Shown one piece after another: positions 1-40,921 of a stretch of 40,921 nucleotides of DNA. The stretch lies in UHGV virus genome UHGV-0093931. One strand, given 5' to 3'. Below the pieces are notes generated by a model. The model did not search any database. It was not told where the DNA came from and saw nothing but the letters and a program-made list of their open reading frames with translations. Made by a program: the position numbers and the translations under genes. Source of the stretch: a virus. How positions within the stretch are numbered: position 1 is the first letter of the stretch; each line of letters begins with the position of its first letter.

Positions 1-49
1 TACAGCGTGGTATTGCCCTCCACGCAGTTAACATGACGGGCGTTAGGGG

Positions 50-1363
50 TTAACTTACTGATTTTAATAATCCTCCCGTACTGCTCTCGTGGCTATGGGG
101 CATCAATGGGGCAAAATCTGCCAGCTTCTGATTCAGCATTGCGATCTGCTCTGCGCTGCTGTCAGCCATCCATGCACCGTAAACATTGAACACCATCTGC
201 GCGCTCGCATGCCCCATCTGACTGGCAATAAAACTCGGGTTTGCACCAGCAGATAATGACCAGCACGCATAGGTATGTCGTGACTGGTACGCCTTTCTGT
301 GTCTGATCCCCGCGCGCTTAAGTGCCGCTTCCCATGAGTCGCCTACTGAATCGACCCGGTAGATAAATCCGACCTGCTTACTGCGTCTGACCACATGCGG
401 GTTAAAGACAAATGTACACTCATGGTTCACCGAACGGCCGTACTCACGTAACTGAACTTCAATGTGATGTTTCCTGCCCAGCCTTGTCATCTCAGCCTGA
501 TTTTTCAGGATGCTGATTGCGGGCTGGATAAGATGCACCACTCGATCTGTGCTTGCCTCGGTTTTCGGTAGAGTGAACTCACCAAGTTTCGTATAATTAC
601 GCCTGACGGTAATTGTTCCCGCCTTCAGGTCGATATCTTCCCAGGCCAGGGAGACCAGTTCCCCGTGACGCATTCCTGTGTACACTGCTAATGACCACAG
701 GTTTTTCGTCTGCTGATGCCGGCATGCATCTATCAGGCGAATAAATTCATCACGAGACAGAGGATCTGGTTCTGCCCTGGCTTTTTTCAGAGGCTTAATT
801 CCCTCGAATGGGTTCACCTCTAAATAACCGTGATCTGCAGCAAACTGAAACATTCCGGCCATTGTCGTCATGTAATAGTTCACAGTAACAACGCTTCGCC
901 CTTTTGCCGGAGCTTTGTTTTTCGTCGGATTCTGGTAACCAGTTAGCAAATCTTTCCTAAGATACAGCAATTCCTCTTTGGTTACTGCTGACACCAGGCG
1001 ATTACCTCCGATCCTCGGCACCATATTCCTTGCGACAGACTCATAGCGATTGAATGCGTTCGCGCAGATTTCCATCCGTTTCAGATCCAGCCATTTTTCT
1101 TCAAGTTCTTTCACTGTAATGTCTTTTTTACTTACACCAAAAGCCTTGAGGTTAGGGGAGTCAGGAAACTGGGTTGCATAATCAAAGGTTCCTGTGCGGA
1201 TGGCAAAACATACTGATGTCCGCAGTTCCCCAGCTATCTTCCTGTTCTTAGCGGTGTCAGGGACACCGAGACTTTCCCTGACACGCTTACCTTTAAAATT
1301 AAACCAGATGCGTAATGTGCCACCGTGGTTTTCGACGCCTGTTGGATATGTGACTTTATCCAT
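50..1363 (-). CDS. int: tyrosine-type phage integrase
   Basis: 437-aa ORF at the left end of the prophage; C-terminal region has the His/Tyr signature of tyrosine recombinases (...RHTYACW..., ...VYGAWM...); GGAGG RBS about 8 nt upstream of the ATG at 1361-1363. Confidence 0.9.
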   Translation of the reverse strand: MDKVTYPTGVENHGGTLRIWFNFKGKRVRESLGVPDTAKNRKIAGELRTSVCFAIRTGTFDYATQFPDSPNLKAFGVSKKDITVKELEEKWLDLKRMEICANAFNRYESVARNMVPRIGGNRLVSAVTKEELLYLRKDLLTGYQNPTKNKAPAKGRSVVTVNYYMTTMAGMFQFAADHGYLEVNPFEGIKPLKKARAEPDPLSRDEFIRLIDACRHQQTKNLWSLAVYTGMRHGELVSLAWEDIDLKAGTITVRRNYTKLGEFTLPKTEASTDRVVHLIQPAISILKNQAEMTRLGRKHHIEVQLREYGRSVNHECTFVFNPHVVRRSKQVGFIYRVDSVGDSWEAALKRAGIRHRKAYQSRHTYACWSLSAGANPSFIASQMGHASAQMVFNVYGAWMADSSAEQIAMLNQKLADFAPLMPHSHESSTGGLLKSVS

Positions 1364-1421
1364 TGGTGTTACCTCCAGACGCCCAAGAGCGATACGAGCT
1401 TACCTTTTTCATGGCATCAAA

Positions 1422-1658
1422 TCACCCTGGCTGCTTGCTTTTCATTGAAGCGACCCAGGCATCTACAGCCTTTCTGTTATACATGCACTCACTGGAAGGT
1501 TTAGGATTCCCGTCAGGCGATACGTGGATATACTCCCTCCCAACCATCCAGCATTCTTTTCTGGCCCGGAGGATGGTACCGGGCTTGAGCCCGGTAACCG
1601 CGATAAGAACGCTTTCACAAACCCACTCGTTGGGGGCTAACTGGAAAATATTGCTCAT
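1422..1658 (-). CDS. xis: putative excisionase / small DNA-binding protein
   Basis: 78-aa ORF immediately upstream of and co-oriented with int, the usual position of xis; family assignment from memory only. Confidence 0.55.
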   Translation of the reverse strand: MSNIFQLAPNEWVCESVLIAVTGLKPGTILRARKECWMVGREYIHVSPDGNPKPSSECMYNRKAVDAWVASMKSKQPG

Positions 1659-1696
1659 GGTTATTTATCCATTACCCTGGCTGCACCCAGGGGAAA

Positions 1697-2278
1697 TTAA
1701 AGCTCGCTGCTGGTGGTCGGAATCAATTTCAGCCAAATTGCTGAAACGTATTTTGCCTGATGGCGCGCATCGGCCAGTGCGTTATGTGCGACCCCATCGA
1801 ATGGCATGTCTCGCTTAGGGTCGAAGCCCACAACTCTGCCTAATGTAACGATGGTTCTGACGTCGTGATCATTCCAAAATTGCCACGGGCAATCCTGGCC
1901 GGCGCGCTCATATGCTCCGCGCAATATAACGTTGTCGAAAGTAGCTCCATTGCCCCAAACTTTTAAATATTTAGGGTTATCAGAATGTCGATTAATGAAA
2001 TGGTTCAGTTCAGATAGGGCAGACGATATTGGCAGAGCATCATCAACACAGATTGCTGATCGTGCTTCTGGGCTTTGTCTTAACCACCACAGAATAGTGT
2101 CACCATCCGGCACAGCTCCCTGTTCCATAGCACTTTCAAGGTTAACAGCGGTGTAAAACTCCTGACCCAGTTCACCGCTTTGCGGATCGAAGAACACGGC
2201 ACCAATGGAGACGATAGGGGCATTTGGTTTTTTGCCCATGGATTCAAGGTCGATCATTAAATTGTTCACGTTATACAT
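1697..2278 (-). CDS. putative 3'-5' exonuclease (DnaQ-like fold)
   Basis: ORF 1697..2314; acidic motifs (IDLESMG, ...HNALADA...) resemble DEDDh exonucleases. Start uncertain: ATG at 2276-2278 has AGGAG only 1 nt upstream, GTG at 2267-2269 is an alternative. Confidence 0.5.
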   Translation of the reverse strand: MYNVNNLMIDLESMGKKPNAPIVSIGAVFFDPQSGELGQEFYTAVNLESAMEQGAVPDGDTILWWLRQSPEARSAICVDDALPISSALSELNHFINRHSDNPKYLKVWGNGATFDNVILRGAYERAGQDCPWQFWNDHDVRTIVTLGRVVGFDPKRDMPFDGVAHNALADARHQAKYVSAIWLKLIPTTSSEL

Positions 2279-2942
2279 TCTCCTGTTTCGGCGCTTCTGC
2301 GATGGCTTCATCAATAGCCTGACGAACAGTCATAACCGGGTAATTACTGTCATTGAGCATCATGGCGTTGCGCTGGAAATTAGCGTCAAACTTCCAACCG
2401 TAAGACGTTCCGTAATACTCATTCAGCCTTTTGTTCTGAGCATCAAGCCAGTCGAGGCGCTTTGTATCCTCCGAACCATCCGACGTTATCTGCACTGGTT
2501 GCTCTTTGATGTGCAGACGCGGCTCACCATCTTTCGGCTCAGGCCATTCGCGCTGTTTGTTAACCGCCAGCTTTTCAATCATTGCTTGGGTGATCTGCTC
2601 GTCACTGATACCGGCACGACGTTGCGCATCCCATAACAGGAATTGCATATCAGCCCATTCGCTATGGTCGCCTGGTTCAGCAGCCGCCTCGAGCGCTTCT
2701 TTTGAAAGGTGCTTCAGCGGACCAACTGGGCCGACATCACCGAAAGTGGTCTGTGACCATACTGAATGCTCACGGCGTACCAGCTCGCGGGCAATCACCC
2801 CATCAATCACCTTCAATACATCAGCGAGAATGTATGCTCTGTTCCCGCCGTTTGAGTACTGGGTATCATGCTGCAGGTGTTCGCGTATCTGGTGCAGGCG
2901 ATCGAGTGATACAGGACCGTGCGCCGGGTGGTTAGTTGTCAT
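2271..2942 (-). CDS. phage early protein, possible DUF550-type nucleotide pyrophosphohydrolase domain
   Basis: 223-aa ORF; its stop overlaps the next start; its own start overlaps the upstream stop as ATGA (2939-2942). Domain call is from memory and weak. Confidence 0.45.
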   Translation of the reverse strand: MTTNHPAHGPVSLDRLHQIREHLQHDTQYSNGGNRAYILADVLKVIDGVIARELVRREHSVWSQTTFGDVGPVGPLKHLSKEALEAAAEPGDHSEWADMQFLLWDAQRRAGISDEQITQAMIEKLAVNKQREWPEPKDGEPRLHIKEQPVQITSDGSEDTKRLDWLDAQNKRLNEYYGTSYGWKFDANFQRNAMMLNDSNYPVMTVRQAIDEAIAEAPKQENV

Positions 2943-3232
2943 GGTGTGCTCCAGTTATCTTCAATCGCCACGCCAAGTCGGTGTAGCCAGTCGGCCAGCT
3001 TCAGCATCGCTTCTCGTTCGCTTAATCTTTCTGGAAAGTCGGTAAGCTCGACCATCGGTTTAAACCGACCAAACGCATCGTTCTCAACAATAAGTTTTTG
3101 CTCAAGCGTGGTCTGCTTAACTTTGCTGTGATGCCGTAGCAGGTAAACCGACTTTGATTTTTTGGTTTCTGGGTCGTATTCGTAGGCAGTGAGTATCATC
3201 TGGCTACCGCCGCGATTCGTTCCTCGCCACAT
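2939..3232 (-). CDS. hypothetical phage early protein
   Basis: 97-aa ORF; GGGAGAG RBS about 6 nt upstream of the ATG at 3230-3232; sits in the coupled early-left gene chain. Confidence 0.55.
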   Translation of the reverse strand: MWRGTNRGGSQMILTAYEYDPETKKSKSVYLLRHHSKVKQTTLEQKLIVENDAFGRFKPMVELTDFPERLSEREAMLKLADWLHRLGVAIEDNWSTP

Positions 3233-3235
3233 ATC

Positions 3236-3775
3236 TCACTCTCCCTTCACGCCAATGCCAGCGAGCCAGTTACGAACGCTGATAAACTCAGCATTCCTAA
3301 ATCCGCTTTTGACGTAGATGAATGGCAGTCGTAGGTTGTGGCCATTACATGCTAGGTAGTCTTTGCATCCCTGTTCGGTGAAACAGCAGGTAACGAAATC
3401 ATCAATTTCTTTCAGGGCAACTCTGCGCCATTTTTCAGGTGGTTCACGGAAGTTTTCATGGAGCAATTCAAGGCGCATTCGTTGGCGCTCATTAGCTTCG
3501 TTACCATCTTCATCAATCCAAACGATGCGGTCATAGTCGTAATGAGCATCAACAACGATTTCGCGCTTTTGGTAAACGCAAAACATCGGGTCGGATGTAA
3601 TACGGTTATCCTGCGATAAAATGTTTTTGCCGATGACACTGAACGATTCTGGCGCGGATTTTGCCTCCAGTTCTGCGATAAGTGCCATGGCTTCACTTTC
3701 CTTCAAAATTACGGAGTCATAGCTTTCAATCTGCTTTTTGATTTTGGCAATCAGCACTTCAAGTGATTTGCTCAT
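3236..3775 (-). CDS. hypothetical phage early protein
   Basis: 179-aa ORF in the early-left operon; no recognisable motif. Confidence 0.55.
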   Translation of the reverse strand: MSKSLEVLIAKIKKQIESYDSVILKESEAMALIAELEAKSAPESFSVIGKNILSQDNRITSDPMFCVYQKREIVVDAHYDYDRIVWIDEDGNEANERQRMRLELLHENFREPPEKWRRVALKEIDDFVTCCFTEQGCKDYLACNGHNLRLPFIYVKSGFRNAEFISVRNWLAGIGVKGE

Positions 3776-4026
3776 TGTGCAGTTCCCTGTCTTGCTCTAT
3801 TCAACAGCTGGTTAAACATCATGGTTAGGCTGTTACTACACCCAAACGGCATATCGTTAACACGGTATGTTGGAATGCCCTTGCGAACACCAGACTTCAC
3901 GATCCGGCCGGTGCCATAGAGTTGCGATAATGCGCCAGCGACCGCGGGTGTCTTTTTGTTCATACCTTTGGCGATTTCACCGCTGGTGGTATTCGGATGA
4001 GCCTGGAGATATTCAAATACGGTCAT
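3772..4026 (-). CDS. small putative winged-helix DNA-binding protein
   Basis: 84-aa ORF; its start at 4024-4026 overlaps the upstream stop (4023-4025) as ATGA; helix-turn-helix-like segment ...TSGEIAKGMNKKTPAVAGALSQL... Confidence 0.5.
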   Translation of the reverse strand: MTVFEYLQAHPNTTSGEIAKGMNKKTPAVAGALSQLYGTGRIVKSGVRKGIPTYRVNDMPFGCSNSLTMMFNQLLNRARQGTAQ

Positions 4027-4190
4027 GGCGTTTTACCTTTACGTTCCTGTTCCAGTTGCACCAGAGACTCTTTTAATGCTGCGAACGCAGCGTCCAGTCT
4101 GGTGGCGACTTCGCGCATAAGCGGTGCATGCTTTGGTGGTAATTCAGCAATGGAGGCAAAAGCCTCCGCTACGAGCTCTTTTACCTTCAT
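4023..4190 (-). CDS. small hypothetical protein (55 aa), not in the ORF track
   Basis: Hand translation of the minus strand gives MKVKELVAEAFASIAELPPKHAPLMREVATRLDAAFAALKESLVQLEQERKGKTP; its ATG (4188-4190) overlaps the upstream stop (4187-4189) and its stop overlaps the next ATG, both as ATGA, like its neighbours. Confidence 0.5.
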   Translation of the reverse strand: MKVKELVAEAFASIAELPPKHAPLMREVATRLDAAFAALKESLVQLEQERKGKTP

Positions 4191-4726
4191 GTGGCGCATT
4201 GGCGCAGCTCCATCAGTTCGTTAAAGCGATTCATGAACAGGCCATAGGCTTGACCAGGACGGAGAGGGATAACCTGAACGAGATCAGAGCAGGGAATACC
4301 TTCGAGAATTTCCCACTTCGAACCGTCATCGATTTCCAGATCACGGCGCTCGGTAGCTAACATGGTGAGATCGGCATATTTCACGACAGCAGCTTGTTCA
4401 AGAGAGATACCGAATTTAAAGCGGATAAGACCATCAACATAAGTTTCCATGCGCTGGTAGTCAGGCAGCAATGCTTTGAGTGGTGCCGGAATGTCCTGGC
4501 AATATGCCTCCGCAGCGTCGTGCATCAACGCTTCAAAGGCGAACTCTGGCGGAACAATCTGGCTAACAAGCACAGAGTGCTGAGCCACACTGTAAAACTC
4601 TGGTAGATGCCCGGCGAATCGACAGATGTTGGAAAGAGCTGTCGCGATATCTTCAACATCGATATCGTCGATTGTGGCGGTCAGGTAGTTAAATTTTTTA
4701 CCGGATAATGTTTGAATGTAGCTCAT
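4187..4726 (-). CDS. HD-domain phosphohydrolase (YfdR-like 5'-deoxynucleotidase)
   Basis: HD motif ...LMHDAAEAY... in the translation; likely start MSYIQT at 4724-4726 with GGAG RBS (the track ORF extends to 4753). Confidence 0.7.
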   Translation of the reverse strand: MSYIQTLSGKKFNYLTATIDDIDVEDIATALSNICRFAGHLPEFYSVAQHSVLVSQIVPPEFAFEALMHDAAEAYCQDIPAPLKALLPDYQRMETYVDGLIRFKFGISLEQAAVVKYADLTMLATERRDLEIDDGSKWEILEGIPCSDLVQVIPLRPGQAYGLFMNRFNELMELRQCAT

Positions 4727-4910
4727 CGTTTTCTCCATATTGGCGCGCTGCACCGCGCAGATTTTGGTTGCACGAATCCCTCGCCGGGTGGCGATAATTA
4801 ATGGAATTACGCTTCAATAAATCCCCGCGGTGCCGGGGATTTAATGCAGAGCAATTAGGCTTTAAAGTTACCGATGAAAGTTTCCACTGATTCACCGTCG
4901 AACTTGCTGA

Positions 4911-5681
4911 TCAGCAGATCGCGGAATTCATTGGCGATCTCTTCTTCCTGGGCTTCAAGTTGGACGATGCGCAGAACAAAGCGGGTTCATCGCTGGTCAG
5001 CAGGCTGTTACGCAAGCTAAAACGTCGTTCGCCCAGACCTTCATACGGCACACATTTGAATTCAAACGCCACAGGCATTACGTCTTTGCTGCTTGCTTCA
5101 ACGCTTTGCATCAGCGATTTTTTACCAGCGAAATCACCAGTTTCATGGTCCTGCTGGGTTGCTTGCTGAATAGTGATACGACGCACAGCCTGAGCTGCCT
5201 GGGAAATCTGCATCGTATTGCCATCAGCATCAAACGCCAGCAGGTAATCGCTCCAGTCTTCCAGCCATTCGGCGATTTGCTTTTGCTTCAGACGTTGACC
5301 ATCGATCTGCAGTAACGCGCGGAAGGGCGCGGTTTTCTTCAGGGTGATCGAAGCAACGTTATCGGCGTGACCGGGATTATCCAGGTTGCCGATGTTGAAC
5401 ACTGAACGGGCGGTCATGTTGTCAGCGTCAATGAAGCAACGTGCTGGCTCACTGTCGCTGGCGTAACCTTTAGAATAACGTGCGAAATCGTCAATACTGG
5501 TTGTTGTCATTGCACCACGGAAGCGGAAACGCTCCAGAGAAAAGCGCTCAAGGCTTTCAACGCTAGTACCATCTGGCAGCAATGCGGTCGGGCAAGCCAG
5601 GCCATGAATATCATTCAGGTGGTAGCCAGAAAGGACCAGGTCTTTTACCTGCTGAAATGTACCGCTGTCTAACTGAGACAT
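4911..5681 (-). CDS. YfdQ-like (DUF2303-type) prophage protein, apparently frameshifted near the 3' end
   Basis: 256-aa ORF; a protein-like continuation (...[39 protein letters not shown]) is open in another frame down to a TAA at 4855-4857. Family call is from memory. Confidence 0.6.
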
Positions 5682-5737
5682 AGAAATTCCTTATTAACTG
5701 ATGATCGAAGTGGTATCAGTGAGTTTGTTGTTGCGGA

Positions 5738-6109
5738 TCACTGAGCCGCTTTAAGCTTTCCATCCACCGCGCCAGTGATCCCGAACAACTGACCCTGATC
5801 TTCCTGCAGGATGGTGAGCTTCCCGCCTTTGTTGACCCACATCGGGGTTTCGGTTGTGTCCTCTTCGGAGGCTTTACCACGCGGTGTTGGGGTGCTGTAG
5901 TTCAGCTTGTGCTTGATCTTGACGCGCTTCTCTTCAACGGAATTACCCATGCGCTCAAAATCAAATGTGAGGACTACTTTGCCTTTGTTGCCGTTGTTCA
6001 GAACGCCAAGCGCGGTGGTATTAAGTGCTGCCGCGATTTTGTTCATGAACACGCCGGCATCCAGTTCGCCAAGAAAATCTGGCACTACGGTCATGCGGTC
6101 ATTACTCAT
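5738..6109 (-). CDS. hypothetical prophage early protein (YfdP-like position)
   Basis: 123-aa ORF; GAGGG RBS upstream of the ATG at 6107-6109; first clear gene after the noncoding region downstream of the putative pL. Confidence 0.6.
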   Translation of the reverse strand: MSNDRMTVVPDFLGELDAGVFMNKIAAALNTTALGVLNNGNKGKVVLTFDFERMGNSVEEKRVKIKHKLNYSTPTPRGKASEEDTTETPMWVNKGGKLTILQEDQGQLFGITGAVDGKLKAAQ

Positions 6110-6270
6110 GGTTTTACCCTCGTTAAGGCGGCTGCAACCGCCGAACTTTCTCCATACACAACAGAGAAGAGCACCTGCATTGGTCGGCGGCTTGCAGGGA
6201 CCGCTTTCTTTTTGCCCGGGTGGATTGGGTTATGAGCCCGTCGCCCGGTGATGCTCTTTTCTGTTGCGTA

Positions 6271-6340
6271 AAAAGGGCGGTACCGAGGTAGAACATTATC
6301 TTCGTCCCCCTTGCATAAGGTTGAAGGCCCAGGTACCGCC
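6271..6340 (-). terminator. candidate terminator-like structure on the leftward transcript
   Basis: Plus-strand GGGCGGTACC (6276-6285) pairs with GGTACCGCC (6332-6340) around an inner CCTT-ATGC-AAGG hairpin; on the minus strand the structure is followed by a U-run (plus-strand AAAAA at 6271-6275). The loop is large for a classical intrinsic terminator. Confidence 0.3.
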
Positions 6341-7289
6341 AAGACTACACACATGGAACTACGGTTATCACAGTCCTCAGCGTGATTTGGTTGTGGTTGC
6401 TGGTGCTGAACTCCAGCTCAGTGGCGCGGTGTTTCAATATCGTAACCGCCCGTTCCATCCGCGTTCGATCAGTCCGTATGCTCGCTTAGAACGTTTCGCC
6501 TGCTTATCTTTTCTCAACCGTTTGACGGTCAGCCCCGCCATTCACCACAACGAAGAGAGCACTGCCGGTATCCGAATTGAACGGACCTTTTCGTTGCCCA
6601 TCACCGCTATCTGTATAGCGGTGGCAGGGATTGAACCTGCCGTTATGCCTTGCTCGTCAATGCTCTCATCGTTGTGTGCTGACCTTACAGCCAGCATGGT
6701 TGGAATGAAGACGCATCACGACTTTTCACCAACTGGGCGGGATCACCATGAAAGAGCCGCCCCTTTAGCCTTTCATGCTCCCCATCTTTCTAGGTAGTCA
6801 ATGCCTCCAGTTGGGCATACAACCTTCGGTTATCGCTCCGTCGTCAGCGCCACTCTCCAGGACATTTATAAGGACCGTCTCCAAGTGGTAACTCTTCCAG
6901 TCCCGGTAAGCATCCTGCGAGATGCTTACCATGACCGGCTGATCTTCCCTGAAAAAGGCTGGCGGTTACCGGACAAACGGGAAAACACCGGGCCGCCAGA
7001 ACAGGGAGTTACTTGTTATTGCTTTGGCCTGCTTTTAACCACATCAGGCGCGGTGGTAGGTATCTTCGGGCGGGGTGCTAAGGGGGTGATTAGCCCTTGC
7101 CCTTAACACTCCTGCTGGTTTTGGTATTCCTGGCTTGGGTATCGCCACCAGCTATAGGAATTTGACTACGAGTTGCGGTTAATCAGGCCGCGCCTCTGTT
7201 ACCCCTCCCGAAGACACCTGTCAGCGAATCATCCGGTTATTCATATGCCACCGGCGGCTACTTCGTGGGCGTCCTGCCTGTTCGCTGTT

Positions 7290-7381
7290 GATGAATAAAA
7301 TCTAACTTAACTTAGCTTTTAGATCAAGAAAAAACACCAAACTATTCTTAGCTTGATGTTAAGAGGAAGGTTAGAGGTGGG
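7290..7381 (-). promoter_or_regulatory. putative OL/pL region
   Basis: AT-rich segment just downstream of cI; minus strand reads TTGATC-17 nt-TAGATT; the 14-mer CTAACTTAACTTAG resembles the CTAAGCAATCTTAG palindrome in the cI-cro intergenic region. Confidence 0.45.
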
Positions 7382-8008
7382 TTAAAGCTCGTACTGAACG
7401 CCTTTGACAACGCCGATGATCAGGCAATTACCGTTAATTGAAATGTTTGGATAGCGTGGATTTAAGGGAACTAAGAACTTTTGAGGCCCATCGATGACAA
7501 GTTTTTTTACAGTAGCCTCGTTTGTCCCATCAAGCCTGGCTACGACTATCTTTCCATGAAGTGGCTCTGCATCTGGATCTACTATGACTGTTGCCCCTTC
7601 AGGGATTGTCGGGAGGCCATTAGGGTTTGTCATCGAATCACCTTTAACCTCCAATGCAAAGGAGCTATCCCCTATGCGGAGTGATGTCTCTATCCACTTA
7701 TCTACTTCGCTGAAAACTTCTGCTGCTTTACATTCTGTAAACTGTCCAGCCTGAACCCAGGATATCACCGGAATCCTTCGCATCTTGGTTATCAGATTGC
7801 CTTCAAATTCAGTGCCATAAAGTATGTAATCAATTGATGTGTTGAAATACTTTGCAAGTTTCGCAAGTGACTCGCCTCCAGGCACATTAACGTCTTTTTC
7901 CCAATACCCAACCGCCACATCACTAACACCGCAGAACTTACCCAGTTCTTTCTGCGAGGTTTTGGTTATGCGCCTGAGAGCTTTGATGCGCTGACCGACA
8001 GTTTCCAT
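7382..8008 (-). CDS. cI: CI-type repressor (XRE-family HTH with LexA-like S24 peptidase domain)
   Basis: 208 aa; N-terminal HTH (...TSQKELGKFCGVSDVAVGYWE...) and C-terminal autocleavage-type domain; divergent from a cro-like gene. Confidence 0.9.
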   Translation of the reverse strand: METVGQRIKALRRITKTSQKELGKFCGVSDVAVGYWEKDVNVPGGESLAKLAKYFNTSIDYILYGTEFEGNLITKMRRIPVISWVQAGQFTECKAAEVFSEVDKWIETSLRIGDSSFALEVKGDSMTNPNGLPTIPEGATVIVDPDAEPLHGKIVVARLDGTNEATVKKLVIDGPQKFLVPLNPRYPNISINGNCLIIGVVKGVQYEL

Positions 8009-8110
8009 TTGAACACCATAAATAAATTAAAAGGCTAAGCAATCTTAGTTTTTATTGACCAAAGTTAGATTGGTTATTAATATCTAATCAAACTTAGCTA
8101 AGGAGGCGTT
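8009..8110. promoter_or_regulatory. putative OR operator/promoter region (pRM/pR)
   Basis: Palindromes CTAAGCAATCTTAG (8035-8048), TAGAT-N11-ATCTA (8066-8086) and CTTAGCTAAG (8093-8102); plus-strand TTGACC (8055-8060), 17-nt spacer, TAATAT (8078-8083) ahead of cro. Confidence 0.55.
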
Positions 8111-8338
8111 ATGACAACCGATGATATTGAAAACTACTTCGGCAGTACTGAGAAGGTTGCCGAATTTTTTGGAATCACAAGCGAGGCTGTTTACCAGTGG
8201 CGTAATAGAACTGGTCGCCTTATCCCAAAAGGGCGTGCAGCTGAAGCAGCATATCGAACCGGGGGGAAATTGGTTTTTCATCCCGACCTTTACGAAAAGC
8301 GTAGCGATGCTTCAGTAAAACTCAAACCACAGGAATAA
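8111..8338 (+). CDS. cro: Cro-like repressor (P22 Cro-like HTH)
   Basis: 75 aa; ...FGSTEKVAEFFGITSEAVYQWRNR... HTH; divergent from cI across the operator region; AGGAGG RBS. Confidence 0.8.
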   Translation: MTTDDIENYFGSTEKVAEFFGITSEAVYQWRNRTGRLIPKGRAAEAAYRTGGKLVFHPDLYEKRSDASVKLKPQE

Positions 8339-8348
8339 GGGGGGAGCT

Positions 8349-8900
8349 GTGGGTAACGAACCTATTTGGAAAGTCGAACGTCAGCCAGCCTGGCTGGTGG
8401 CGGCGATAAAAAAAACGATCACCGATCTTCCTGGTGGTTATGCCGAGGCGGCGGAATGGTTGGGCGTGACAGAGAACGCATTGTTCAACCGCCTTCGTGT
8501 TGACGGCGACCAAATCTTCCCGCTGGGCTGGGCAATGGTTTTACAACGTGCTGGTGGTTCAACTCATATTGCTGATGCCGTTGCGCGCCATTCTCAGGGC
8601 GTATTTGTACCGCTGGCAGACGTTGATGATCTGGATAACGCCGATATAAACCAGCGCCTGATGGAGTCCATTGAATGGATAGGTCGTCATTCTAATTTTG
8701 TACGTAAAGCCACGGCTGATGGGGTAATTGACGCAGATGAGCGTGCTCAGATTGAGGAAAACAGCTATCAGGTTATCGCGAAGTTCCAGGAGCACGTAAC
8801 GCTTCTTTATCGAGTTTTTTGTGTCGCTGAAAAGAGTGACGCCCGCGAGTGTGCAGCTCCGGGCGCCTTGGCGAACAACTCTTCGAGTATGGAGAAATAA
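8349..8900 (+). CDS. putative CII-like early regulator (phage 186 CII/CP76-like)
   Basis: 183-aa ORF directly after cro, GTG start with GGGGGGAG RBS; family assignment from memory only. Confidence 0.5.
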   Translation: MGNEPIWKVERQPAWLVAAIKKTITDLPGGYAEAAEWLGVTENALFNRLRVDGDQIFPLGWAMVLQRAGGSTHIADAVARHSQGVFVPLADVDDLDNADINQRLMESIEWIGRHSNFVRKATADGVIDADERAQIEENSYQVIAKFQEHVTLLYRVFCVAEKSDARECAAPGALANNSSSMEK

Positions 8901-8905
8901 TCCGC

Positions 8906-9232
8906 ATGAGCAGTTTAACGGCTTTTAACCGTCTACCGCAACTCAGGATGATCCCGGTTTCGGGTACTCCGTTGTTTCGGTATGAACGCAGATTATCAAA
9001 CCGCTGGGTTCCGTGTAACCACAGTAGGGCGGTTTCAATTGTGGGGGTCTATAACCGGAGGGCAAAACGCCTGTGCGCGAACTTAACCGAAGGTTCAAAG
9101 ACCACCGCGGAGTGTCTGTCCGTGTTATCCGCTGGGAACCAGAAACACAACGCGTTATCTACCTGCGTGATGGCTACCCGCACGAATGCTTCAGCCCACT
9201 TGAGCATTTCAGGCAAAAGTTCAGGGAGATAA
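8906..9232 (+). CDS. hypothetical protein (uncertain; an alternative overlapping 59-codon frame exists)
   Basis: ATG at 8906 with GGAG RBS; the S/R/N-rich translation is not convincingly protein-like. An alternative frame 9073..9252 reads more like a protein (see findings). Confidence 0.3.
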   Translation: MSSLTAFNRLPQLRMIPVSGTPLFRYERRLSNRWVPCNHSRAVSIVGVYNRRAKRLCANLTEGSKTTAECLSVLSAGNQKHNALSTCVMATRTNASAHLSISGKSSGR

Positions 9233-9241
9233 CGGACGATC

Positions 9242-10099
9242 ATGAGCACTAAATTAACCGGCTACGTATGGGATGGTTGCGCGGCGTCGGGCATGAAGTT
9301 GTCTAGTGTCGCGATCATGGCTCGCCTCGCTGATTTCAGCAGCGATGAGGGAGTGTGCTGGCCGTCCATTGAAACTATTGCTCGCCAGCTTGGCGCAGGG
9401 CCGAGCACGATCAGAACGGCAATCGCAAAGCTTGAAAAAGATGGCTGGCTCACGCGTACACAGCGCCGTAATGGTAACCGTAATGCGTCGAACGTGTACC
9501 GCCTGAATGTGGCGAAACTTCAGGCTGCCGCATTTTCTCAACTGTCAGATTCTGACACGTCAAAATCTGACGCATCAAATTTTGACGCCTCAAAAACTGA
9601 CCCGTCGAAATCTGGCAAAAACGGCGGTTTTGACCCGTCAGAATCTGGCGGGGATCCGTCAGTAAAATCAAAACAAGATCCACAAGTAACTTCAAAACCC
9701 TCTTGTCCGGTTGCGGCGCAACCAGACCCTGAAGTCGTGATTACTGATCAGGCAATTTTGGTTCTGACCCATTTGAACCAAATCAGCGGATCCCGGTATC
9801 AGAAATCAAAAACATCCCTGGAGAACATCCGTGCCCGACTGCGTGAGGGATACAGCGTTGCAGACCTGCAACTTGTTATCGACCTGAAGCATGAGCACTG
9901 GCACGAGAACGACGAGCAGTACCAGTACATGCGACCGGAAACGCTGTTTGGCCCGAAGAAATTCGAGAGCTATCTGCAAAGCGCTACCCGCTGGGAGCAG
10001 AAGGGACGGCCTAAACGTGCTGACTGGGGAGCGAAAAAGCGCGATGTGATGGCTTTTGGTCCGGTTGAAACAACGATTCCAGAGGGGTTCAGAGGATGA
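9242..10099 (+). CDS. phage replication initiator (O-like, N-terminal wHTH)
   Basis: 285 aa; N-terminal DNA-binding region; a low-complexity middle (SDSDTSKSDASNFDASKTDPSKSG) is encoded by the iteron repeats; first gene after the immunity/CII block. Confidence 0.75.
   Translation: MSTKLTGYVWDGCAASGMKLSSVAIMARLADFSSDEGVCWPSIETIARQLGAGPSTIRTAIAKLEKDGWLTRTQRRNGNRNASNVYRLNVAKLQAAAFSQLSDSDTSKSDASNFDASKTDPSKSGKNGGFDPSESGGDPSVKSKQDPQVTSKPSCPVAAQPDPEVVITDQAILVLTHLNQISGSRYQKSKTSLENIRARLREGYSVADLQLVIDLKHEHWHENDEQYQYMRPETLFGPKKFESYLQSATRWEQKGRPKRADWGAKKRDVMAFGPVETTIPEGFRG
9544..9651. repeat. iteron array (putative replication origin) inside the initiator gene
   Basis: Five tandem 15-bp units at 9544, 9559, 9574, 9589 and 9604 (gtcaGATTCTGACac, gtcaAAATCTGACgc, atcaAATTTTGACgc, ctcaAAAACTGACcc, gtcgAAATCTGGCaa) and a sixth copy at about 9637-9651; AT-richer DNA follows. 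Confidence 0.7.
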
Positions 10100-10977
10100 C
10101 GTTAAACAAATATTGCCAGGCGCTGGTGGCACTACGTAGCCAACCAGCCCACGAATTGAAAGAAGTTGGCGATCAGTGGCGGACACCGGACCTGCTTTTT
10201 TGGGGCATTAATGCGATGTTCGGCCCGCTGACGCTGGATCTCTTTGCTGATGACGATAACGCTAAGTGCCCTGTGTGGTACACCGCCGAAGATAACGCGC
10301 TGGTACAAGATTGGGCGGAAATGCTGGAATCAATCGGCGGGGCCGCATTCGGTAATCCACCATATAGCCGTTCGCAGTACCACGAGAAACAGGCGATAAC
10401 CGGCATGACCCACATCATGGATCGCACAATGGAAATGCGTGAAAAGAGTGGGCGTTACGTGTTCCTCATTAAAGCGGCGACAAGTGAAACATGGTGGCCG
10501 GAAGATGCCGATCACATCATGTTTATCCGCGGTCGTATTGGCTTCGATCTCCCTGTGTGGTTTGTTCCTGCTGATGATAAGCAGAAGCCCACTGGTGCTT
10601 TCTTTGCTGGTGCTATTGCAATCTTTGATAAGTCATGGCGCGGAGAGCGTTTCAGCTACATCAGCCGTACCGAACTGGAAGAAAAAGGGCGGGCGTTTAT
10701 GGCTTTGGCTCAATTCGCCGTTGGTAAAGAGCAAACAATTGCAATGCAGGCAGCTAAGGAACCAGCAGCAACACCGGAAACTGAGTCACGAATTTGGCCT
10801 CTCGAGGTTGGTCTGGTGTTTAACCAGGTGGAAGGCGTTGATGTATTGAGCGAGGCCCAGCAGAACAAACTGAAAGCCAACATCAATCAACTCTGGCTGG
10901 AACGAACGGCCACCAGCGAAATTATCACAATTGCGCGTGGTCTTGTTGGCAGCATGCAGGGGGTAACCCATGCGTGA
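10096..10977 (+). CDS. phage N6-adenine DNA methyltransferase (Dam-like)
   Basis: 293 aa; ...WRTPDLLF... and catalytic ...GNPPYS... motif typical of N6-A methyltransferases. Confidence 0.8.
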   Translation: MTLNKYCQALVALRSQPAHELKEVGDQWRTPDLLFWGINAMFGPLTLDLFADDDNAKCPVWYTAEDNALVQDWAEMLESIGGAAFGNPPYSRSQYHEKQAITGMTHIMDRTMEMREKSGRYVFLIKAATSETWWPEDADHIMFIRGRIGFDLPVWFVPADDKQKPTGAFFAGAIAIFDKSWRGERFSYISRTELEEKGRAFMALAQFAVGKEQTIAMQAAKEPAATPETESRIWPLEVGLVFNQVEGVDVLSEAQQNKLKANINQLWLERTATSEIITIARGLVGSMQGVTHA

Positions 10978-12904
10978 GATTATCGTTGATAACTTTGCTG
11001 GTGGCGGTGGTGCATCAACGGGTATTGAACTGGCGATCGGACGCAGCGTGGATATTGCGATCAACCACGACGAAAACGCCATTGCGATGCACAAGACGAA
11101 CCACCCTGACACACTGCATTACTGTGAATCCGTATTTGACGTGGATCCGGTAGCCGCCACCGGCGGCAATCCTGTTGGCCTGGCATGGTTTAGCCCGGAC
11201 TGCCGACACTTCTCAAAGGCCAAAGGCGCAAAGCCTGTGAAAAAAGAGATACGCGGTCTGGCCTGGATCGTTCTGCGTTGGGCACTGGCGAAGCGACCGC
11301 GCGTGATGATGCTGGAGAACGTGGAAGAGTTTAAAACGTGGGGACCGCTGCTGGCCGATGAAATGCGTCCAGACCCTGCCCGCACTGGCGAAACATTCAA
11401 TGCTTTTGTCGGCATGCTTTCCACTGGCATTCCTGCCGATCACCCGGCACTGGCGGAGGTCTGCGAATTTCTTGCTATTGATCCTGGCAGCACGCAGGCC
11501 AAACAGCTGGTGGAAGGGCTTGGATATGATGTTGATTATCGCGAACTGCGCGCGTGTGATTACGGCGCGCCGACGATCCGCAAACGCTTCTTCATGGTTA
11601 TGCGCTGCGATGGTTGCCCTATTCAGTGGCCTGTTGTAACCCATGGGGATCCCAAGTCACTGGAGGTGCAGAGCGGCAGGCTGATGCCATGGCGTACCGC
11701 TGCGGAATGTATCGACTGGAATGTTCCGGCTCTGTCCATCTTCGACCGCAAAAAACCGCTGGCAGAGAACACTCTGAAGCGGATCGCACGCGGCATACAG
11801 CGCTTTGTTATCGAAAGTGCGTCGCCGTTTATCGTGAAGTGCAACCACACGAGCTCAAAAAATGCGTATGACGCTTTTCGCGGACAGTCACTGAATGAGC
11901 CATTACAGACCATTACTAAAAAACTCGGCTACGCGTTAGCCGTTCCACACCTTACAAAATTCCGCACTGGCGCAACCGGGCAGCCCGTTACCGAACCTGT
12001 TCCGACGGTAACCGCTGGCACGTCAAAACGCCCGGGCGGGAACGGGCATGCTCTCGGGATTGTTGAGGCTGCATTGACACCATTCCTGGCGGGTAATGGT
12101 GGTAGTGAATACCAGGCTAAACCGCGCCCGCTGAATAAACCTGCTCATACCATTCTGAAGCAATCCCGAGCCTGTCTTGTTGCGCCAGTGATAGCCCGCC
12201 AGTTTGGGGCCAGCGTCGGCCACCGTGCAGACGAACCGAGCGCAACCATCACCGCTGGTGGTGGCGGTAAATCTCAACTGGTAACGCCTACGCTGATTCA
12301 GATGGGTTATGGCGAACGACCTGGACAAGAACCGCGTGTGCTGCGACTGGATAACCCGCTGGGGACCGTTACTGCAGGCGGAAATAAATTTGCGACGGTG
12401 AGCGCATTCCTGGCGAAACACTACGGCGGTAACTATACGGGGCCGGGTGTCAGTATGGATGAACCCGCGCATTCAGTGACCACTGTCGACCATCATGCGG
12501 TAGTTGCCTCTCATCTGGTGAAACTGCGTGGAACATGCCGCGACGGGCAACGCCTTGATGTGCCAATGCCAACAATCACTGCTGGTGGCCAACACGTGGG
12601 TGAGGTACGCACATTTCTCGAGACGTATTGCGGGGAAAGTGACGATGAATGGCTGGTAACGATCGATGGGGTTAAATACCAGATCGTTGATATCGGAATG
12701 CGCATGTTGCAGCCGCATGAACTCTACAAAGCGCAGGGCTTCCCGGATGGTTACGTTATTGATCAGGACTACCGTGGAAATCGCTATGCAAAAGATAAGC
12801 AGGTAGCCCGCTGCGGTAATGCGGTACCACCACCATTCGCCCGGGCGCTGGTTGAGGCAAATCTTCCGGAACTGTGTGCAGTGCAACAGCAGGAGGTGGC
12901 ATGA
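10970..12904 (+). CDS. DNA (cytosine-5)-methyltransferase with large variable region
   Basis: 644 aa; motif I FAGGGG, ENV motif (MLENVEEF) and C-terminal ...RCGNAVPP... (motif X); the catalytic Cys is in an atypical ...SPDCRHFS... context; long insert between conserved blocks. Confidence 0.8.
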   Translation: MREIIVDNFAGGGGASTGIELAIGRSVDIAINHDENAIAMHKTNHPDTLHYCESVFDVDPVAATGGNPVGLAWFSPDCRHFSKAKGAKPVKKEIRGLAWIVLRWALAKRPRVMMLENVEEFKTWGPLLADEMRPDPARTGETFNAFVGMLSTGIPADHPALAEVCEFLAIDPGSTQAKQLVEGLGYDVDYRELRACDYGAPTIRKRFFMVMRCDGCPIQWPVVTHGDPKSLEVQSGRLMPWRTAAECIDWNVPALSIFDRKKPLAENTLKRIARGIQRFVIESASPFIVKCNHTSSKNAYDAFRGQSLNEPLQTITKKLGYALAVPHLTKFRTGATGQPVTEPVPTVTAGTSKRPGGNGHALGIVEAALTPFLAGNGGSEYQAKPRPLNKPAHTILKQSRACLVAPVIARQFGASVGHRADEPSATITAGGGGKSQLVTPTLIQMGYGERPGQEPRVLRLDNPLGTVTAGGNKFATVSAFLAKHYGGNYTGPGVSMDEPAHSVTTVDHHAVVASHLVKLRGTCRDGQRLDVPMPTITAGGQHVGEVRTFLETYCGESDDEWLVTIDGVKYQIVDIGMRMLQPHELYKAQGFPDGYVIDQDYRGNRYAKDKQVARCGNAVPPPFARALVEANLPELCAVQQQEVA

Positions 12905-13287
12905 AACTTGTGCTCCCGTTCCCTCCGAGCGTGAACACTTACTGGCGCGCCCCTAACAAGGGGCCGCTGGCCGGTCGTCACCTCATTAGCGCTGATGGTC
13001 GTAAATACCAGAGCGCTGCCTGCGTGGCGATCATTGAGCAATTACGACGTCTCCCGAAGCCATCGACTGAACTGGCAGCGGTAGAAATCACTCTGTACCC
13101 GCCGGATGCGCGCCGTCGGGATATCGATAATTACAACAAAGCCCTGTTTGACGCGCTGACGCATGCGGGTGTCTGGGAAGACGACAGCCAGATTAAGCGC
13201 ATGCTGGTGGAATGGGGACCCGTTGTGCCGAAAGGTCGGGTAGAGATAACGATCAGCAGATATGAACCGGCGGGTGCAGCCGCCTGA
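12901..13287 (+). CDS. rusA: RusA-family Holliday junction resolvase
   Basis: MKLVLPFPPSVNTYW... N-terminus and overall length typical of RusA; ATG at 12901 overlaps the upstream stop (ATGA). Confidence 0.85.
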   Translation: MKLVLPFPPSVNTYWRAPNKGPLAGRHLISADGRKYQSAACVAIIEQLRRLPKPSTELAAVEITLYPPDARRRDIDNYNKALFDALTHAGVWEDDSQIKRMLVEWGPVVPKGRVEITISRYEPAGAAA

Positions 13288-13300
13288 TATGGAGAAAAGT

Positions 13301-13987
13301 ATGAGCCAGTTAATCGTGAATGGTGTAGTAACAATGTCCAGCCGTGATATTGCGGATCTGGTTCAAAGTAAACACAGTGACGTGAAACGCTCGGCTGAGC
13401 GTCTTGTTGCTGCGGGAATTTTAACCGCGCCGTTGGCGCAGTTCGATTTTGAGCATAACGGTAATGTGTACCAGGAGTATCGTTTTAACAAACGCGACTC
13501 TCTGGTGATTGTTGCCAGACTGTCTCCTGAATTTACCGCCGCGGTCGTCGATCGCTGGCAGGAACTGGAAGAAGGGCAGAGTGTCAGTGTTCCCCGCTCA
13601 TTGCCGGAAGCGCTTCGCCTGGCTGCTGATTTAGCCGAGCAGAAAGAGCAACTGACCATCCAGCTGGCAGCCGCGGCGCCAAAAGTGGAGTTTGTTGATC
13701 GTTATTGCTCTGCAAAAGGCTCCATGTCATTCCGGCAGGTAGCCAAATTGCTCAACGCAAAAGAAACTGAGTTTCGTCTGTTCCTTATTGAACGCAATAT
13801 CCTGTATCGCCTCGGCGGCACACTTACCCCCATGGCGCAGCACATTTCCGCGGGAAGATTTGAAGTTAAGACGGGAACATCGAGCACATCCAATCACGCA
13901 TTCAGCCAGACGCGTTTCACTGCCAGGGGAGTACGCTGGATTGGTGGTTTGTGGGCTGAACATATTGCAGGGGGGCAGGCGGCGTGA
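13301..13987 (+). CDS. Rha-family phage regulatory protein / antirepressor-like
   Basis: N-terminal ...SSRDIADLVQSKHSDVKRSAERL... typical of Rha-type domains; start taken at MSQLIV (13301). Confidence 0.7.
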   Translation: MSQLIVNGVVTMSSRDIADLVQSKHSDVKRSAERLVAAGILTAPLAQFDFEHNGNVYQEYRFNKRDSLVIVARLSPEFTAAVVDRWQELEEGQSVSVPRSLPEALRLAADLAEQKEQLTIQLAAAAPKVEFVDRYCSAKGSMSFRQVAKLLNAKETEFRLFLIERNILYRLGGTLTPMAQHISAGRFEVKTGTSSTSNHAFSQTRFTARGVRWIGGLWAEHIAGGQAA

Positions 13988-14979
13988 GGGCTTTGTTAAC
14001 TCCTGAAGTCGCCCATCGCATGGGGATTGTGTTGTTTCGTCCCGGCGCGGAACTGATGCACCTCTTTATGCGCGGTCGCGTTCTGCTCGAGCCTGAACCA
14101 GAAGAAATGGCGTCATTCAGTACAGGAGCTGTTCCCGCCGCCATTCAGCCGCTGGCTGATGATCCGGTAATGCGGCAGGTCTTCGGGAATGAGCGGGTTA
14201 TTCAGCGTGCCGGCGGGCTTCCTTCCCTTGAGCAATGGTTGAGTAATCGATTTGAATGCCAGTGGCCACATTCAACGTGGCACGACAAGAACTTCACAAC
14301 AATGCGGCACCCACCAGGAAGTATTCGCCTGTGCTGGCATTGCGATCACACTTTGTCGGGGCAGCATACCGAACAGCTTGCAGGTATAGCGGCAGGAAAC
14401 CTGGTATCCTGGATTCTGGAAGTCATTCTGCGTGATTCTGGTTTTCCCGAGTCGCATATCCTGACGCTTCCGGAACTGTGCTGGTGGATGGTCAGAAACG
14501 ACCTGGCTGATGTTATGCCGGAAAGCGTTGCGCACAAGGGGCTACGCCTTCCGGATGAGAAGATCCGCTCGGTCATGAGGGAAAGCGACATTGTGCCTTC
14601 CGCTTCTGCAACCAGCCTCGTGCAGGAGAAGGCGAAGAAGATCCTCACGCTCTCTGTTGATCCGGAATCTCCAGAATCTTTCATGCTCAGGCCAAAGCGA
14701 CGCCGCTGGATAAATGAGACGTACACCCGCTGGGTTAAAACACAACCCTGTGAGTGTTGCCGACGGCCAGCAGATGATCCGCACCATATCGTAGGGCATG
14801 GTATGGGTGGTACAGCAACAAAAGCCCATGACCTCTTCGTGATCCCTCTGTGCAGAGAGTGCCACGACGAGTTACACGCCGATGTACCGGCATTCGAGCA
14901 GAAGCATGGTACGCAGCTTGAGCTGCTACTGCGTTTTATGGATCGGGCGCTGGCGATCGGCGTAATTGCGAAAGCTTAA
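13984..14979 (+). CDS. DUF968-family prophage protein (HNH-like Cys/His cluster)
   Basis: 331 aa; C-terminal ...CECCRRPADDPHHIVGHGMGG...CRECHDELH... metal-binding cluster as in YdfU-like proteins; GTG start overlapping the upstream stop. Confidence 0.7.
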   Translation: MRALLTPEVAHRMGIVLFRPGAELMHLFMRGRVLLEPEPEEMASFSTGAVPAAIQPLADDPVMRQVFGNERVIQRAGGLPSLEQWLSNRFECQWPHSTWHDKNFTTMRHPPGSIRLCWHCDHTLSGQHTEQLAGIAAGNLVSWILEVILRDSGFPESHILTLPELCWWMVRNDLADVMPESVAHKGLRLPDEKIRSVMRESDIVPSASATSLVQEKAKKILTLSVDPESPESFMLRPKRRRWINETYTRWVKTQPCECCRRPADDPHHIVGHGMGGTATKAHDLFVIPLCRECHDELHADVPAFEQKHGTQLELLLRFMDRALAIGVIAKA

Positions 14980-15000
14980 GTGTATGGAGCGCAAAGAAGC

Positions 15001-15690
15001 ATGAATCAACAAGACCTGAATTTTGTCAGAATAGAATTGCGCCGCGCGCTACCTGACCTCTCTGGGGGAACAAAAGGGCAGCTTGAGGCTTTCAGTGAAC
15101 ACCCACCAGCAGATAAAAATGCCACCCCGCGCCGTGGAATTCATCTCGTCGAACTCGAAGGAGATAAGGGGCCACGCTTTGTTAACTCGCTTTCCGCGCC
15201 ACTGTATGTGCTGGAAACACGCAGCCGCCGTAGGCCAATGCCGCCGATAAAAGATGCGGAATTTGAGTCAGCGCCGTGGCGTAGGGCAGTGTCCGCGCTT
15301 AGTGGATACCAGCAGGCCTGGTTGCGGTACTGTTACGGTTTTGACCTTAGCTATAAGCACCAGGTGATGATGTGTGAATACGTCTGGAAAACTTATCAGA
15401 AATGCCTGGGTGATAATTCCCTTCAGGAGCGCGTAGTAAAGAAACTGATTGGCCTGGTATGGCTGGCAGGGCAGGAAATTGCCGCAACCAGAAATAATGA
15501 AACCTATAAAGACTATGCTGGTGCAGCGTTGGCCCGCATGGTTAGCGTTGACCGTTCGACATGGTTGCGTGTCTATTCAGGGCACTGGGCTGGGTTAAAG
15601 GCCGCTTTTACCCAGCTTGATGAATCTGCGCTGGCCATGGCTCTTGAATACTATGAGGAAGAAGACGCCCTCAAAGTGGCAGAAATGTGA
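15001..15690 (+). CDS. putative late-gene antiterminator (Q-like)
   Basis: Last gene of the early-right operon, directly upstream of a promoter/terminator module and the lysis cassette; family call by position and memory. Confidence 0.5.
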   Translation: MNQQDLNFVRIELRRALPDLSGGTKGQLEAFSEHPPADKNATPRRGIHLVELEGDKGPRFVNSLSAPLYVLETRSRRRPMPPIKDAEFESAPWRRAVSALSGYQQAWLRYCYGFDLSYKHQVMMCEYVWKTYQKCLGDNSLQERVVKKLIGLVWLAGQEIAATRNNETYKDYAGAALARMVSVDRSTWLRVYSGHWAGLKAAFTQLDESALAMALEYYEEEDALKVAEM

Positions 15691-15782
15691 AGTAAATTTC
15701 ACTATCTCCTTCAAACGCGCTTGCAAAATGCAACAAAATAAGCCATATTTGAAGCATATTTGATATGTTGCCAAAGTTCTAT

Positions 15783-15810
15783 AAACCCGCCTGTGAGCGG
15801 GTTTTTCTTT
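15783..15810 (+). terminator. intrinsic terminator (tR'-like)
   Basis: AAACCCGC-ctgtga-GCGGGTTT stem-loop followed by TTTTCTTT. Confidence 0.7.
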
Positions 15811-15847
15811 AACCTCTTTTGGCACTCAATCTACGTCAAAATCAATA

Positions 15848-15856
15848 TGTTATAAT
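15848..15856 (+). promoter_or_regulatory. extended -10 promoter element (TGtTATAAT)
   Basis: TGn-TATAAT at 15848-15856, about 35 nt upstream of the 15892 ORF; could be the late promoter or a moron promoter. Confidence 0.45.
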
Positions 15857-15891
15857 TCCGCTGGTCAAAACAAGCCACCGGAGGCAGTGCT

Positions 15892-16131
15892 ATGAAAATC
15901 ACATCTGTACATTTCGAAATTCTGCGTCGAGCAGATGCACTTGGTCCACGTGAAACAATTCAATCTTCTGATCTTCCTCACATTCCAGCGAAAACGGTAG
16001 ATTTTGCCATTTCAGATCTTGCTGATTTGGGATTGGTAAATGCTGTTCAAAGTAAGTCTGATGAAGGTGGGTGGATAGCGATTGAAATCACGTCAAAGGG
16101 TGATCGCTATTTAAATGAACTAGAGGCTTAA
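15892..16131 (+). CDS. hypothetical small protein (moron between Q and lysis genes)
   Basis: 79-aa ORF with GGAGG RBS, AT-richer than neighbours, bracketed by its own promoter-like element and terminator. Confidence 0.55.
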   Translation: MKITSVHFEILRRADALGPRETIQSSDLPHIPAKTVDFAISDLADLGLVNAVQSKSDEGGWIAIEITSKGDRYLNELEA

Positions 16132-16166
16132 TTCACTCTCTAGTAAAACGCGGGACATAATCTATA

Positions 16167-16190
16167 GGCTGCCATTTGGCGGCCTTTTCT
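16167..16190 (+). terminator. intrinsic terminator
   Basis: GGCTGCC-attt-GGCGGCC stem (one G-U pair) followed by TTTTCTATTT. Confidence 0.55.
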
Positions 16191-16296
16191 ATTTCAGGCT
16201 CTGGGAATCACCCTTACTTTCACCTTTGCATAAGAGCCCAGAAGCCTGATCCTCCTTTCATCACACAGCGCCATCCGAACTATCGGAGGTGAGGCT

Positions 16297-16575
16297 ATGA
16301 CCAGAATGAGCACCATTTACAGCAGACTTTCATATGGAACAGGAACCACGCTGACCGGCTGCGGTGTATCAGCGAAGGCATACGCCGAAACAGCTAAAAC
16401 AGCAAAAGAGGTGTCCTGGATGTTGGCCGACAGAATTGCAGGGTTAAGCCTGAGCGACTGGGCAATTATTGTCGGTATCGCATGCACCGTTATTACCTGT
16501 GCAGTGAACTGGTATTTCCGCTGGAAAGAACGGGAGGATCGTCGCAATGGCTATGCCACAAAAGCTGAAGAATAA
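16297..16575 (+). CDS. holin, pinholin-like (phage 21 S-like) with dual-start motif
   Basis: 92 aa; begins MTRM (two Met codons separated by a basic residue); weakly hydrophobic first segment, clear TMD (WAIIVGIACTVITCAVNWYF) and charged tail (...REDRR...) resembling the S21 pinholin; sits immediately before a SAR endolysin. Confidence 0.7.
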   Translation: MTRMSTIYSRLSYGTGTTLTGCGVSAKAYAETAKTAKEVSWMLADRIAGLSLSDWAIIVGIACTVITCAVNWYFRWKEREDRRNGYATKAEE

Positions 16576-17095
16576 ACTGAGCGCAGCTGTCGTTGGGTTA
16601 ATTCTTGCCGGGGCTTCCGCACCCGTAATTCTCGATCAGTTTCTGGATGAGAAAGAGGGTAACAGCACAACAGCGTACAAGGACGGCTCTGGTATATGGA
16701 CCATTTGTCGTGGCGCAACGATGGTTGATGGTAAGCCAGTAGTTCAGGGCATGAAGCTGCCTGCTGAGAAATGCGCTCAGGTAAATGCTATTGAACGCGA
16801 TAAAGCGCTGGCGTGGGTTGACCGAAATATCAAAGTACCACTGACGGAACCACAGAAAGCGGGTATCGCTTCTTTCTGCCCATATAACATCGGCCCCGGA
16901 AAATGTTTCCCGTCTACGTTCTATAAGCGAATTAATGCTGGCGACCGTAAAGGAGCCTGTGAAGCGATCCGCTGGTGGATAAAAGACGGTGGCCGCGATT
17001 GTCGCCTGACCAAAGGGCAGAAGAATGGTTGTTATGGGCAGGTAGAAAGGCGAGACCAGGAAAGCGCGCTGGCTTGCTGGGGGATAGACCAGTGA
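16547..17095 (+). CDS. SAR endolysin (lysozyme, T4/P1-lysozyme-like)
   Basis: N-terminal signal-anchor-release-like segment (...LSAAVVGLILAGASAPVIL...) followed by a catalytic E...D...T region (EGNSTTAYKDGSGIWTICRG). Confidence 0.85.
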   Translation: MAMPQKLKNKLSAAVVGLILAGASAPVILDQFLDEKEGNSTTAYKDGSGIWTICRGATMVDGKPVVQGMKLPAEKCAQVNAIERDKALAWVDRNIKVPLTEPQKAGIASFCPYNIGPGKCFPSTFYKRINAGDRKGACEAIRWWIKDGGRDCRLTKGQKNGCYGQVERRDQESALACWGIDQ

Positions 17096-17616
17096 ACAGA
17101 AGCCTCGTTATTGTTGGGATGGCAGCAATCATCTTCATCGCGGTGCTCTGTGTACTACTGGCGCGCAGCAATGCAGCGTTGACCACGTCAGAGAGTGACA
17201 ACCGGATACTGCGCAACGATAACGCACTGCAGGCAACGGTGATAACTACCCAGGCGTTCAACTTCAACCGGTTTAACCAGGTAGCGGAGAACGCCAGTCG
17301 CCTGAACTCGCTGATTGATGCCGGAACCGAAAAGACCGTTATCGAATACCGGGAGATTCTTCGCCGTGAAAAAACCTGTGATCTGCCTGTTCCTGCTAAT
17401 GTCGCTGGTGGGCTGCTCAACTACGCGAACCGTTTACGTGCCAGCGCAATGCACCCCGATACCGGGGACACTGACGCAGCCGATGATAGTACCGCTGCCG
17501 CCAGCTCAATAACCTATTGTCAGGCCGTTCTCTGGATTCAATCATTACTTGCAGAGATAGAGAAGGGTAACAACCAACTGGCAGGGATTAGGGATATTGA
17601 GGAAGGGAGACATTAG
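17092..17616 (+). CDS. Rz-like i-spanin
   Basis: GTG at 17092 overlaps the endolysin stop; N-terminal TMD (SLVIVGMAAIIFIAVLCVLLA) then a long periplasmic region; contains an embedded +1-frame lipoprotein ORF. Confidence 0.7.
   Translation: MNRSLVIVGMAAIIFIAVLCVLLARSNAALTTSESDNRILRNDNALQATVITTQAFNFNRFNQVAENASRLNSLIDAGTEKTVIEYREILRREKTCDLPVPANVAGGLLNYANRLRASAMHPDTGDTDAADDSTAAASSITYCQAVLWIQSLLAEIEKGNNQLAGIRDIEEGRH
17366..17512 (+). CDS. Rz1-like o-spanin (lipoprotein embedded in Rz)
   Basis: GTG at 17366 with GGAG about 10 nt upstream; signal peptide plus lipobox (...LLMSLVGC...) and proline-rich mature part (PIPGTLTQPMIVPLPPAQ), entirely inside Rz in another frame. Confidence 0.6.
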   Translation: MKKPVICLFLLMSLVGCSTTRTVYVPAQCTPIPGTLTQPMIVPLPPAQ

Positions 17617-17652
17617 AAATAGGGCCACTTAAAGGTAGCCCAAACGATTCGA

Positions 17653-17910
17653 TTAAGATTTAGAAAGTAGGGCTACAACTCTTTTATGTAACTCTTCTGC
17701 ATAACCTTCATTTACTGGGTTTTCAAACTCCACAGGCGGCGCTGATTTAAAAGCTTTATCGTAGCTATCGCCAAGCATACCAGGCTGTTTGGCAAGGGAG
17801 TTCCAAGCTGTGGATATCGTGGTAATAGCAATTCTTGCTGCATGCTGATCTAAAAGTAGCTCTTCAATAGTTTTTTCGAGTTCATCAATGCGTTTCTGCA
17901 GATCTGTCAT
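17653..17910 (-). CDS. hypothetical small protein, divergent from the glycosyltransferase cluster
   Basis: 85-aa ORF on the opposite strand to all flanking late genes, in an AT-rich island (about 17620-18020). Confidence 0.45.
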   Translation of the reverse strand: MTDLQKRIDELEKTIEELLLDQHAARIAITTISTAWNSLAKQPGMLGDSYDKAFKSAPPVEFENPVNEGYAEELHKRVVALLSKS

Positions 17911-18018
17911 GAAATTACCTCTAAAGGGTTGTGTAAATGAGCTGCGATTATATCATTTTGGTGTCAGCAAAAGTGATGTCCAGATAGGAGTCCTGAACCA
18001 TTTTATTTTGGAGAAATT

Positions 18019-19476
18019 ATGCAGGTCACTATCGATGGTGTTCCATACGCGCCTGTCTGCAATTCGGTGTCACGCATAGGAATAGCAATCACAACGCATA
18101 ATCGCCCTGACGTATTGAAGCGGACACTGGCGCAGCATCATCAATTTTTACCGTCCGGCGCGCTCGTGGTTGTCATAGATGATGGTTCAAAACCTGCCGC
18201 AGTCGTTCCCGACGGCGTGCAGCTGCTTCGCAATGAAACATCCCTCGGCATTGTGGCCTCGAAAAACCGAAGCCTCGAAGCGCTGGTGGACGCCGGATGT
18301 GAGCATCTCTTCCTGTGGGATGATGACGCATGGCCGGTTGCCGATAACTGGCACCTGCCTTACATCGAATCACCTGAGTCACACCTGGCTTACCAGTTTC
18401 TCGATCTGGCTGGTCCACGAAAGATAAACGATATGACCGTCCTGCACCAGGATGATAAGCATATCGCTTACACCGGGCAGCGCGGTGTGATGCTGTACTA
18501 CCACCGCAGCGCCATTGAGAAGGTTGGCGGATTCGATCCGGTATACGGTCGAGGCATGTATGAGCATCCTGATTTGGCGCTTCGGATTTATAACGCTGGC
18601 TTAACGTCCTGGGCGTTTGCTGATGTGGTTGGCTCTGAAAAGCTGATTCACTCAATGGATGAATACGAAGAGGGCGCGCGCAGCATACCGAGGCCTGAAC
18701 GTGAAGCGCTCTATAAAAAGAACGCTGTAATTTACGGGCAGCGCCGGGATTCAGGATATACAGGCTATGCCGAATATCGATCTCAGCGCGACGTGGTAAT
18801 CACAACGTTGCTTACCAGCCAGCCAGACCCGCAGCGCGGTACGAAAATGGCGGCCGTATCAGACATGCTGACCAGGTGGGCTGCCTCGCTTCGGAATTGT
18901 GGCCGTATTGCGCTGGTGGATGAGCTGCAGACGGCATCGGCAGACGTTGAGTTGTATCGCGTCCCTGACGTGAAGATGAATGTCTACTTCCGGCGCTGGC
19001 TGCATATCTGGCAGCACCTGCGCGATCACCCTGAATACCGGTTCGTCTGGTGTACCGATGGTACCGATGTCGAAATGCTCCGCGCACCGTGGGAAGAAAT
19101 GCAGCCCGGGAATGTTTACGTCGGTTCTGAACCGAAGATCTACGCCGACACCTGGGCGAAACAGAATCATCCTGAGCGTATCTATCAGGAATTCATTGAA
19201 GCGCACCGCGGCGATGTGATGCTTAATGCTGGTCTTCTGGGAGGCACCCGCGCTGATGTGATGGCGTTCGCTCATGGCATCATCCGTCTTTACTACCGGA
19301 TCGAGAGTTATCGTTTCTGGAAGAAAGAACAGGCTGGCGCAGCGGTGGGTGACATGCTGGCGTTCGGTATCGTTGCGCAGTCATTCGCTGACAGGTTGGT
19401 CACCGGCCCTCTGGTACATACCGTTTTCAAAACTGATGGTATCGGTAAGGAGGCAGCATGGTGGAAACACAAGTGA
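18019..19476 (+). CDS. two-domain glycosyltransferase (GT2-like GT-A domain plus a second nucleotide-sugar-transferase-like domain)
   Basis: 485 aa; N-terminus ...IGIAITTHNRPDVLKRTL...VVVIDDGS...LFLWDDDAW... is a GT-A/GT2 signature with DxD; C-terminal half has ...VWCTDGTDVEM...NAGLLGG... resembling another GT-A-type domain; no predicted TM segments. Confidence 0.7.
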   Translation: MQVTIDGVPYAPVCNSVSRIGIAITTHNRPDVLKRTLAQHHQFLPSGALVVVIDDGSKPAAVVPDGVQLLRNETSLGIVASKNRSLEALVDAGCEHLFLWDDDAWPVADNWHLPYIESPESHLAYQFLDLAGPRKINDMTVLHQDDKHIAYTGQRGVMLYYHRSAIEKVGGFDPVYGRGMYEHPDLALRIYNAGLTSWAFADVVGSEKLIHSMDEYEEGARSIPRPEREALYKKNAVIYGQRRDSGYTGYAEYRSQRDVVITTLLTSQPDPQRGTKMAAVSDMLTRWAASLRNCGRIALVDELQTASADVELYRVPDVKMNVYFRRWLHIWQHLRDHPEYRFVWCTDGTDVEMLRAPWEEMQPGNVYVGSEPKIYADTWAKQNHPERIYQEFIEAHRGDVMLNAGLLGGTRADVMAFAHGIIRLYYRIESYRFWKKEQAGAAVGDMLAFGIVAQSFADRLVTGPLVHTVFKTDGIGKEAAWWKHK

Positions 19477-20048
19477 AGTTTGTTGTGGTTGGCCATCATT
19501 CCCGTTACGCCTCAGCTGCATTGCTGGCTGGTGAACTTGGCGCGCACCTTCTTATCGATGAAGGGAATCACGGGGCTAACTGGAATCACCGGCGCGCTAT
19601 CGAATGGGCTGCTGAGCAGCCTTGCCGGGTGGTGGTACTGGAAGACGACGCGCTGCCTGTACGTGGATTCAGAGACAAGCTTACGGGCTGGCTGGCTCGT
19701 TTCCCTGGCGACATGCTTAGTTTTTATCTGGGCACCGGGCGGCCACCGCAATACCAAATGCAGATAGCTGAACGCCTGATTAATGCGGATAAGGTGAGGT
19801 CTGACTTCATTATGCTGCAACGCCTGATACATGGCGTGTGCTACAGCATACCGCCTCAAAGCATCAGCCGTGTGCTGTCTCAATGGGACGGCAGTAAGCC
19901 TGCCGATTATGCCGTGGGCGATGCTTATGGTGGCGTTGTCGTCTATCCCTGTTGGTCGCTGGTGGACCACGCAGACGGCGAACCGGTTGAGCGTCACCCT
20001 GACTCAGCACCACGAACAGAACGCCGCCGGGCGTGGAGGTTAGCCTGA
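19458..20048 (+). CDS. glycosyltransferase family 25-like protein
   Basis: 196 aa; ...FVVVGHHSRYAS...LIDEGNHG...RVVVLEDDALP... matches the GT25 (LPS/LOS glycosyltransferase) motif order as recalled; strong AAGGAGG RBS; start overlaps the upstream gene. Confidence 0.55.
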   Translation: MVETQVKFVVVGHHSRYASAALLAGELGAHLLIDEGNHGANWNHRRAIEWAAEQPCRVVVLEDDALPVRGFRDKLTGWLARFPGDMLSFYLGTGRPPQYQMQIAERLINADKVRSDFIMLQRLIHGVCYSIPPQSISRVLSQWDGSKPADYAVGDAYGGVVVYPCWSLVDHADGEPVERHPDSAPRTERRRAWRLA

Positions 20049-20398
20049 TGCCTGCGTTAATACCGAGAGCATGCCGCAAGCGTGGCTGCTCTGGCACAAC
20101 CACTGAACGCTCAGGCTATTGTCCCAAGCACCTTAACGAAGGCTGGCAGCAGCATCAGCGAGGACAGAGCAGGCATCAGCGAGGTTATGGCAGCAAGTGG
20201 GACAGGCTGCGGCCAATCGTTCTCGACAGGGATAAACACCTTTGTCAGGAATGCCTGCGAAATGGAAGGTATACACCCGCTGAGACGGTGGACCACATCA
20301 CCGCCAAAGCAAATGGGGGGACCGATGACCTTTCCAACCTCGAAAGCCTCTGCAAGCCTTGCCACAGGGCGAAGACAGCAGTTGAAAGACTCAAATGA
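20048..20398 (+). CDS. HNH endonuclease (terminase-associated)
   Basis: Cys-rich ...CRKRGC...CPKH... and ...CQEC...DHI...CKPCH... HNH motif; directly upstream of the terminase small subunit. Confidence 0.85.
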   Translation: MPALIPRACRKRGCSGTTTERSGYCPKHLNEGWQQHQRGQSRHQRGYGSKWDRLRPIVLDRDKHLCQECLRNGRYTPAETVDHITAKANGGTDDLSNLESLCKPCHRAKTAVERLK

Positions 20399-20419
20399 CA
20401 TCAATTCTCATTTGAATCG

Positions 20420-20510
20420 ACCGAGGGGGAGGGCGGGTTGAAAGTTCAGGAACGACGCGCCAAAGGACCGCCGCCTAACCTCTTTTCACATCGCCGCAGG
20501 TTAGAAAACT
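20420..20510. other. candidate cos / terminase recognition region
   Basis: GC-rich tracts (GAGGGGGAGGGCGGG; GGACCGCCGCCTAACC, whose reverse complement resembles the lambda cohesive-end core GGGCGGCG) and inverted repeat CTAACC...GGTTAG between HNH and terS. Confidence 0.3.
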
Positions 20511-20555
20511 TTTTTATGGGGTCCCCCACTCGATGATTAATAGGAGTTTTCGATT

Positions 20556-21053
20556 ATGTCTGGACCACCGAAAACCCCGACCCATCTACGTTTGGTGAGG
20601 GGTAACCCATCAAAACGCCCGATTAATGAAAACGAACCAAAGCCAGCTGCAGGGGTACCCCCAACGCCGAAGCATTTCGACAAGCAGGGAAAATACTGGT
20701 TCAAGCGTATGGCTGAAGAGCTCGATGCGCTTGGCGTCATGTCGCAGCTGGACGCGAGAGCGCTTGAGATTTTGGTTGAGGTTTACACCGAGTACCGGCA
20801 TCACTGCGATACTCTGGAGAGAGAAGGCTATACCTACGCCGTATATAGCGACGAAGAACCAGACGAAGGCAAAGAGCGAGAGATTCGCATGATCAAGGCT
20901 CACCCGGCGGCCATCATGAAAGCTGATGCCTGGAAACGTCTTCGCGCCATGCTCGGAGAGTTCGGTATGACGCCAGCCAGCCGCTCTAAAGTGAATGCAA
21001 AAGGTCCTGATGCGGTTGACCCGCTGACCGAGTTTATGAAAGCGAGGGATTAA
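20556..21053 (+). CDS. terminase small subunit (P27-family type)
   Basis: 165-aa ORF with TAGGAG RBS, immediately upstream of and overlapping the large terminase. Confidence 0.8.
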   Translation: MSGPPKTPTHLRLVRGNPSKRPINENEPKPAAGVPPTPKHFDKQGKYWFKRMAEELDALGVMSQLDARALEILVEVYTEYRHHCDTLEREGYTYAVYSDEEPDEGKEREIRMIKAHPAAIMKADAWKRLRAMLGEFGMTPASRSKVNAKGPDAVDPLTEFMKARD

Positions 21054-22789
21054 TGGCTAAGGTTGCAGAAGGCATCCGCTACGCCGAGAGGGTGGTGGCG
21101 GGGGAAATTATTGCCTGTGAGTATGTGCGCCTTGCCTGTCAGCGTTTTCTTGACGATCTGGCCCACGGCGAAGAGCGCGGTATTTTCTTCAGTGAGCCGC
21201 GCGCGCAGCACATTCTGAATTTCTATAATTTTGTCCCTCACGTCAAAGGCGCGCTGGCAGGCCAGCCTATTGAGCTGATGGACTGGCATGTTTTCATCCT
21301 GATTAATATTTTTGGTTTTGTTATCCCGCTGGTTAACGAAGATACGGGGGAAAACGTCCTGCGTAACGACGGCAGCGGTCGACCGGTGATGGTTCGGCGT
21401 TTCCGTACAGCAGATGTTGAGGTGGCCCGTAAAAATGCCAAATCAACGCTTTGCTCCGGCGTAGGGCTGTATATGGCTGGTGCCGACGGCGAGGGAGGGG
21501 CGGAGGTTTATTCCGCTGCTACAACCCGTGACCAGGCGAGAATTGTTTTTGAAGACGCGAAAAATATGGTCAAGAAGGCGAAAGCCACTCTTGGGCGGAT
21601 CTTCGAATTCAACAAGCTCGCTATCTACCAGGAGCAAACGGCCTCCAAATTCGAGCCATTATCATCAGATGCAAACAACCTCGACGGCCTGAACATCCAC
21701 TGCGCCATCGTTGACGAGCTGCATGCTCATAAAACGCGTGACGTCTGGGACGTTCTGGAGACGGCCACCGGCGCGCGCCTGCAATCTCTGCTTTTCGGTA
21801 TCACCACCGCTGGTTTCAACAAAGAAGGTATCTGTTACGAATTGCGTGATTACGCCATCAAGGTCCTGCGCGGCCTGGTTAAAGACGATACGTTTTTTGC
21901 CATCATCTACACCTTAGATGAAGGTGACGATCCATTTGATGAAAAAGTCTGGCAGAAGGCCAATCCGGGGCTGGGTATCTGTAAGCGCTGGGATGACTTG
22001 CGGCGTCTGGCAAAAAAAGCGAAAGAGCAGGTTTCGGCCAGGATTAACTTTTTCACCAAGCACATGAATATCTGGGTTACGGCAGAGTCTGCCTGGATGG
22101 ACATGATGAAATGGGAGAAATGCGAGTTTATCGCCCCGCAGCACGAACTTAAAACCTATCCCTCCTGGGTGGGCGTTGACCTTTCAAACAAAATTGATAT
22201 CTGTGCGGCCGCTAAAGTCTGGCGCGCGCCAGGTGGCCACGTTCACGCGGATTTTAAATTCTGGCTTCCGGAAGGACGCCTTGAGAAATGTTCACGCCAG
22301 ATGGCAGAGCTCTATCGTAAGTGGGCTGAGCTGGACAAGCTGATCCTTACCGACGGGGATGTAATCGACCATGCTCAGATTAAGGAAGAGCTGCAGGTGT
22401 GGGTTGCTGGCGAGAATCTGAAAGAAATTGGCTTCGATCCCTGGAGTGCTACGCAGTTCAGCCTTGCGCTGGCAGAAGAAGGGTTGCCACTGGTGGAGGT
22501 GCCGCAGACGGTTCGCAATTTCTCTGAGGCGATGAAAGAGGTCGAAGCACTGGTATATGGTGGCCGCTTCCATCACAGCGATCACCCGGTAATGAACTGG
22601 ATGATGTCCAACGTAACCGTCAAACCTGACAGGAACGAGAATATTTTCCCGAACAAGTCCACACCAGAGGCCAAGATTGATGGCCCGGCGGCATTGTTCA
22701 CAGCAATGAGCCGCGTTCTGGTTAACGGTGGCAACGACCAGCAGGATCTTTCCGGATTCTTCAATAATCCCATCATGGTAGGTTTCTGA
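21053..22789 (+). CDS. terminase large subunit
   Basis: 578 aa; Walker A-like ...LCSGVGLYMAGADGEG... context and C-terminal nuclease-type acidic motifs; followed by the portal gene. Confidence 0.9.
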   Translation: MAKVAEGIRYAERVVAGEIIACEYVRLACQRFLDDLAHGEERGIFFSEPRAQHILNFYNFVPHVKGALAGQPIELMDWHVFILINIFGFVIPLVNEDTGENVLRNDGSGRPVMVRRFRTADVEVARKNAKSTLCSGVGLYMAGADGEGGAEVYSAATTRDQARIVFEDAKNMVKKAKATLGRIFEFNKLAIYQEQTASKFEPLSSDANNLDGLNIHCAIVDELHAHKTRDVWDVLETATGARLQSLLFGITTAGFNKEGICYELRDYAIKVLRGLVKDDTFFAIIYTLDEGDDPFDEKVWQKANPGLGICKRWDDLRRLAKKAKEQVSARINFFTKHMNIWVTAESAWMDMMKWEKCEFIAPQHELKTYPSWVGVDLSNKIDICAAAKVWRAPGGHVHADFKFWLPEGRLEKCSRQMAELYRKWAELDKLILTDGDVIDHAQIKEELQVWVAGENLKEIGFDPWSATQFSLALAEEGLPLVEVPQTVRNFSEAMKEVEALVYGGRFHHSDHPVMNWMMSNVTVKPDRNENIFPNKSTPEAKIDGPAALFTAMSRVLVNGGNDQQDLSGFFNNPIMVGF

Positions 22790-24093
22790 TGAAAAAAAAC
22801 AAACAGCCTGGCAGGGTGAAAAGCGCTCTGCTTAACTGGCTCGGTGTGCCTATCAGCCTCACTACCGGCTCGTTCTGGGAGGAATGGTTTGGTACCAGCA
22901 GCAGCGGAAAGGTGGTAACGGCCGATAAAGCCATTCAGCTATCGGCTGTGTGGGCATGCGTAAGGCTGTTAAGTGAGTCTATTTCAACCCTTCCGCTGAA
23001 AATATACATTCGACAGCCTGACGGTTCACGAAAAGCAGCAACCGATCACCCTGCCTATTCGATACTGTGCCGCCGTCCCAATTCAGAAATGACGCCATCA
23101 CGCTTTATGTTGATGGTGGTCGCCAGTATCTGCCTGCGCGGGAACGCCTTCATTGAGAAGAAATTCATCGCAAATCGCCTGGTTTCGCTGGTGCCTTTGC
23201 TGCCGCAGAACATGGTGGTTAAACGTCTCACTTCCGGGGCGCTGGAATACAAATACACTGAAAACGGTAGCGAGCGCGTCATTTCCGTCAAAAACATCAT
23301 GCACATTCGCGGGTTCGGTCTGGACGGTGTTTGCGGCATGATGCCGATGAAAACCGGACGGGATGTGATCGGTTCAGCAATGGCGGTTGAGGAGTCTGCT
23401 GCGAAGATATTTGAACAGGGGCTTCAGAGTTCAGGTTTTCTCTCCGCTGATAATGCGCTGAGTGACGAACAACGTGAAAGACTCCGTAGCTACATGGCTG
23501 CATTTACCGGTTCAAAAAACGCCGGGAAAATCATGGTACTTGAAGGCGGATTGAAGTATCAGGGCGTTACCATGAATCCGGAAGACGCCCAGATGCTGGA
23601 AAGCCGCTCTTTCAGTATTGAGGAAATCTGCCGCTGGTTTCGTGTACCTCCTTTCATGGTTGGCCACACCACGAAACAAAGCAGCTGGGCATCCAGCCTC
23701 GAGGGTATGAACCTGCAGTTCCTGACTCATACTCTTCGACCGCTGCTGGTGAATATTGAGCAGGAAATTGGCCGGTGCTTACTCGACAGCGATGACGAAG
23801 TGTTTGCAGAATTCTCTGTTGAAGGTCTACTGCGAGCCGATAGTGCCGGTCGCGCGGCATACTATACCAGCGCGCTTCAGAATGGCTGGATGTCCCGTAA
23901 TGACGTTCGTCGTCTTGAGAACATGCCGCCAATTGAAGGGGGAGATATTTACACCGTTCAGCTCAACCTGACGCAACTGAAAAATCTCGAAAGCAGCAAC
24001 CCTGCTGTTCAGGCCCTGGCCCTGCGAGAGCTGCATAACCACGTATTCCCCGATATTTCCTTTGAACAATCTCCGCTGAAACAGGCCGCTTAG
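22789..24093 (+). CDS. portal protein (HK97-family)
   Basis: 434-aa ORF between terminase and prohead protease; ATG overlaps the terL stop. Confidence 0.85.
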   Translation: MKKNKQPGRVKSALLNWLGVPISLTTGSFWEEWFGTSSSGKVVTADKAIQLSAVWACVRLLSESISTLPLKIYIRQPDGSRKAATDHPAYSILCRRPNSEMTPSRFMLMVVASICLRGNAFIEKKFIANRLVSLVPLLPQNMVVKRLTSGALEYKYTENGSERVISVKNIMHIRGFGLDGVCGMMPMKTGRDVIGSAMAVEESAAKIFEQGLQSSGFLSADNALSDEQRERLRSYMAAFTGSKNAGKIMVLEGGLKYQGVTMNPEDAQMLESRSFSIEEICRWFRVPPFMVGHTTKQSSWASSLEGMNLQFLTHTLRPLLVNIEQEIGRCLLDSDDEVFAEFSVEGLLRADSAGRAAYYTSALQNGWMSRNDVRRLENMPPIEGGDIYTVQLNLTQLKNLESSNPAVQALALRELHNHVFPDISFEQSPLKQAA

Positions 24094-24106
24094 GAGCACT
24101 TTCCTG

Positions 24107-24955
24107 ATGAGCAAAAAACAACTTCCGGTAGCACCGGCGGGTCGCCCCTGCGCGCGCGTTACCTGTGAAACATTACCGTCTGCACTGGACCGCTGGGACG
24201 GCGGGATCAAAGCGGCGGCCACCGACGATAACAGCATTTCTGTTTTTGATGTGATCGGACAGGACTATTGGGGCGAAGGGGTAACAGCTAAACGTATTGC
24301 CGGTGCGCTTCGGGCTATGAACGGCGCCGACGTCACGGTGAATATCAACTCACCGGGCGGCGATATGTTCGAAGGTCTGGCTATTTATAACCTGCTCCGC
24401 GAATACGAAGGCAGTGTAACGGTGAAGGTACTGGGCATTGCCGCCAGCGCCGCCTCGATAATTGCGATGGCCGGGGATGATATTCAGATTGGCCGGGGTG
24501 CCTTCCTGATGATCCACAACTGCTGGGTATACGCGATGGGAAACCGCCATGATTTTGCAGAACTGGCACAGTCACTGGAACCCTTCGATACCGCTATGGC
24601 TGACATCTACGCGGCGCGCTCCGGCCTTGATATGGCCGCCGTGCAGAAGCTGATGGACGCGGAAAGCTATATCGTTGGCAGTGATGCTGTGGCGAAGGGA
24701 CTGGCAGATAGCTTGCTTTCTGCTGATGCGGTCAGCGACGGCGACGAATCGCCTGCAGCCGCGCTTCGCAAACTTGATGCATTGCTGGCCAAGACCAACA
24801 CCCCGCGCTCTGAGCGCAGAAAACTTATTAAAGCCTTATCCGGTGGCATGCCTGGCGCTGTCACCACCCACGAAGGTACGCCGGGCGCTGCCGAAGATAT
24901 CAAACCTGAAACCATCAATTCACTTGAAAGCGCCCTGGCGGCGTTAGTCAAATAA
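24107..24955 (+). CDS. prohead protease (ClpP-like, S14)
   Basis: ...NINSPGGDMFEGLAIYN...GIAASAASIIAMAGD...MIHN... ClpP-like Ser/His region. Confidence 0.85.
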   Translation: MSKKQLPVAPAGRPCARVTCETLPSALDRWDGGIKAAATDDNSISVFDVIGQDYWGEGVTAKRIAGALRAMNGADVTVNINSPGGDMFEGLAIYNLLREYEGSVTVKVLGIAASAASIIAMAGDDIQIGRGAFLMIHNCWVYAMGNRHDFAELAQSLEPFDTAMADIYAARSGLDMAAVQKLMDAESYIVGSDAVAKGLADSLLSADAVSDGDESPAAALRKLDALLAKTNTPRSERRKLIKALSGGMPGAVTTHEGTPGAAEDIKPETINSLESALAALVK

Positions 24956-24964
24956 GGACCCTTT

Positions 24965-26176
24965 ATGTCTGAAGTAAACGATATTCTGAAAAAAGTCACC
25001 GCCAGCATTGAAGAGGCAACCGGCAAGTTCAACGCGAAAGCAGAAGAAGCAGTGAAGGAGGCGCAGAAGTCCGGCAAGCTTTCAGAAGAAACAAAGGCGG
25101 CCGTCGATAAAATGGCTTCTGAGTTCAACGCCCTGCGTGAGGCAGAAAAAACGTTGAAGGCAGCTATGGGAGAACTGGAGCAACATGTTGCCCAGATGCC
25201 GCTGGCAAACGCGAAGCATGTTGTGGAATCAATCGGCCAGCAGGTGATCTCTGCTGAAGCGCTGAAAACCTTTGCCTCCGGCGTGGAAGGTGGAAAACGT
25301 ATCAGTATCCCGGTTAAGGCGGCACTGACTTCTGCGGATGTGCTTGATGGTGTTGTCGAACCCCAGCGAATTCCTGGCATCGATACGGCACCAAAACAAC
25401 GCCTGTTCATTCGCGATCTGATTGCTCCTGGCCGCACTTCCTCCCCGGCTATTTTCTGGGTGCAGCAGACGGGTTTTACCAATAACGCGAAAGTGGTTCC
25501 TGAGAATACGCAGAAACCCTACAGCGACATTGAGTTTACGCCGAAAATCACTGGCGTCAGCACCATCGCTCACCTGTTCAAAGCCTCCAAGCAGATCCTG
25601 GATGATTTCGCACAGCTGCAGTCAACCGTTGATGCCGAAATGCGCTACGGACTGAAGTACGCGGAAGAGCAGGAAATTCTCTTCGGTGACGGCACCGGTG
25701 TGCATCTGCATGGCATCGTTCCTCAGGCGTCAGCGTTTAACCCGGCGTTTACTGTTGAACAGCAGAGCGGTATTGACGATCTGCGTCTGGCAATGCTGCA
25801 GGCACAGTTGGCGCGCTTCCCGGCATCCGGCCACGTTCTTCACTTCATTGACTGGGCACGGATCGAGCTGACGAAAGATAGCCTGGGCCGCTACATCCTG
25901 GCTAACCCTGCAGCGCTGACTGGTCCGACGCTGTGGGGCTTGCCGGTTGTTGCCACGGAAGCGGCAGCCTTCCAGGGTAAATTCCTGACTGGTGCTTTCA
26001 ACGCTGGCGCGCAAATCTTCGACCGCGAAGATGCGAACGTTGTTATCTCCACGGAGAACGCCGACGACTTCGAGAAAAACATGATCACCATCCGTTGCGA
26101 GGAACGTCTGGCGCTGGCCGTCAAACGCCCTGAAGCATTTGTATACGGTGCATTCCGCACTGGCGCTGGTAGCTGA
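24965..26176 (+). CDS. major capsid protein (HK97-fold)
   Basis: 403-aa ORF after the protease; coiled N-terminal delta-domain-like region, then a capsid-like body. Confidence 0.85.
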   Translation: MSEVNDILKKVTASIEEATGKFNAKAEEAVKEAQKSGKLSEETKAAVDKMASEFNALREAEKTLKAAMGELEQHVAQMPLANAKHVVESIGQQVISAEALKTFASGVEGGKRISIPVKAALTSADVLDGVVEPQRIPGIDTAPKQRLFIRDLIAPGRTSSPAIFWVQQTGFTNNAKVVPENTQKPYSDIEFTPKITGVSTIAHLFKASKQILDDFAQLQSTVDAEMRYGLKYAEEQEILFGDGTGVHLHGIVPQASAFNPAFTVEQQSGIDDLRLAMLQAQLARFPASGHVLHFIDWARIELTKDSLGRYILANPAALTGPTLWGLPVVATEAAAFQGKFLTGAFNAGAQIFDREDANVVISTENADDFEKNMITIRCEERLALAVKRPEAFVYGAFRTGAGS

Positions 26177-26215
26177 TGAAATAGCGGCCTTCGGGCCGCT
26201 ATTACAGGTGGGAAA

Positions 26216-26440
26216 ATGAAACTGATTGCACTTAAACCGATTTATTTCGGCGGTACCGTCGTTACTGAGGGGCTTCCGCTGGAAACTCTGGAACAGCACG
26301 GTCGCGAGCTCATCAAAAAAGGCTATGCGATGCTCGATGAATCAGAAAATCCTGCAGAGCAGGAACAGCAGCAGGAACAGCAGCAGGAACAGCAGCAGGA
26401 ACAGCCCGAAGTAAAAGCGGAAAAAAAGGCGAAAAAATAA
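26216..26440 (+). CDS. small head-region protein with EQQQ repeats
   Basis: 74 aa; C-terminal (EQQQ)n encoded by a tandem 12-nt repeat; located between capsid and connector genes. Confidence 0.5.
   Translation: MKLIALKPIYFGGTVVTEGLPLETLEQHGRELIKKGYAMLDESENPAEQEQQQEQQQEQQQEQPEVKAEKKAKK
26360..26404 (+). repeat. tandem 12-nt repeat (CAGGAACAGCAG), about 3.7 copies
   Basis: Direct reading of codons GAG CAG GAA CAG CAG CAG GAA CAG CAG CAG GAA CAG CAG CAG GAA CAG. Confidence 0.9.
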
Positions 26441-26766
26441 TGGTCGATCTTGATGTGGTGAAACAGCACTGCCGCATTGATACCGATTTTTCCGGAGACG
26501 ATGCCCTGCTGACTTTATACACCGGTGCGGCAGCCCGGTACGTCCAGACATGGACAAGGCGAACGCTCTATGAAAATCAAAGCTCCCCTGGCTACGCAGA
26601 CGACCCGGACTCGATTCTTCTTAATGACGATGTGAAGGCGGCCATGTTACTGCTGATCGGACACTGGTACGCCAATCGTGAATCCGTCGTCATTGGTGAA
26701 ACTGTGGCTCAGGTTCCTCTCGCTGTCGAAGCCCTTCTTCAGCCTTATAGGATTTATGGCCTATGA
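26440..26766 (+). CDS. head-tail connector protein (gp6-like)
   Basis: 108 aa; position and size typical of HK97 gp6-like connector proteins. Confidence 0.7.
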   Translation: MVDLDVVKQHCRIDTDFSGDDALLTLYTGAAARYVQTWTRRTLYENQSSPGYADDPDSILLNDDVKAAMLLLIGHWYANRESVVIGETVAQVPLAVEALLQPYRIYGL

Positions 26767-27107
26767 GTTCTTTACGTGCTGGCGAGCTTAATAAACGCAT
26801 CAGATTAGAGAAGCTGGAAACTCAGCGAGGATCGCTTGGCGAGCCACTCCCGTCAATTACGGTGGATGTTGCGACTGTATGGGCAAAGGCAGAAAACGTA
26901 TCTAACCGAAAAATCCGCACCCTTGACCAGCAGCAGGTAGTTGAAACCTGGCTGTTTACCATCAGATCCCGTAAGGATGTTCAAACCGACTGGAAAATCG
27001 TCTGGGGTGATGAGGTCTATACCGTGCGGGCTGCCGACTGTAGCCAGTCCGATCGCACTGTCATTACAGCTGAGAGAGATAACCGCCATGATAGAGCAGG
27101 CAATTAA
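26763..27107 (+). CDS. head closure / head-tail adaptor protein
   Basis: 114-aa ORF overlapping its neighbours in the head-tail joining block. Confidence 0.65.
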   Translation: MSSLRAGELNKRIRLEKLETQRGSLGEPLPSITVDVATVWAKAENVSNRKIRTLDQQQVVETWLFTIRSRKDVQTDWKIVWGDEVYTVRAADCSQSDRTVITAERDNRHDRAGN

Positions 27108-27471
27108 AACCGCCCTGGAACGCCTGTCTGGTATGTCGGTTTATCCGTTGCTGCTTCCTGATAGTGAGCAGAACGGTGTGACGTTCCAACGTATCTCTGA
27201 TCCTGAAATTGAAACTGGCATGGTCCGTACAGGGCTTATCGCTGGCCGCTTCCAAATCTCGATGTACAAAGTGAATGACTACACCGGGCTGGTTCAGCTG
27301 GATAAAGCCGTCTGGGCTGAATGGAAAAAGATTACCCACGGCACACTTGAGGGCTATCCGGTTCAGTATGTTCAGCGCGGCAATATCCTGCAGGATAAAA
27401 CCACGTTGACAAGTAACCAGGTCCAGTATCGGCTAATCCGCGATTACGTACTTTATTTTTATGAGGAGTAA
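27088..27471 (+). CDS. putative neck/tail completion protein
   Basis: Start taken at MIEQAIK (27088), inside the longer track ORF; position between head closure and gp10-like genes. Confidence 0.55.
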   Translation: MIEQAIKTALERLSGMSVYPLLLPDSEQNGVTFQRISDPEIETGMVRTGLIAGRFQISMYKVNDYTGLVQLDKAVWAEWKKITHGTLEGYPVQYVQRGNILQDKTTLTSNQVQYRLIRDYVLYFYEE

Positions 27472-27473
27472 TC

Positions 27474-27878
27474 ATGATCCGCATGGAAGTAAAAGGGCTT
27501 CAGGAACTCGAGCGTCAGCTACTTGCCCTTGGTGAAAAGGTTGGTACGCAGGTTTTGCGGGATGCCGGGAAAGCGGCTCTTGAGCCTGTTCTGGAGGATA
27601 TGAAAGCGCATGCTGGATATGACGAATCGGCAAAAGATGAGCACATGCGCGATTCTATAAAAATCCGCTCCTCTTCTTCGAAAGCTAAAGGAAATGCGGT
27701 TGTTTATCTCCGCGTTGGCCCGAGCAAAAAACACTTCATCAAAGCGCTGGCACAGGAGATGGGCACCGTGAAGCAGGTCGCCAGTCCCTTCATTCGTCCG
27801 GCGCTGGATTATCAGAAAGCGAAAGTTCTCCGCATCCTTGCGATAGAAATACGCGATCGCATTGAAAACCACCGGTAG
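27474..27878 (+). CDS. HK97 gp10-family tail-component protein
   Basis: 134-aa ORF immediately upstream of the major tail protein. Confidence 0.65.
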   Translation: MIRMEVKGLQELERQLLALGEKVGTQVLRDAGKAALEPVLEDMKAHAGYDESAKDEHMRDSIKIRSSSSKAKGNAVVYLRVGPSKKHFIKALAQEMGTVKQVASPFIRPALDYQKAKVLRILAIEIRDRIENHR

Positions 27879-27910
27879 CGCTCGCTGCCACCTTCAAAGA
27901 GAGAGAAATT

Positions 27911-28363
27911 ATGGCTGATAAAACTTCGCCAGAGTACGCGATGCTGCCTGCTGGCACCGTCGTTATGTGGGGGGCTGCGGGCAGCAACGTAGCAACAATG
28001 AAACCACTCATTAACTGTAGAGCGCTGGGCGCTACAGGACAGACGGGCAGTTTTGTGGACTGCACTACGCTGATCGATACCAGTAAACAGTTTATCTCTG
28101 ACCTGCCTGAAGGACCTGAAAAATCTCTGGGCTTTATTGACGATCCAGCCAACCAGGACTTTGCTGATTTCCTCAACGCAGCAGAGAACCGGGAAACCGT
28201 ACAGTTTTACGTTGAGTTGCCAAATGGTCGAACGGCGAACATGATTCTGGCCCTGTCTGGCTGGCAGATGAATGAAATTACTGCCCCGGCAAGTGAAGTC
28301 ATTCAAATCACTGTTCAGGGAAAACAGAACAACATCACCTGGGGTACCGCAGCTGGCAGCTGA
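27911..28363 (+). CDS. major tail (tube) protein
   Basis: 150 aa; followed by an intrinsic terminator and then the G/GT chaperone pair and tape measure. Confidence 0.8.
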   Translation: MADKTSPEYAMLPAGTVVMWGAAGSNVATMKPLINCRALGATGQTGSFVDCTTLIDTSKQFISDLPEGPEKSLGFIDDPANQDFADFLNAAENRETVQFYVELPNGRTANMILALSGWQMNEITAPASEVIQITVQGKQNNITWGTAAGS

Positions 28364-28381
28364 TTCCCGAAACCATTCATT

Positions 28382-28406
28382 AGCCGCCTTCTGGCGGCTT
28401 TTTATT
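28382..28406 (+). terminator. intrinsic terminator after the major tail gene
   Basis: AGCCGCC-ttct-GGCGGCT stem-loop followed by TTTTATT. Confidence 0.7.
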
Positions 28407-28427
28407 ATCTAATTCTCAGGAAAAACT

Positions 28428-28790
28428 ATGTCCGCCATCGATGTCTCAGCATTGAAATCTGCTCTTCTGAAACCTAAAAGCGCCATTATTACTGCCGAAA
28501 TCTTTGGCACGACCGTTTATCTTCGTCGCATGACGGCGGGTGAACTCATCGATCATGAAGAAGCGCTGCGTGACAGCCAGATTGCCGAAGATGCTCGTAA
28601 AGCCTCAGAACTAAGCGTGCAGTTGATTGTCGATTGTCTGGTTCAGCCCGACGGCAGTCCAATCTCAGTTGAAGACAAGCCCACCGCATCGGAGTTGCTG
28701 CAGGCACATGACAACGTGGCGCTGCTTGAAGCTATTGCCACCGTGAAAAAGCATGCCCTTGGTAAACTTGAGGATGCGGAAAAAAACTAA
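28428..28790 (+). CDS. tail assembly chaperone (G-like)
   Basis: 120-aa ORF ending at a slippery A-AAA-AAC heptamer just before the tape measure gene. Confidence 0.8.
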   Translation: MSAIDVSALKSALLKPKSAIITAEIFGTTVYLRRMTAGELIDHEEALRDSQIAEDARKASELSVQLIVDCLVQPDGSPISVEDKPTASELLQAHDNVALLEAIATVKKHALGKLEDAEKN

Positions 28791-29029
28791 CCAACTCGCC
28801 CTGGCTTGAGCTGATTTTCTGGCTGGCTGACCGCTGGGGCGAGCCCGATCCATCAAAGATAGCTTCACTCCCGGTAGACACTCTCTACCACTGGCGCGCG
28901 TATTTCCTGCGTACTGGTGCCATCAGCCGTCCAGGCGAGGAGAGTGGGCCACCTCCTGAAAACCCGCCACCCGCTGCAGTCAGTAATGTTGACGATCAGT
29001 GCGCGGCCGTAATGAGAGCGTTAATGTAA
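28428..29029 (+). CDS. tail assembly chaperone GT-like fusion via programmed -1 frameshift
   Basis: Slippery heptamer A AAA AAC at 28781-28787; the -1 frame stays open for 80 codons (KKLTNSPWLELIFWLADRWGEPDPSKIASLPVDTLYHWRAYFL...) to a TAA at 29027-29029 that overlaps the tape measure ATG. Confidence 0.65.
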
Positions 29030-32000
29030 TGGCTGACGTTGCCTCCCTTGCCGTCGGGCTGCATCTCAACGCAGCCAATTTTAAATCTCAGCTGATGGGT
29101 GCATACGGTGATGCTGAGAATTCCTCAAGGCGCTTCAATCGTAGCGCGCAGGAAGATGCAAAAAAGACCGATGAAGCCTATTCCCGAATGGGTAAAACCA
29201 TCGCGGGAGTTGCCGGTCGTCTGGCGGGCTTTGCCGGTGCCGGGTTATCGCTCGGCGCGATCATCACGACTACGCGCGAATATGGACAGGCCCTGTCCGA
29301 TCTGTCGGCTATCACTGGTGCCACCGGAGCCCAGTTAAAGACGCTTGATGAAGCTGCGCAGGAAATGGGGCGAAGCACTGAATACAGTGCGAGTCAGGCG
29401 GTGGAAGCCCTTAAGTTGATGGCATCCGCTAAGCCTGAACTTCTTCAGACCGCAGACGGGCTTACTGAGGCGACAAAGAGCGCGCTTACGCTTGCTCAGG
29501 CCGCAGGCTCAACTTTACCTGATGCAACCCGCACTCTTGCTCTTTCGCTTAACCAGTTCGGAGCGGGTGCTCAGGAGGCTGATCGCTACATCAACGTGCT
29601 GGCAGCCGGTGCCAAGTTCGGGGCTTCTGAAATTGCAGATACCGCCGCAGCTATCAAAAATGGAGGTGTGGCCGCTGCACAGGCAGGAGTCGGTTTTGAA
29701 ACGCTGAATGCAGCAATTCAGGTTCTGGCCGAACGCGAAATCAAAGGCGGCGAAGCAGGCACGGCGCTTAGAAACGTGATCCTGGCGCTGGAGAAAGGTA
29801 CCGACAAAACCCTGAAACCCTCGATTGTGGGGCTTAGCGGCGCGCTGGAGAATCTGTCGAAGAAAAACCTTTCCACTGCGCAGGCCGTGAAGCTCTTCGG
29901 CGTTGAGAACATCAACGCGGCTTCGGTGCTGGTGGACAACCGCAGCAAACTTGATGCCCTGACACAGGCTCTCACCGGCACCCAGACGGCGCATGAGCAG
30001 GCCGCTATTCGCGTGAATAACCTGAATGGCGACATCATGGGGCTGACCAGCGCCTTCGAAGGCATGATCATTAAAATTGGTCAAAGCAGTACCGGCCCAC
30101 TGCGTTCAGGCATTCAGTCAGTAACCGATGGAATAAACCTGCTCACCGATAATTTCAATGCTGTTGCAAGCGTAGCTTTGTACACATTGATCCCCGTTCT
30201 CTCGACAAAACTAACTGCAGGTCTTCGCGAAAACGTAAGCGCCTGGCAACAAAATCAGGCAGCCGTAAAAGCTGCGGCTGCTGCCCAGGCTGACGGTGCA
30301 CGCAAAACGCTTGAAGCAACTGCCGCCACACTTAAGCGAAATGATGCCGAGTTTGGGTACTACCGCCAGATGGAGAAGATCGCCAGGCAACAAGGTCTGA
30401 ACGTTAATTACCAGGGGGAGTTTAACCGGTTAATTCGAGAAGAAACCGAGCAAACGAATCTGGCAACCCGAGCGAAAATGCAGCTGGCTGCAGCAAATCG
30501 CCAGATCTCAGTATCTGCTCGGGCTGCCTCGGTTGCAGTTGGGCTTGCTCGTGGGGCTTTAGCTCTGGTTGGTGGGCCGTTCGGTGCTGCAATGCTGGCA
30601 GGTTCGGCGCTACTGTATTTTCATCAGCAGGCGAAGGACGCCCGGCAGTCAGCGATTAACCTTAAGGATGCTGTCATTGAGACTACTGCTGCGCTGATGC
30701 AGATGTCTGATAAACAGCTGGCCGTTAAGCAGATTGACCTGCAGGACCAGTATGATAATCAGGTCACCCAGCGTAACCAGCTTATCAAGGAGATTCAGGA
30801 CGCAGACAGCAGGCTTGATAGCCTCGGAGGTTTTGACCCATTCCGACAGAAAAAAGGCGTAGAGGACAGTAAAAAACGAGCTGAAGCTGATCTCGAATCT
30901 GTGAATAAGGGGTTAGAAACAACACAGTCTAATCTTGAGAACGTCAGCAAGGCGCGCTTCTTGGTCCAGACAGGGATTGCAGATCAAGCCAAATCGCTCG
31001 CGAGTGACATCAAAACTATTACTGCGGAGACGGCTAAGGCCGGTGAGGGGGTTACTACTCCGTGGACCGGTGAAGATACTCAAAAGGCTAAGAAGGAAAC
31101 TGTTAATCAGTACCTTCAGTTGCGCAGGGAAATCGAAGAAGCTCATGCAACCAGCCTTGGAAAAATTGATCTCCAGGAGAAAGCCAGTCAGGAAAAGCTA
31201 ATCGCTGCGGCGCGTAAAAATGGGGCAAGCCAGCAGGACCTACAGCGTGCGCTGTTAATGAATGCTGAGAATTACCAGAAGCAACGAGCTGAACTTGCCG
31301 AGCAGTACTCACCTGCGCGCTCGGCAATCAATCAGGAAAAGGAAGCCAGCCAGGATCTGAAATCGCTTCTTGATGCCCGCCTGCTCACTGAGAAGGAATA
31401 CATGGCGGCGCGGGTGAAACTGTCACAGGAAACCTCCCGGCAAATTCTGCAGGCGCAGGCTGATGCTCTTTCGGCTCCGCGCATTGATCTTGGCGGTGAT
31501 GTTGATCCGCTTGTTGCGATTCGCAATCAACTGGCGCAGCGACAATCGCTGTTGCAGGCGTATTACGCTGGTAATGCCATCAGTAAGAACCAGTACGAAA
31601 TGCTGATGAAGCAAAGCAGTAAGGAATCTGCAGATGCACAGTATCAGACCGCGCTGGAATTATATCGCTCACAGAGTGACTTCAATAATCTGGCTATCGG
31701 CCTGGTTGAGGCTACTCGTGAGCGTACCACTAATGTCCTGACGGGGCTGCTGACTAAAACGCAGACCTTTAAAGAGGGCATGATCAACCTGTTCTCCACG
31801 CTCACTCAGTCGATAATTCAAAACCTCGTCGATATGGCAGCCCAGGCGTTGCTAACCAATACGATTCTGAGCTCCATCATGAGCGTAGGTTCGAGTGTAT
31901 TTGGGGCTGTTGGTAGCAGCGCGGCAGCCAGTTCAGGAACAGCCATTGCCGACTATGGCAGCAACTTCCAGTTCAACGCTAAAGGCGGTGTTTATTCCTC

Positions 32001-32358
32001 ATCAGATTTGAGCGCTTACAGCGGTCAGGTCGTCGATAACCCTACATTCTTCGCTTTCGCAAAAGGTGCCGGGGTAATGGGGGAGGCTGGTCCAGAGGCA
32101 ATCATGCCGCTAACCCGAGCCGCGGATGGGTCGCTTGGTGTGCGTGCTGTAAATAGTGGTGCAGCGGGAGGTGACACGGCACCGAAGGTTTATATCACCA
32201 TCGATTCAAGCGGAAACACATCGACACAGGCACCTGCAGGGCTGGAACAATTCGGTTCTGATGTAGGCCGATACGTCGATCAGCGATACAAGCAGAATGT
32301 GATGCGTGATATCCGTCCTGGCGGCGACATCTGGAACGCAATGAAAGGAACCCGATAA
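29029..32358 (+). CDS. tail tape measure protein
   Basis: About 1109 aa from the ATG at 29029 (track ORF begins at 28999); long alpha-helical, Ala/Gln-rich sequence with a hydrophobic Gly-rich segment; canonical position. Confidence 0.9.
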   Translation: MADVASLAVGLHLNAANFKSQLMGAYGDAENSSRRFNRSAQEDAKKTDEAYSRMGKTIAGVAGRLAGFAGAGLSLGAIITTTREYGQALSDLSAITGATGAQLKTLDEAAQEMGRSTEYSASQAVEALKLMASAKPELLQTADGLTEATKSALTLAQAAGSTLPDATRTLALSLNQFGAGAQEADRYINVLAAGAKFGASEIADTAAAIKNGGVAAAQAGVGFETLNAAIQVLAEREIKGGEAGTALRNVILALEKGTDKTLKPSIVGLSGALENLSKKNLSTAQAVKLFGVENINAASVLVDNRSKLDALTQALTGTQTAHEQAAIRVNNLNGDIMGLTSAFEGMIIKIGQSSTGPLRSGIQSVTDGINLLTDNFNAVASVALYTLIPVLSTKLTAGLRENVSAWQQNQAAVKAAAAAQADGARKTLEATAATLKRNDAEFGYYRQMEKIARQQGLNVNYQGEFNRLIREETEQTNLATRAKMQLAAANRQISVSARAASVAVGLARGALALVGGPFGAAMLAGSALLYFHQQAKDARQSAINLKDAVIETTAALMQMSDKQLAVKQIDLQDQYDNQVTQRNQLIKEIQDADSRLDSLGGFDPFRQKKGVEDSKKRAEADLESVNKGLETTQSNLENVSKARFLVQTGIADQAKSLASDIKTITAETAKAGEGVTTPWTGEDTQKAKKETVNQYLQLRREIEEAHATSLGKIDLQEKASQEKLIAAARKNGASQQDLQRALLMNAENYQKQRAELAEQYSPARSAINQEKEASQDLKSLLDARLLTEKEYMAARVKLSQETSRQILQAQADALSAPRIDLGGDVDPLVAIRNQLAQRQSLLQAYYAGNAISKNQYEMLMKQSSKESADAQYQTALELYRSQSDFNNLAIGLVEATRERTTNVLTGLLTKTQTFKEGMINLFSTLTQSIIQNLVDMAAQALLTNTILSSIMSVGSSVFGAVGSSAAASSGTAIADYGSNFQFNAKGGVYSSSDLSAYSGQVVDNPTFFAFAKGAGVMGEAGPEAIMPLTRAADGSLGVRAVNSGAAGGDTAPKVYITIDSSGNTSTQAPAGLEQFGSDVGRYVDQRYKQNVMRDIRPGGDIWNAMKGTR

Positions 32359-32360
32359 GC

Positions 32361-32699
32361 ATGGCTATCGAAACTTTTACCTGGAGCCCCAGAGTCAGCC
32401 CGACGCAAACCGTCTCATTCAGAACGAGAAGCGCCAGGTTTGGGGATGGTTACGAGCAGATTTCTGGCGACGGACTCAATCCGCGCAGCCAGCAATGGGA
32501 TCTGAATTTTGTTGGTACGGAAGAATATATTCAGGCGATCAAAACCTTTCTTGACAGGCATGGAGGAACAAAATCGTTCCAGTGGAAGCCGCCGCTTGAG
32601 CCGCTTGGTTTATATCGTTGCGCCGAGTATAAACCCACTCCGATGGGAGGTGAGAACTATTCCCTTTCCGCAACTTTCCAGCAGGCATTTAAACCATGA
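32361..32699 (+). CDS. minor tail protein M-like
   Basis: 112-aa ORF directly after the tape measure; lambda M position and size. Confidence 0.8.
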   Translation: MAIETFTWSPRVSPTQTVSFRTRSARFGDGYEQISGDGLNPRSQQWDLNFVGTEEYIQAIKTFLDRHGGTKSFQWKPPLEPLGLYRCAEYKPTPMGGENYSLSATFQQAFKP

Positions 32700-33451
32700 G
32701 TCTGAACGCTGATTATCAAAAGCTCGAGCCCGGCGATGAAGTCAGGCTTTACGAGGTCGACGGAACGGCCTTTGGTACAGGGGAGGTGCTGCGATTTCAC
32801 AGCTACAGCCTGGCACATACTGAAGCGGCAATTACTGCCGCCGGAGGTGATGAAAATAAACTGCCTGCAAAATCGATCTGGTGGCAGGGCGAGGAGTATA
32901 AAGCCTGGCCCTGCCAGATTGAGGGGATCGAGGCATCTACCAATGGAAGCGGCGCGCAGCCAAAATTATCGGTAGCTAACCTTGATAGCTCCATAACGGC
33001 ACTTTGTCTGGCTTATGACGATATGCTGCAGGCGAAGGTGACCATTCATGACACGCTGGGCAAATATCTTGATGCAAATAACTTTGTCGATGGCAACCCC
33101 ACAGCAGATCCGACTCAGGAAAAGCTGAAGGTTTTCTACATCGATGCAAAGAGTGGTGAAACCAACGAAGTGGTTGAGTTCACACTCTCCAGCCCGATGG
33201 ACCTGCAGGGATTAATGATCCCTACCCGGCAACTTCATTCGCTATGCACCTGGTGCATTCGTAATAAATACCGCACCGGCGACGGCTGTGACTATGCCGG
33301 CACCCGCTATTTCGACAAAAACAACAACCCGGTAAGCGATCCGTCGTTGGATGAATGCAACGGCACGCTGACGGCCTGCAAACTCCGATTCGGCGAAAAT
33401 AACGAGCTTTCGCATGGTGGTTTCCCCGGAACATCTTTGATCAGGAGCTGA
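32696..33451 (+). CDS. minor tail protein L-like
   Basis: 251 aa; C-terminal Cys cluster (...CTWC...C...C...C...) as in lambda gpL. Confidence 0.8.
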   Translation: MSLNADYQKLEPGDEVRLYEVDGTAFGTGEVLRFHSYSLAHTEAAITAAGGDENKLPAKSIWWQGEEYKAWPCQIEGIEASTNGSGAQPKLSVANLDSSITALCLAYDDMLQAKVTIHDTLGKYLDANNFVDGNPTADPTQEKLKVFYIDAKSGETNEVVEFTLSSPMDLQGLMIPTRQLHSLCTWCIRNKYRTGDGCDYAGTRYFDKNNNPVSDPSLDECNGTLTACKLRFGENNELSHGGFPGTSLIRS

Positions 33452-33452
33452 T

Positions 33453-34163
33453 ATGCGTCAGAAAACCATCGATGCGATTATGGCGCATGCTGCAGCAGAA
33501 TATCCTCGTGAGTGTTGCGGCGTGGTGGCGCAGAAAAGCCGTGTTGAACGTTATTTTCCGTGCCGGAATCTTGCCGCGGCGCCGGAGGACAATTTTGTCC
33601 TTTGCCCCGAGGACTATGCAACTGCTGAGGACTGGGGAACGGTGATCGCCATCGCTCACAGTCACCCTGATGCCACGACGCAACCGAGCGAACTGGATAA
33701 AGCGCAATGCGATGCGACGCTTTTACCCTGGCATATCGTGAGCTGGCCGGAGGGGGATTTACGTACCATCCAGCCGCGTGGAGAACTGCCGCTGCTGGAG
33801 CGTCCGTTTGTGCTTGGTCACTTCGACTGCTGGGGGCTGGTAATGAGCTATTTCCGGCAAACTCATGGTATCGAGCTCCATGATTACCGGGTGGATTATC
33901 CCTGGTGGGAAAACGACTATCCGGACAACTTCTATCAGGATTGCTGGTATGAGTGCGGATTCCGTGAATTCGACGGGCCACCGAAACCAGGGGATATGGT
34001 GATCATGCAGGTCCAGGCTGATAAGTGGAACCACGCGGGAATCCTGCTGGAGGGTAATATGTTGCTACACCACCTGTACGGTCATCTGAGTCAGCGCGTG
34101 CCGTATGGCGGTTACTGGCAAGAAAGAACGATGAAGATTCTACGTTATAAATCTCTGTGCTAA
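33453..34163 (+). CDS. tail assembly protein K-like (JAB/MPN plus NlpC/P60 domains)
   Basis: 236 aa; ...AHSHP... JAMM-like motif and C-terminal Cys/His peptidase-like region. Confidence 0.8.
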   Translation: MRQKTIDAIMAHAAAEYPRECCGVVAQKSRVERYFPCRNLAAAPEDNFVLCPEDYATAEDWGTVIAIAHSHPDATTQPSELDKAQCDATLLPWHIVSWPEGDLRTIQPRGELPLLERPFVLGHFDCWGLVMSYFRQTHGIELHDYRVDYPWWENDYPDNFYQDCWYECGFREFDGPPKPGDMVIMQVQADKWNHAGILLEGNMLLHHLYGHLSQRVPYGGYWQERTMKILRYKSLC

Positions 34164-34191
34164 CCTTTGCTCAAAACAAAGGAGCGAAACC

Positions 34192-34542
34192 ATGAAATTT
34201 GTATTAAGTCTATTGTTATTATCGACATTATTTAATTCATACGCAGGAACTGTAGACGATTATCTTGAACGTCATTCTGAAATAAAATCAAATTCTGTTG
34301 CTGAAACTTATGTGAGCCATTACGCCTTTATGATTGCGATGATGGAAGCACAACAGAAGCATAATAGATCTGATAATGAGTTTATCACTGGATTACTTTC
34401 AAATAATGGTGATGTATATGCAAGATTAGCAGTTAGAAAACTTGCCAATGATTGTTTAACGCAAAGGGATATTGGTCAGTCCGGAGAGTTAAATAATAAA
34501 GAATGTAATATTGTGATTAGAGCAAATAAATCACAACAATAG
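34192..34542 (+). CDS. secreted small protein (moron in the tail module)
   Basis: 116 aa; AT-rich codon usage unlike its neighbours; N-terminal signal peptide MKFVLSLLLLSTLFNSYAGT; AGGAG RBS. Confidence 0.6.
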   Translation: MKFVLSLLLLSTLFNSYAGTVDDYLERHSEIKSNSVAETYVSHYAFMIAMMEAQQKHNRSDNEFITGLLSNNGDVYARLAVRKLANDCLTQRDIGQSGELNNKECNIVIRANKSQQ

Positions 34543-34546
34543 CCAA

Positions 34547-35155
34547 TTGAAAGTCGAGGGTACGATGCAAGAGGTAATGACGCGAATTGAACTAGGTGGA
34601 GAGCCGGGTAAGATCTTTGGAAAGATACACCATCGCCTTATCAATAAAGTATCAGAAGCTGGAACGGCCCTCGCTAAAACTATCCCCGGCTTTGAAAGTT
34701 ATATGATTAGCAGTAAAAGCCGTGGGCTAACATTTGCCATCTTCAAAGGTAAAAAGAATATTGGAGTTGACGACCTTGGCTTTCCCGTTACAGGTGAAGT
34801 AATCAGAATTGTGCCTGTAATCATTGGGGGCAAAAAAGCCGGGGTGCTGCAAACAGTTTTAGGTGCCGTGTTGGTTGCCGCTGGTGCCGTGCTTAGCTTC
34901 ACCCCATGGGCTGCAGCCTCACCATTTTTATATAAATTTGGTGCTGCAATGATGCTAGGCGGAGTTGTACAGATGCTTTCTCCACAGCCATCTGGCATAG
35001 CCAGCAAACAAAGTGCAGATAACCGTGCATCCTACGCATTCGGTGGAGTTACGAACACCGCAGCTCAGGGTTACCCGGTCCCGCTTCTTTATGGTCGTCG
35101 GCGAATCGGCGGAGCGATTATTTCTGCCGGAATTTATGTCGAAGATCAGCAGTAG
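34547..35155 (+). CDS. tail assembly protein I-like
   Basis: 202-aa ORF (start may be an internal Met); hydrophobic C-terminal segment; lambda I position between K and J. Confidence 0.7.
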   Translation: MKVEGTMQEVMTRIELGGEPGKIFGKIHHRLINKVSEAGTALAKTIPGFESYMISSKSRGLTFAIFKGKKNIGVDDLGFPVTGEVIRIVPVIIGGKKAGVLQTVLGAVLVAAGAVLSFTPWAAASPFLYKFGAAMMLGGVVQMLSPQPSGIASKQSADNRASYAFGGVTNTAAQGYPVPLLYGRRRIGGAIISAGIYVEDQQ

Positions 35156-35173
35156 ATAACACACCTTTTTCAG

Positions 35174-35197
35174 GCCACCTTCGGGTGGCTTTTTTTA
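35174..35197 (+). terminator. intrinsic terminator-like hairpin between I and J
   Basis: GCCACC-ttcg-GGTGGC followed by TTTTTTTAT. Confidence 0.6.
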
Positions 35198-35207
35198 TGG
35201 GCGCAAT

Positions 35208-38200
35208 ATGGCTAAAGAAAAAGTGTTAAAGGGCCGCAAGGGCGGCAGCTCCAGTTCCAGAACCCCTACCGAACAGCCTGATGATCTGCAATCTGTAGCG
35301 AAAGCCAAAATCCTCGTTGCGCTTGGCGAAGGTGAATTTGCAGGACAATTAACCGGCAAAGATATCTACCTGGACGGAACGGCGCTGGAGAACGCCGATG
35401 GCTCCCAAAACTTCAGCGGCGTGACGTGGGAGTTTCGCGCGGGAACGCAGGCGCAAAAGTATATTCAGGGTATTCCCGGTACCGAAAACGAAATCAGCGT
35501 GGGAACTGAGGTATCAAGCGCCACAGCCTGGACGCGAACGTTTACCAATACGCAGCTTTCGGCAGTTCGCCTGCGTCTGAAATGGCCATCGCTTTTCAAA
35601 CAGGAGGACGACGGTGATCTGGTCGGTTACTCGGTCAATTATGCGATTGACCTGCAGACGGGCGGCGGCGCATGGCAGACGGTACTCAATACCAGCGTGA
35701 CCGGAAAAACAACGTCTGGTTACGAGCGCAGCCACCGTATTGATTTACCGCAGGTTGGAAGCACCTGGACAATCCGCCTGCGTAAGATAACCTCTGACGC
35801 CAACAGCGCGAAGATCGGCGACACGATGACGCTGCAGAGCTTCACTGAGGTGATTGACGCCAAGTTACGCTATCCAAACACAGCGTTACTCTACATCGAA
35901 TTCGATTCCAGCCAGTTTAACGGTTCTATCCCGCAGATCTCCTGCGAGCCCCGCGGTCGTGTTATCCGCGTTCCAGATACCTACGACCCTGAAACCCGTA
36001 TTTATAGCGGTACATGGACCGGTGCGTTTAAGTGGGCATGGACGGATAACCCTGCGTGGATTTTTTACGATCTGGTTGTTTCTGACCGGTTCGGCCTCGG
36101 TCACCGTTTGACTGCCGCTAACATCGATAAATGGACGCTTTATCAGGTTGCCCAGTATTGTGATCAGATGGTGCTAGACGGCAAAGGGGGCAACGGTACC
36201 GAACCACGTTATACCTGCAACGTGTACATTCAGGACCGAAACGACGCTTACACAGTCCTGCGTGATTTTGCTGCTATCTTCCGTGGCATGACCTACTGGG
36301 GCGGTGATCAGATTGTTGCGCTTGCCGATATGCCGAGAGATGTGGATTACGCTTACACCCGCGCTAACGTTATCGACGGACGCTTTACCTATTCCAGCAG
36401 CACGACAAAAACGCGGTATACCACGGCGCTGGTTTCCTGGTCTGATCCGGGTAACGCCTATGCAGATGCGATGGAGCCGGTGTTTGAGCAGCCTCTGGTG
36501 GCCCGGTACGGATTTAATCAGCTGGAAATGACAGCCATCGGCTGTACCAGGCAATCAGAAGCGAACCGAAAGGGGCGCTGGGGTATTCTCACCAACAACA
36601 AGGATCGCGTTGTTTCGTTTGATGTTGGCCTGGACGGAAACATTCCGCAGCCGGGATACATCATCGCCGTGTCAGACGAGCTTCTGTCCGGCAAAGTTAT
36701 GGGCGGCCGCATCAGTGCTGTTAACGGTCGCGTGATTAAACTTGACCGCGTAGCTGATGCAGCAGCAGGCGATCGCCTTATTCTCAATCTTCCCTCCGGT
36801 GCGTCACAGAGCAGGACTATTCAGGCGGTTAACGGGGAATCAGTCACAGTCACCACGGCATACAGTGAGACACCACAGGCCGAAGCTGTATGGGTGGTTG
36901 AGTCAGATGAACTCTACGCCCAGCAGTATCGTGTTGTCAGTGTCTCCGATAACAATGATGGTACCTTCTCGATTACTGGCGCATGGCACGATCCGGATAA
37001 ATATGCCCGTATTGATACCGGAGCCATCATTGACCAGCGGCCGGTGAGTGTGATCCCGCCGGGTAACCAGTCGCCGCCTGCGAACATCGTGATCAGCTCC
37101 TTTTCAGTGGTGCAGCAGAATATTAGCGTCGAAACGATGCGCGTGAGCTGGGACCAGGCGCAGAACGCTATCGCCTATGAAGCGCAATGGCGCCGCAACG
37201 ACGGGAACTGGGTTAACGTGCCGCGCAGCTCCACCACGTCATTTGATGTATCGGGTATTTATGCCGGGCGCTACCTCGTGCGTGTGCGCGCTATTAATGC
37301 CTCTGAAATTTCCTCTGGCTGGGGCTACTCCGAAGAGAAAACGCTGACGGGCAAGGTGGGAAATCCGCCGAAACCTGTCGGCTTTGCGACAACGCCGATC
37401 AACTGGGGGATTCGCCTGAACTGGGGATTCCCGGCTAATACCGGGGACACGCTGAAAACGGAAATTCAGTACACCGCGAACAGTGATTTCTCAAATCCCC
37501 TTTTGTTGTCGGATGTGCCTTATCCGTCTGCCGAATACACCCAACTGGGTTTGAAGGCTGGTCAGGAGTTCTGGTACCGCGCGCAGCTGGTAGACAGAAC
37601 GGGTAATGAATCAGGGTGGACCGACTGGGTTCGTGGTGAATCTAATGCGAATGCTGACGACTACCTGGGCGATATTGCTGATGACTTCCTGACATCTGCC
37701 GACGGTGACCGCCTGACCGGCGACATTGATACCAATCTTGAAGCCGCATTGCAGAACGCGCTGGCCAACCATGCAACCGTGGAACACCAGTGGGCGCAGT
37801 ACGGCGAGGTACGCGCGGATATTCTGGTGGTTAAAACGACCATTGCGCAGGTCGATAAGGCCATGGCTGAAATGTCGACGCAGGTGCAGGCGCAGTTCAA
37901 TGATGTGACTGCTGCGCTGGAAGATAAGCTCACCGCCGTGGTTGATGCGACCGGGGCATCTGCAATTTACACCCTTAAAACCGGAGTTCGAATAAACGGT
38001 GTGATGTATAACGCCGGGATGTCGATCGCGGTGCTGGCCGAAGCGGGTAAGCCAGTGGTCACTCGTGTCGGGTTTAACGCAAACCAGTTCGTCCTGATGA
38101 GTGGCAGCGGTGATACGCAATATTCACCCTTTGCTGTTGTTAATGGTCAGGTGTTTATCAGCGATGCGTTTATTCAGAATGGAAGTATAACAAGCGCCAA

Positions 38201-38384
38201 AATTGCTAACGCCGCAATCAACAATGCGAAAATCTCAGGTTCTATCTGGTCAGAAGGTTACAAAGTTGCAAATCAGGGGGGGTGGTGTCTTTCTAAAGCC
38301 GACAACAATCTTTCCTTTACGGGGCCGGAAGGTCGTGTGCTTGTGCAGATTGGTAAACTAACAGGAGTGGCTCCCAATGTCTGA
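35208..38384 (+). CDS. central tail fibre / host specificity protein J-like
   Basis: 1058-aa ORF in the lambda J position after K and I. Confidence 0.85.
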   Translation: MAKEKVLKGRKGGSSSSRTPTEQPDDLQSVAKAKILVALGEGEFAGQLTGKDIYLDGTALENADGSQNFSGVTWEFRAGTQAQKYIQGIPGTENEISVGTEVSSATAWTRTFTNTQLSAVRLRLKWPSLFKQEDDGDLVGYSVNYAIDLQTGGGAWQTVLNTSVTGKTTSGYERSHRIDLPQVGSTWTIRLRKITSDANSAKIGDTMTLQSFTEVIDAKLRYPNTALLYIEFDSSQFNGSIPQISCEPRGRVIRVPDTYDPETRIYSGTWTGAFKWAWTDNPAWIFYDLVVSDRFGLGHRLTAANIDKWTLYQVAQYCDQMVLDGKGGNGTEPRYTCNVYIQDRNDAYTVLRDFAAIFRGMTYWGGDQIVALADMPRDVDYAYTRANVIDGRFTYSSSTTKTRYTTALVSWSDPGNAYADAMEPVFEQPLVARYGFNQLEMTAIGCTRQSEANRKGRWGILTNNKDRVVSFDVGLDGNIPQPGYIIAVSDELLSGKVMGGRISAVNGRVIKLDRVADAAAGDRLILNLPSGASQSRTIQAVNGESVTVTTAYSETPQAEAVWVVESDELYAQQYRVVSVSDNNDGTFSITGAWHDPDKYARIDTGAIIDQRPVSVIPPGNQSPPANIVISSFSVVQQNISVETMRVSWDQAQNAIAYEAQWRRNDGNWVNVPRSSTTSFDVSGIYAGRYLVRVRAINASEISSGWGYSEEKTLTGKVGNPPKPVGFATTPINWGIRLNWGFPANTGDTLKTEIQYTANSDFSNPLLLSDVPYPSAEYTQLGLKAGQEFWYRAQLVDRTGNESGWTDWVRGESNANADDYLGDIADDFLTSADGDRLTGDIDTNLEAALQNALANHATVEHQWAQYGEVRADILVVKTTIAQVDKAMAEMSTQVQAQFNDVTAALEDKLTAVVDATGASAIYTLKTGVRINGVMYNAGMSIAVLAEAGKPVVTRVGFNANQFVLMSGSGDTQYSPFAVVNGQVFISDAFIQNGSITSAKIANAAINNAKISGSIWSEGYKVANQGGWCLSKADNNLSFTGPEGRVLVQIGKLTGVAPNV

Positions 38385-38694
38385 TTTTGGATTTGCCTCA
38401 TGGGACACTAACGGCGTCCCGAATAACTATGGCATTAAACCTGTAACCGTGGTGGGTATCATCGATCTTGCTTTAGGTCAGAAAACGGGAAGCTACCAGT
38501 TCAGTCTGGAGCCTGGTTTAAAGGTTGGTTTTGCGGTTGGTACTCTGGAGGATAAAGGGACAATAAGTTATACAGACAAAAGAAGCATTATTGCATCTGG
38601 AAACACCATAACAATACAGCCTTCAGGTAGTGATGGGATTAATGATTACCCGGCAGTCAAAGTGCAGTTAATCGTTTTTGCGGAGACTGCGTAG
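38377..38694 (+). CDS. hypothetical tail-associated protein
   Basis: 105-aa ORF whose ATG overlaps the J stop. Confidence 0.55.
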   Translation: MSDFGFASWDTNGVPNNYGIKPVTVVGIIDLALGQKTGSYQFSLEPGLKVGFAVGTLEDKGTISYTDKRSIIASGNTITIQPSGSDGINDYPAVKVQLIVFAETA

Positions 38695-39369
38695 ATGGCT
38701 AAATATGGCGCATTGATTTCATTACCTAACGGGAACCCTTTTATCACGCCTGATTCCACACCAATGACGCTTTACCGGAAAGTCACTGTAAACTCAACTT
38801 TTGGAGGGGATTTTAACAGTGCTTCGGCGTCCGTGACTGTCGACGGTCAGAAGGGAGGGATTGCATTTGCACGAACCAGCGCCCCGGCGAAGATATCAGC
38901 TTCAAAAAGTGGCAACACGTTCAGTGTTGATGCGTCTAATTACAGAGGTTCGGCTTTCGTGCTGGAGGCGTATTTTTTTGCTATATATCCGCTCACCCTT
39001 CCTGCCTGGGGTGTGGCTATATGGGATGCCGAAGGGACACTGGTACTTACGAATGAGTCCCGGGTATTAAGCGACCTTACAACTATAGGCTCACCCGGCG
39101 CTGCAACGGGTGGGCTTAACATCGATACATACATGGCAGGCAAATGGGCCGTAAATCCGATGGGGCTGGGGTCTGTTCTTCTGCATGCTGGTTCAGCACC
39201 TGGCGGACAACCAATAATCCAGCCTGTGGATGTGGGAACGGGGTGCTTCAATGAAGGTGTAGGAACAAGAATAAAAGGACTTTCATCAACAACAGCAAGT
39301 GGTTCTTCAGTCGGAACGACGAATAGCGGGATTGTAATAACGGCGATAAACACAGCCGCATATGATTAA
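38695..39369 (+). CDS. hypothetical tail-associated protein
   Basis: 224-aa ORF contiguous with the previous gene; Gly/Ser/Thr-rich. Confidence 0.55.
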   Translation: MAKYGALISLPNGNPFITPDSTPMTLYRKVTVNSTFGGDFNSASASVTVDGQKGGIAFARTSAPAKISASKSGNTFSVDASNYRGSAFVLEAYFFAIYPLTLPAWGVAIWDAEGTLVLTNESRVLSDLTTIGSPGAATGGLNIDTYMAGKWAVNPMGLGSVLLHAGSAPGGQPIIQPVDVGTGCFNEGVGTRIKGLSSTTASGSSVGTTNSGIVITAINTAAYD

Positions 39370-39477
39370 ACCGATCGATTTAAACGATCAATTTAAGAAT
39401 ATTGATCTATTAAAACTATTTTTATTATTCAATGCCATTGGTTATTTTTTGTTTAAATAATTAACTCTGGTGTCGAA

Positions 39478-39714
39478 ATGAAAAATATAATTATTCCAGT
39501 TATTGCCTGTCTGGTGCTTTCAGCATGTTCAGGACCTGTTCTGGAGAAACAGAAACCTGTTTGTCAGGCTGAGTTAGTGGTTGGTGGGCTGCCCCAGTCA
39601 GTGCAGATTTACGGTGTACGAAAAGTTGCAAATCAGACTGAGTACAGAGCCGGTTATCCATTTAACTGGCGATGGGTGAATAAAAATAACTTCACCCGTT
39701 CGAATTGCTCTTAA
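39478..39714 (+). CDS. small lipoprotein, Cor-like superinfection-exclusion candidate
   Basis: 78 aa; signal peptide with lipobox (...LVLSAC-S); AT-rich upstream region; own intrinsic terminator; located just after J, where cor sits in phi80/N15/HK022-type phages. Confidence 0.5.
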   Translation: MKNIIIPVIACLVLSACSGPVLEKQKPVCQAELVVGGLPQSVQIYGVRKVANQTEYRAGYPFNWRWVNKNNFTRSNCS

Positions 39715-39730
39715 TGCCTTACCAAAAAAC

Positions 39731-39755
39731 AACCCGCTCCGGCGGGTTTTTTATT
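39731..39755 (+). terminator. intrinsic terminator
   Basis: AACCCGC-tccg-GCGGGTT followed by TTTTTATT. Confidence 0.75.
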
Positions 39756-39776
39756 ATCTGAATTCAGGAGATATCC

Positions 39777-40871
39777 ATGTCAGCAGGAACCTTAACCCTG
39801 ACGAATAACTCTGCTGCGGTCGCTGGCAGCGGGACCGCGTTTACCACCGAGGTGGCAGCCGGAGATTTTATTGTTGTTACTGTCGGTGGCATTCCCTACA
39901 CGCTCCCGGTTAAATCTGTGGAAAGTGGTACAGCGTTGACGCTGGTCAGTAACTTTACCGGGCCAACACAATCTGGCGCGGCCTGGTCAGCTGTTCCTCG
40001 TGTGGCGCTGAATATGGTCACCGCGGCGCTGGTGGCGCAAAGTGCTGAAGCGCTGCGAGGCCTGAATTACGACAAACAGAACTGGCAGCAGGTTTACAGT
40101 GGTGCTGGCAGCATCACCGTGAAGTTACCGGATGGCACTACATTCACCGGGCCGTCATGGAAATATCTTTCTGACAACCTCGCGGATAAAGTAGACAGCA
40201 AAGATCCCCAACTAGGTACTGTGAATGGGAAAACAGGCGGAACCATTGCCACCCCAGTTTATAGCGTTGGAGCTAGTGGGGTAGTAACTCAGGACTCAAG
40301 TTATGGTGAGTGGTCATTTCTTTATCCATCCACTTTAAAAAAGATGGCCTACGGATTTTGTGAGAATTTTGGTGATCTGGTTTTTGTAACTACCGTTGCA
40401 ACAAATACCGGGACAGAAAAATATTTTGCTATGCGTCAGAACGGTAATTTCAATACACAAGGAAATATTACCTGCGTCTCGCTGAACCAGACTTCAGATG
40501 CCGATAAAAAAAACGACATAAAACCCATTGAAGACGCACTTGGTAAAGTGATGGCTCTAAACGGTGTAACCTTCAACTGGAAGGACAGCGGCCTGCCATC
40601 TTCCGGTGTGATTGCCCAGGAGCTTATAAAAGTCCTGCCGGAGGCTGTCGGATCAGTCTTTGAAGATCATGATCAGTATGAGTCTGTTGAAGAAATCAAT
40701 GCGGGCGGCGAGACGACAATCACCCGTCATCTTGTTAAAAAACGAGATGACAGCAAGCGTAGCTATACGGTGGAATATTCTGGCGTCGTTGCACTCTGTC
40801 TTCAGGCAATAAAAGAATTGAATGAAAAAGTAGACAGTTTGCTGGAACAGTCATCTGCCGTTAAAAATTGA
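39777..40871 (+). CDS. side tail fibre protein with C-terminal intramolecular-chaperone (peptidase S74-like) domain
   Basis: 364 aa; Ala/Gly/Thr-rich N-terminus; C-terminus (...IEDALGKVMALNGVTFNWKD...GVIAQELIKVLPEAV...ELNEKVDSLLEQ) resembles the autoproteolytic chaperone domain of tail fibres/spikes. Confidence 0.7.
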   Translation: MSAGTLTLTNNSAAVAGSGTAFTTEVAAGDFIVVTVGGIPYTLPVKSVESGTALTLVSNFTGPTQSGAAWSAVPRVALNMVTAALVAQSAEALRGLNYDKQNWQQVYSGAGSITVKLPDGTTFTGPSWKYLSDNLADKVDSKDPQLGTVNGKTGGTIATPVYSVGASGVVTQDSSYGEWSFLYPSTLKKMAYGFCENFGDLVFVTTVATNTGTEKYFAMRQNGNFNTQGNITCVSLNQTSDADKKNDIKPIEDALGKVMALNGVTFNWKDSGLPSSGVIAQELIKVLPEAVGSVFEDHDQYESVEEINAGGETTITRHLVKKRDDSKRSYTVEYSGVVALCLQAIKELNEKVDSLLEQSSAVKN

Positions 40872-40921
40872 TAGTTGCCGCAACCACACCGTATGCAAGA
40901 GCATGATTGCGGCCGACTGGC

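Follow-up and report, generated by a model that had tools for sequence, protein, structure and literature searches.

Does the yfdQ gene of this prophage carry a real frameshift, does its assembly contain an error, or is it a recoding site? The gene lies in a 40,921-nt stretch of DNA, the UHGV virus genome UHGV-0093931, which was analyzed whole and is referred to here as the window. A preliminary description of its sequence had reported a YfdQ-like ORF that stops while another frame is still open and protein-like. It proposed a single-base indel around 4975-4990 and offered a pseudogene, a sequencing error, or a recoding site as explanations. The lesion involves the following features.

4911..5681, minus strand: frameshifted yfdQ (DUF2303) ORF, from the ORF list, PF10065, and the alignment to 9o7m
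4982..4983, minus strand: 1-nt deletion site, with a T lost between C4983 and G4982, from pairwise and multiple DNA alignments
4914..4982, minus strand: new out-of-frame tail of 23 codons, from translation and codon usage
4855..4982, minus strand: remnant of the ancestral C-terminal coding region, 42 codons with the T restored, from homologue tails and 9o7m

The ORF encodes 256 aa. It contains 233 family-conserved residues followed by 23 out-of-frame residues, and it ends with a TGA at 4913..4911. It departs from the family alignment after residue 233 (Pro233). The match to PF10065 was 196.6 bits (E = 6e-58), and the Pfam gathering cutoff is 26.6. The ORF is thus clearly a DUF2303/YfdQ protein. 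It shares this strong profile match with the named members of the family (PF10065; PHROG 210; the E. coli K-12 CPS-53 YfdQ, 9o7m; and Sb36 of phage ST64B), and the identity of the window's yfdQ to named YfdQ proteins is 37 to 98%. The match covers profile positions 28 to 228 of 269 only, which indicates that the domain's C-terminal part is missing from this frame. As encoded, the ORF does not contain the C-terminal strand-helix-strand of a full-length DUF2303 domain (profile positions ~229 to 269). Its alignment to 9o7m, the solved E. coli YfdQ in the PDB, ends at residue 235 with 120.3 bits. With the T restored in silico, the gene encodes a normal 275-aa protein. The 9o7m match then runs to residue 273, the tail aligns to 9o7m residues 233 to 272, and the score is 145.1 bits (+25 bits).

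The 9o7m entry contains 36 chains, which implies a large homo-oligomeric assembly. No paper describing this YfdQ assembly was found in a literature search.

Intact alleles read GAACCCTGCTTTG at the deletion site, and the window reads GAACCCGCTTTG (GAACCC[T]GCTTTG). This single T was the only gap in the 827-nt yfdQ alignment in all comparisons made. A compensating second indel was ruled out, as each alignment contained one gap only. In eight E. coli chromosomes, a gene annotated as "YfdQ family protein" is 93.5% identical, with a span of 922 nt versus 921 nt in the window. The YfdQ of E. coli ECONIH4 is 275 aa. Its gene has the T, which is the sole gap in its DNA alignment to the window. The T is kept in all 8 chromosomes and, in a 40-nt pattern scan that allowed either allele, in 13 of 13 metagenome contigs and 32 of 33 viral contigs (the exception was the IMG/VR contig L020). 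These intact alleles are 828 nt and encode 275 aa. In the species-representative genomes, a scan returned no match to either allele.

We collected 45 intact DNA alleles, which were 83.6 to 97% identical. All were 828 nt with a stop at codon 276, and the closest had 97.0% DNA identity to the window's yfdQ. Among 14 alleles compared, 8 substitutions were private to the window, of which 7 were synonymous. Both private substitutions in the tail were synonymous in the old frame.

The ancestral tail ends at an old-frame TAA at 4857..4855, and this region is now untranslated or mistranslated. A 43-codon open alternative frame is by itself unremarkable, since the wrong frames of the yfdQ body contain open runs of 42 and 58 codons. 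The downstream frame is real by homology, as it matches the C terminus of every intact homologue. The mean log relative codon usage over 4914..4982 is -0.26 in the new frame; read in the old frame, this DNA scores +0.23, and the gene body scores +0.14. The old-frame codon usage of the ancestral tail is still good, and decay is not yet seen.

The preliminary description was accurate in its particulars. The ORF coordinates and 256-aa length, the other frame open to the TAA, the assignment to YfdQ, and the protein-like character of that frame all hold. The missing T lies inside the interval proposed for the indel. An alignment to intact homologues, which it had suggested as the way to locate the indel, placed a single gap at 4983/4982.

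The lost tail is conserved. Among the nearest homologues, 118 of 120 were 275 to 276 aa. The few shorter protein records are most simply read as fragments arising at contig ends or from start-site choice. For distant relatives, we searched 1.84 billion cluster representatives exhaustively and used the best 150 (33 to 58% identity). The tail aligned to query residue 259 or beyond in 145 of these best 150 (249 to 288 aa), and the C termini of those 145 lay within a few residues of one another's end point. The five exceptions (155 to 213 aa) aligned to just the N-terminal or middle portion of the query, and we took them to be fragments. The preliminary description had named homologues ending with the 256-aa ORF, with the downstream frame unconserved, as evidence against a frameshift; only copies of the same allele end there, and the tail is conserved family-wide. 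The pN/pS ratio among intact alleles was 0.29 in the tail and 0.07 in the body, and these values indicate that the tail is under purifying selection among intact alleles.

We modeled the intact relative P0001 with AlphaFold using a shallow alignment of 38 sequences that were 85 to 97% identical. The model had a mean pLDDT of 55 and a pTM of 0.47 and was used solely for the secondary structure of the tail. It contained a predicted strand at 234 to 238, a helix at 243 to 260, and a strand at 266 to 271, all at moderate confidence. The helix and the last strand were among the most confident parts of the model. A Foldseek search of the model against the PDB returned nothing significant; the top matches were Hsp90 N domains with an E value of ~0.1 and a TM score of 0.17, which are meaningless. 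The search with this moderate model did not recover 9o7m, so fold-level inference was dropped. A single-sequence AlphaFold model of the 256-aa product was discarded (pLDDT 30). Since the tail is conserved family-wide and has predicted secondary structure, its absence likely impairs YfdQ function, in part or entirely. Residues 1 to 233 remain unaltered, with a match to most of the DUF2303 profile, so the 256-aa product may still be partly functional.

The same frameshifted allele was found repeatedly. Fourteen contigs in assemblies from ENA, JGI, and Logan encode precisely the 256-aa product. They represent no fewer than five sample accessions, and in the protein collection the product has JGI/IMG, Logan, and ENA as its sources. 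We fetched five loci from samples ERZ28657050, SRR34348976, JGI 3300029782, ERZ27277669, and SRR11402676. All five contained an identical 1,101-nt region that includes the deletion. The DNA of loci L002 to L006 and of L020 is identical to the window at the deletion region. Four of the five fetched loci were 100% identical to the window across 4 to 11.7 kb of shared sequence, and L004 (JGI 3300029782) was 99.96% identical over 8.8 kb. The lesion is therefore reproducible across 14 contigs and three assembly resources. It also has the two other marks of a frameshift pseudogene, an indel relative to intact orthologues and homology in the shifted frame, where the tail is identical or near-identical in the -1 frame. 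The deletion site, CCC|GC, contains no homopolymer. A repaired version of the window's exact allele was absent from a collection of 15 billion proteins. We conclude that the deletion is, on this comparative evidence, best taken as a real, inherited mutation of one prophage lineage. The carriers are all one near-identical lineage, so the recurrence argues for inheritance and not for independent origin or selection.

Some carriers are rearranged. L003 (Logan SRR34348976) is this prophage minus 7.36 kb of internal sequence; the deletion is clean, and its junction at locus position 5151/5152 corresponds to 13887|6531 of the window. It has lost the repressor, cro, the replication genes, and both DNA methylases, and it is a defective derivative. 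Left of window position ~2880, L004 and L020 contain a different integration module, with a DUF4224 gene and a 336-aa integrase, that adjoins a CDP-alcohol phosphatidyltransferase gene. The frameshifted yfdQ has thus traveled through a module swap.

The gene belongs to the leftward early operon, in which we placed the following features.

5738..6109, minus strand: yfdP-like gene, 123 aa, upstream neighbor in the same operon (PF27127 YfdP; phrog_204)
4187..4726, minus strand: HD-family hydrolase (YfdR/YfbR-like 5'-nucleotidase), 179 aa, downstream neighbor (phrog_318)
7382..8008, minus strand: cI-like repressor, from the gene order of the leftward early operon
50..1363, minus strand: integrase, from the gene order of the leftward early operon

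The minus-strand order is cI-like repressor, yfdP, yfdQ, HD-family 5'-nucleotidase, several small ORFs, and then the distal genes. The distal genes encode a dATP/dGTP pyrophosphohydrolase, an Rv2179c-like 3'-5' exonuclease, and the integrase. The gene at 4187..4726 belongs to phrog_318, deoxyribonucleoside 5'-monophosphate phosphatase, and its exact protein appears as "HD family hydrolase" in C. freundii records. The cluster yfdP-yfdQ-yfbR/yfdR has been described for ST64B-like lambdoid phages, in which YfdP and YfdQ are without known function (PMC12315714). The window shows this arrangement as well, with yfdP, yfdQ, and the HD hydrolase gene in that order in a lambdoid early-left operon. It differs from the intact YfdQ family (about 264 to 288 aa, with the tail aligned) in that its copy is without the C-terminal 42 residues owing to the 1-nt deletion. 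The rest of the 40.9-kb prophage contains long uninterrupted ORFs of plausible sizes in the ORF list.

The HD hydrolase has an alternative start. The mechanical ORF at 4187..4753 on the minus strand begins with a GTG at 4753 and encodes 188 aa; gene callers and NCBI use the ATG at 4726, which gives 179 aa.

The window's exact integrase, HBL6738214.1, and HD hydrolase, HBL6738221.1, are present in NCBI C. freundii assemblies, with further records in the HBM9352782 and HCL5691708 series. The nearest homologues, both of these exact proteins, and a yecE-like gene in the flank all take their names from C. freundii-complex records, which point to the Citrobacter freundii complex as the host. NCBI has no protein record of the 256-aa product, though it has records of its neighbors. 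This absence would fit PGAP treating yfdQ as a pseudogene.

The flanking gene was found in the host DNA of L002, at 11659..12384, just past window position 1. It is a yecE-like DUF72 gene beside the integrase, and it encodes 241 aa versus 272 aa in most Citrobacter copies. The shorter length suggests insertion of the prophage at or within the 5' end of yecE.

A 1.27-kb interval (6110..7381) separates yfdP from the cI-like repressor. It contains only two ORFs, both on the plus strand and neither with a Pfam match.

6393..6797, plus strand: ORF of 134 aa, from the ORF list
6801..7106, plus strand: ORF of 101 aa, from the ORF list

An E. coli relative has a ClpX-type zinc-finger gene at this place. 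The interval could be a moron or a decayed region.

The deletion lies inside a block of low diversity.

4727..5058, minus strand: low-diversity block of ~330 nt, the yfdQ 3' end plus the intergenic region between yfdQ and the HD hydrolase gene, from nucleotide diversity and identity

The block takes in the last ~200 nt of yfdQ and extends up to the HD hydrolase start. Its nucleotide diversity is 0.003 to 0.048, compared with 0.05 to 0.13 upstream and 0.15 to 0.30 downstream. In 45 loci, the block is 94.6 to 99.4% identical to the window; the yfdQ body is down to 81%. The HD gene in these loci is of two allele types, with ~95% and ~68% identity to the window. The block is probably a mosaic junction from lambdoid module exchange, or it may hide a conserved noncoding element. 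A hairpin, AAATCCCCG-GCACCG-CGGGGATTT, is present at 4819..4842 on the minus strand, 12 nt past the ancestral yfdQ stop. It is near-invariant in relatives and resembles a terminator or attenuator separating yfdQ from the HD hydrolase gene.

Recoding could restore the old frame in one zone only.

4913..4986, minus strand: 73-nt zone, the only one in which the old frame could be rescued by a -1 shift; free of recoding signals

The zone is bounded by an old-frame TGA at 4989..4987 and the new-frame TGA at 4913..4911. We found no slippery heptamer of the form X_XXY_YYZ in it, and the only heptamer of the gene lies beyond the zero-frame stop. It contains no homopolymer of 5 or more; the only one in the gene is an A6 at 5123. 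The indel site CCC|GC has neither a long homopolymer nor a short tandem repeat of the kind associated with slippage or phase variation. The RNA from 5000 to 4840 has a minimum free energy of -40.8 kcal/mol versus a shuffle mean of -37.5 (z = -0.86) and gives no indication of a stimulatory structure. An Rfam scan of the whole window returned no match, and a promoter and terminator consensus scan around yfdQ yielded nothing of use at the frameshift. A two-frame architecture was seen in no homologue; the DNA alleles are single 828-nt ORFs, and the distant representatives are single proteins with the tail. Separate translation of the tail was ruled out. No ATG, GTG, or TTG occurs in the old frame after the TGA at 4989..4987 until a late GTG, only 10 codons before the stop.

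Of the explanations offered at the outset, a sequencing or assembly error, which would mean that the actual DNA retains the T and encodes a full-length YfdQ, is very unlikely. Errors of this kind typically take the form of a single-base indel, and the 275-aa sequence obtained by repair would look entirely normal for the family. However, independent assemblies share the allele, as identical DNA on the 14 contigs, and this disfavors an error. The same 40-nt context was assembled with the T in 45 other contigs, so the local sequence does not produce a systematic deletion artifact; the lack of a homopolymer and of the repaired allele in the protein collection also argues against an error. Recoding would require a -1 ribosomal frameshift, whether programmed or fortuitous, or else transcriptional slippage in the 73-nt zone, with some full-length-like YfdQ made. 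The old frame is pristine with good codon usage, and the zone contains U_UUG and G_AAG followed by AGA. The sequence U_UUG, and G_AAG before the rare Arg codon AGA, could in principle permit weak P-site slippage. Such low-level noncanonical slippage, yielding a minor full-length-like product beside the truncated one, is scarcely credible here; if true, it would give this prophage lineage a two-product YfdQ. A shift at AAG would leave ~14 wrong residues in place of a conserved strand. A recent deletion would be a simpler account of the pristine old frame. The window shares only a superficial geometry with programmed -1 frameshift sites such as dnaX and the phage tail-assembly chaperone G/GT, namely, two overlapping coding-looking frames with the downstream one in -1. 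Unlike them, it has no slippery heptamer, stimulatory structure, or conserved two-frame arrangement. Since the signals are absent and every homologue is one uninterrupted ORF, which means that the frameshift is not a family feature, we regard recoding in any form as extremely improbable.

It is also possible, though improbable, that the truncation is tolerated or selected, either because the 256-aa form keeps activity or because loss of yfdQ benefits the lysogen, for example, by disabling a module able to inhibit host replication initiation. In E. coli K-12, multicopy yfdQRST inhibits replication initiation, an overexpression effect on DnaA-dependent initiation for which yfdQ is required (PMC4776307). 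The allele persists in a lineage found across many samples, rearranged derivatives included, and elsewhere in the gene the pattern is one of purifying selection, as most private changes are synonymous. Those substitutions may, however, predate the deletion, and the carriers are essentially one clone, so prevalence is uninformative about selection. The lost tail is conserved throughout the family, and no other frameshifted lineage was present among the relatives examined, in which all 45 intact DNA alleles retained the full 828 nt.

We consider it highly probable that an inherited T deletion has made yfdQ a frameshift pseudogene or a gene for a C-terminally crippled protein, without recoding. 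In this ST64B-like lambdoid prophage, yfdQ has lost a single T between 4983 and 4982. Translation would proceed normally up to Pro233, continue through 23 unrelated residues, and stop 56 nt early, and the conserved C-terminal strand-helix-strand of 42 residues would not be produced. The frameshift would then have been inherited within one prophage lineage, with yfdQ as an accessory gene. The mutation appears to be recent, which would explain why the old frame looks pristine, and neutral or hitchhiking. The pseudogene offered by the preliminary description therefore stands, with a crippled allele as its variant, and the error and recoding that it also offered do not, the former because the allele recurs and the latter for want of signals and conservation.

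The lesion resembles the frameshift pseudogenes of prophage accessory genes that PGAP marks as "frameshifted; pseudo." It shares with them one indel relative to intact orthologues, a downstream frame that is still homologous, a premature stop, and a lineage-inherited mutation. It shows nothing distinctive compared with them and is an ordinary lesion. In annotation, this locus should be labeled a frameshifted pseudogene of yfdQ with the deletion at 4982/4983; labels such as 256-aa protein, recoding site, or assembly error should be avoided. Beyond annotation, the frameshift matters little. It is a natural C-terminal truncation in a family with a solved structure (9o7m) and could provide a ready-made allele for studies of the YfdQ tail. 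The lineage-specific deletion is also a handy marker for following this C. freundii prophage across samples.

Follow-up and report, generated by a model that had tools for sequence, protein, structure and literature searches.

A modular array of structured RNAs in the probable untranslated leader of a lambdoid early-left transcript

Early-left regulation in lambdoid phages is textbook biology, and the locus described here raises the question of what such a phage may carry between its early-left promoter and its first early-left gene if not a protein-coding gene. In the virus genome UHGV-0093931 (40,921 nucleotides; the whole stretch is called the window in the following), this place is occupied by an untranslated structured region on the minus strand (6110-7300), located between predicted pL and the first early-left gene. 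An earlier note, made from the sequence alone, had described it as free of open reading frames and rich in hairpins, and had offered one large structured RNA, an RNA-based antitermination element or a decayed gene block as explanations. Our answer agrees with these in part only. Positions 6110-7300 almost certainly contain a noncoding array of structured RNAs. In our main reading, to which we assign a probability of roughly 0.65, an SfV/ST64B-type lambdoid prophage begins its pL transcript with this region as a 1.2-kb untranslated part that functions as a processed RNA-gene array. The array is made up of at least seven independently conserved and independently shuffling structured modules and reads F, G, E, D, C, B, A2, A1 along the minus strand.

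The gene for a cI-like repressor (7382-8008, with Peptidase_S24 and HTH_3 domains) is followed directly after its stop codon by a terminator (7333-7360, minus strand), which a terminator scan describes as 12 pairs and a T-run. The earlier placement of pL next to cI was borne out: the promoter is predicted on the minus strand at 7299-7327, with TTGATC (7327-7322) and TAGATT (7304-7299) separated by 17 nucleotides, and it is overlapped by an operator-like CTAAC-TTAA-CTTAG (7303-7316) that recurs in the cI-cro intergenic region as a repeat family also named D1, distinct from module D1 below. This promoter is inferred from its sequence, as is the predicted transcription start around 7292, from which the array would begin after about 5 nucleotides. 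At the far end, the first early-left gene (5738-6109; phrog_204, of unknown function) is preceded by a 5' UTR (6110-6157, minus strand) that includes a hairpin, GGCGG-UUGCAG-CCGCC (6141-6126), and a ribosome-binding site.

With regard to coding capacity, the earlier description holds in that no conserved ORF was found in 6110-7300 and every frame of the minus strand contains 16-20 stops. A 177-codon ORF on the plus strand (6264-6797) had escaped notice. It matches no Pfam or PHROG family, substitutions across eight homologues amount to 62/26/43 by codon position, and frame-breaking indels occur in all eight; it was rejected as a gene for lack of a family, lack of a codon-position signal and the indels, and the small minus-strand ORFs were rejected by family searches and the codon-position and indel check. 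The ORFs of the region yielded three short, weak matches to PHROG families of unknown function, apparently because RNA modules have been miscalled as ORFs, and several families, both PHROGs and "hypothetical proteins", that have been drawn over the modules are probably annotation artefacts.

Structure, on the other hand, abounds. Every hairpin named in the earlier note is present at its place, i.e. CACCGCTAT/ATAGCGGTG (6609-6630), GTAAGCATC/GATGCTTAC (6908-6931), GGCGGCTGCAACCGCC (6126-6141), the long-range pair GGCGGTACC...GGTACCGCC (6340-6276) and two T-loop hairpins on the minus strand, GCAGG-TTCAATC-CCTGC and TCCG-TTCAATT-CGGA. The supposed richness in GC turned out to be a modest rise (0.52-0.55 versus 0.44-0.53 in the flanks). 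Fold stability locally exceeds chance, with z = -6.4 for 6543-6680 on the minus strand and z = -5.5 in a sliding scan. Covariation carries more weight than these scores: F, C, D1 and D2 differ from their counterparts in relatives by compensatory base changes and not by random decay, and the modules are real RNA structures. Searches with Rfam 15 at gathering score, including GOLLD, ROOL, YrlA, C4, IsrK, riboswitches and ribozymes, gave no match in the window, and at E <= 10 returned noise only (mir-30, mir-971, BLV_package) plus a weak match to DicF.

The array opens with F, a 66-nucleotide 5' leader element (7222-7287, minus strand) that shows strong covariation. It starts at about +6, a few nucleotides after the predicted start, and is found in relatives at the same distance behind quite different promoters. 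F is built from P1 (CAGCGAA/UUCGCUG) followed by an invariant AGGCAGGACGCCCACGAAGUAGC and from P2 (CCGGU/ACCGG) with the conserved loop GGCAUAUGAAUA followed by GAUGA. Across 101 distinct homologues, 95.6% of cells are paired compared with 74.3% in shuffles, both sides have changed in 10 of the 14 pairs, and the covariation score is 0.531 versus 0.140 (0/500; slid controls at most 0.12). Covariance model R1, which represents F, scores 96 bits at this single copy in the window. Of 5426 complete E. coli genomes, about 1538 have matches that cover F and/or the A1 block.

Of the whole region, F is the one part for which the proposed RNA-based antitermination is plausible, by inference; the idea extends to no other part. 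Long untranslated RNAs need protection from Rho (PMC7665894), and two intrinsic terminators are predicted between pL and the first gene. A lambda-type nut site, that is, a GCUCUUUA-like boxA together with boxB and an N gene, was not found: the stretch from pL to the first gene at 6109 is free of ORFs, this gene does not encode an arginine-rich N terminus, and a canonical boxA (GCTCTTTA) is absent from the RNA strand within 6110-7300. Elsewhere, a perfect boxA (GCUCUUUAANA) is situated some 20-40 nucleotides after F in 23 of 137 F loci; canonical boxA is confined to F loci, and boxA accompanies an RNA module in only three of the 18 boxA loci scored. As the RNA strand of this region is devoid of a canonical boxA, the connection of F with Nus factors is an association in other phages only. 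SfII, SfV and SfIV have been reported without N (PMC3851460), and F is present in SfV and SfII. The perfect boxA beside F in other phages and the lack of N in SfV-type phages with F together lead us to consider F a candidate processivity or antitermination element, with chances slightly short of even. F shares its location with the put elements of HK022 and HK639, cis-acting antiterminator RNAs (PMC9378689), in being an element of about 70 nucleotides just 3' of pL in a phage group reported without N (PMC3851460). A homology with put was nevertheless rejected, since neither BLAST nor a comparison by eye revealed similarity to putL, putR or HK639 putL, and model R1 had no hit at E <= 10 in the loci of either phage. 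F is a compact, strongly covarying candidate for the missing means of passing the early terminators.

Module G (7051-7226, minus strand) is a predicted domain closed by a 26-nucleotide long-range helix, the arms of which (7226-7201 and 7076-7051) form inverted repeat I1, are 81% complementary and flank a cargo of about 124 nucleotides; the helix is part of the minimum free energy fold (-77 kcal/mol). Its 5' arm, GGUGUCUUCGGGAGGGG, follows F in 18 of 126 loci, the distance to the 3' arm varying from 117 to 132 nucleotides. Module E (6947-7050, minus strand) ends in a terminator-like hairpin, folded as GGCGGCCCGG...CCGGUAACCGCC-AGCCUUUUU at 6997-6952, which makes it a candidate for a second terminator-ended small RNA. 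A copy with 93.9% identity resides in an E. coli prophage, and E precedes D1 in about 15 IMG/VR loci.

In module D (6678-6943, minus strand) an invariant core of 57 nucleotides stands beside a covarying hairpin and pseudoknot. D1 (6827-6943, minus strand) comprises P1 (6930-6905), the core GGGACUGGAAGAGUUACCACUUGGAGACGGUCCUUAUAAAUGUCCUGGAGAGUGGCG (6904-6848), P3 (6849-6834) and a pseudoknot pairing 6840-6838 with 6829-6827. The core is identical in all phage contigs examined and gives no covariation; one of its 20-mers occurs exactly in at least 120 IMG/VR contigs. P1, P3 and the pseudoknot do covary (89.9% paired, 0.344 versus 0.163, 0/500, 89 distinct flanks), the pseudoknot with changes on both sides in three of its four pairs. 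D1 has no Rfam match, and like F it is an RNA motif new to databases. An antisense or mimicry relationship of the D1 core to the rRNA operon was discarded, the best duplex being no better than those of shuffled cores. D2 (6678-6826, minus strand) combines a pseudoknot (GUUG/AUGCC/CAAC/GGCAU) with three further helices and a terminal hairpin, GCUGGC-UGUAAG-GUCAGC. It is 89% identical to a stretch of Salmonella virus PAT1, with compensatory changes from GGGCGG/CCGCCC to AGGCAG/CUGCCU, from GUUG/CAAC to GUCG/CGAC and from CAUGAAAG/CUUUCAUG to CCUGAAAG/CUUUCAGG.

Two modules are cassettes with a common type of closing stem. C (6547-6675, minus strand; 129 nucleotides) is closed by 18 bp, ACAACGAuGAGAGCAUUG / CAGUGCUCUCuUCGUUGU, that enclose a pair of hairpins resembling tRNA T-arms and, in addition, a variable one of 9 bp. 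In 22 homologues 94% is paired, 11 pairs are altered on both sides and the score is 0.254 versus 0.110 (0/500). The stem tolerates wobbles, U-G in 16 sequences and G-U in six, and as these would be A-C mismatches on the plus strand, they point at selection on the minus-strand RNA. C is not a tRNA according to ARAGORN or Rfam. An identity as tRNA or tmRNA was rejected, with no cloverleaf gene detected by ARAGORN in the window and no Rfam tRNA match at E <= 10 in 5600-7800; the T-arm is only mimicked (GCAGGUUCAAUCCCUGC compared with GCAGGUUCGAAUCCUGC of the array tRNA-Arg). In SPN9TCW the cassette adjoins a genuine tRNA-Arg(UCU), and it is found unannotated in 79 of 5426 E. coli genomes. A1 (6158-6267, minus strand) has the closing stem GCAACAGAAAAGAGCAUC / GGUGCUCUUCUCUGUUGU around CACCGGGCGACGGGCUCAUAACCCAAUCCACCCGGGC..., and its minimum free energy fold of -49.6 kcal/mol forms the 20-bp stem. 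Copies with 91-96% identity are carried by SfV, by Stx2a phages and by prophages of E. coli. Length variants of 106, 109 and 110 nucleotides exclude coding. We collected 81 distinct cassettes with more than 20 types of cargo and the common stem ACAAC..AGAGCA / UGCUCU..GUUGU. Imperfect duplexes of about 20 bp, the type that RNase III processes in rrn, T7 and dicF transcripts, are found in C (18 bp), A1 (20 bp) and G (26-bp helix), and the cassette stems are probable rather than certain candidates for RNase III sites. This assignment draws on one homologous stem in prophage Qin and on length arithmetic: according to PMC10448788, a 190-nucleotide DicF species has a 5' end made by RNase III, and this end (2935-190+1 = 2746) falls inside the 3' strand of the Qin cassette stem. 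The Qin cassette, AUAACGCGAAAGCGCAUGG...CCGUGCGCUUCCGGUUGUGG at L256 2673-2758, is homologous to the array cassettes. Inside the cassette stems we also noted a boxA-like UGCUCU(C)UU; the 3' strands were dismissed as functional boxA, as they have only UGCUCUUU in common with it and are base-paired.

Between the cassettes lie B and A2. Module B (6362-6546, minus strand; about 185 nucleotides) ends with a recurrent predicted hairpin, AUCACG-CUGAGGACU-GUGAU (6386-6367), which is seen again after tRNAs in other arrays. Its counterpart in phage 15G (82% identity over 199 nucleotides) is situated about 190 nucleotides 3' of a tRNA-Met on the same strand. A2 (6270-6358, minus strand) features a conserved single-stranded AUGUGUGUAGUCUUGGCGG followed by the terminator GGCGGUACC...GGUACCGCCC-UUUUU with a 48-nucleotide insertion in its loop, and is very probably a divergent member of the DicF family. 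Covariance model R2, built from 17 A2 relatives with DicF and the window copy left out, scores 40.6 bits (E 2e-8) at 6270-6358 and also recovers dicF of E. coli K-12 exactly as annotated (L256 2882-2940, 33.5 bits, E 1e-6); the stem extensions covary across 37 distinct versions. A2 also shares with DicF the type of location and a 3' end at an intrinsic terminator GGCGG..CCGCCC-U5. The Rfam model for DicF (RF00039) rejects A2 (16.5 bits, E 2.4 at 6275-6353, minus strand; threshold 48) because of the divergent single-stranded region, which differs from DicF in 13 of 22 positions, and because of the loop insertion. As a target, ftsZ was dropped: RNAduplex could not separate even authentic DicF from shuffles on ftsZ, and no A2 target is predicted.

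The blocks of the array match different phages one by one, and among 120 IMG/VR loci we counted 32 different block orders. The same modules occur in other combinations in hundreds of enterobacterial phage contigs, among which they recombine as units, often together with a real tRNA-Arg(UCU). In 13-14 of 60 loci the latter resides 230-700 nucleotides past D1 and shares its strand. The start of the tRNA falls in the final bases of a cassette stem. In 12 related arrays tRNA was the sole family found with Rfam, and tRNA is the one exception to the absence of module matches in that database. Uetakeviruses have the modules between their terminase gene and their portal gene, where the genes that follow are unrelated. 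A constant protein partner was not recognized, as the downstream genes vary among arrays and also between lambdoid phages and Uetakeviruses. Punctuation hairpins (UGACA-stem-GAAGAGA-stem) were seen 133 times in other arrays and are absent from the window.

How do other explanations fare? The one that the region consists of decayed protein-coding genes, remnants of rexAB- or N-like genes, is extremely improbable. Lambda does have genes at the equivalent map position, the 177-codon ORF exists, and small ORFs are found in the slot of relatives (SfV orf33 and a ClpX-zinc-finger gene of an E. coli prophage). Genes at this place had been named in the earlier note as a refutation, and for part of the slot this condition does occur. 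However, these ORFs replace the present sequence, with the same conserved RNA on both sides, and are not intact versions of it; SfV orf33 matched nothing in the window by tblastn. Decay is refuted by 80-97% nucleotide conservation in many phages across genera, with compensatory pairs and G-U wobbles, in addition to the three weak PHROG matches as sole family hits, the lack of codon-position bias and the frame-breaking indels in each homologue. One large ornate RNA, the modules folding into a particle of about 1 kb like GOLLD, ROOL or OLE, would account for the many pseudoknots, T-loops and long-range helices and for a phage location next to tRNA genes. The earlier note was right about a highly structured minus-strand RNA, but not about a single unit, given that the blocks occur in dozens of combinations and orders elsewhere and that stems of the RNase III type and a pair of intrinsic terminators inside the array divide it. 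Each block comes, goes and changes its place independently of the others, every tested block closes on itself, no helix between modules was found except the one closing G, and no large-RNA family in Rfam matches; we consider this explanation improbable.

The same low standing is given to the idea that the cassettes are selfish DNA, the closing stems representing terminal inverted repeats or recombination sites and the RNA folds being incidental. Conserved inverted repeats of about 20 bp around more than 20 unrelated cargoes and the shuffling among phages would fit. However, all cassettes share one orientation and one transcribed slot, compensatory changes and G-U wobbles, which only the minus strand tolerates, speak for selection on RNA, the cargoes themselves covary, and neither a transposase nor a target-site duplication was seen; moreover, the homologous Qin stem coincides by arithmetic with the RNase III site given in PMC10448788. 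A purely cis-acting leader, i.e. a 1.2-kb regulatory 5' UTR that makes nothing acting in trans and whose series of terminators, antiterminators and RNase sites would govern when or how strongly the early-left genes are expressed, is unlikely, though far from absurd. The region sits between pL and the first early-left gene, contains two terminator-like hairpins, has conserved F at its head, paired with boxA in other phages, and its last cassette adjoins the ribosome-binding site of the first gene. Against this stand the Uetakeviruses, with modules upstream of unrelated genes, and the arbitrary orders of the modules among phages, both of which are hard to reconcile with one regulatory logic bound to particular downstream genes, and the presence of real tRNAs and a DicF relative, trans-acting products, among the array members.

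We thus return to the processed array of RNA genes, in which the promoter, the start and each step of processing are predicted. Upon derepression or infection, RNA polymerase would transcribe the array from pL. F, the invariant first element of the transcript, would most likely render the elongation complex processive and resistant to Rho and to both terminators in the manner of HK022 put, with another fold. RNase III could cut the closing stems (about 18-22 bp) of C, A1 and probably G, RNase E and, where a tRNA is present, RNase P might trim the products, and the two internal terminators (in E and A2) would set defined 3' ends. The output would be a set of small stable RNAs, the A2 product being a DicF-like base-pairing sRNA, probably Hfq-dependent, and those of D and C folded RNAs for which we propose no targets, while polymerases reading through may go on to the early-left genes. 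Neither a CsrA sponge (22 GGA motifs versus 25 +/- 4 expected, i.e. not enriched) nor P4/P1-style antisense targets in the same phage (eight 12-mer matches of the region to the remainder of the window versus about six expected, a chance level) could be substantiated. Presumably made first after induction or infection, the RNAs of the array are good candidates for host takeover or counter-defence. In a bolder and rather doubtful version, the array is a set of exchangeable RNA cassettes behind an early promoter of enterobacterial temperate phages, in which a standard RNase III stem presents folded cargoes that can be swapped for one another (pseudoknots, seeds like that of DicF, mimics of tRNA arms, real tRNAs), F represents a new class of polymerase-modifying antiterminator with boxA/Nus instead of N, and the D1 core binds an invariant host machine. 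If true, phages would possess a toolkit of host-directed RNAs for takeover or anti-defence, integron- or CRISPR-like for structured RNAs.

Among known systems, the put RNAs, on which a study by King in 2011 is said to exist, promote terminator readthrough in cis through binding to the zinc-binding domain of the RNA polymerase beta-prime subunit and are not known to need boxA. For the large group of SfV/ST64B/Stx-type and epsilon15-type phages, which are without N, we know of no way past the early terminators. F resembles put in size (about 66-70 nucleotides), in its place directly 3' of pL in phages without N, in the terminators located 3' and in conserved unpaired nucleotides framed by covarying stems. 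It differs in its architecture, a single closing stem that embraces a mini-hairpin plus a second hairpin whose conserved loop measures 12 nucleotides, instead of two bulged stems, in being present in one copy per phage with none at pR, in lacking sequence or model similarity and in being often followed by boxA. GOLLD and ROOL are large phage-associated RNAs next to tRNA genes and share with the array an ornate, pseudoknot-rich, noncoding nature; the array is modular and divisible, restricted to Enterobacteriaceae and without a match in Rfam. Ribosomal RNA operons (boxB-boxA-boxC, RNase III stems, spacer tRNAs) are likewise long untranslated transcripts of structured RNAs with bracketing stems of about 20 bp and interspersed tRNAs, and array relatives have a perfect boxA after the leader; the region described here is without canonical boxA on its RNA strand and array products are not rRNA. 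CRISPR arrays protected by boxA offer a further comparison (PMC7665894, PMC10250234).

In the cryptic E. coli prophage Qin, the dicBF leader is the closest known relative of the array; there RNase III and RNase E, together with termination, set DicF free (PMC10448788, PMC5069750). Both are noncoding early-operon stretches that leave a lambdoid immunity region before the first host-takeover genes, and both contain a cassette with the same closing stem (..AACgcGAAAGCGCAUgg / ccGUGCGCUUCCgGUUGUGG) followed by a small RNA with UUGGCGGUA..CCGCCCUUUUU. In Qin a single cassette and a single sRNA follow three small ORFs, compared with eight modules and no ORF in the region described here, and nothing in Qin corresponds to F, G, D or the T-arm cargo. 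DicF, reportedly described by Faubladier in 1990, blocks cell division, its family being recognized by Hfq binding and repression of ftsZ translation, and 35 years of study have treated it as a solitary sRNA of a prophage. Our comparison would recast it as one member of a widespread modular array, punctuated by RNase III sites, with dozens of uncharacterised cargoes.

The region at 6110-7300 is flanked by two minus-strand genes, a cI-type repressor gene upstream (7382-8008; Peptidase_S24 and HTH_3) and the first early-left gene downstream (5738-6109; phrog_204, function unassigned). A sequence scan placed an intrinsic terminator of the repressor gene at 7360-7333 on the minus strand, and behind it the sequence reads as a predicted pL (TTGATC-17-TAGATT, 7327-7299, minus strand) that overlaps an operator-like CTAAC-TTAA-CTTAG with relatives in the cI-cro intergenic region. 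This arrangement makes the position proposed for pL in the earlier note reasonable and has the region read from the minus strand. Operator-like repeats of the form CTAAG-N4-CTTAG are common to the pL region (7303-7316) and the cI-cro intergenic region (8036-8049 and 8085-8098), which is consistent with oL/oR of this immunity type.

BLAST searches of phage genomes, IMG/VR and E. coli genomes divided the region into blocks, each with matches in different phages, and we consider it almost certain (probability about 0.95) that the region is a mosaic of conserved noncoding blocks, an array of structured RNAs and not a single entity. All modules lie on the minus strand. In the order of the pL transcript, F (7287-7222) is followed by G (7226-7051), present at some of the F loci, E (7050-6947; about 15 IMG/VR loci) and D (6943-6678; parts D1 and D2), which shares 89% identity over 288 nt (6943-6657) with Salmonella virus PAT1, an epsilon15-like Uetakevirus whose copy sits in the gap between the terminase and portal genes. 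C (6675-6547) recurs in Citrobacter, Klebsiella, Edwardsiella, Stx2a and SPN1S-like phages and in 79 of 5426 complete E. coli genomes, B (6546-6362) in phage 15G about 190 nt downstream of tRNA-Met, A2 (6358-6270) in 37 distinct versions at related loci, and A1 (6267-6158) in SfV, Stx2a phages and E. coli prophages. Matches covering F and/or A1 occur in approximately 1538 of the 5426 E. coli genomes. The 120 IMG/VR loci listed, retrieved with a 20-mer from D, display 32 different block combinations or orders; a small protein gene occupies the mid-slot instead in SfV and one E. coli prophage, and a tblastn match to SfV orf33 was not found in the window. The D1 20-mer is present in at least 120 IMG/VR contigs, in 5 of 5426 E. 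coli genomes and, among species-representative genomes, only in Citrobacter, Phytobacter (three prophages) and Kosakonia. Hosts in the phage database comprise Escherichia, Shigella, Salmonella, Klebsiella, Citrobacter, Edwardsiella, Providencia and Yersinia.

Some of these genomes feature arrangements of their own. Phytobacter ursingii ATCC 27989 carries the invariant D1 core on three separate contigs (L260, L261, L262) and thus holds three prophages with such arrays. In epsilon15-like Uetakeviruses (PAT1, L004 3251-3835; SPN9TCW, L007 2428-2634; Kp4865-1, L011) D is joined by a cassette, by tRNA-Arg(UCU) and by a DicF-like element, all encoded opposite to the terminase and portal genes, in a genomic niche quite unlike pL. 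SfV (L002 5906-6094) and Stx2a_1447 (L009 4912-5100) encode, within the pR operon and adjoining an antirepressor, a P1/P4-type RNA immunity module made up of an isrK and C4 antisense RNA pair; the window has no such match.

The earlier observation of an ORF-free, hairpin-rich region is confirmed, as every hairpin listed was found in the sequence and no frame of the minus strand is open. Of the explanations then offered, a decayed gene block is refuted by conserved noncoding blocks with compensatory changes and by the absence of coding signal in a 177-codon plus-strand ORF (6264-6797) that had gone unmentioned. This ORF matches no Pfam or PHROG family, shows no third-position excess (substitutions by codon position 62/26/43 in eight homologues) and is broken by indels in all eight, which rules it out as a gene. 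Short ORFs at 6123-6296 (minus), 6542-6697 (minus) and 6801-7106 (plus) overlie A1, C and E/G and match the tiny families phrog_33599, phrog_36558 and phrog_23289, none with an assigned function; these families probably arose when conserved RNA was miscalled as ORFs. A large structured RNA, the second explanation, holds as far as structure is concerned and fails as a single unit, given the 32 block combinations or orders. RNA-based antitermination, the third, survives as a hypothesis for F and not for the rest of the region.

Compensatory changes are abundant across the blocks. P1, the closing stem of F, takes the forms GCGAA/UUCGC, ACGAA/UUCGU, CCACC/GGUGG and GUCAUC/GAUGAC among 101 distinct sequences, and both sides change in five of five pairs of hairpin P2. 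Pairing reaches 95.6% of all cells versus 74.3% in shuffles, and covariation scores 0.531 versus 0.140 (0/500), with slid controls at 0.12 or less. C (22 sequences) is 94% paired, with 11 pairs changed on both sides, a score of 0.254 versus 0.110 and a fold z-score of -6.4. In D1 (89 sequences; 0.344 versus 0.163) covariation extends over the P1 and P3 hairpins and a pseudoknot between the P3 loop and the four bases after AUAAC, three of whose four pairs change on both sides; the 57 nt between P1 and P3 show little or no variation among about 90 contexts that have otherwise diverged. D2 adds further compensatory pairs and a second pseudoknot. The stems contain G-U wobbles that only the minus strand tolerates, hence selection acts on the minus-strand RNA. 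None of 4227 Rfam families matched the structured blocks of the window, tRNA was the sole family found in twelve related arrays, and no description of the RNA motifs F, D1, T-arm cassette and G was found. A recurrent boxB-like "punctuation" hairpin, UGACA-[4-5 bp]-GAAGAGA/GAAGUAGA/GAAAGA-[stem]-ACA, stands upstream of D1 and cassettes in IMG/VR loci (e.g. L013, L034, L058; 133 occurrences with the UGACA flank) and is not found in the window.

C and A1 belong to one family of cassettes in which the closing stem (about 18-20 bp; 5'-ACAAC-(N)-GGAAAGAGCAYUG ... CAGUGCUCUUUCC-GUUGU-3' with variants) is conserved and the interior varies freely; 81 distinct cassettes of 64-135 nt hold more than 20 cargo types, and PAT1 retains the C stem with its cargo swapped. 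Two hairpins with perfect T-loop sequences make up the cargo of C, together with a variable 9-bp hairpin that stacks on the first of them; the T-arm of this first hairpin is nearly the same as that of the phage tRNA-Arg. C itself was rejected as a tRNA by ARAGORN and Rfam. In other arrays a genuine tRNA-Arg(UCU) begins inside the final bases of a cassette stem, and 13-14 of 60 loci have this tRNA downstream of D1 in the same orientation. An Rfam tRNA match spanning 124 nt (L029 6637-6760), directly after a C cassette and ahead of a normal tRNA-Arg(UCU), represents a tRNA-like gene with an insertion of about 50 nt and receives no ARAGORN call. G appears to represent a second family of stems, in which a 26-bp helix encloses cargo of variable length.

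F, present once in the window, begins within a few nucleotides of the 5' end in transcripts whose promoters and operators are quite different, and is followed by a small ORF, module G, a cassette or a boxA arrangement. The boxA arrangement, found in 23 of 137 F loci, places a perfect boxA of the rrn consensus (GCUCUUUAACAA) 20-40 nt past F, after an A-rich run and a hairpin. In L145, L143, L151, L172, L174, L209, L213, L234, L236 and L249 the hairpin preceding GCUCUUUAACAA is AAGCG-CCCUACAGGA-CGCUU. N, cII and cIII have been reported absent from SfII, SfV and SfIV (PMC3851460), and F is carried by SfV and SfII, as examined among these three. Transcription from pL would meet two intrinsic terminators (E and A2) before the first gene, and SfV also has annotated ones. 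Long untranslated RNAs are prime Rho substrates that boxA/Nus complexes protect (PMC7665894). The reported absence of N, downstream terminators, boxA association and Rho exposure together make it plausible that F confers processivity on the transcription complex at pL.

F would then act on the pL elongation complex as a functional analogue of the cis-acting antiterminator RNA put of HK022. It is set apart from the put family, because sequence and model similarity are both absent. In HK639 (L135 37910-37969) the depositors annotated an "M3-like RNA" after cII besides a putL-like RNA. The boxB-boxA order after F is that of rRNA leaders, in phages reported to be without N.

Judged from sequence, A2 is the one module to which a function can be assigned by homology. 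Its single-stranded part, (GC)UGUGUGUAGUCUUGGCGG, is conserved, and covariation is seen in the stem extension of its terminator. The Rfam DicF model yields only 16.5 bits on A2; R2, a covariance model built from 17 A2 relatives with DicF and the window copy left out, locates annotated E. coli K-12 dicF exactly (33.5 bits, E 1e-6), scores 40.6 bits on the window copy and also matches SfV, PAT1 and a Stx2a phage. A2 is thus very likely a DicF relative. In the dicBF leader of the Qin prophage, DicF is preceded at a distance of about 130 nt by a cassette whose stem (AUAACGCGAAAGCGCAUGG / CCGUGCGCUUCCGGUUGUGG) is nearly identical to that of the AUGAAAGCGCAUUCC / GGAGUGCGCUUCCAGUUGUGG cassettes in the arrays. 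By length arithmetic, a 190-nt species ending at the 3' end of DicF would begin at L256 2746, within the 3' strand of the Qin stem (2735-2758). As the 5' end of the 190-nt DicF species is made by RNase III (PMC10448788), the cassette stems are, by homology, probably RNase III processing sites. Compared with the dicF locus, the window region is an expanded version without ORFs, and the whole array is a much larger version of a processed dicBF-type prophage leader.

Follow-up and report, generated by a model that had tools for sequence, protein, structure and literature searches.

The region around the divergent cI and cro genes in the 40,921-bp window (the whole stretch of DNA that was analysed) is very probably the lysis-lysogeny switch of a lambdoid prophage, a homologue of P22 immC with predicted CI operators as proposed in the initial annotation. 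Five short sites flanking the repressor gene are most likely the targets of the repressor. They had been read as OR and OL operators of a CI with a specificity of its own, and the sequence evidence agrees: the five positions head a matrix ranking of the window, they form a footprint in 12 related regions, their layout is that of P22, and the half-site covaries with the recognition helix of CI. The switch is of an ordinary, well-known P22-like kind, with one letter changed per half-site. What our analysis observed directly comprises the sites with their statistics, geometry, conservation and covariation, together with the protein families.

Predicted operator sites on both sides of cI

The cI gene (7382-8008, minus strand, 208 aa) starts at 8008 and cro (8111-8338, plus strand, 75 aa) starts at 8111, and the 14-mer CTAAGCAATCTTAG lies between them at 8035-8048, as had been claimed. 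The related 14-mer CTAACTTAACTTAG, which the initial annotation placed downstream of cI, is found there at 7302-7315, 67 nt past the cI stop codon (7382-7384). Searches with CTAAGNNNNCTTAG allowing up to one mismatch gave three matches in the window (7302, 8035 and 8084), all within 800 bp in the immunity region, against a shuffled expectation of 0.59 (100 shuffles, one of which reached three). With two mismatches the pattern is not enriched in the window (11 observed vs. 11.4 expected in shuffles), and the signal therefore lies only in near-perfect copies. When the whole 40.9-kb window was ranked with an operator scoring matrix built only from strong sites of other genomes, the top five matches were the five proposed operators, in the order OL1 (23.8 bits), OR1 (21.1), OR3 (19.9), OL2 (10.6) and OR2 (6.7); the next match scored 4.6. 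OR3, OR1 and OL1 share the dyad geometry described for P22 (PMC5175364, PMC4267663), with 5-bp xTAAG halves around a 4-bp centre, each as CTAAG-N4-CTTAG with at most one mismatch.

Between cI and cro, OR3 (8035-8048; 18-bp form 8033-8050) is a perfect dyad, OR2 (8060-8073, CAAAGTTAGATTGG) is a weak site inside the spacer of the PR promoter, and OR1 (8084-8097, CTAATCAAACTTAG; 18-bp form ATCTAATCAAACTTAGCT, 8082-8099) stands directly 3′ of the PR -10 and covers its expected start site. Their centres at 8041.5, 8066.5 and 8090.5 put OR3 and OR2 25 bp apart, and OR2 and OR1 24 bp apart. This is the P22-type arrangement of three OR sites about 23-25 bp apart over PR and PRM, with the OL sites on PL immediately past the repressor gene. 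The initial annotation had named OR3 only, in the right place, and we add OR2 and OR1. OR2 carries three mismatches to the ten specified bases and was missed by the mismatch search; it was recovered via its spacing, the Rahnella relatives (whose version is CTAATAAAGATTAG) and comparison with P22. Its register is kept in relatives, and the assignment rests on position and conservation.

Downstream of cI, OL consists of one strong and one weak site. OL1 (7302-7315; 18-bp form ATCTAACTTAACTTAGCT, 7300-7317) lies within the PL spacer, overlaps the PL -10 by 3 bp and is identical in its 14-mer to OR1 of the Rahnella relatives. OL2 (7338-7351, read on the minus strand as CTAAGAATAGTTTG) is weak, with two mismatches to the ten specified bases, and its assignment likewise rests on position and conservation. 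Placed upstream of the PL -35 at a distance of 36 bp from OL1, it shares sequence with the hairpin of the intrinsic terminator of the cI transcript (7333-7360, minus strand), which is followed by a T run (7332-7323) and whose G-U pairs, as read from the sequence, are possible in minus-strand RNA only. P22 and the relatives in Photorhabdus and Proteus likewise have a second operator, 34-35 bp from OL1.

Further CTTAG/CTAAG and TAGAT/ATCTA palindromes had been listed as additional features. They exist, but each is either part of an operator or unconserved, and none is an element in its own right. The ATCTAA copies at 7300 and 8082 flank OL1 and OR1 on the outside in their 18-bp forms, TTAGAT at 8065-8070 falls within the weak OR2, and the CTTAG at 7347-7351 forms the good half-site of OL2. 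Conservation of the CTAAG at 8098 and the TAGAT at 7320 was sought in relatives, and none was found.

Conservation in related immunity regions

The comparison with prophages carrying a related CI, which had been suggested as a check, bears the assignment out: the sites are footprinted in 12 homologous immunity regions from eight genera, whose CI proteins are 82-95% identical and share the same recognition helix, GVSDVAVGYWEKD. The footprint set of 13 regions covers Escherichia, phage mEp460, Enterobacter, Kosakonia, Kluyvera, Serratia and Rahnella. Half-sites and promoter hexamers are largely unvarying in these regions and flanks vary; within the operators, the centres vary among relatives and the halves do not. 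Bases invariant in all 13 regions make up 9/10 of the OR3 half-sites, 6/6 of the PR -35 and 8/10 of the OR1 half-sites, compared with 3/26 in the neighbouring cI leader and none in the cro leader. The OR3 half-sites are unvarying in 11 of the 13 regions, ATCTAA and CTTAG are conserved at OR1, and all 14 bases of OL1 are invariant in 12 of 13, with both flanks variable. One relative, Serratia aquatilis, lacks both OL1 and the cro gene.

At OL2, CAAAC-N4-CTTAG is kept in 11 of 13 regions. A hairpin occurs at the position of the cI terminator in all relatives, and the conservation of OL2 may be structural because the site sits in that hairpin. Part of the conservation overall is inheritance, since the related regions share ancestry (79-95% DNA identity); the variability of adjacent intergenic bases argues against inheritance being the whole story.

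We give next to no weight to the explanation that the 14-mers are chance palindromes without function. A/T-rich intergenic DNA, the short length of CTAAG and CTTAG, and the shuffle-level frequency of the pattern with two mismatches speak for it, but three sites within 800 bp exceed the shuffled expectation at up to one mismatch, the best five matrix matches fall on the five predicted positions, the half-sites are invariant over eight genera between variable flanks, and spacing and promoter overlap match P22. Conservation effectively refutes an origin by chance and leaves the five sites as predicted operators.

Predicted promoters PR, PRM and PL

The -35/-10-like hexamers noted on both strands in the initial annotation proved to be real, with PR located on the plus strand and a conserved PL on the minus strand. 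PR (8055-8083) was found by consensus scan as TTGACC (8055-8060), a 17-bp spacer and TAATAT (8078-8083); across the 13 regions its -35 is invariant and its -10 reads TAnnAT in all. PL (7299-7327) was read from the sequence as TTGATC (7327-7322), a 17-bp spacer and TAGATT (7304-7299). It scores 8/12 to consensus, under the scan threshold; in most relatives its -35 is TTGACC, at a fixed distance, and in relatives a gene or conserved leader on the PL strand starts immediately past it. The predicted PRM -10 is TAAGAT (8042-8047, minus strand; ATCTTA on the plus strand) inside OR3, and all six of its bases are invariant in the 13 regions, including two in the otherwise variable OR3 centre. Its start would lie near 8036, giving a 28-nt cI leader with GGTG 5 nt upstream of the ATG. 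For PR and PL, starts are predicted near 8090 (plus strand) and near 7291 (minus strand). The consensus scan yielded promoter-like sites at no more than the shuffled level (2 vs. 2.7) and missed PL and PRM, which were both assigned from conservation and from analogy with P22.

The overlap with PL raises the alternative that only the sites between cI and cro are operators and that 7302-7315 is kept as part of the PL promoter, or as the site of another factor such as a host regulator reading GTTA repeats. OL1 overlaps the -10 and fills the PL spacer, so the needs of the promoter would by themselves hold part of it constant; GTTA-N-GTTA, the basis of ArcA box predictions in an mEp460-like prophage (PMC7719688), occurs within it; and OL2 is weak. 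Spacer bases of sigma-70 promoters normally vary, however, whereas every OL1 base is fixed in 12 of 13 regions. OL1 is also the best matrix match and identical to the Rahnella OR1, and the annotated P22 OL1 lies at the same place. Where relatives have OR sites of TTAAG, GTAGG or TTTAAAC type, moreover, the site at the OL1 position switches to the same type (TTAAG-type and GTAGG-type sites were both found there). We consider this alternative improbable, and retain OL1 as a predicted CI operator.

The repressor, Cro and the predicted mechanism

CI consists of an N-terminal HTH domain (Pfam HTH_3, 8.9e-10, residues 8-62) and a C-terminal S24 domain of the autocleaving type (Peptidase_S24, 3.8e-27), and belongs to PHROG 4, transcriptional repressor. 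The N-terminal domain is nearest to the P22 C2 structures 1adr, 2r1j and 3jxb (E 4e-12 to 7e-12). The C-terminal domain aligns with lambda CI (E about 1e-25) in the pattern VQAG, G(D/N)SM and KKL, with the VQAG cleavage site, the GDSM serine and the KKL lysine preserved; lambda CI/P22 C2-type repressors are marked by an N-terminal HTH and by an S24 domain that carries an Ala-Gly cleavage site plus a Ser/Lys dyad, and their RecA-stimulated self-cleavage induces the prophage. Cro matches Pfam P22_Cro (1.2e-11), with N15 Cro (2hin) as its nearest solved structure, and a CII/CP76-type gene lies downstream of cro. Contigs with the exact CI number 587 and those with the exact Cro 998, most of them from Salmonella, Citrobacter and Enterobacter. 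Database annotation of these proteins reads only "LexA family", or even "cell division protein".

In the mechanism that we infer, which extends to CI binding, site affinities, occupancy order, promoter starts, cooperativity and induction, dimeric CI (P22 C2-like HTH plus LexA/lambda-CI-type S24) and the P22-type Cro would bind 18-bp dyads through contacted half-sites A-T/G-C-T-A-A-G, separated by four non-contacted A/T-rich base pairs. OR3, OR2 and OR1 would overlap PR and PRM, and CI on OR1 and OR2 would switch PR off. Since OR3 covers the predicted PRM -10, CI could repress its own gene from there, and Cro could shut cI off. OL1, over the PL spacer and -10, together with the weaker OL2 upstream of the PL -35, would repress the leftward early promoter, and repression would end once the SOS response made CI cleave itself at Ala-Gly.

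Alternatively, Cro or a different phage regulator, for instance a CII-like protein, could be the main occupant of the sites, with the S24 protein reading something else. Lambdoid Cro and CI share operators, so that sequence alone cannot tell them apart, and the gene after cro is of the CII/CP76 type. In lambda and P22, nevertheless, CII-type activators recognise direct repeats, at PRE-like promoters located within cro or past it, and do not use dyads at PR or PL. Further evidence points to CI: the half-site letter changes with the CI recognition helix across homologues, and 5-bp halves around a 4-bp centre are the geometry of the P22 C2 complex (PMC5175364). This possibility appears highly unlikely to us, and CI is kept as the predicted reader of the sites.

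Operator specificity

The P22 operator consensus ATTTAAGATATCTTAAAT has TTAAG half-sites and a non-contacted 4-bp centre (PMC5175364). The half-sites that define P22 immunity specificity are not those found here, which read CTAAG, and the operator core corresponds to the "3C" variant of the P22 operator. P22 repressor bound a T3-to-C variant only non-specifically and at least 16-fold more weakly (PMC4267663). Taken together, the CTAAG halves and this non-specific binding of 3C by the P22 repressor suggest that the region works like P22 immC without conferring P22 immunity, and they lend indirect support to the view that the predicted sites define an immunity group.

Among more distant CI homologues, the outer half-site base is T, C, G or A and changes with the recognition helix, at OR and OL alike: SHVAISQWEK goes with TTAAG, NRVTVTGWEK with GTAGG/GTAAG, EQPVISQLET with ATAAG, and SDVAVGYWEK, the helix found here, with CTAAG. 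In each of the distant homologues there are three OR sites at a spacing of 24-25 bp, and the OL sites match them. The pattern suggests that the outer half-site base and a few recognition-helix residues change together on a fixed P22-like scaffold, and the pairing of helix and half-site could serve to predict immunity groups from sequence or to supply orthogonal repressor-operator pairs. The value of the finding is practical, in that operators and promoters are assigned base by base for an immunity type often met in databases.

A structured RNA leader transcribed from PL

The switch itself will not surprise a specialist, and the possibly new biology is the adjoining structured RNA leader transcribed from PL. 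A structured element of 62 nt (7224-7285, minus strand) stands at the 5′ end of the PL transcript, its core (7285-7224) starting about 6-8 nt past the predicted PL start, and comprises two covarying helices around an invariant 25-nt core. It occurs on more than 120 viral contigs, right after PL-like promoters and beside unrelated repressors, and in 51 GenBank phages. A profile of sequence plus structure, built in this analysis as a covariance model, has a single match in the window (7208-7300, minus strand, 100 bits). The leader structure is visible by comparative analysis only, and single-sequence folding was uninformative (z-score 0.13). Rfam 15 gave no matches in the whole window at gathering thresholds, and permissive Rfam scans of 5900-8200 and 7180-7320 returned only noise (mir-30, FasX, a DicF fragment and SOX2OT); no known RNA family accounts for the region left of cI. 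A literature search for the core sequence of the element brought up unrelated matches only.

Over its roughly 1.1 kb the PL leader has no credible ORF; further structure is present in a second module, which bears two T-loop-like hairpins. A hidden gene at 6110-7215 was considered and rejected: the small ORFs on both strands have no credible PHROG family, and one plus-strand frame, open over most of the interval, has stops in it and matches no family. sRNA-17 of E. coli RS218, reported in an mEp460-like prophage, was likewise rejected as the PL leader, its published alignment containing neither the element nor OL1. ARAGORN detected neither tRNA nor tmRNA in the window. A T-arm-like sequence lies at about 6630, and a homologous piece in phage SPN9TCW is annotated as "tRNA-Arg".

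The closest parallel is putL of HK022, a structured RNA of roughly 60-70 nt that also lies immediately past PL with no recognisable N-type gene beside PL (PMC9378689). The put RNAs of HK022 are antiterminators that act in cis on terminators further downstream. HK022 putL forms two long stem-loops, whereas the element here has a closing helix around two small hairpins, and a search of the window with the covariance model found no second copy downstream of PR. With the putL sequence recovered from a published primer and the HK022 genome, local alignments to the element were short and at chance level, none being significant against HK022 putL or its immunity region; homology to HK022 put (putL/putR) was therefore rejected. 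We put forward tentatively that the 62-nt element may represent a new RNA class that acts in cis close to the promoter and modifies the RNA polymerase transcribing it. It would then be a functional analogue of HK022 put without homology to it, taking the place of N-nut antitermination in a large group of temperate phages of enterobacteria. On this same speculative reading, OL1, OL2 and PL might control a leader with no credible ORF instead of an N-type antiterminator gene.

Comparison with known immunity regions

With lambda, the region shares divergent cI and cro genes, a tripartite OR over PR and PRM, OL at PL and an S24 repressor of the autocleaving type. Lambda differs in its operators (17 bp, with an odd symmetry axis and unrelated sequence), in the fold of its Cro, in carrying rexA and rexB between cI and OL, and in a leaderless PRM transcript.

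The E. coli phages mEp460, vB_EcoS-569R4, LLS and Kati share this cI-cro module, their DNA being about 79-80% identical to it, with OR3, OR2, OR1, OL1 and OL2 co-located and an identical CI recognition helix; the module is flanked on both sides by other mosaic sequence. Our literature search found no published operator analysis of these four phages.

The likeness to P22 is the most extensive. Both regions encode an HTH plus S24 repressor and a P22_Cro-family Cro, and both use 18-bp dyads with xTAAG half-sites and a 4-bp centre. From OR3, 6 bp lead to TTGAC(T/C) fused to OR2, followed by the -10 and then OR1, in a layout that agrees nearly base for base. P22 OR3 occupies the same position as OR3 here, with the PRM -10 TAAGAT at the same place inside it in the annotated P22 locus, and P22 OR2 (TAAAGATTCCTTTA) abuts the PR -35 as here and shares the T-to-A deviation in its left half. 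The annotated P22 PL (TTGACC-17-TAAATT) has the same geometry, OL1 sits at the same place in its spacer with OL2 35 bp away (36 bp here), and OL/PL directly follows the repressor gene in both, with no rex-like genes. P22 has OL1-3, whereas a third OL site was not recognised here; its PL leads into nutL and gene 24 rather than a structured non-coding leader; and its PRM transcript begins 4 nt before the ATG, compared with a predicted leader of about 28 nt with the Shine-Dalgarno-like GGTG here. The recognition helix differs at 4 of 10 residues (SDVAVGYWEK here, SNVAISQWER in P22), and the only systematic difference in operators and layout is operator position 3, which is C here (ATCTAAG) and T in P22 (ATTTAAG). 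Because this position is C-G rather than T-A, the assignments predict heteroimmunity, and the phage is expected to belong to an immunity type of its own, distinct from that of P22 and shared with phage mEp460.

Gene content of the immunity region

The window carries a lambdoid prophage. Its immunity region encodes a 208-aa CI repressor (cI, 7382–8008, minus strand) with HTH_3 and Peptidase_S24 domains, a divergent 75-aa Cro of the P22_Cro family (8111–8338, plus strand), and a CII/CP76-type protein (8349–8900). The repressor C-terminal domain aligns with lambda CI (E ~1e-25), with the VQAG cleavage site, GDSM serine and KKL lysine all kept, and the best solved-structure match of the N-terminal 72 residues is the P22 C2 DNA-binding domain (1adr, 2r1j, 3jxb; E 4e-12 to 7e-12). 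N15 Cro is the nearest solved relative of the window Cro. These domain and structure matches agree with the gene assignments of the initial annotation, which were right. The immunity region is very widespread among enterobacterial genomes: 587 contigs carry the exact CI and 998 the exact Cro. In public databases this Cro is widely labelled “cell division protein”; because it matches the P22_Cro family, the name was probably inherited from DicC-like proteins. Downstream of the replication genes lie two adjoining ORFs: 10096–10977 resembles a protein that the relative in E. coli 1943 has annotated as phage N-6-adenine methyltransferase, and 10970–12904 (644 aa) is, on visual inspection, a candidate DNA methyltransferase.

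Predicted operators and promoters flanking cI

The initial annotation had proposed CI operators on both sides of cI from two related 14-mers, and both were located exactly where it had placed them. With up to one mismatch, CTAAGNNNNCTTAG occurs three times in 40,921 bp (7302, 8035 and 8084; 0.59 expected), each time adjoining cI; at two mismatches the pattern is not enriched in the window. An 18-bp position matrix, built from strong sites of other genomes only and leaving out the window and all weak sites, returned as its five best matches in the window the predicted operators OL1 (7300–7317, 23.8 bits), OR1 (8082–8099, 21.1 bits), OR3 (8033–8050, 19.9 bits), OL2 (7336–7353, 10.6 bits) and OR2 (8058–8075, 6.7 bits), and the top unrelated match reached 4.6 bits. 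The weak operators OR2 and OL2 have in common a degenerate left half, ACCAAA(G/C), and the left half of OR2 shows the same T-to-A deviation in P22 (TAAAG; 2191–2208 of the annotated immC locus, L202) as in the window (CAAAG), which together suggest that weakness is itself conserved.

The putative PR consists of a −35 TTGACC (8055–8060), 17 bp, and a −10 TAATAT (8078–8083), with OR2 beginning at the final base of the −35 and OR1 one base past the −10. After the cI stop, a terminator hairpin (7360–7333) is followed by a T run; its G-U pairs are possible only in minus-strand RNA, so the cI transcript is what it terminates. Immediately past it on the minus strand lies TTGATC (7327–7322), 17 bp, TAGATT (7304–7299), which we assign as PL because relatives have on that strand, a few bases downstream, the start of a conserved leader or of a gene preceded by a Shine-Dalgarno of its own; the −35 reads TTGACC in most relatives. 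OL1 occupies the PL spacer and overlaps the −10, and OL2 sits 36 bp upstream of OL1, past the −35 and within the terminator hairpin. The OL–OR separation is ~730–780 bp. A consensus promoter scan was not significant (2 promoter-like sites vs. 2.7 in shuffles), and the proposed promoter assignments rest on conservation and comparison with annotated P22.

Conservation of the sites among relatives

E. coli strain 1943 carries the cI-cro module at 95.6% DNA identity, and mEp460 and several more E. coli phages carry it at ~79%. When one genome per species was scanned with protein guidance, the module also turned up in Enterobacter, Kosakonia, Kluyvera, Serratia and Rahnella, where CI is 82–94% identical. 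The recognition-helix stretch GVSDVAVGYWEKD is identical in all these relatives. When the cI-cro spacers of 13 sequences were aligned, invariance fell on the proposed sites (9/10 bases in the OR3 half-sites, 8/10 in those of OR1 and 6/6 in the PR −35 TTGACC); only 3 of the 26 bases from the cI start to OR3 are invariant, and none from OR1 to the cro start. The 4-bp operator centres differ (CAAT, TAAT, TTAT), except that the last two centre bases of OR3 plus CTTA form an invariant ATCTTA, TAAGAT on the cI strand. Past the end of cI, 12 of the 13 regions have AATCTAACTTAACTTAG without change between divergent flanks. In both Rahnella regions OR2 is CTAATAAAGATTAG, which fixes the register of this weak middle site. 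This footprint agrees with the reading of the initial annotation, and chance palindromes are excluded by the motif statistics and footprint. In Serratia aquatilis, cI and the OR-like sites CTAATTAATCTTAG and CTAATTTAAATTAG are kept, OL1 is absent, and another gene occupies the cro position; this may be the repressor of a decaying or domesticated prophage.

Covariation of predicted operators with the repressor

Distant homologues (33–47% identity) keep three OR sites 24–25 bp apart and the order cI, terminator, OL2, −35, OL1, and in them the outer half-site base and the recognition helix change together. Helix SHVAISQWEK accompanies TTAAG-N4-CTTAA in Xenorhabdus and Photorhabdus, NRVTVTGWEK accompanies GTAGG or GTAAG-N4-C(C/T)TAC in Proteus and Morganella, EQPVISQLET accompanies ATAAG-N4-CTTAT for a Pseudomonas-type protein, and SDVAVGYWEK accompanies CTAAG-N4-CTTAG in the window phage. 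In each phage the OL sites match the type of its own OR sites, which is the strongest argument from sequence only for the downstream site being a repressor operator beyond mere promoter sequence. That this site is promoter sequence only, or belongs to another factor, is unlikely, since all 14 of its bases are invariant, the same 14-mer stands at OR1 in Rahnella, and in other phages its type follows that of the OR sites. Sequence alone does not separate binding by Cro only, or by CII, from CI binding; it is disfavoured by the covariation of half-sites with the CI helix.

RNA modules in the predicted PL leader

PL leads into no N-like gene, and from ~7290 down to the next gene (5738–6109, PHROG 204) ~1.1 kb contains no family-supported ORF. 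This leader (6110–7215) is a mosaic whose separate modules are common to different phages. The E. coli relatives have a ClpX C4-type zinc-finger gene in this slot, and an IMG/VR contig (UViG_3300029782_000366) is 100% identical to the window over 6000–7300. We regard both modules described here as leads only.

The first (7208–7300, minus strand; structured core 7285–7224) opens the predicted PL transcript. Copies are present in 51 GenBank phages (e.g., ST64B, SfV, SfII, SfIV, ZF40, YeP1-3, SPN3UB, mEp237 and T5-like Providencia phages) and, among the matches listed, in >120 IMG/VR contigs, always a few bases past a −10-like hexamer. The upstream sequences resemble operators of different types, and the repressors alongside differ, in one case an unrelated 130-aa protein. 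Alignment of 98 distinct copies without gaps shows strong covariation in two helices that surround AGGCAGGACGCCCACGAAGUAGCC, a 25-nt core whose invariance partly reflects the search pattern used to collect copies. Pairs in the outer helix read GCGAA/UUCGC, CCACC/GGUGG or UCAUC/GAUGA, the inner helix has at least five pair types, and 92% of cells in the two helices are paired (covariation score 0.498 vs. 0.128 in shuffles and ≤0.11 with partners slid). A covariance model detects the element once in the window (100 bits) and nowhere downstream of PR. Rfam contains no match to it, and HK022 putL, which has a comparable position (PMC9378689), is not similar to it. Past the element, several relatives (L001 ~3900–3985, L006, L008) have a small hairpin and, next to that, GCTCTTTAACAA, a boxA-like antitermination sequence; in the window GGUGUCUUCGGGAGGGG stands there instead.

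In the second module (~130 nt, ~6676–6546, minus strand), a stem of ~20 bp that shows compensatory changes closes a structure holding two T-arm-like hairpins, GGUUCAAUCC and GUUCAAUUC, and a third, variable one. The module recurs in ~11 further viral contigs and in phages including SPN1S and EPP-1. ARAGORN and Rfam detected nothing in it; a homologous piece in SPN9TCW is annotated “tRNA-Arg”.

Comparison with P22

A literature search turned up no published study of the operators of this immunity type. We compared it with the P22 GenBank record annotating OR1-3, PR, PRM and its start site, OL1-3 and PL. The two switches are nearly identical in construction. P22 reads OR3 TTAAGTCATCTTAA, 6 bases, TTGACT fused to OR2 TAAAGATTCCTTTA, the −10, and OR1 TTAAGTGTTCTTTA, with operator starts 25 and 23 bp apart (25 and 24 bp in the window). 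Its annotated PRM −10, TAAGAT inside OR3, recurs as the same hexamer in the same place, and c2 is likewise directly followed by OL/PL (TTGACC-17-TAAATT, OL1 in the spacer, OL2 35 bp off). Homology to the P22 and lambda switches suggests that CI dimers bound to OR1 and OR2 would block PR, OR3 over the PRM −10 would allow negative autoregulation of cI as well as its shut-off by Cro, OL1 and OL2 would serve to block PL, and RecA-stimulated CI cleavage would induce the prophage.

The systematic difference is one operator base. P22 operators have the 18-bp consensus ATTTAAGATATCTTAAAT, in which the TTAAG half-sites are contacted but the centre is not (PMC5175364). The window sites read ATCTAAG...CTTAGAT/C, exactly the symmetric “3C” substitution of this operator; for that variant P22 repressor shows no more than non-specific binding, at least 16-fold weaker (PMC4267663). 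The recognition helices (window SDVAVGYWEK, P22 SNVAISQWER) differ at 4 of 10 positions and keep the valine, and C at operator position 3 would make the phage heteroimmune to P22. As a specialist would anticipate, the predicted architecture is that of a well-behaved P22-type immunity region whose operator letter is distinct, and mEp460 shares it.

Follow-up and report, generated by a model that had tools for sequence, protein, structure and literature searches.

A probable overlapping YmfM-like and DUF4222 gene pair between the CII-like regulator and the replication initiator of the phage genome UHGV-0093931

The window analysed here is the whole 40,921-nt stretch of the virus genome UHGV-0093931, and the genes, ORFs and upstream motifs described below lie on its + strand. 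The locus is bounded upstream by a 183-aa gene for a YmfL-like or CII-like regulator (8349..8900; Pfam Phage_CP76, E=1.1e-9), whose relatives are annotated as YmfL family, and downstream by the gene for a 285-aa replication initiator or replisome organiser (9242..10099; Pfam HTH_36 and Phg_2220_C), which contains iteron-like repeats at 9530-9647. Two open reading frames, one base apart and with 160 nt in common (9073-9232), are found between these genes. The first is a YmfM-like ORF of 108 aa that runs from ATG 8906 to a TAA at 9230-9232 and appears in the ORF listing as the inner part of an ORF beginning at GTG 8849. At the position of ATG 8906 every relative opens with M-[S/N/T]-S-[L/V]-T, and the stop codon of the ymfL-like gene (8898-8900) is 5 nt upstream. 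The second is an ORF of 59 aa that runs from GTG 9073 to a TAA at 9250-9252 and overlaps the initiator ATG (9242) by 11 nt. The initiator gene uses the same frame as the YmfM-like ORF; the TAA at 9230-9232 parts the two, 9 nt ahead of the initiator ATG, and reading through it would give ...SSGR*RTIMST. Shine-Dalgarno-like motifs precede both starts at rather long spacing, GGAG (8891-8894) being 11 nt before ATG 8906 and GGAGGG (9058-9063) 9 nt before GTG 9073.

A sequence-only reading of this DNA had reported both ORFs with their starts, their ribosome-binding motifs and the overlap with the initiator start, and we found each of these in place, the 59-aa translation being as it was written there. 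It had also described the 59-aa product as a basic peptide, which is true only marginally (pI 8.0, net charge +0.9); the strongly basic product is that of the 108-aa ORF (pI 11.4). Its main proposal was that only one of the two ORFs is likely to be real, to be settled by homology searches with both translations and by asking which frame is conserved. The homology searches returned many database "homologues" for each translation, because different gene callers each choose one of the two ORFs. The conservation of the frames was more informative, and it gave a different answer for each part of the locus.

Within the overlap, dN/dS is 0.11 for the DUF4222 frame, as compared with 2.27 for the ymfM frame and 2.06 for the unused third frame. 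The 59-aa product (9073..9252) matches Pfam DUF4222 (PF13973) with 59.1 bits and E=3.2e-16, against a Pfam gathering cut-off of 27 bits, its residues 4-53 aligning with positions 5-52 of the 53 in the model, and it matches phrog_1343 with E=2.4e-33. It has 108 close homologues, and clustering at 50% identity gave 75 groups, in which most members are stand-alone proteins 58-73 aa long; a search for distant DUF4222 loci that began from P0155 yielded none. Conservation extends to the start position: among 116 loci it is occupied by ATG in 72, GTG in 35, TTG in 8 and GCG in 1, and GGAGG, GGAAGG, AGGAG or GGAG is found 5-11 nt upstream in most subtypes, the motif being weak (GGGG) at the Pantoea/Mixta loci. 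AlphaFold2 (AF2) gives the 59-aa product a confident model (pLDDT 84.5) of a small beta-barrel, which is predicted to be SH3/Tudor-like. With its typical length and the conserved core RG..V.VI.W....RVI[YF].R.GY.HEC, nothing sets this product apart from ordinary members of the family. The frame that had been found by hand as a possible gene is thus clearly a DUF4222 member under strong purifying selection.

These findings bear on the possibility that the 108-aa YmfM-like ORF is the sole gene, with the 59-aa frame as a spurious ORF inside it. This would agree with the E. coli K-12 reference NC_000913 and with the records of the phages Flotzy, vB_EcoM-720R4 and SfIV, in all of which only the ymfM-frame ORF is annotated, and with the experimental papers, which name YmfM as the active product. 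However, a spurious frame would not be expected to show a dN/dS of 0.11 in the overlap against 2.27 for the ymfM frame, to match a Pfam family of mostly stand-alone members, to keep its start codon behind a purine-rich motif and to yield a confident predicted fold, and we consider the chance of this explanation almost negligible.

Upstream of the overlap the result is reversed. Codons 1-55 of the YmfM-like ORF (8906-9070) are single-coding, and here dN/dS is 0.28 in the ymfM frame, the remaining frames having 0.86 and 1.23. The 108-aa product matches phrog_1170 with E=5.4e-17 (its residues 1-107 aligning with positions 1-111 of the 112 in the model), has 35 database relatives of 104-142 aa, and found no match in a Pfam search. 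In the AF2 model, residues 8-63 form three strands and a helix with pLDDT of about 90, and residues 64-105 have pLDDT below 50 and are predicted to be disordered. At the protein level the N-terminal domain is conserved in three diverged subtypes and across genera. Pairwise identities between type I and type II/III domains are low, and hhalign, with stand-alone genes included in the comparison, relates the two groups with 96.5% probability and E=7.9e-10. In Providencia-type phages the domain is a separate gene of 58-70 aa (phrog_26022), which lies in another frame and ends 8 nt into DUF4222.

We weighed against these data the reverse possibility, namely that DUF4222 is the sole gene, that the 108-aa ORF is a frame open by chance, and that 8906-9072 is a non-coding leader. 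Such an arrangement matches the NCBI PGAP annotation, and it fits both the missing Pfam match of the 108-aa product and the low-complexity, disordered prediction for its C-terminal half; a candidate antisense promoter and hairpin, described below, could in addition explain some of the conservation at the DNA level. Nevertheless, a leader would not account for purifying selection confined to the ymfM frame (0.28), for a domain conserved as protein in diverged subtypes and genera, or for its occurrence as a stand-alone gene with a confidently predicted fold; moreover, the context-dependent stop avoidance and conserved stop set out below suggest that the frame is translated. A search of 8906-9072 for non-coding features gave no Rfam match and no + strand intrinsic terminator. 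We therefore hold this explanation to be very unlikely. The description of the 108-aa translation as poorly protein-like accordingly applies to its C-terminal half (63% S/T/A/G/C/N in residues 57-108, pLDDT below 50) and fails for the N-terminal half, and the proposal that only one of the ORFs is real does not survive the dN/dS of 0.28, the predicted fold and the stand-alone relatives of the first 55 codons.

The last ~50 codons of the 108-aa ORF are a low-complexity +1-frame reading of DUF4222, so that the 160-nt overlap (9073..9232) would be read as DUF4222 in frame 1 and as the tail of YmfM in frame 2. We detected no amino-acid constraint on the tail, its dN/dS of 2.27 being like that of the third frame, and we found no depression of the DUF4222 synonymous rate (pS 0.46 vs 0.50 in the adjacent non-overlapped gene). 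On this evidence, the tail may have no functional relevance.

What is conserved in the second frame is its openness. Stops in the +1 frame are absent from 190 of 192 distinct DUF4222 cores, where 0.58-1.72 per gene are expected, and the frame is entirely open in 12 of 13 clusters formed at 80% nucleotide identity. A +1-frame stop is present at the loci L265 and L269, which belong to a subfamily that lacks a fused N-terminal domain. The mean probability of an open +1 frame is 0.11 when codons are resampled with the window's codon usage and 0.51 when synonymous codons are permuted within each gene; under the latter, conservative null the product over the 12 clusters is ~10^-2.8, a less significant value obtained from sequences that are phylogenetically related. 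There is no comparable avoidance in the +2 frame, which in the full set holds 3.40 stops against 3.30 expected. The same null model applied to the N-terminal domain gave 2.68 stops observed vs 2.64 expected, and to the initiator gene 2.55 vs 3.73, a calibration that is good for the former and rough for the latter.

The avoidance depends on the neighbouring codon. Exactly at those positions where a TGA, TAA or TAG would be completed by the codon that follows, the Val and Leu codons of DUF4222 end in T or C, and Arg32, which follows Leu31 (CTG), is never encoded by AGR. With C or T as the following base, GTG, CTG and ATA are used freely, and this holds in every subfamily. The end of the frame is conserved as well. 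The TAA at 9230-9232 is formed by DUF4222 codon 53 (ATA) together with the next base, and across the family codon 53 is ATA in 64 of 64 genes with Ile, TTA in 23 of 23 with Leu and GTA in 3 of 4 with Val, all of them rare codons. The shared frame thus looks to be maintained stop-free up to a fixed position, which again speaks against a single real ORF. Considered as a dual-coding pair, the two ORFs both have conserved starts, and the +1 frame is open in nearly all relatives; amino-acid constraint on both frames was not found within the overlap, where only the avoidance of stops and the position of the stop are conserved.

A more conservative explanation of these data accepts both the N-terminal domain and DUF4222 as genes and regards the long tail as a neutral accident, its openness being inherited and not selected. 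It is in keeping with the tail's dN/dS, about equal to that of the third frame, with the undepressed synonymous sites of DUF4222 and with the per-gene probability of about 0.5 obtained by permutation; furthermore, the stand-alone N-terminal domain genes mean that the tail is dispensable for the domain. Inheritance alone, however, sits poorly with synonymous sites that are well mixed (pS 0.46), yet lack purine endings at the stop-prone Val and Leu positions throughout the 190 genes and 12 clusters. At places where a stop would not arise, GTG and CTG are freely used for the same residues, rare codons fix the position of the stop, and no such avoidance is seen in the control genes. On balance we consider a neutral tail unlikely.

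We also considered a programmed -1 ribosomal frameshift that would fuse the N-terminal domain to DUF4222, the two ORFs being the 0 and -1 frames of one gene. Relative to the 108-aa ORF, DUF4222 does occupy the -1 frame, there is an A-run at 9064-9067 beyond the final stop in the DUF4222 frame, and a few database proteins (P0092, P0144 and P0125) join both parts in one frame; but P0092 is known from one contig only, and indels or assembly errors could explain each of the three joins. A fusion is difficult to reconcile with the conserved start codon and purine-rich motif that DUF4222 has of its own, or with the Providencia-type gene order, in which the domain is encoded in another frame and terminates just inside DUF4222. 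It also offers no reason for the 0 frame to stay open to its end or for its stop to be conserved. This makes a frameshift extremely unlikely in our view. The junction itself reads caaaac, cgaaac, cgaaag or gagagc according to lineage, and no conserved X XXY YYZ heptamer was found there.

Taken together, we favour the reading that the message of the early right operon is decoded in two frames at this locus and yields two proteins, and we put the probability of this at about 0.78. Ribosomes would start at ATG 8906, probably through coupling to the ymfL-like gene, whose translation terminates 5 nt upstream, and would produce a YmfM-like protein in which residues ~8-61 are the conserved folded domain, followed by a disordered tail of ~45-50 residues. 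Separate initiation at GTG 9073 behind GGAGGG would yield the DUF4222 protein. The sequence of the overlap would be dictated by the DUF4222 frame, and the tail frame would only be kept open, with its stop in a conserved position. Since both translations would end within ~10 nt of the initiator start, both probably deliver ribosomes to the initiator by translational coupling.

The 108-aa product is, by homology and position, the counterpart of YmfM (SfiC) of the e14 element, and a role in cell division may be envisaged for it here on that ground. In E. coli K-12, e14 ymfM (b1148) occupies the same place between ymfL and the replication gene, as is likewise the case in SfIV and other relatives. 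Its geometry is also the same, with 108-112 aa, a stop that precedes the one of DUF4222 by 20 nt and a frame shared with the replication gene; it belongs to the same PHROG family, phrog_1170, and a DUF4222 gene, with a TTG start, is nested in it too. The e14 domain is of type II, whereas that of UHGV-0093931 is of type I. The 108-aa product is 41-59% identical to three e14-type ORFs of 112 aa (P0140, P0141 and P0143), mostly in the tail that DUF4222 dictates, and outside this tail the similarity to e14 YmfM is weak.

Over-expression of the e14 ymfM ORF was reported to cause filamentation and to block FtsZ-ring formation (bioRxiv 10.1101/2020.11.19.390815). The phenotype was obtained with the whole ORF in pBAD24 only, without frame-specific mutants (bioRxiv 10.1101/2020.11.19.390815), and by its coordinates that clone should hold DUF4222 minus its last six codons. 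Fragments spanning both genes were used in two over-expression screens as well as in the ymfM paper, and since the published work on YmfM employed the whole ORF, the active frame cannot be told from it. The assignment of SfiC to K-12 ymfM rests on a clone and a deletion; by coordinates, the nested DUF4222 gene is likewise carried by the one and removed by the other, and the product of either frame could therefore be the one that acts on FtsZ-ring formation.

A broader proposal is that the +1 frame of DUF4222 is translated and kept open by selection throughout the family, whether in enterobacterial, Pantoea or Providencia-type phages. We offer this tentatively, at slightly less than even odds. 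In the Providencia-type loci the +1 frame is open too, though the N-terminal domain gene is separate and in another frame; coupling from ymfM cannot explain the openness there, which counts against the reading that we favour. If the proposal were true, most lineages would fuse the +1 frame to the upstream domain as YmfM, and the Providencia-type phages would express it as a 58-aa peptide of its own that has a hydrophobic N-terminus and starts at a TAATG junction. DUF4222 would then be a conserved dual-coding gene in which the second frame is constrained only in its openness, and the SOS-inducible division block credited to YmfM (SfiC) could be due to the N-terminal domain, the tail or DUF4222.

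The consequences for annotation are practical. Each annotation route that we checked loses one of the genes: PGAP drops ymfM and annotates DUF4222 alone at this locus in the E. coli genome records listed, a K-12 MG1655 assembly included, and DUF4222 is missing from the K-12 reference and from the three phage records. The locus was matched in 2747 of the 5426 complete E. coli genomes searched, about half. In the literature searched we found no mention of the overlap, of ribosome-profiling data for ymfM or of the accession of the K-12 DUF4222 protein. A second frame whose constraint amounts to staying open and stopping at a set place, and not to an amino-acid sequence, provides an example for gene finders, and the locus is of use in considering overprinting and the way in which translation may be coupled into a replication gene.

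The locus belongs to a known kind of overlapping gene pair. Same-strand overprinted genes occur in several phages, among them lambda Rz/Rz1, phiX174 D/E and MS2 L, and as in these, a second frame on the same strand accompanies a constrained one and is compositionally odd. In contrast to them, the second frame here extends the C-terminus of an upstream gene product and is not fully nested, and it shows openness and a conserved stop with no detectable amino-acid constraint. The operon position is that of the lambda cII-O region, from a CII-type regulator to an initiator with origin iterons. We know of no gene between cII and O in lambda, whereas the family of UHGV-0093931 has two genes there. 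The cII-O region of lambda carries the OOP antisense RNA. In UHGV-0093931, a candidate antisense promoter and hairpin, predicted at the level of consensus matches, span the 3' end of the CII-like gene; the putative RNA would start near 8985 on the minus strand. At the same junction of e14, the antisense sRNA ECS003 has been reported (PMC3175480).

The window holds a lambdoid early-right operon: a CI-like repressor gene (7382-8008, minus strand), a Cro-like gene (8111-8338, P22_Cro), a CII/YmfL-like gene (8349-8900, Phage_CP76), two overlapping ORFs, a replication initiator gene (9242-10099, HTH_36 and Phg_2220_C) and then a Dam-type methylase gene. As the sequence-only reading had described, a YmfM-like ORF of 108 aa runs from ATG 8906 to TAA 9232, and a 59-aa DUF4222 ORF runs from GTG 9073, preceded by GGAGGG at 9058-9063, to TAA 9252, overlapping the initiator ATG by 11 nt. 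The overlap between the two ORFs is 160 nt long, with their frames offset by one base. The initiator gene is in the frame of the YmfM-like ORF, from which only the TAA and three codons (CGG ACG ATC) separate it (9230-9244). We found that 8906-9252 holds a pair of overlapping genes, of a familiar kind and from two known families.

Matches to the DNA of this region were present in 102 phage records and 2747 of 5426 complete E. coli genomes. In the three phage records examined (Flotzy, vB_EcoM-720R4 and SfIV) the long ORF alone is annotated, as a hypothetical protein or "YmfM", and the K-12 reference likewise lists it alone as ymfM (b1148, "cell division inhibitor YmfM"). NCBI PGAP places only a "DUF4222 domain-containing protein" here, also in a K-12 MG1655 assembly. 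Because each annotation route lists one ORF, searches with either translation give many matches: 108 proteins for the 59-aa translation, nearly all named DUF4222, and 35 unnamed proteins of 104-142 aa for the 108-aa translation. The homology search of both translations, proposed earlier as a way to choose between the ORFs, cannot decide between them.

The 59-aa frame is a real gene. Its product scored 59.1 bits against Pfam DUF4222 (cut-off 27) and matched phrog_1343 with E=2.4e-33, and when 1.8 billion representative proteins were searched with a profile, 75 clusters were returned, most of them stand-alone proteins of 58-73 aa with a common core motif. The start position in 116 related loci is occupied by ATG (72), GTG (35), TTG (8) or GCG (1), and a purine-rich motif lies 5' of it in most subtypes, being weak in Pantoea/Mixta loci. 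At position 2001 of one related locus, L049, GCG replaces the start codon and the remainder of the gene is intact. Among 65 distinct sequences sharing the window's geometry, dN/dS in the overlap was 0.11 in the DUF4222 frame, and the two remaining frames gave 2.27 and 2.06.

The first half of the 108-aa ORF (the N-domain) is real coding sequence too. Over 8906-9070, dN/dS was 0.28 in the ymfM frame, and the alternative frames gave 0.86 and 1.23. The earlier view that only one ORF was likely real is not supported. Three diverged subtypes of the segment were distinguished: type I, that of the window (RLPQLRMIPV...RWVPCNHSRA..IVGV), type II, that of the E. coli K-12 prophage e14 (YRRSQLIALP...FAEWAVGDF), and type III (KQFRCLP...YVEII..AD..NYQ). 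Profile comparison shows them to be homologous (96.5% probability, E=8e-10). Providencia-type phages carry the N-domain as a gene of its own, 58-70 aa long (phrog_26022), in the other frame. AlphaFold2 predicted three strands and a long helix for residues 8-63 of the window's protein (pLDDT about 90), and pLDDT fell below 50 at residues 64-105; neither a structural nor a Pfam relative of the N-domain was found. Non-coding explanations for 8906-9072 were not supported.

DUF4222 read in the +1 frame makes up the second half of the ORF. This tail consists of 63% S/T/A/G/C/N, is predicted to be disordered, and shows no separate constraint on its amino acids: its dN/dS equals that of the unused third frame. 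The impression that the 108-aa translation is poorly protein-like arose from this half, for which it holds; it fails for the first half, with its constraint and confidently predicted fold. In the same genomes, synonymous divergence (pS) was 0.46 in DUF4222, close to the 0.50 in the first 85 codons of the initiator gene, and about half of either (0.25) in the N-domain region. The low N-domain value could come from extra constraint, such as an antisense element, or from the choice of a single N-domain subtype.

The frame of this tail is kept open. Among 192 distinct 50-codon DUF4222 cores from all subfamilies fetched, 190 were free of +1 stops, where synonymous resampling with the window's codon usage predicted 1.72 stops (mean P(open) 0.11) and synonymous permutation within each gene 0.58 (P(open) 0.51). 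The +2 frame showed no avoidance (3.40 stops observed, 3.30 expected). At 80% nucleotide identity the cores formed 13 clusters, 12 of them wholly open in the +1 frame. Multiplied over clusters, the null probabilities came to 10^-11 under resampling and 10^-2.8 under permutation. Control genes taken from these loci served to calibrate the null model; their +1 frames held 2.68 stops versus 2.64 expected (N-domain) and 2.55 versus 3.73 (initiator gene). Codon choice follows the neighbouring codon: Leu/Val4, Val18 and Val28, each followed by an A-initial codon, use only CTT, CTC, GTT or GTC; Val14, followed by Pro (CCN), is GTG in 37 of 57; Leu31 is CTG in 76 of 92, and the Arg32 after it is never AGR, although AGG/AGA is heavily used at other Arg positions. 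The same context dependence was seen separately in each of four other subfamilies examined, Providencia type included. DUF4222 codon 53 is ATA in 64/64 Ile, TTA in 23/23 Leu and GTA in 3/4 Val, so that TAA or TAG arises with the next base and the ymfM-frame stop is conserved, which matters because the initiator gene is in the same frame (...SSGR*RTIMST). This open-frame constraint leaves a signature that is unusual and well supported, and avoided stops together with a conserved stop make sense only if ribosomes read the ymfM frame. The only carriers of a +1 stop, L265 (about 1041-1043) and L269 (about 1032-1034), both belong to a subfamily without an N-domain fused upstream.

We propose that the stretch would yield two proteins, a YmfM-like protein with a folded N-domain and a disordered tail written over DUF4222, and DUF4222 itself, translated from its own start. 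A programmed -1 frameshift joining the N-domain to DUF4222 is unlikely: no slippery motif conserved at the junction was found, DUF4222 has a start of its own, and the Providencia type has a different frame relation. A few database proteins that join the N-domain and DUF4222 in frame (P0092, 102 aa; P0144, 123 aa; P0125, 114 aa) would speak for a frameshift; they probably arose from deletions, indels or assembly errors, P0092 coming from a single contig. Under the two-protein reading, both frames stop no more than about 10 nt from the initiator ATG, and such a layout is typical of translationally coupled genes in phage operons. One candidate reason why the tail frame is open is that ribosomes reading the ymfM frame are coupled to the initiator; another is that a tail is needed, whatever its sequence. 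A third, an independent nested peptide, is suggested by the Providencia-type frame, which opens with an ATG at TAATG and encodes a hydrophobic N-terminus (MKTQIILIGCIWISVVFVFASYVM...). In those loci (L116 1212-1684, and L117-L134) the N-domain gene's TAA lies 8 nt inside DUF4222 and overlaps that ATG, opening a 58-aa +1-frame ORF nested in DUF4222.

Other loci vary the arrangement. In ST64B-type phages codon 53 is TGT, hence the ymfM-frame stop is absent, and in Salmonella phage ST64B (L004 1589-2746) and L005 (1591-2739), in both of which the N-domain looks degraded, the ORF continues in frame into a Rha-family gene (Sb41, 385 aa). In L218-L234, L222-type loci of another DUF4222 subfamily, a different upstream ORF (about 741-1238) (MAWGKKKAEQLQLVGNHFSNWEF...) crosses DUF4222 in the +1 frame to beyond its stop; read-through is therefore not confined to YmfM-type N-domains.

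In e14 the long ORF corresponds to ymfM, a gene identified as SfiC, which is SOS-inducible and inhibits FtsZ-ring formation (bioRxiv 10.1101/2020.11.19.390815; J Bacteriol 2021). The overlap matters in practice for this named E. coli gene. The identification was based on the whole ymfM ORF in pBAD24 and a deletion, with no frame-specific mutants reported (bioRxiv 10.1101/2020.11.19.390815); fragments recovered in two earlier screens span ymfL through ymfN. By coordinates, e14 ymfM ends 20 nt ahead of the DUF4222 stop. Therefore the clone should hold DUF4222 minus its last six codons, with a TTG start and an AGGAG motif, and the deletion should also remove DUF4222. Either product could thus be the one active in these experiments. 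Our literature search found no paper that mentions the ymfM/DUF4222 overlap or studies DUF4222.

On the minus strand of the window, a sigma-70-like promoter candidate (9019..8992, 9/12 matches) and a GC-rich hairpin at about 8840-8867 followed by a U-run (fold z=-2.1) suggest an OOP-like antisense RNA (8822-9019) across the CII-like 3' end and the ymfM start. A simple promoter scan of e14 found no matching promoter; an abundant antisense sRNA, ECS003, has been reported at the same junction in K-12 e14 (PMC3175480). Within the initiator gene, six TCAAAATCTGAC-like units with inverted symmetry (9530-9647), spaced by 15 nt but by 33 nt ahead of the last copy, are candidate origin iterons, resembling those inside the initiator gene of lambda, O.

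Follow-up and report, generated by a model that had tools for sequence, protein, structure and literature searches.

A predicted replication origin of palindromic 15-bp iterons inside the initiator gene of a lambdoid prophage

The DNA analysed here (the window) is a 40,921-nucleotide stretch of virus, UHGV virus genome UHGV-0093931, and carries a lambdoid prophage early-right operon with the gene order cI, cro, cII-like, DUF4222, initiator, Dam, Dcm-like, RusA and Q. The candidate pR-like promoter would drive the operon cro - cII-like - DUF4222 - initiator. Besides the initiator, no loader, helicase, primase or other replication gene is encoded in the window. The features of the locus are collected in Table 1.

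Table 1. Features of the initiator gene and its surroundings (positions are those of the window).
Feature	Position	Strand	Remarks
pR-like σ70 promoter candidate upstream of cro	8055..8083	+	TTGACC-17-TAATAT, 9/12, consensus scan only
Replication initiator gene, 285 aa	9242..10099	+	Winged-helix N-domain, low-complexity linker, Phg_2220_C C-domain
N-terminal winged-helix domain coding region (aa 1-96)	9242..9529	+	Presumed iteron-recognition module
Five abutting 15-bp iterons	9544..9618	.	Starts 9544, 9559, 9574, 9589, 9604
18-nt spacer AAAAACGGCGGTTTTGAC	9619..9636	.	A-tract and T-tract dyad; sets sixth site 33 bp past fifth
Distal sixth iteron GTCAGAATCTGGC	9637..9651	.	Best-conserved unit in the family
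Low-stability A/T-rich segment, two conserved GATC boxes	9652..9698	.	Proposed unwinding element and Dam/SeqA target
Mosaic junction (…KPSCPVAAQPD…)	9694..9753	+	Joins N-domain and origin module to interchangeable C-terminal modules
Phg_2220_C domain (aa 174-246)	9761..9979	+	Presumed adaptor to host replication machinery
Phage Dam (N6-adenine, GATC) methyltransferase gene	10096..10977	+	Pfam Dam, E 5e-44; immediately downstream of initiator

The initiator gene product matched Pfam HTH_36 at residues 23-70 (E 4.5e-12, 46.0 bits, cut-off 25) and Phg_2220_C at residues 174-246 (E 1.3e-23, 83.2 bits, cut-off 27). With both domains above the gathering threshold, it can be classed as an HTH_36 + Phg_2220_C (TIGR02220-type) phage protein. 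Weak Pfam matches of the N-domain to GntR, MarR and, below threshold, DnaD_N were also seen. PHROGs labels the protein “primosomal protein / replication initiation O-like”, and the C-domain matched PHROG 1701, “DnaD-like helicase loader” (E 4.7e-8); it is this label that suggests a helicase-recruiting role. The C-domain had no DnaB_2 match in a relaxed Pfam scan and no solved-structure match in profile searches against PDB sequences, and a Foldseek search against the PDB with a poor single-sequence AlphaFold2 model (mean pLDDT 55) returned nothing at E<0.4. An identical protein is present in Salmonella, E. coli and Citrobacter, and databases name it either “GntR family transcriptional regulator” or “conserved phage C-terminal domain protein”. 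The first-pass annotation had placed a repeat array inside an O-like gene. The array does lie inside the initiator gene, but the gene is O-like by analogy only: BLASTP against lambda O gave E 0.74, that is, no similarity, and no match to Phage_rep_O (PF04492) was found at E<=0.01, whereas lambda O (6e-36) and phi80 gp15 (6e-25) both match that family.

Tandem Repeats Finder reported a tandem repeat at 9544-9614 with period 15, 4.7 copies and 75% matches (30 bp being an alternative reading), and a repeat search placed in-register copies at spacings of 15, 15, 15, 15 and 33, giving five contiguous units and one distal unit. The five to six tandem 15-bp repeats originally proposed for 9544-9651 were thus confirmed as 5+1 units, and their TCTGAC-like core is present both in the units and in the family consensus, (G/A)TCA(A/G)A(A/T)TCTGAC + 2 nt (logo of 549 units from 108 distinct arrays). 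The cores of the units are palindromic and near GTCAGAWTCTGAC, the ideal site being the 13-bp palindrome TCAGA-W-TCTGA. Unit 1, GTCAGATTCTGAC, is a perfect palindrome; the distal unit is GTCAGAATCTGGC, and together with units 1-2 it forms an inverted repeat that is 90% complementary. The 33-bp spacing was found in the window and in gene L17 of phiP27. There is no DnaA box (<=1 mismatch) within 9300-9900 and no DnaA or IHF consensus site near the array.

The array corresponds to nucleotides 303-410 of the gene, directly after the HTH_36 domain. Translation of codons 99-140 bore out the earlier remark that the repeats encode a low-complexity linker (LSDSD TSKSD ASNFD ASKTD PSKSG KNGGF DPSES); residues 103-162 have no secondary structure in the single-sequence AlphaFold model, a weak one. 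When both strands of the whole 40.9-kb window were searched for the 13-mer GTCAAAATCTGAC, allowing 3 mismatches at most, 20 matches were retrieved (11.8 expected), and half of them, 10, lie within 9544-9649, a span where ~0.03 would be expected by simple arithmetic. The iteron cluster is not due to chance. Re-coding the peptide of codons 99-140 by window codon usage yielded 0.17 +/- 0.40 matches (<=2 mismatches), with a maximum of 2 in 20,000 trials, against five observed, so the DNA repeat goes far beyond what the peptide repeat would impose.

Downstream of the array, GC content falls to 0.40 across 9650-9699, with an A-rich skew. The least stable 40-mer of the gene, 9658-9697, has a GC content of 0.33 (0.515 for the window) and stands at the 98.7th percentile of the window; the least stable 30-mer of the gene is also within 9652-9698. 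AT-richer DNA had been expected after the repeats and is indeed there, but the tract is milder than that of lambda, with a predicted 40-bp stability of -46.7 kcal/mol as compared to -43.0. The segment contains two GATC boxes, GATCCGTCAGTA at 9653 and GATCCACAAGTA at 9677. The GATCCGTCAG box pair recurs in a lineage that carries different iterons, and the box-to-box distance varies (24 nt in the window, 21 nt in lineage L264, 15 nt in lineage L189). Through its two GATC sites, the predicted unwinding region would be open to Dam methylation and to SeqA, and the Dam gene downstream may be linked to the boxes. Any such link is loose: of 139 related loci, only 88 have a Dam homologue no more than 2.5 kb away, and SfV has a dam gene but no GATC in its array region.

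The check suggested in the first-pass annotation, a comparison of iterons with the initiator domains of related phages, showed that the palindromic array found at this position differs where the N-domain has diverged. A spacing of 15 bp is kept in a Trabulsiella homologue (L073; N-domain 67% identical to that of the window, repeat GTTCAGAWTCTGAAC), in lineage L264 (65%, GTCAAnnnTTGAC), in phiP27 L17 (62%, TCAGAATCTGAA) and in lineage L176 (42%, ATTTCGAACAnTCG). The more distant N-domains are those of 24B O (40%, GGGGCAGGAGCTGCCC, spacing 21-24 bp), Vibrio p42 (39%, GGTCAAATTCCGACC, 17-22 bp) and SfV orf39 (35%, GTGCAGGAGATTCAC, 21-24 bp). The comparison indicates that the sequence of the array changes as the N-domain diverges, with its position in the gene kept. 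The wing residue (NRNASN or NRNTSN) was considered as a determinant of the outer iteron base (GAC or GAA) and rejected, since the two did not track each other across the family. Salmonella phage SI8, a relative, has a single unit, and the array is thus not universal in the wider family. A pattern scan of IMG/VR listed at least 197 matches in at least 120 loci, 193 of them directly downstream of an N-domain open reading frame. The remaining four listed matches are three reverse-strand readings of the palindrome beside an N-domain gene on the opposite strand and one array at the edge of a locus. Among the matches listed from these at least 120 loci, there was no array clearly without an N-domain; orphan arrays, such as satellites or decoys lacking an initiator, were looked for among the same matches and rejected.

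The initiator gene is a mosaic. Genes of the SfII/SfIV type match its nucleotides 1-486, near-identical E. coli prophages match nucleotides 1-512, and Salmonella phage 118970_sal3 matches nucleotides 453-858. The “replication protein O” of SfII and SfIV has the same N-domain family, iteron type and codon register as the window but a C-domain of lambda-O type, which in SfIV is 38% identical to that of lambda O (E 1e-27). These matches indicate that the N-domain and array recombine as one module with different C-domains, either Phg_2220_C or lambda-O-type. The N-domain family is likewise common to phiP27 L17, SfV orf39 and Stx phage 24B O, which have palindromic arrays of their own at the same place; a DnaC-like gene follows the initiator in phiP27 and a large helicase-type P in 24B. 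The Stx phage “P27”, the subject of biochemical work in PMC7466680, has a lambda-type O, which should not be confused with HTH_36 gene L17 of record AJ298298. The module is present in the isolated phages SfII, SfIV, Eeyore, YeP1 and phiNP, the last of which, from Citrobacter rodentium, replicates on induction (bioRxiv 10.1101/2025.01.01.630987). Among 5,426 complete E. coli genomes, 1,850 contain a match to the N-domain and array segment.

One can ask whether the sites are operators through which the winged-helix protein autoregulates or blocks transcription in its own gene, replication taking place elsewhere or by another mechanism. The identical protein is named a GntR-family regulator in its sources, its HTH_36, GntR and MarR matches are typical of regulators, and initiators often autoregulate too. 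Still, this explanation appears improbable, because the gene sits where a lambdoid early-right operon has its replication genes, in a window with no other gene of that kind, its N-domain and array are joined in SfII and SfIV to a C-domain of the lambda-O type, and the PHROG families are those of replication initiators. The conserved A/T-rich, GATC-bearing flank is, moreover, a feature of origins and not of operators, and the window-wide 13-mer scan found no copies of the GTCAAAATCTGAC site near the promoter region.

It is very unlikely that the arrays are alike in DNA because a recombination “linker” at a module junction has recently spread between genomes, and not through selection on a cis-acting site. 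Conserved junction sequences are known to favour exchange in lambdoid phages, and this gene is a clear mosaic whose junctions come shortly after the array region. The conservation, however, is site-specific and not blanket, particular bases being fixed while unit number, some codons and box spacing vary, and the array sequence follows the divergence of the N-domain instead of being uniform.

Constraint on synonymous sites was analysed in the 549 units of 108 distinct homologous arrays, and entropy of the N-domain was calculated from 96 homologues. The Ser at codon 2 of the unit is TCA in 492 of 549 cases (90%) and TCG in the other 10%, with no other Ser codon used, although in the rest of the same genes TCA accounts for 16% of Ser codons. 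Within the iterons, Lys is AAA in 366/366 cases, Glu GAA in 69/69 and Asn AAT in 43/43; Ser is TCT in 78% and Asp GAC in 84%. The spacer codons GGT (67/69) and TTT (106/106) are fixed across homologues, and TCA GAA TCT of the distal unit is invariant where the amino acid is kept (74/74, 96/96 and 103/105). Normalised synonymous entropy in the N-domain was 0.73, falling to 0.11 in the distal segment (Mann-Whitney p = 7e-8). The Asp codon of the two D-P-S boxes is GAT, which creates GATC, in 108/108 and 99/99 arrays; Asp in the iterons, and that of the preceding D-P (73/73), uses GAC instead. In the A/T-rich segment Val is GTA in 107/107 arrays, and A or T is retained at third positions also where the residue itself differs.

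As can be seen, the repeats and the ~45 bp that follow them (9652-9698) hardly vary at synonymous sites, in contrast to the adjacent N-domain, where such sites are free to change. Variation is seen in how many units there are (4 to 10 across the family, in 15-nt steps), in the codon that opens each unit, in codons 0, +6, +8 and +9, and in the distance between the two boxes. Taken together, the codon data indicate that 9544-9698 is under purifying selection at the DNA level, independent of the encoded protein. An overlapping gene was rejected as the cause. Of the other five frames, four are closed in every one of the 108 arrays, and the fifth, the antisense frame of the window's 81-aa open reading frame (9450-9695), is open in only 52 of them.

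The constraint could in principle act on RNA, if the array folded as a long mRNA hairpin controlling translation, processing or stability of the initiator message. The RNA of 9530-9700 does fold to -51.3 kcal/mol, compared to -31 +/- 3.7 for shuffled sequences (z = -5.5), but tandem palindromes are globally self-complementary and yield a hairpin automatically. Segment 9652-9698, which is equally constrained, is unpaired in this fold, 24B and SfV keep the repeat-after-N-domain pattern with non-abutting 21-24-bp repeats, and no Rfam family match was found anywhere in the window, all of which makes control through an mRNA hairpin highly improbable. Scarcely credible is the proposal that the repeats are kept only as a flexible, repetitive Ser/Asp/Lys-rich linker, their periodicity being a by-product of slippage and unequal crossing-over: the region does encode a low-complexity, probably disordered linker, and the stepwise changes in copy number are as expected of slippage, but synonymous codons are conserved position by position across genera whose N-domain synonymous sites vary freely, the Asp codon differs between iterons and boxes, the A/T-rich part keeps its third positions while amino acids vary, and the re-coded peptide yields almost none of the DNA repeat.

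The lambda origin lies in gene O and consists of four 18-19-bp iterons and an AT-rich region, with P as the partner protein. The locus described here resembles it in several respects. In both, dyad-symmetric repeats lie in the initiator reading frame after the DNA-binding domain (nucleotides 349-433 of lambda O and 303-410 here) and encode the linker between domains, with easily melted DNA on the C-terminal side; the initiator gene follows cro and cII in the rightward early operon; and the N-domain and the origin, a predicted one here, behave as one specificity module, the C-domain being an exchangeable adaptor. The array appears to fit a lambda-type origin, with at least three sites inside the gene, dyad symmetry, flanking A/T-rich DNA, and the signs of DNA-level selection and co-variation. 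The differences are that the N-domain is HTH_36 and not Phage_rep_O, that there are six sites at 15 bp, five of them abutting, as opposed to four at ~20-24 bp in lambda, that two conserved GATC sites are present where the lambda origin has none, and that the C-domain is Phg_2220_C, with no P-like gene in the window and Dam and Dcm-like genes coming next. Gene 15 of phi80 also has four annotated gp15-binding repeats within it (nucleotides 365-441; JX871397), followed by A/T-rich DNA with GATC. However, gp15 belongs to Phage_rep_O, its repeats are of the GGGAA/TTCCC type with 21-bp spacing, and the next gene, 14, is P-like.

Iteron plasmids (RepA, pi, TrfA) have 17-22-bp direct repeats approximately in helical phase, usually outside the rep gene, and DnaA boxes. 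A winged-helix initiator, repeated sites (for which binding is predicted here) and an adjoining A/T-rich region are common to both, but the sites in the window are palindromic, spaced by 15 bp, located inside the gene and without DnaA boxes, and the array is thus not of the plasmid type. In E. coli oriC, with its 13-mers, and in oriR of plasmid P1, the unwinding or initiator-binding region, or the DNA beside it, has conserved GATC sites, which implies control by Dam and SeqA. The Vibrio cholerae chromosome II origin likewise has conserved GATC sites in or beside such a region, implying Dam/SeqA control (PMC2865523). The conserved GATC sites at 9653 and 9677, beside the iterons and in the predicted unwinding segment, are reminiscent of these origins, but there are only two of them, they lie in an A/T-rich segment inside a coding region, and there are no DnaA boxes nearby.

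The array is conserved as DNA and not merely as protein code, and it is therefore very probably the replication origin of the phage. The reading that fits best is a lambda-style origin within the initiator gene, lambda's design on an unrelated DNA-binding domain, where binding and origin function are what we infer. The prediction of such an origin, already made in the first-pass annotation, gains support from the frozen synonymous sites, the co-variation of array and N-domain, the exclusive association of arrays with N-domains and the lambda-like position. More specifically, we consider it likely that the array is the initiator-binding part of the prophage's replication origin.

By analogy with lambda O/ori-lambda and phi80 gp15, derepression would lead to rightward early transcription and synthesis of the initiator. 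Its N-terminal winged-helix domain, probably as a dimer, would bind the TCAGA-W-TCTGA palindromes and form a nucleoprotein complex that would melt the adjoining A/T-rich segment at ~9658-9697. Since the window encodes no loader, helicase or primase, the Phg_2220_C C-domain may recruit host helicase and primosome directly. The GATC pair would put the unwinding region under Dam methylation and SeqA, the phage Dam gene being located directly downstream. A spacing of 15 bp places neighbouring sites ~154 degrees apart around the helix, as opposed to approximately two turns for lambda and phi80 sites, and the geometry of the lambda O-some is therefore not simply transferable.

A broader proposal is possible but doubtful, namely, that these loci belong to a large, as yet undescribed class of origins that use HTH_36 initiators in phages of enterobacteria and vibrios. 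Such a class would combine abutting 15-bp palindromic iterons that set specificity with a lineage-independent GATCCGTCAG box pair. The boxes would lie in an A/T-rich unwinding element under Dam/SeqA control, and a phage Dam gene would often be found nearby; in the Phg_2220_C version of the class, a single phage protein would recruit the host helicase without a phage loader. Were this true, initiators on sites spaced 15 bp apart, out of phase with the helix, would be expected to form a helical or alternating filament and not a wrapped O-some of the lambda type. No description of the iterons, binding or origin activity of this family was found in the open-access literature searched. Iterons are not mentioned in the SfIV (PMC3851460) and SfI genome papers, and the inspected records of related phages (SfII, SfIV, phiP27, SfV and 24B) carry no iteron or origin annotation.

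Our result extends the lambda principle and overturns nothing. That an origin can lie inside its initiator gene has been known since lambda. What is added is a concrete and testable prediction for a replication module that is very common in prophages, namely, an origin at 9544-9698 and the initiator domain that goes with it, and the conserved GATC boxes point to possible methylation control of phage origin firing. The lineage-specific palindromic arrays may represent natural pairs of initiator and iteron specificity, relevant to recognition, to replication incompatibility between prophages and to cross-activation in hosts that carry several of them.

Tandem 15-bp repeats within the initiator gene, as proposed in the first-pass annotation, were recovered both by Tandem Repeats Finder (9544-9614, 4.7 copies of period 15; a 30-bp reading was given as an alternative) and by a repeat search of the window, which yielded five abutting units and one distal unit with spacings of 15, 15, 15, 15 and 33, all in register. 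Every unit contains a 13-bp palindromic core, and 10 of the 20 near-matches to this 13-mer on both strands of the 40.9-kb window fall within the 106-bp array span. A global dyad also spans 9542-9651: units 1-2 show 90% complementarity to the distal unit together with the spacer end. This region, as a single DNA or RNA strand, could form one long hairpin (z = -5.5), and cruciform or hairpin extrusion at the predicted origin is conceivable.

Features of the initiator locus (window coordinates) and repeat arrays of related HTH_36 loci (coordinates in the named locus)
Feature	Coordinates	N-domain identity to window	Repeat	Spacing	Remark
Initiator ORF	9242-10099				285 aa; contains array
Element part 1, five abutting sites (units 1-5)	starts 9544, 9559, 9574, 9589, 9604		GTCAGATTCTGAC (unit 1)		followed by 18-nt gap
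Element part 2, 18-nt spacer					A-tract/T-tract dyad
Element part 3, sixth (distal) site	9637-9651		GTCAGAATCTGGC		best conserved
Element part 4, A-rich low-stability stretch					contains both GATC boxes
pR-like promoter candidate	8055-8083
5' neighbours, - strand					integrase, cI-type repressor
5' neighbours, + strand					cro, cII-like gene, DUF4222 gene
3' neighbours					Dam, large Dcm-like methylase, RusA, antirepressor, DUF968, Q
Trabulsiella L073	2800-2960	67%	GTTCAGAWTCTGAAC	15 bp	own palindromic array
L264 lineage	1837-1990	65%	GTCAAnnnTTGAC	15 bp	own palindromic array
phiP27 L17		62%	TCAGAATCTGAA	15 bp
L189	1801-2025	49%	GTCAGATTYTGAC-like	15 bp	own palindromic array
L176 lineage	1795-1960	42%	ATTTCGAACAnTCG	15 bp	own palindromic array
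L163	1851-2023			15 bp	own palindromic array
Stx phage 24B O		40%	GGGGCAGGAGCTGCCC	21-24 bp
Vibrio phage p42		39%	GGTCAAATTCCGACC	17-22 bp
SfV orf39		35%	GTGCAGGAGATTCAC	21-24 bp

The initiator has Pfam HTH_36 (aa 23-70, winged-helix N-domain) and Phg_2220_C (aa 174-246, C-domain) matches, both above threshold, as well as weak winged-helix matches (GntR, MarR, DnaD_N), and belongs to PHROGs families labelled 'primosomal / replication initiation O-like'. Its gene neighbourhood is typical of a lambdoid prophage. Since no helicase, helicase loader or primase genes were found in the window, including early regions 1-15690, this protein is the prophage's only recognisable replication protein. Two DNA methyltransferase genes lie directly 3' of the initiator gene (10096-12904): the first is Dam-type with a ~90-aa C-terminal extension, and the second, of 644 aa, matches C5-cytosine methylase (Pfam) only over its N-terminal ~120 aa. 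In phage Eeyore, a PAPS-reductase-like fusion occupies the equivalent slot. A sigma-70-like promoter candidate (8992-9019, - strand) is located in gap 8900-9073 between the cII-like and DUF4222 genes, antisense to the former, in the position and orientation of lambda pO/oop and of the phi80 M3 RNA annotated in JX871397; a scan for its terminator gave none. Elsewhere in the window, a perfect 12-bp x4 tandem repeat AGCAGGAACAGC (26358-26405) codes for the EQQQ-repeat tail of a 74-aa protein (ORF 26217-26439, + strand), and just before it a terminator-like hairpin GCGGCCTTCGGGCCGC lies 3' of a 403-aa ORF (24965-26176).

Homologous loci collected from genomes and IMG/VR span many Enterobacterales genera; they comprise 139 distinct genes, with N-domains 67-100% identical, and 108 distinct arrays. 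The array is in the same codon register in all 108 and has 4-10 units (mode 6); its codon choice is position-specific and conserved. Of the 549 units, 492 have TCA for serine at codon 2 and the others TCG; the TCA share of Ser codons outside the array in the same genes is 16%. Codon 3 is always AAA for Lys (366/366), GAA for Glu (69/69) and AAT for Asn (43/43), while Ser TCT (78%) and Asp GAC (84%) prevail at codons 4 and 5. The post-array segment (consensus TTT GAC CCG TCA GAA TCT GGC GGG GAT CCG TCA GTA AAW TCA AAA CAA GAT CCA TCA GAT AAA) is more rigid than the array: codons are essentially invariant where the amino acid is kept, third positions remain A/T even at sites of amino acid change, and normalised synonymous entropy is 0.11, compared with 0.73 for the N-domain of these genes (p = 7e-8). 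Asp is GAC at the D-P preceding the last iteron (73/73) and GAT at both D-P-S motifs following it (108/108 and 99/99), so that GATC is invariant at two sites, 9653 and 9677 in the window. The peptide re-coded with local codon usage gave 0.17 consensus matches vs 5 observed. An overlapping gene was rejected as the source of constraint, since no alternative frame is kept open over the homologous arrays compared. Codon conservation, together with the re-coding and reading-frame controls, therefore places the constraint on the nucleic acid and not on the protein or an overlapping gene.

The constrained region extends from ~9544 to ~9698. The AT-richer DNA noted after the repeats is indeed found there: within the gene as a whole, stability is lowest in the 30-mer beginning at 9663 and the 40-mer beginning at 9658, with a GC content of 0.30-0.33 (98.7th percentile of the window) vs 0.515 for the window overall. 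The AT-rich tract of lambda is somewhat less stable. No DnaA or IHF consensus sites were found near the array.

In distant HTH_36 initiators, other palindromic repeats occupy the same place, directly after the winged-helix domain, and the proposed comparison of iterons with initiator domains in relatives revealed that the repeats differ as the N-domain diverges. The L264 lineage keeps the downstream GATCCGTCAG(T/A) box pair, at a different inter-box spacing, despite its different iterons, which suggests that origin specificity resides in the iterons and that the boxes are a generic component. Most of the other lineages with 15-bp arrays (L264, L189, L073 and phiP27 L17) have GATCC(G/A)-type boxes in the downstream A/T-rich stretch, with four GATC sites, 15 nt apart, in L189. 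The 15-bp arrays and GATC boxes across HTH_36 lineages point to a superfamily-wide origin design.

A scan of IMG/VR for two adjacent units of the window type gave at least 197 matches in at least 120 loci. Among the matches listed (197 in 120 loci), 193 are directly 3' of a same-strand N-domain ORF, three result from reading the palindrome on the reverse strand, next to an opposite-strand N-domain gene, one is an array at a locus edge with the upstream gene cut off, and none is clearly without the N-domain. The P22-like Salmonella phage SI8 (L166:1438-2070), whose HTH_36 protein is close to 24B O, has a single unit only (one GGGGCAGGAGCTG copy), and a primase/helicase gene then follows its HTH_36 gene; SI8 either departs from the array rule or may have another origin arrangement.

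Judged by its matches, the initiator gene is a mosaic: similarity to SfII/SfIV-type 'O' genes (about 82%) covers nt 1-486, that to near-identical E. coli prophages covers nt 1-512, and that to Salmonella phage 118970_sal3 (91%) covers nt 453-858, the N-terminal part of the latter being unrelated. Since the SfIV C-domain is homologous to that of lambda O (38% identity, E 1e-27), one N-domain-array module is joined to two C-domains, Phg_2220_C (here) or lambda-O-type. Sister phages with the same N-domain and the lambda-O-type C-domain have a downstream 164-aa ORF (SfIV_42-like, 49 of the 139 loci). The classical lambdoid pattern is an origin-specific N-terminal module with an exchangeable adaptor, and the module exchange of the window gene fits it.

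A DNA-level constrained element co-varies with one winged-helix domain, to which it is tied exclusively among the matches listed; the C-domain is exchanged as a module, low duplex stability and conserved GATC accompany the sites, and other replication genes are absent. The region is very likely the phage's origin, with initiator-binding iterons, and as far as sequence analysis reaches, constraint and co-variation support the origin originally predicted. An operator function is possible in addition; as the only role, it would leave the origin-like flank, the genomic slot and the O-type C-domain fusions unexplained. An RNA hairpin as the object of constraint would accord with the fold z-score of -5.5, but a low-energy fold is automatic for tandem palindromes, and the A/T-rich part is constrained though unpaired. 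Hitch-hiking at a recombination junction is argued against by conservation that is site-specific rather than blanket and that tracks N-domain divergence. A protein-only linker repeat is contradicted by the codon evidence.

On the model of lambda and phi80, the N-domain would bind the palindromes, probably as dimers, and build a higher-order complex that would open the A/T-rich segment, the Phg_2220_C domain would recruit the host helicase or primosome, and the GATC boxes may be targets of Dam/SeqA. For Phg_2220_C, the adaptor role is predicted from the PHROG label; solved-structure searches and a weak single-sequence model gave no match for this domain. For Dam, the link is no more than suggestive: 88 of the 139 loci have a Dam gene at a distance of up to 2.5 kb, and SfV combines dam with an array that lacks GATC.

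The origin predicted for the window shares lambda's logic, but with another protein family and another geometry. Sequence records annotate iterons within lambda O at gene nt 349-433 and within phi80 gene 15 at nt 365-441; the window array, at gene nt 303-410, is likewise inside the initiator gene, and the likening to lambda's ori-within-O arrangement holds. However, the lambda and phi80 initiators are Pfam Phage_rep_O, whereas the initiator of the window and every relative of it belong to HTH_36 and lack BLASTP similarity to lambda O. Unlike in lambda, the window sites abut at 15 bp (about 1.43 helical turns, which puts neighbouring sites about 154 degrees apart), two conserved GATC sites are present, a P-like gene is absent and the C-domain is different.

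The phage records inspected for the HTH_36 initiator family carry no iteron or origin annotation, and no published description of its iterons was found in the open-access literature searched. Proteins identical to the initiator are frequent in Salmonella, E. coli and Citrobacter, where their names include 'GntR family transcriptional regulator', and 1,850 of the 5,426 complete E. coli genomes contain a match to gene nt 1-512. The main value of the finding is that this module is very widespread yet poorly annotated.

What the first reader, a model, noticed from the sequence alone, without database searches (positions are those of the whole stretch)
10096..12904. Tandem Dam-like N6-adenine and large C5-cytosine DNA methyltransferases
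Two orphan methyltransferases with no adjacent restriction endonuclease lie back to back in the early-right operon. The C5 enzyme is unusually long (644 aa), with a large insert between conserved motifs and the catalytic Cys in an atypical SPDC context, which may indicate multiple or unusual target specificity. Together they look like an anti-restriction or epigenetic module.
Basis: partly seen in the sequence, partly recalled or inferred. Interest (0 to 1): 0.5.

Follow-up and report, generated by a model that had tools for sequence, protein, structure and literature searches.

The report
Prophage methylase with seven recognition units
A Salmonella-type prophage carries an ordinary adenine methylase next to a cytosine methylase whose long "insert" is seven tandem copies of the DNA-recognition element, so one enzyme probably protects phage DNA at several different sequences, and a small uncharacterised three-helix module always accompanies it.

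Summary
Two same-strand, overlapping genes lie in the CI-repressed early-right operon of a lambdoid prophage, with no nuclease partner. They encode a 293-aa phage Dam-type N6-adenine methyltransferase and a 644-aa C5-cytosine methyltransferase.

(1) The "large insert" is an array of seven tandem 32-48-aa units. Each carries the "TL motif" that normally occurs once per C5 enzyme and marks each target-recognizing domain (TRD) in the multispecific Bacillus-phage enzymes (SPR, rho11s, H2). Near-identical relatives differ by whole units (5-9). Within the clade the units are as conserved as the catalytic core. One unit is significantly similar to a Bacillus-phage unit. The best reading is a multispecific anti-restriction methylase. 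This is inferred, not shown.

(2) "SPDC" is not a peculiarity of this protein. It is the signature motif IV of a large, almost entirely phage-borne subfamily.

(3) The last ~57 residues of the "Dam" protein are a separate three-helix module with no Pfam family. It precedes the C5 gene in all 66 Enterobacterales orthologue loci. There it is free-standing or fused to any of three unrelated amino-methyltransferase families. Its function is unknown; it is probably an accessory or adaptor of the C5 enzyme.

No publication on this family was found. I file it as a new variant of a known kind.

The parts
10096..10710 (+). Catalytic domain (aa 1-205) of a phage Dam-type N6-adenine DNA methyltransferase; NPPY at aa 87-90 (nt 10354-10365). 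Its ATG overlaps the replication gene's stop (ATGA at 10096-10099).
   Evidence: PF05869 E 5e-44 over aa 19-199. TIGR01712 equivalog, 201.5 bits against a cut-off of 97. 84% identical to ST64B Sb44 and about 72% to Stx2-phage Dam. Junction sequence.
10711..10791 (+). Ala/Glu/Thr/Pro-rich linker (aa 206-232) between the Dam catalytic domain and the tail module.
   Evidence: No family match covers it: the Pfam hit ends at aa 199 and the tail homology starts at aa 233. The composition is read directly from the sequence.
10792..10977 (+). Tail module (Dam aa 233-293, including the stop codon). It is a ~57-aa three-helix bundle of the PHROG 16025 type with no Pfam family, and its stop overlaps the C5 start. 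Genetically it is coupled to the C5 gene.
   Evidence: phrog_16025 matches aa 230-286. Homologues sit directly upstream of the C5 gene in 66 of 66 Enterobacterales loci, always overlapping its start. The module is free-standing (85-90 aa) or fused to PF05869, to MT-A70 or to a PHROG 954 methyltransferase. The family has 1,095 clusters, and the top 120 are all free-standing "hypothetical protein" entries. In the reverse check, 8 of 9 places are followed by a PF00145 gene. AF2 gives pLDDT 81 and three helices. dN/dS is 0.19-0.24.
10970..12904 (+). 644-aa C5-cytosine DNA methyltransferase gene of the "SPDC" subfamily. SD-like AGGGGG lies 7-8 nt upstream of the ATG; the gene overlaps Dam by 8 nt and overlaps the likely RusA ATG (12901) in an ATGA.
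   Evidence: The exact protein is found on 235 contigs of Salmonella enterica and other Enterobacteriaceae.
10994..11011 (+). Motif I, FAGGGG (aa 9-14), the AdoMet-binding loop.
   Evidence: F9, G11, G12, G13 and G14 are invariant in 130 diverse homologues.
11192..11215 (+). Motif IV, SPDCRHFS (aa 75-82), with catalytic Cys78. Asp replaces the canonical Pro of the Pro-Cys dipeptide.
   Evidence: Alignment to 3g7u. S75, P76, D77 and C78 are invariant. The motif is family-wide. In distant relatives an intein is inserted immediately before this Cys.
11315..11323 (+). Motif VI, ENV (aa 116-118).
   Evidence: invariant.
11570..11587 (+). Motif VIII, PTIRKR (aa 201-206).
   Evidence: P201, T202, R204 and R206 are invariant.
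11588..11890 (+). Conserved family-specific "bridge" region (aa 207-307; ...PWRTAAECIDW...SIFDRKKPLAENTLKRIARGIQRF...) between motif VIII and the array.
   Evidence: It is conserved like the core (0.76 pairwise identity). It is modelled at high confidence up to about aa 250 and with falling confidence after that.
11891..11986 (+). Unit 1 (aa 308-339), TL motif PLQTIT.
   Evidence: Lost together with unit 2 in the 590-aa variant P0102.
11987..12130 (+). Unit 2 (aa 340-387), TL motif PVPTVT, with the long loop AGTSKRPGGNGHALG.
   Evidence: Pairwise identity is 0.79 among the 51 orthologues that hold it. The unit type is confined to the Enterobacterales clade.
12131..12226 (+). Unit 3 (aa 388-419), TL-like PAHTIL.
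   Evidence: It scores weakest in the leave-one-out test: 5.0 bits, against a 95th percentile of 1.8 and a maximum of 6.8 in shuffles. Absent in the 570-aa variant P0077, which is 99% identical elsewhere.
12227..12346 (+). Unit 4 (aa 420-459), TL motif PSATIT, with loop AGGGGKSQ.
   Evidence: Pairwise identity 0.78.
12347..12454 (+). Unit 5 (aa 460-495), TL motif PLGTVT.
   Evidence: Exactly this unit (39 aa) is missing, in register, in the 605-, 626- and 629-aa variants.
12455..12553 (+). Unit 6 (aa 496-528), TL-like PAHSVT. Similar to the last TL unit of M.SPRI, M.Rho11sI and M.H2I.
   Evidence: z 8.5-8.9, with 0 of 300 shuffles reaching the score. It is the best BLASTP segment between the whole proteins (E 0.009). 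The unit is duplicated in the 690-703-aa relatives.
12554..12673 (+). Unit 7 (aa 529-568), TL motif PMPTIT. Thr535 lies 43 aa before motif IX, the canonical position of the single TL motif.
   Evidence: The published TL-motif position is 10-50 aa before motif IX (PMC2413257).
12701..12754 (+). Motif IX, RMLQPHELYKAQGFPDGY (aa 578-595).
   Evidence: invariant residues.
12815..12835 (+). Motif X, GNAVPPP (aa 616-622).
   Evidence: G616, N617, V619 and P621 are invariant.

Best explanation
This is a three-part DNA-methylation module in the delayed-early (PR) transcript of a lambdoid prophage. It is silent in the lysogen and expressed on induction or infection, and it marks replicating phage DNA before packaging.

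Part 1 is a routine phage Dam-type N6-adenine methyltransferase domain. Its target is probably GATC, as in characterised relatives; this rests on memory and was not tested.

Part 3 is a C5-cytosine methyltransferase with an intact catalytic core. Its variable region holds seven tandem 32-48-aa units. Each unit has a TL motif, a variable Gly-rich loop and a hydrophobic strand. This is the element that forms each target-recognizing domain (TRD) in the multispecific Bacillus-phage enzymes.

The most likely mechanism is the Bacillus one. A single catalytic core is served alternately by several autonomous TRDs, so the enzyme methylates several different short sequences. Progeny DNA is then protected against several Type II restriction systems at once. 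Unequal recombination between units adds, removes or hybridises units and so changes the repertoire.

Part 2 is the three-helix tail fused to Dam. I infer that it is a protein-protein accessory or adaptor of the C5 enzyme. In this phage it also tethers the adenine methyltransferase to the C5 enzyme.

Shown here: gene structure, family membership, intact motifs, the repeat array, unit-wise indels, purifying selection, and the linkage between the tail and the C5 gene.

Inferred: catalytic activity, number and identity of targets, the anti-restriction role, and any function of the tail.
For: - **The repeat is real.** Seven P-x-x-[TS]-[ILV]-[TL] motifs are found against 0.125 expected; the maximum in 20,000 shuffles was 3. 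Each unit is recognised by an HMM built from the other six.
- **The motif is the published TRD TL motif.** That motif is normally single and lies 10-50 aa before motif IX (PMC2413257). Unit 7 sits 43 aa before motif IX.
- **Real sequences of M.SPRI, M.Rho11sI and M.H2I show the same element 30-47 aa apart**. M.SPRI has three TRDs and three TL units.
- **Unit 6 resembles a Bacillus unit.** z is 8.5-8.9 against the last Bacillus TL unit, and this is the best BLASTP segment between the two whole proteins.
- **Units behave as autonomous pieces.** Relatives that are 84-99% identical over the aligned residues differ by in-register loss or gain of whole units, giving 5-9 units and lengths of 570-703 aa. 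Across the subfamily the count runs from about 1 to 10, and unit types appear in shuffled orders.
- **Units are under selection.** dN/dS is 0.08-0.10 for the array against 0.08 for the core. Per-unit identity is 0.59-0.79 against 0.76-0.81 for the core across 78 orthologues.
- **The core is intact and folds as a C5 methyltransferase**.
- **The family is phage-borne and orphan** in Salmonella/Enterobacteriaceae, Burkholderia and Paenibacillus.
- **Regulatory position:** downstream of a CI-type repressor and upstream of Q, with coupled junctions.
- **Precedent:** a 2025 review describes exactly this strategy for Bacillus temperate phages (PMC12707154).
- **Tail module:** linkage in 66 of 66 loci, always overlapping the C5 start; fusions to three unrelated methyltransferase families; a folded three-helix prediction; dN/dS of 0.19-0.24.
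Against: - No biochemical or methylome data exist for any member that I could find.
- AF2 gave pLDDT below 50 for the whole array (aa 288-560), so there is no structural support that each unit folds as a TRD or can reach the active site.
- Apart from unit 6, similarity to the Bacillus TRDs is weak. The unit HMM scored 7.2 and 4.9 bits against a shuffle maximum of 3.8, and some hits were out of register.
- A profile of the units found nothing in the PDB.
- The Bacillus unit that resembles unit 6 is present in all three Bacillus enzymes despite their different specificities. It may be a structural or pseudo-domain rather than an active TRD.
- Inactive pseudo-TRDs are known in that family (from memory: Lange et al. 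1991), so seven units need not mean seven specificities.
- None of the seven units matches the strict published consensus P(STCA)PT(ILV)(TASV). They match a relaxed form.
- The prediction that unit types would be conserved above the protein-wide level in distant relatives failed.
- The catalytic cores of this subfamily and of the Bacillus enzymes are only distantly related. The analogy is architectural, not one of close kinship.
- For the tail, the fold search was uninformative (best E 0.64). It is never fused to the C5 protein itself (0 of 387). Distant family members do without it.
Confidence: 0.55

Rival explanations
1. The array is one composite DNA-binding domain. The seven units cooperate, as in a repeat protein, to give a single specificity, which could be long, degenerate or very relaxed. 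They are not alternative TRDs.
For: The units form a regular tandem repeat with a shared framework, as in solenoid-type binding domains. AF2 could not place any unit individually. Unit types differ between clades, much as an ordinary variable region does. Non-specific phage-borne methyltransferases exist, such as M.EcoGII, cited in PMC12707154.
Against: In a C5 methyltransferase the recognition element must sit beside the flipped cytosine, and only one TL hairpin can occupy that site in the solved enzymes (established knowledge of M.HhaI and M.HaeIII). Internal units are deleted or added in proteins that are otherwise 96-99% identical and that persist in many genomes. A cooperative domain should not tolerate that. 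The only characterised enzymes with several TL units are multispecific.
Confidence: 0.17
2. The enzyme has only one or two specificities. Only the unit nearest motif IX, and perhaps one more, is an active TRD. The others are pseudo-domains or spacers retained for folding or as a reservoir for recombination.
For: Pseudo-TRDs are documented in the Bacillus-phage enzymes (from memory; not verifiable with the papers held). The Bacillus unit resembling unit 6 occurs in enzymes with different specificities. Only unit 7 is at the canonical distance from motif IX. Unit 3 (PAHTIL) and unit 6 (PAHSVT) depart from the T-[ILV]-[TASV] core.
Against: Every unit is under purifying selection comparable to the core within the clade. 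In M.SPRI, TL units 30-100 aa away from motif IX are active TRDs.
Confidence: 0.15
3. The module is not mainly anti-restriction. It would serve the phage's own life cycle (replication timing, packaging, gene regulation) or alter host gene expression.
For: P1 needs Dam methylation at pac, and many orphan phage methyltransferases are proposed regulators (PMC12707154). The genes lie between the replication genes and the nin-region recombination genes. In a Dam+ enterobacterial host a second GATC methylase is redundant for protection.
Against: A regulatory role does not explain rapid turnover in unit number and type among close relatives, which is the signature of an arms race over specificity. 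CI repression argues against a role in the lysogen. The same family occurs in unrelated phages of Burkholderia and Paenibacillus with different life-cycle genes.
Confidence: 0.1
4. Because Pro-Cys is replaced by Asp-Cys, the enzyme is inactive, or it catalyses another reaction (for example transfer of a different group, or action on another substrate).
For: Motif IV departs from the canonical Pro-Cys. A C5 carboxymethyltransferase (8yf3) is among the fold matches.
Against: S-P-D-C is invariant in hundreds of diverse homologues, and all the other catalytic motifs are intact. dN/dS is 0.08. Inteins target exactly this Cys in relatives, which is typical of essential active-site residues. No Cx-SAM synthase or other modification gene was found among the operon neighbours scanned. 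8yf3 ranks 22nd, below the ordinary methyltransferases.
Confidence: 0.04

Closest known systems
Multispecific C5 DNA methyltransferases of Bacillus temperate phages (M.SPRI, M.Phi3TI, M.Rho11sI, M.H2I; also M.(phi)BssHII)
   Same: Both are phage-borne orphan C5 enzymes. Both have a single catalytic core and a variable region between motifs VIII and IX made of several consecutive units, each with a TL motif, at 30-50 aa spacing. One window unit is significantly similar to a Bacillus unit. The presumed purpose is the same: protection against many restriction systems with one polypeptide (PMC12707154).
   Different: The subfamilies differ: the cores are barely alignable by BLASTP, motif IV is SPDC rather than (S/F)PCQ, and motif VIII is PTIRKR rather than PQNRER. 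The window enzyme has seven TL units against three or four. It has an extra conserved ~100-aa bridge before the array. It is found in Gram-negative lambdoid prophages. It is accompanied by a dedicated three-helix module. No specificity has been measured.
Phage N6-adenine methyltransferases of the PF05869 / TIGR01712 family (ST64B Sb44, Stx2-phage Dam, phage T1 Dam)
   Same: The window's Dam domain scores above both curated cut-offs. It is 84% identical to ST64B Sb44 and about 72% to Stx2-phage Dam. It has NPPY. It sits at the same place in the lambdoid early-right operon.
   Different: It carries the C-terminal three-helix tail. Many family members lack the tail: the Stx2-phage hits cover only aa 4-203. 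GATC specificity of the characterised members is from memory and was not tested here.
Prophage CP-933R putative DNA modification methyltransferase (PDB 3g7u)
   Same: It is the best sequence and fold match among solved structures. It is prophage-borne and shares the APTIR(K/T)R form of motif VIII.
   Different: It is 376 aa long, has the canonical PPCQ motif IV and has no expanded array. It was aligned only over the core (217 columns, 22% identity).
Bacteriophage P1 Dmt (adenine and cytosine methyltransferase domains in one protein)
   Same: It combines a Dam-type adenine methyltransferase with a C5-type domain in one phage-encoded unit. The Dam activity is tied to the phage life cycle (PMC12707154).
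   Different: In P1 the two domains form one polypeptide (from memory). Here they are separate, translationally coupled genes with a tail module between them. No comparison with the P1 sequence was run.

Membership tests
C5-cytosine DNA methyltransferase (PF00145) | Profile score above the curated threshold | tested here: met
   73.4 bits against a gathering score of 22. TIGR00675 dcm scores only 54.8 against 100.65, below its cut-off, so the protein belongs to the superfamily but not to the dcm-like model.
C5-cytosine DNA methyltransferase (PF00145) | Motif I FxGxG, motif VI ENV, motif VIII (Q/T)xRxR, motif IX and motif X GN(A/S)V, in canonical order | tested here: met
   FAGGGG 9-14, ENV 116-118, PTIRKR 201-206, RMLQPHE..GFPDGY 578-595 and GNAVPPP 616-622. 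All are invariant in 130 homologues.
C5-cytosine DNA methyltransferase (PF00145) | Catalytic Cys within a Pro-Cys dipeptide (motif IV) | tested here: inconclusive
   The Cys is present and aligned to the catalytic Cys of 3g7u, but the preceding residue is Asp, with the Pro one position earlier (S-P-D-C). This variant is invariant across the subfamily. It is a family trait, not a lesion, but its catalytic competence has not been demonstrated.
C5-cytosine DNA methyltransferase (PF00145) | Fold of the catalytic domain | tested here: met
   AF2 gives pLDDT above 90 for aa 1-250 and 570-640. Foldseek E-values run from 5e-10 to 8e-7 against 3g7u, DNMT1, MET1, M.HaeIII and M.HhaI.
C5-cytosine DNA methyltransferase (PF00145) | AdoMet-dependent formation of 5-methylcytosine in DNA | not testable with these tools
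   Needs expression followed by LC-MS, bisulfite or EM-seq.
Multispecific (multi-TRD) C5 methyltransferases of the Bacillus-phage type | Several consecutive TRD-sized units (about 30-50 aa), each with its own TL motif, between motifs VIII and IX | tested here: met
   Seven units of 32-48 aa. The same element and spacing occur in the fetched M.SPRI, M.Rho11sI and M.H2I sequences. The match is to a relaxed form of the published consensus.
Multispecific (multi-TRD) C5 methyltransferases of the Bacillus-phage type | Each TRD independently confers one target specificity; deleting it removes only that specificity | not testable with these tools
   The only indirect evidence is natural in-register unit deletions and insertions in near-identical proteins.
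Multispecific (multi-TRD) C5 methyltransferases of the Bacillus-phage type | Sequence kinship of the enzyme core with M.SPRI and its relatives | tested here: not met
   BLASTP finds no significant core alignment (motif VIII segment E 0.07, motif IV-VI segment E 0.34). The best segment is unit 6 against the last SPR unit (E 0.009). The window enzyme works like the Bacillus enzymes by architecture but is not a member of their clade.
Multispecific (multi-TRD) C5 methyltransferases of the Bacillus-phage type | Encoded by a temperate phage without a cognate endonuclease | tested here: met
   for the window. for relatives.
Phage N-6-adenine methyltransferase (TIGR01712 / PF05869) | Equivalog and Pfam scores above their cut-offs, and a (D/N)PPY catalytic motif | tested here: met
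   201.5 bits against 97.05 and 150.4 against 28.1. NPPY at aa 87-90, read from the sequence.
Phage N-6-adenine methyltransferase (TIGR01712 / PF05869) | GATC-specific adenine methylation | not testable with these tools
   Known only from characterised relatives, and cited from memory.
PHROG 16025 small protein / tail module | Profile match and position immediately upstream of, and overlapping, an SPDC-type C5 methyltransferase gene | tested here: met
   phrog_16025 E 9e-10 on Dam aa 230-286. The stop overlaps the C5 start by 8 nt. The same arrangement is found in 66 of 66 Enterobacterales loci.

The most novel reading that the evidence does not exclude
The three-helix tail is an obligate accessory subunit of a hyper-multispecific C5 methyltransferase. 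It docks onto the enzyme, for instance by organising or selecting among the seven or more alternative TRDs. When fused to an adenine methyltransferase (Dam, MT-A70 or PHROG 954 type) it assembles a single "methylation machine". That machine would write five or more different 5mC motifs plus m6A on phage DNA. This would be a broad-spectrum anti-restriction device, widespread in Salmonella, E. coli, Klebsiella and Citrobacter prophages and overlooked until now because SMRT methylomes miss 5mC and the genes are silent in lysogens.
Probability: 0.2. Interest if true: 0.75.

Novelty: new variant of a known kind. Interest (0 to 1): 0.58.

Why it matters
If the array works as inferred, enterobacterial prophages carry a one-protein defence against many restriction systems. 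Its repertoire would be reshuffled by gain and loss of units.

That bears on phage host range, on phage-therapy design, and on horizontal transfer in Salmonella, E. coli, Klebsiella and Citrobacter.

Multi-TRD C5 enzymes have been a Bacillus-phage curiosity since the 1980s, and no structure explains how one core uses several TRDs. This family is large: 2,567 clusters (50% identity) at E <= 1e-30. It contains natural variants of 1-10 units, which gives a ready-made deletion series for that question.

The family could also supply new 5mC specificities for biotechnology.

The tail module is an uncharacterised protein family (1,095 clusters at 90% identity). Its strict genetic partner makes its function directly testable.

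Tried and rejected
- **AF2 of the full enzyme.** With a 130-sequence diverse alignment, the array came out at pLDDT below 50, so nothing can be said about unit packing. I did not interpret the few predicted strands.
- **Profile of the nine units against PDB sequences.** No hit at E <= 10.
- **Unit HMM against the Bacillus enzymes.** The hits fall only in TRD regions, but the scores are weak and partly out of register. I treat this as weak support only.
- **Cross-clade conservation of unit types.** I predicted that window unit types would be conserved above the protein-wide level in distant relatives. They are not: the median best identity is 0.26-0.48 against a core identity of 0.63. The idea of universal cassettes is rejected; the units behave as a clade-specific variable region.
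- **Unit 4 against a rho11s/H2 unit.** z is about 4. I discount it because 28 comparisons were made and the matched segment is the second strand of the unit, not its TL motif.
- **Assigning a target sequence to unit 6.** Not possible: the primary papers (PMC450048, PMC1171429) are not held, and E. coli Dcm (CCWGG) showed no significant similarity to any unit.
- **Fold search of the tail.** Only generic three-helix bundles, with a best E of 0.64. A helix-turn-helix or controller-protein reading is not supported.
- **DNA-level repeats inside the gene.** None of note, so the duplications are old.
- **dN/dS.** dS is near saturation (1.3-1.7), so the ratios are rough. They are backed by per-region amino-acid identity.
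- **Long relatives (931-1,113 aa).** I first suspected Dam-C5 fusions. They are intein-containing proteins.
- **Literature.** Six full-text searches (a seventh call failed on a too-short search term and returned nothing) found nothing on this enterobacterial family.

Full report
**1.

The window is a complete lambdoid prophage:
- integrase, 50-1363 (-)
- CI-type repressor with HTH and S24 peptidase domains, 7382-8008 (-)
- CII-like activator, 8349-8900
- O/DnaD-like replication protein, 9242-10099
- the two genes of the finding
- RusA
- Ant/KilAC
- DUF968
- antiterminator Q, 14980-15690
- lysis, terminase, head and tail genes

No sequenced phage is close; the best match is 79% identity over 30% of the first 25 kb.

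The ORFs lie at 10096..10977 (293 aa) and 10970..12904 (644 aa), exactly as reported. The replication/Dam, Dam/C5 and C5/RusA junctions are ATGA-type or 8-nt overlaps. No promoter-like site lies between them, and the few terminator-like matches inside these genes are weak consensus hits. All of this fits a single translationally coupled PR transcript.

**2. The Dam-like protein is ordinary in its first 200 residues**

It scores above the curated thresholds of PF05869 (150 bits against 28) and of the equivalog TIGR01712 (201.5 against 97). It has NPPY at aa 87-90. It is 84% identical to ST64B Sb44 and about 72% identical to Stx2-phage Dam. No solved structure matches by sequence.

**3. The C5 enzyme has an intact core, and SPDC is a family trait**

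All canonical motifs are present. The confidently modelled core (pLDDT above 90) matches 3g7u, DNMT1/MET1, M.HaeIII and M.HhaI.

Against 3g7u, GGPPCQGFS aligns with FSPDCRHFS. The Pro of the Pro-Cys dipeptide is therefore replaced by Asp. This is not a peculiarity of the window:
- An exhaustive search found 2,567 cluster representatives at E <= 1e-30.
- About 135 of the best 150 carry SPDC[KTR]H.
- S75, P76, D77 and C78 are invariant in 130 diverse sequences from Proteobacteria, Firmicutes and Verrucomicrobia.

In seven long relatives a Hint/LAGLIDADG intein is inserted so that its terminal HN directly precedes this Cys. That is typical of essential active-site residues.

**4. The "large insert" is a tandem array of recognition-type units**

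Motif VIII to motif IX spans 372 aa, against about 122 in Dcm and about 216 in M.SPRI. After a conserved ~100-aa bridge, residues 308-568 consist of seven units of 32-48 aa. The shared pattern is [LV]-[DN]-E-P-x-x-T-[IV]-T-A-G, then a variable loop, a hydrophobic strand and a Gly-rich linker.

The core motif occurs seven times against 0.125 expected; no more than three were seen in 20,000 shuffles. Each unit is found by an HMM built from the other six. Six of the seven beat every one of 1,000 shuffles; unit 3 scores 5.0 bits against a 95th percentile of 1.8 and a maximum of 6.8. There is no DNA-level repeat, so the duplications are old.

The motif is a relaxed form of the published TL motif of C5-methyltransferase TRDs, P(STCA)PT(ILV)(TASV). 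That motif is normally present once, 10-50 aa before motif IX (PMC2413257). Unit 7 lies 43 aa before motif IX.

**5. Comparison with real multispecific enzymes**

I fetched the GenBank records of the SPR, rho11s and H2 methyltransferases. Their variable regions contain three or four TL units 30-47 aa apart: SPTITT, SHTLSA and AFTVNT in SPR, and ATTLTS, SPTLTT, SPTLTT and AFTVNT in rho11s. M.SPRI is described as having three TRDs.

Window unit 6 (DEPAHSVTTVDHHAVVASHLVKLR) is significantly similar to the last Bacillus unit (DEPAFTVNTIDRHGVAIGEYPKYR). The z-score is 8.5-8.9, and 0 of 300 shuffles reach the observed score. This is the best BLASTP segment between the two whole proteins (E 0.009). 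The cores themselves barely align.

The window enzyme therefore shares the architecture, and at least one unit type, with the Bacillus enzymes. It belongs to a different subfamily.

**6. The units behave as autonomous, selected pieces**

Among the 120 closest homologues (78-97% identity over the full query), length falls into classes from 570 to 703 aa and tracks a count of 5-9 motifs. The alignment shows in-register loss or gain of whole units:
- Unit 5 is missing in the 605-, 626- and 629-aa forms.
- Units 3 and 5 are missing in a 570-aa form that is 99% identical elsewhere.
- Units 1-2 are missing in a 590-aa form.
- Extra units, one of them a duplicate of unit 6, are present in the 679-703-aa forms.

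Across the subfamily the count runs from about 1 to 10. Unit types recur in different orders: the window is A-D-E-C-B-A-B, and relatives include ADECAB, ADECBAAB, ADBACAB, AABACBF and ABF. Short members have one to three units, with the last at the canonical distance from motif IX.

Within the clade the array is under purifying selection like the core. dN/dS is 0.08-0.10 against 0.08, with dS near saturation. Per-unit identity is 0.59-0.79 against 0.76-0.81 for the core.

Between clades the unit types are not conserved. That is what a variable region does, but it rejects the idea of universally shared cassettes.

**7. What could not be shown**

AF2 gave no confident structure for the array (pLDDT below 50 for aa 288-560). 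A unit profile found nothing in the PDB. Similarity of the other units to the Bacillus TRDs is weak.

The Bacillus unit that resembles unit 6 is shared by enzymes with different specificities. It may therefore be a pseudo-domain or a structural element. No target sequence can be assigned to any unit.

**8. An unexpected third component**

I fetched 80 orthologue loci from distinct species. A hit to the "Dam" protein lies directly upstream of the C5 gene in about 65 of them (65-67 depending on the E-value cut-off). In 36 of these the hit covers only Dam residues ~233-289.

That segment has the motif VWPxEV...L...HINRMWLE...P...I...A...L. It occurs in several forms:
- as a free-standing 85-90-aa ORF
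- as the C-terminus of MT-A70 proteins (L016, L060)
- as the C-terminus of a third class-I DNA methyltransferase of PHROG 954 type (L019, L026, L038, L043, L044, L057)
- as here, as the C-terminus of a PF05869 Dam

It corresponds to PHROG 16025 and has no Pfam family.

With an HMM, all 66 Enterobacterales loci have the module, always overlapping the C5 start. The 11 loci without it are distant lineages: Paenibacillus, Sporomusa, Pseudomonas, Rheinheimera and Oscillospiraceae.

The module family has 1,095 clusters at E <= 0.001, and the top 120 are all free-standing "hypothetical proteins". In the reverse check, 8 of 9 genomic places of two free-standing members are followed, with a 4-nt overlap, by a 624-680-aa PF00145 gene.

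The module is never fused to the C5 protein itself (0 of 387). It is predicted as a three-helix bundle (pLDDT 81) with no informative structural neighbour. It is under protein-level purifying selection (dN/dS 0.19-0.24).

The conserved core of the system is therefore "tail + multi-unit C5 methyltransferase", and the adenine methyltransferase is an exchangeable add-on. I infer an accessory or adaptor role for the tail. This is the weakest step of the argument.

**9. Biological role**

The family is phage-borne and has no nuclease partner in the window or in Salmonella/Enterobacteriaceae, Burkholderia and Paenibacillus relatives. The genes lie downstream of a CI-type repressor and upstream of Q. 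Expression should therefore accompany induction or infection, not lysogeny.

[quoted passage not shown] It also notes that such phage enzymes are expressed on induction (PMC12707154).

Six full-text searches found no study of the enterobacterial family. All sources name the exact proteins generically. The C5 protein is on 235 contigs and the Dam-tail protein on 65.

**10. Verdict**

The finding is best filed as a new variant of a known kind. It is a multi-TRD C5 methyltransferase of a different subfamily, in Gram-negative lambdoid prophages. It has more units than any characterised enzyme, and it comes with a previously undescribed, strictly linked three-helix module.

My confidence that the C5 enzyme is active is high. 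My confidence that it is truly multispecific is moderate (about 0.55). My confidence in the adaptor role of the tail is low to moderate.

Noticed in passing
Not in the window; relatives P0128, P0177, P0203, P0214, P0221, P0197, P0242 (931-1,113 aa): Hint + LAGLIDADG inteins of about 350-440 aa are inserted in motif IV of distant family members. The intein's terminal HN is followed directly by the catalytic Cys (VHN|C[KTR]HFS), so the active-site Cys doubles as the +1 extein nucleophile.
   Followed up: partly
Phage records NC_004313.1 (ST64B), NC_031940.1, PP925827.1, PP925821.1 and others: Dam-only or Dam-tail genes are annotated "phosphoadenosine phosphosulfate reductase" in several phage records. 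This is apparently because PHROG 33262 is a family of PAPS-reductase/Dam fusion proteins, and the window protein matches only its C-terminal positions 284-490 of 495. It looks like an annotation-transfer artefact.
   Followed up: partly
L089 (CP167050.1) 4258-6588: A free-standing tail gene is followed by about 2.3 kb with no called gene, where its relatives have the C5 methyltransferase. This may be a C5 pseudogene or a gene-calling gap.
   Followed up: no
window 34000-35200: A low-GC patch (0.42 against about 0.52-0.55 in the flanks) lies inside the tail-gene block. It holds two ORFs, 34192-34542 and 34547-35155, with no significant Pfam match (only a weak DUF308 repeat hit). It looks like a moron or cargo insertion.
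   Followed up: partly
Alignment A1, columns 131-154 and 609-625 (window C5 near aa 130 and aa 548): There are two further indel hot spots in close relatives, outside the unit array. One is a 21-24-aa insertion after motif VI (P0047, P0046, P0013). The other is a 17-aa helical insertion (TLAVEDYDEERAQQVLE) between unit 7 and motif IX (P0058, P0070, P0089, P0116).
   Followed up: no
window 12590-12700 (C5 aa ~541-577): Most family members end the array with an extra unit, EPLHTVTTKDRFGLVTV (type F), just before motif IX. The window's subgroup lacks its TL motif and keeps only the trailing LVTIDGVKYQIVDIG, apparently after a partial deletion (consensus).
   Followed up: partly
window 12874-12904: The RusA ORF is listed from GTG 12874. 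The ATG at 12901 forms an ATGA overlap with the C5 stop and fits the Pfam RusA alignment better (the domain starts at aa 15 of the long form). ATG 12901 is the more likely start.
   Followed up: partly
L006 (Paenibacillus dendritiformis) 4534-5085; L087/L088 2082-2927: Relatives without a fused Dam often still have some adenine methyltransferase a short distance upstream of the C5 gene: MT-A70 in Paenibacillus and PF02086 Dam in Citrobacter-type prophages. Pairing of m6A and m5C writers seems to recur across families.
   Followed up: no
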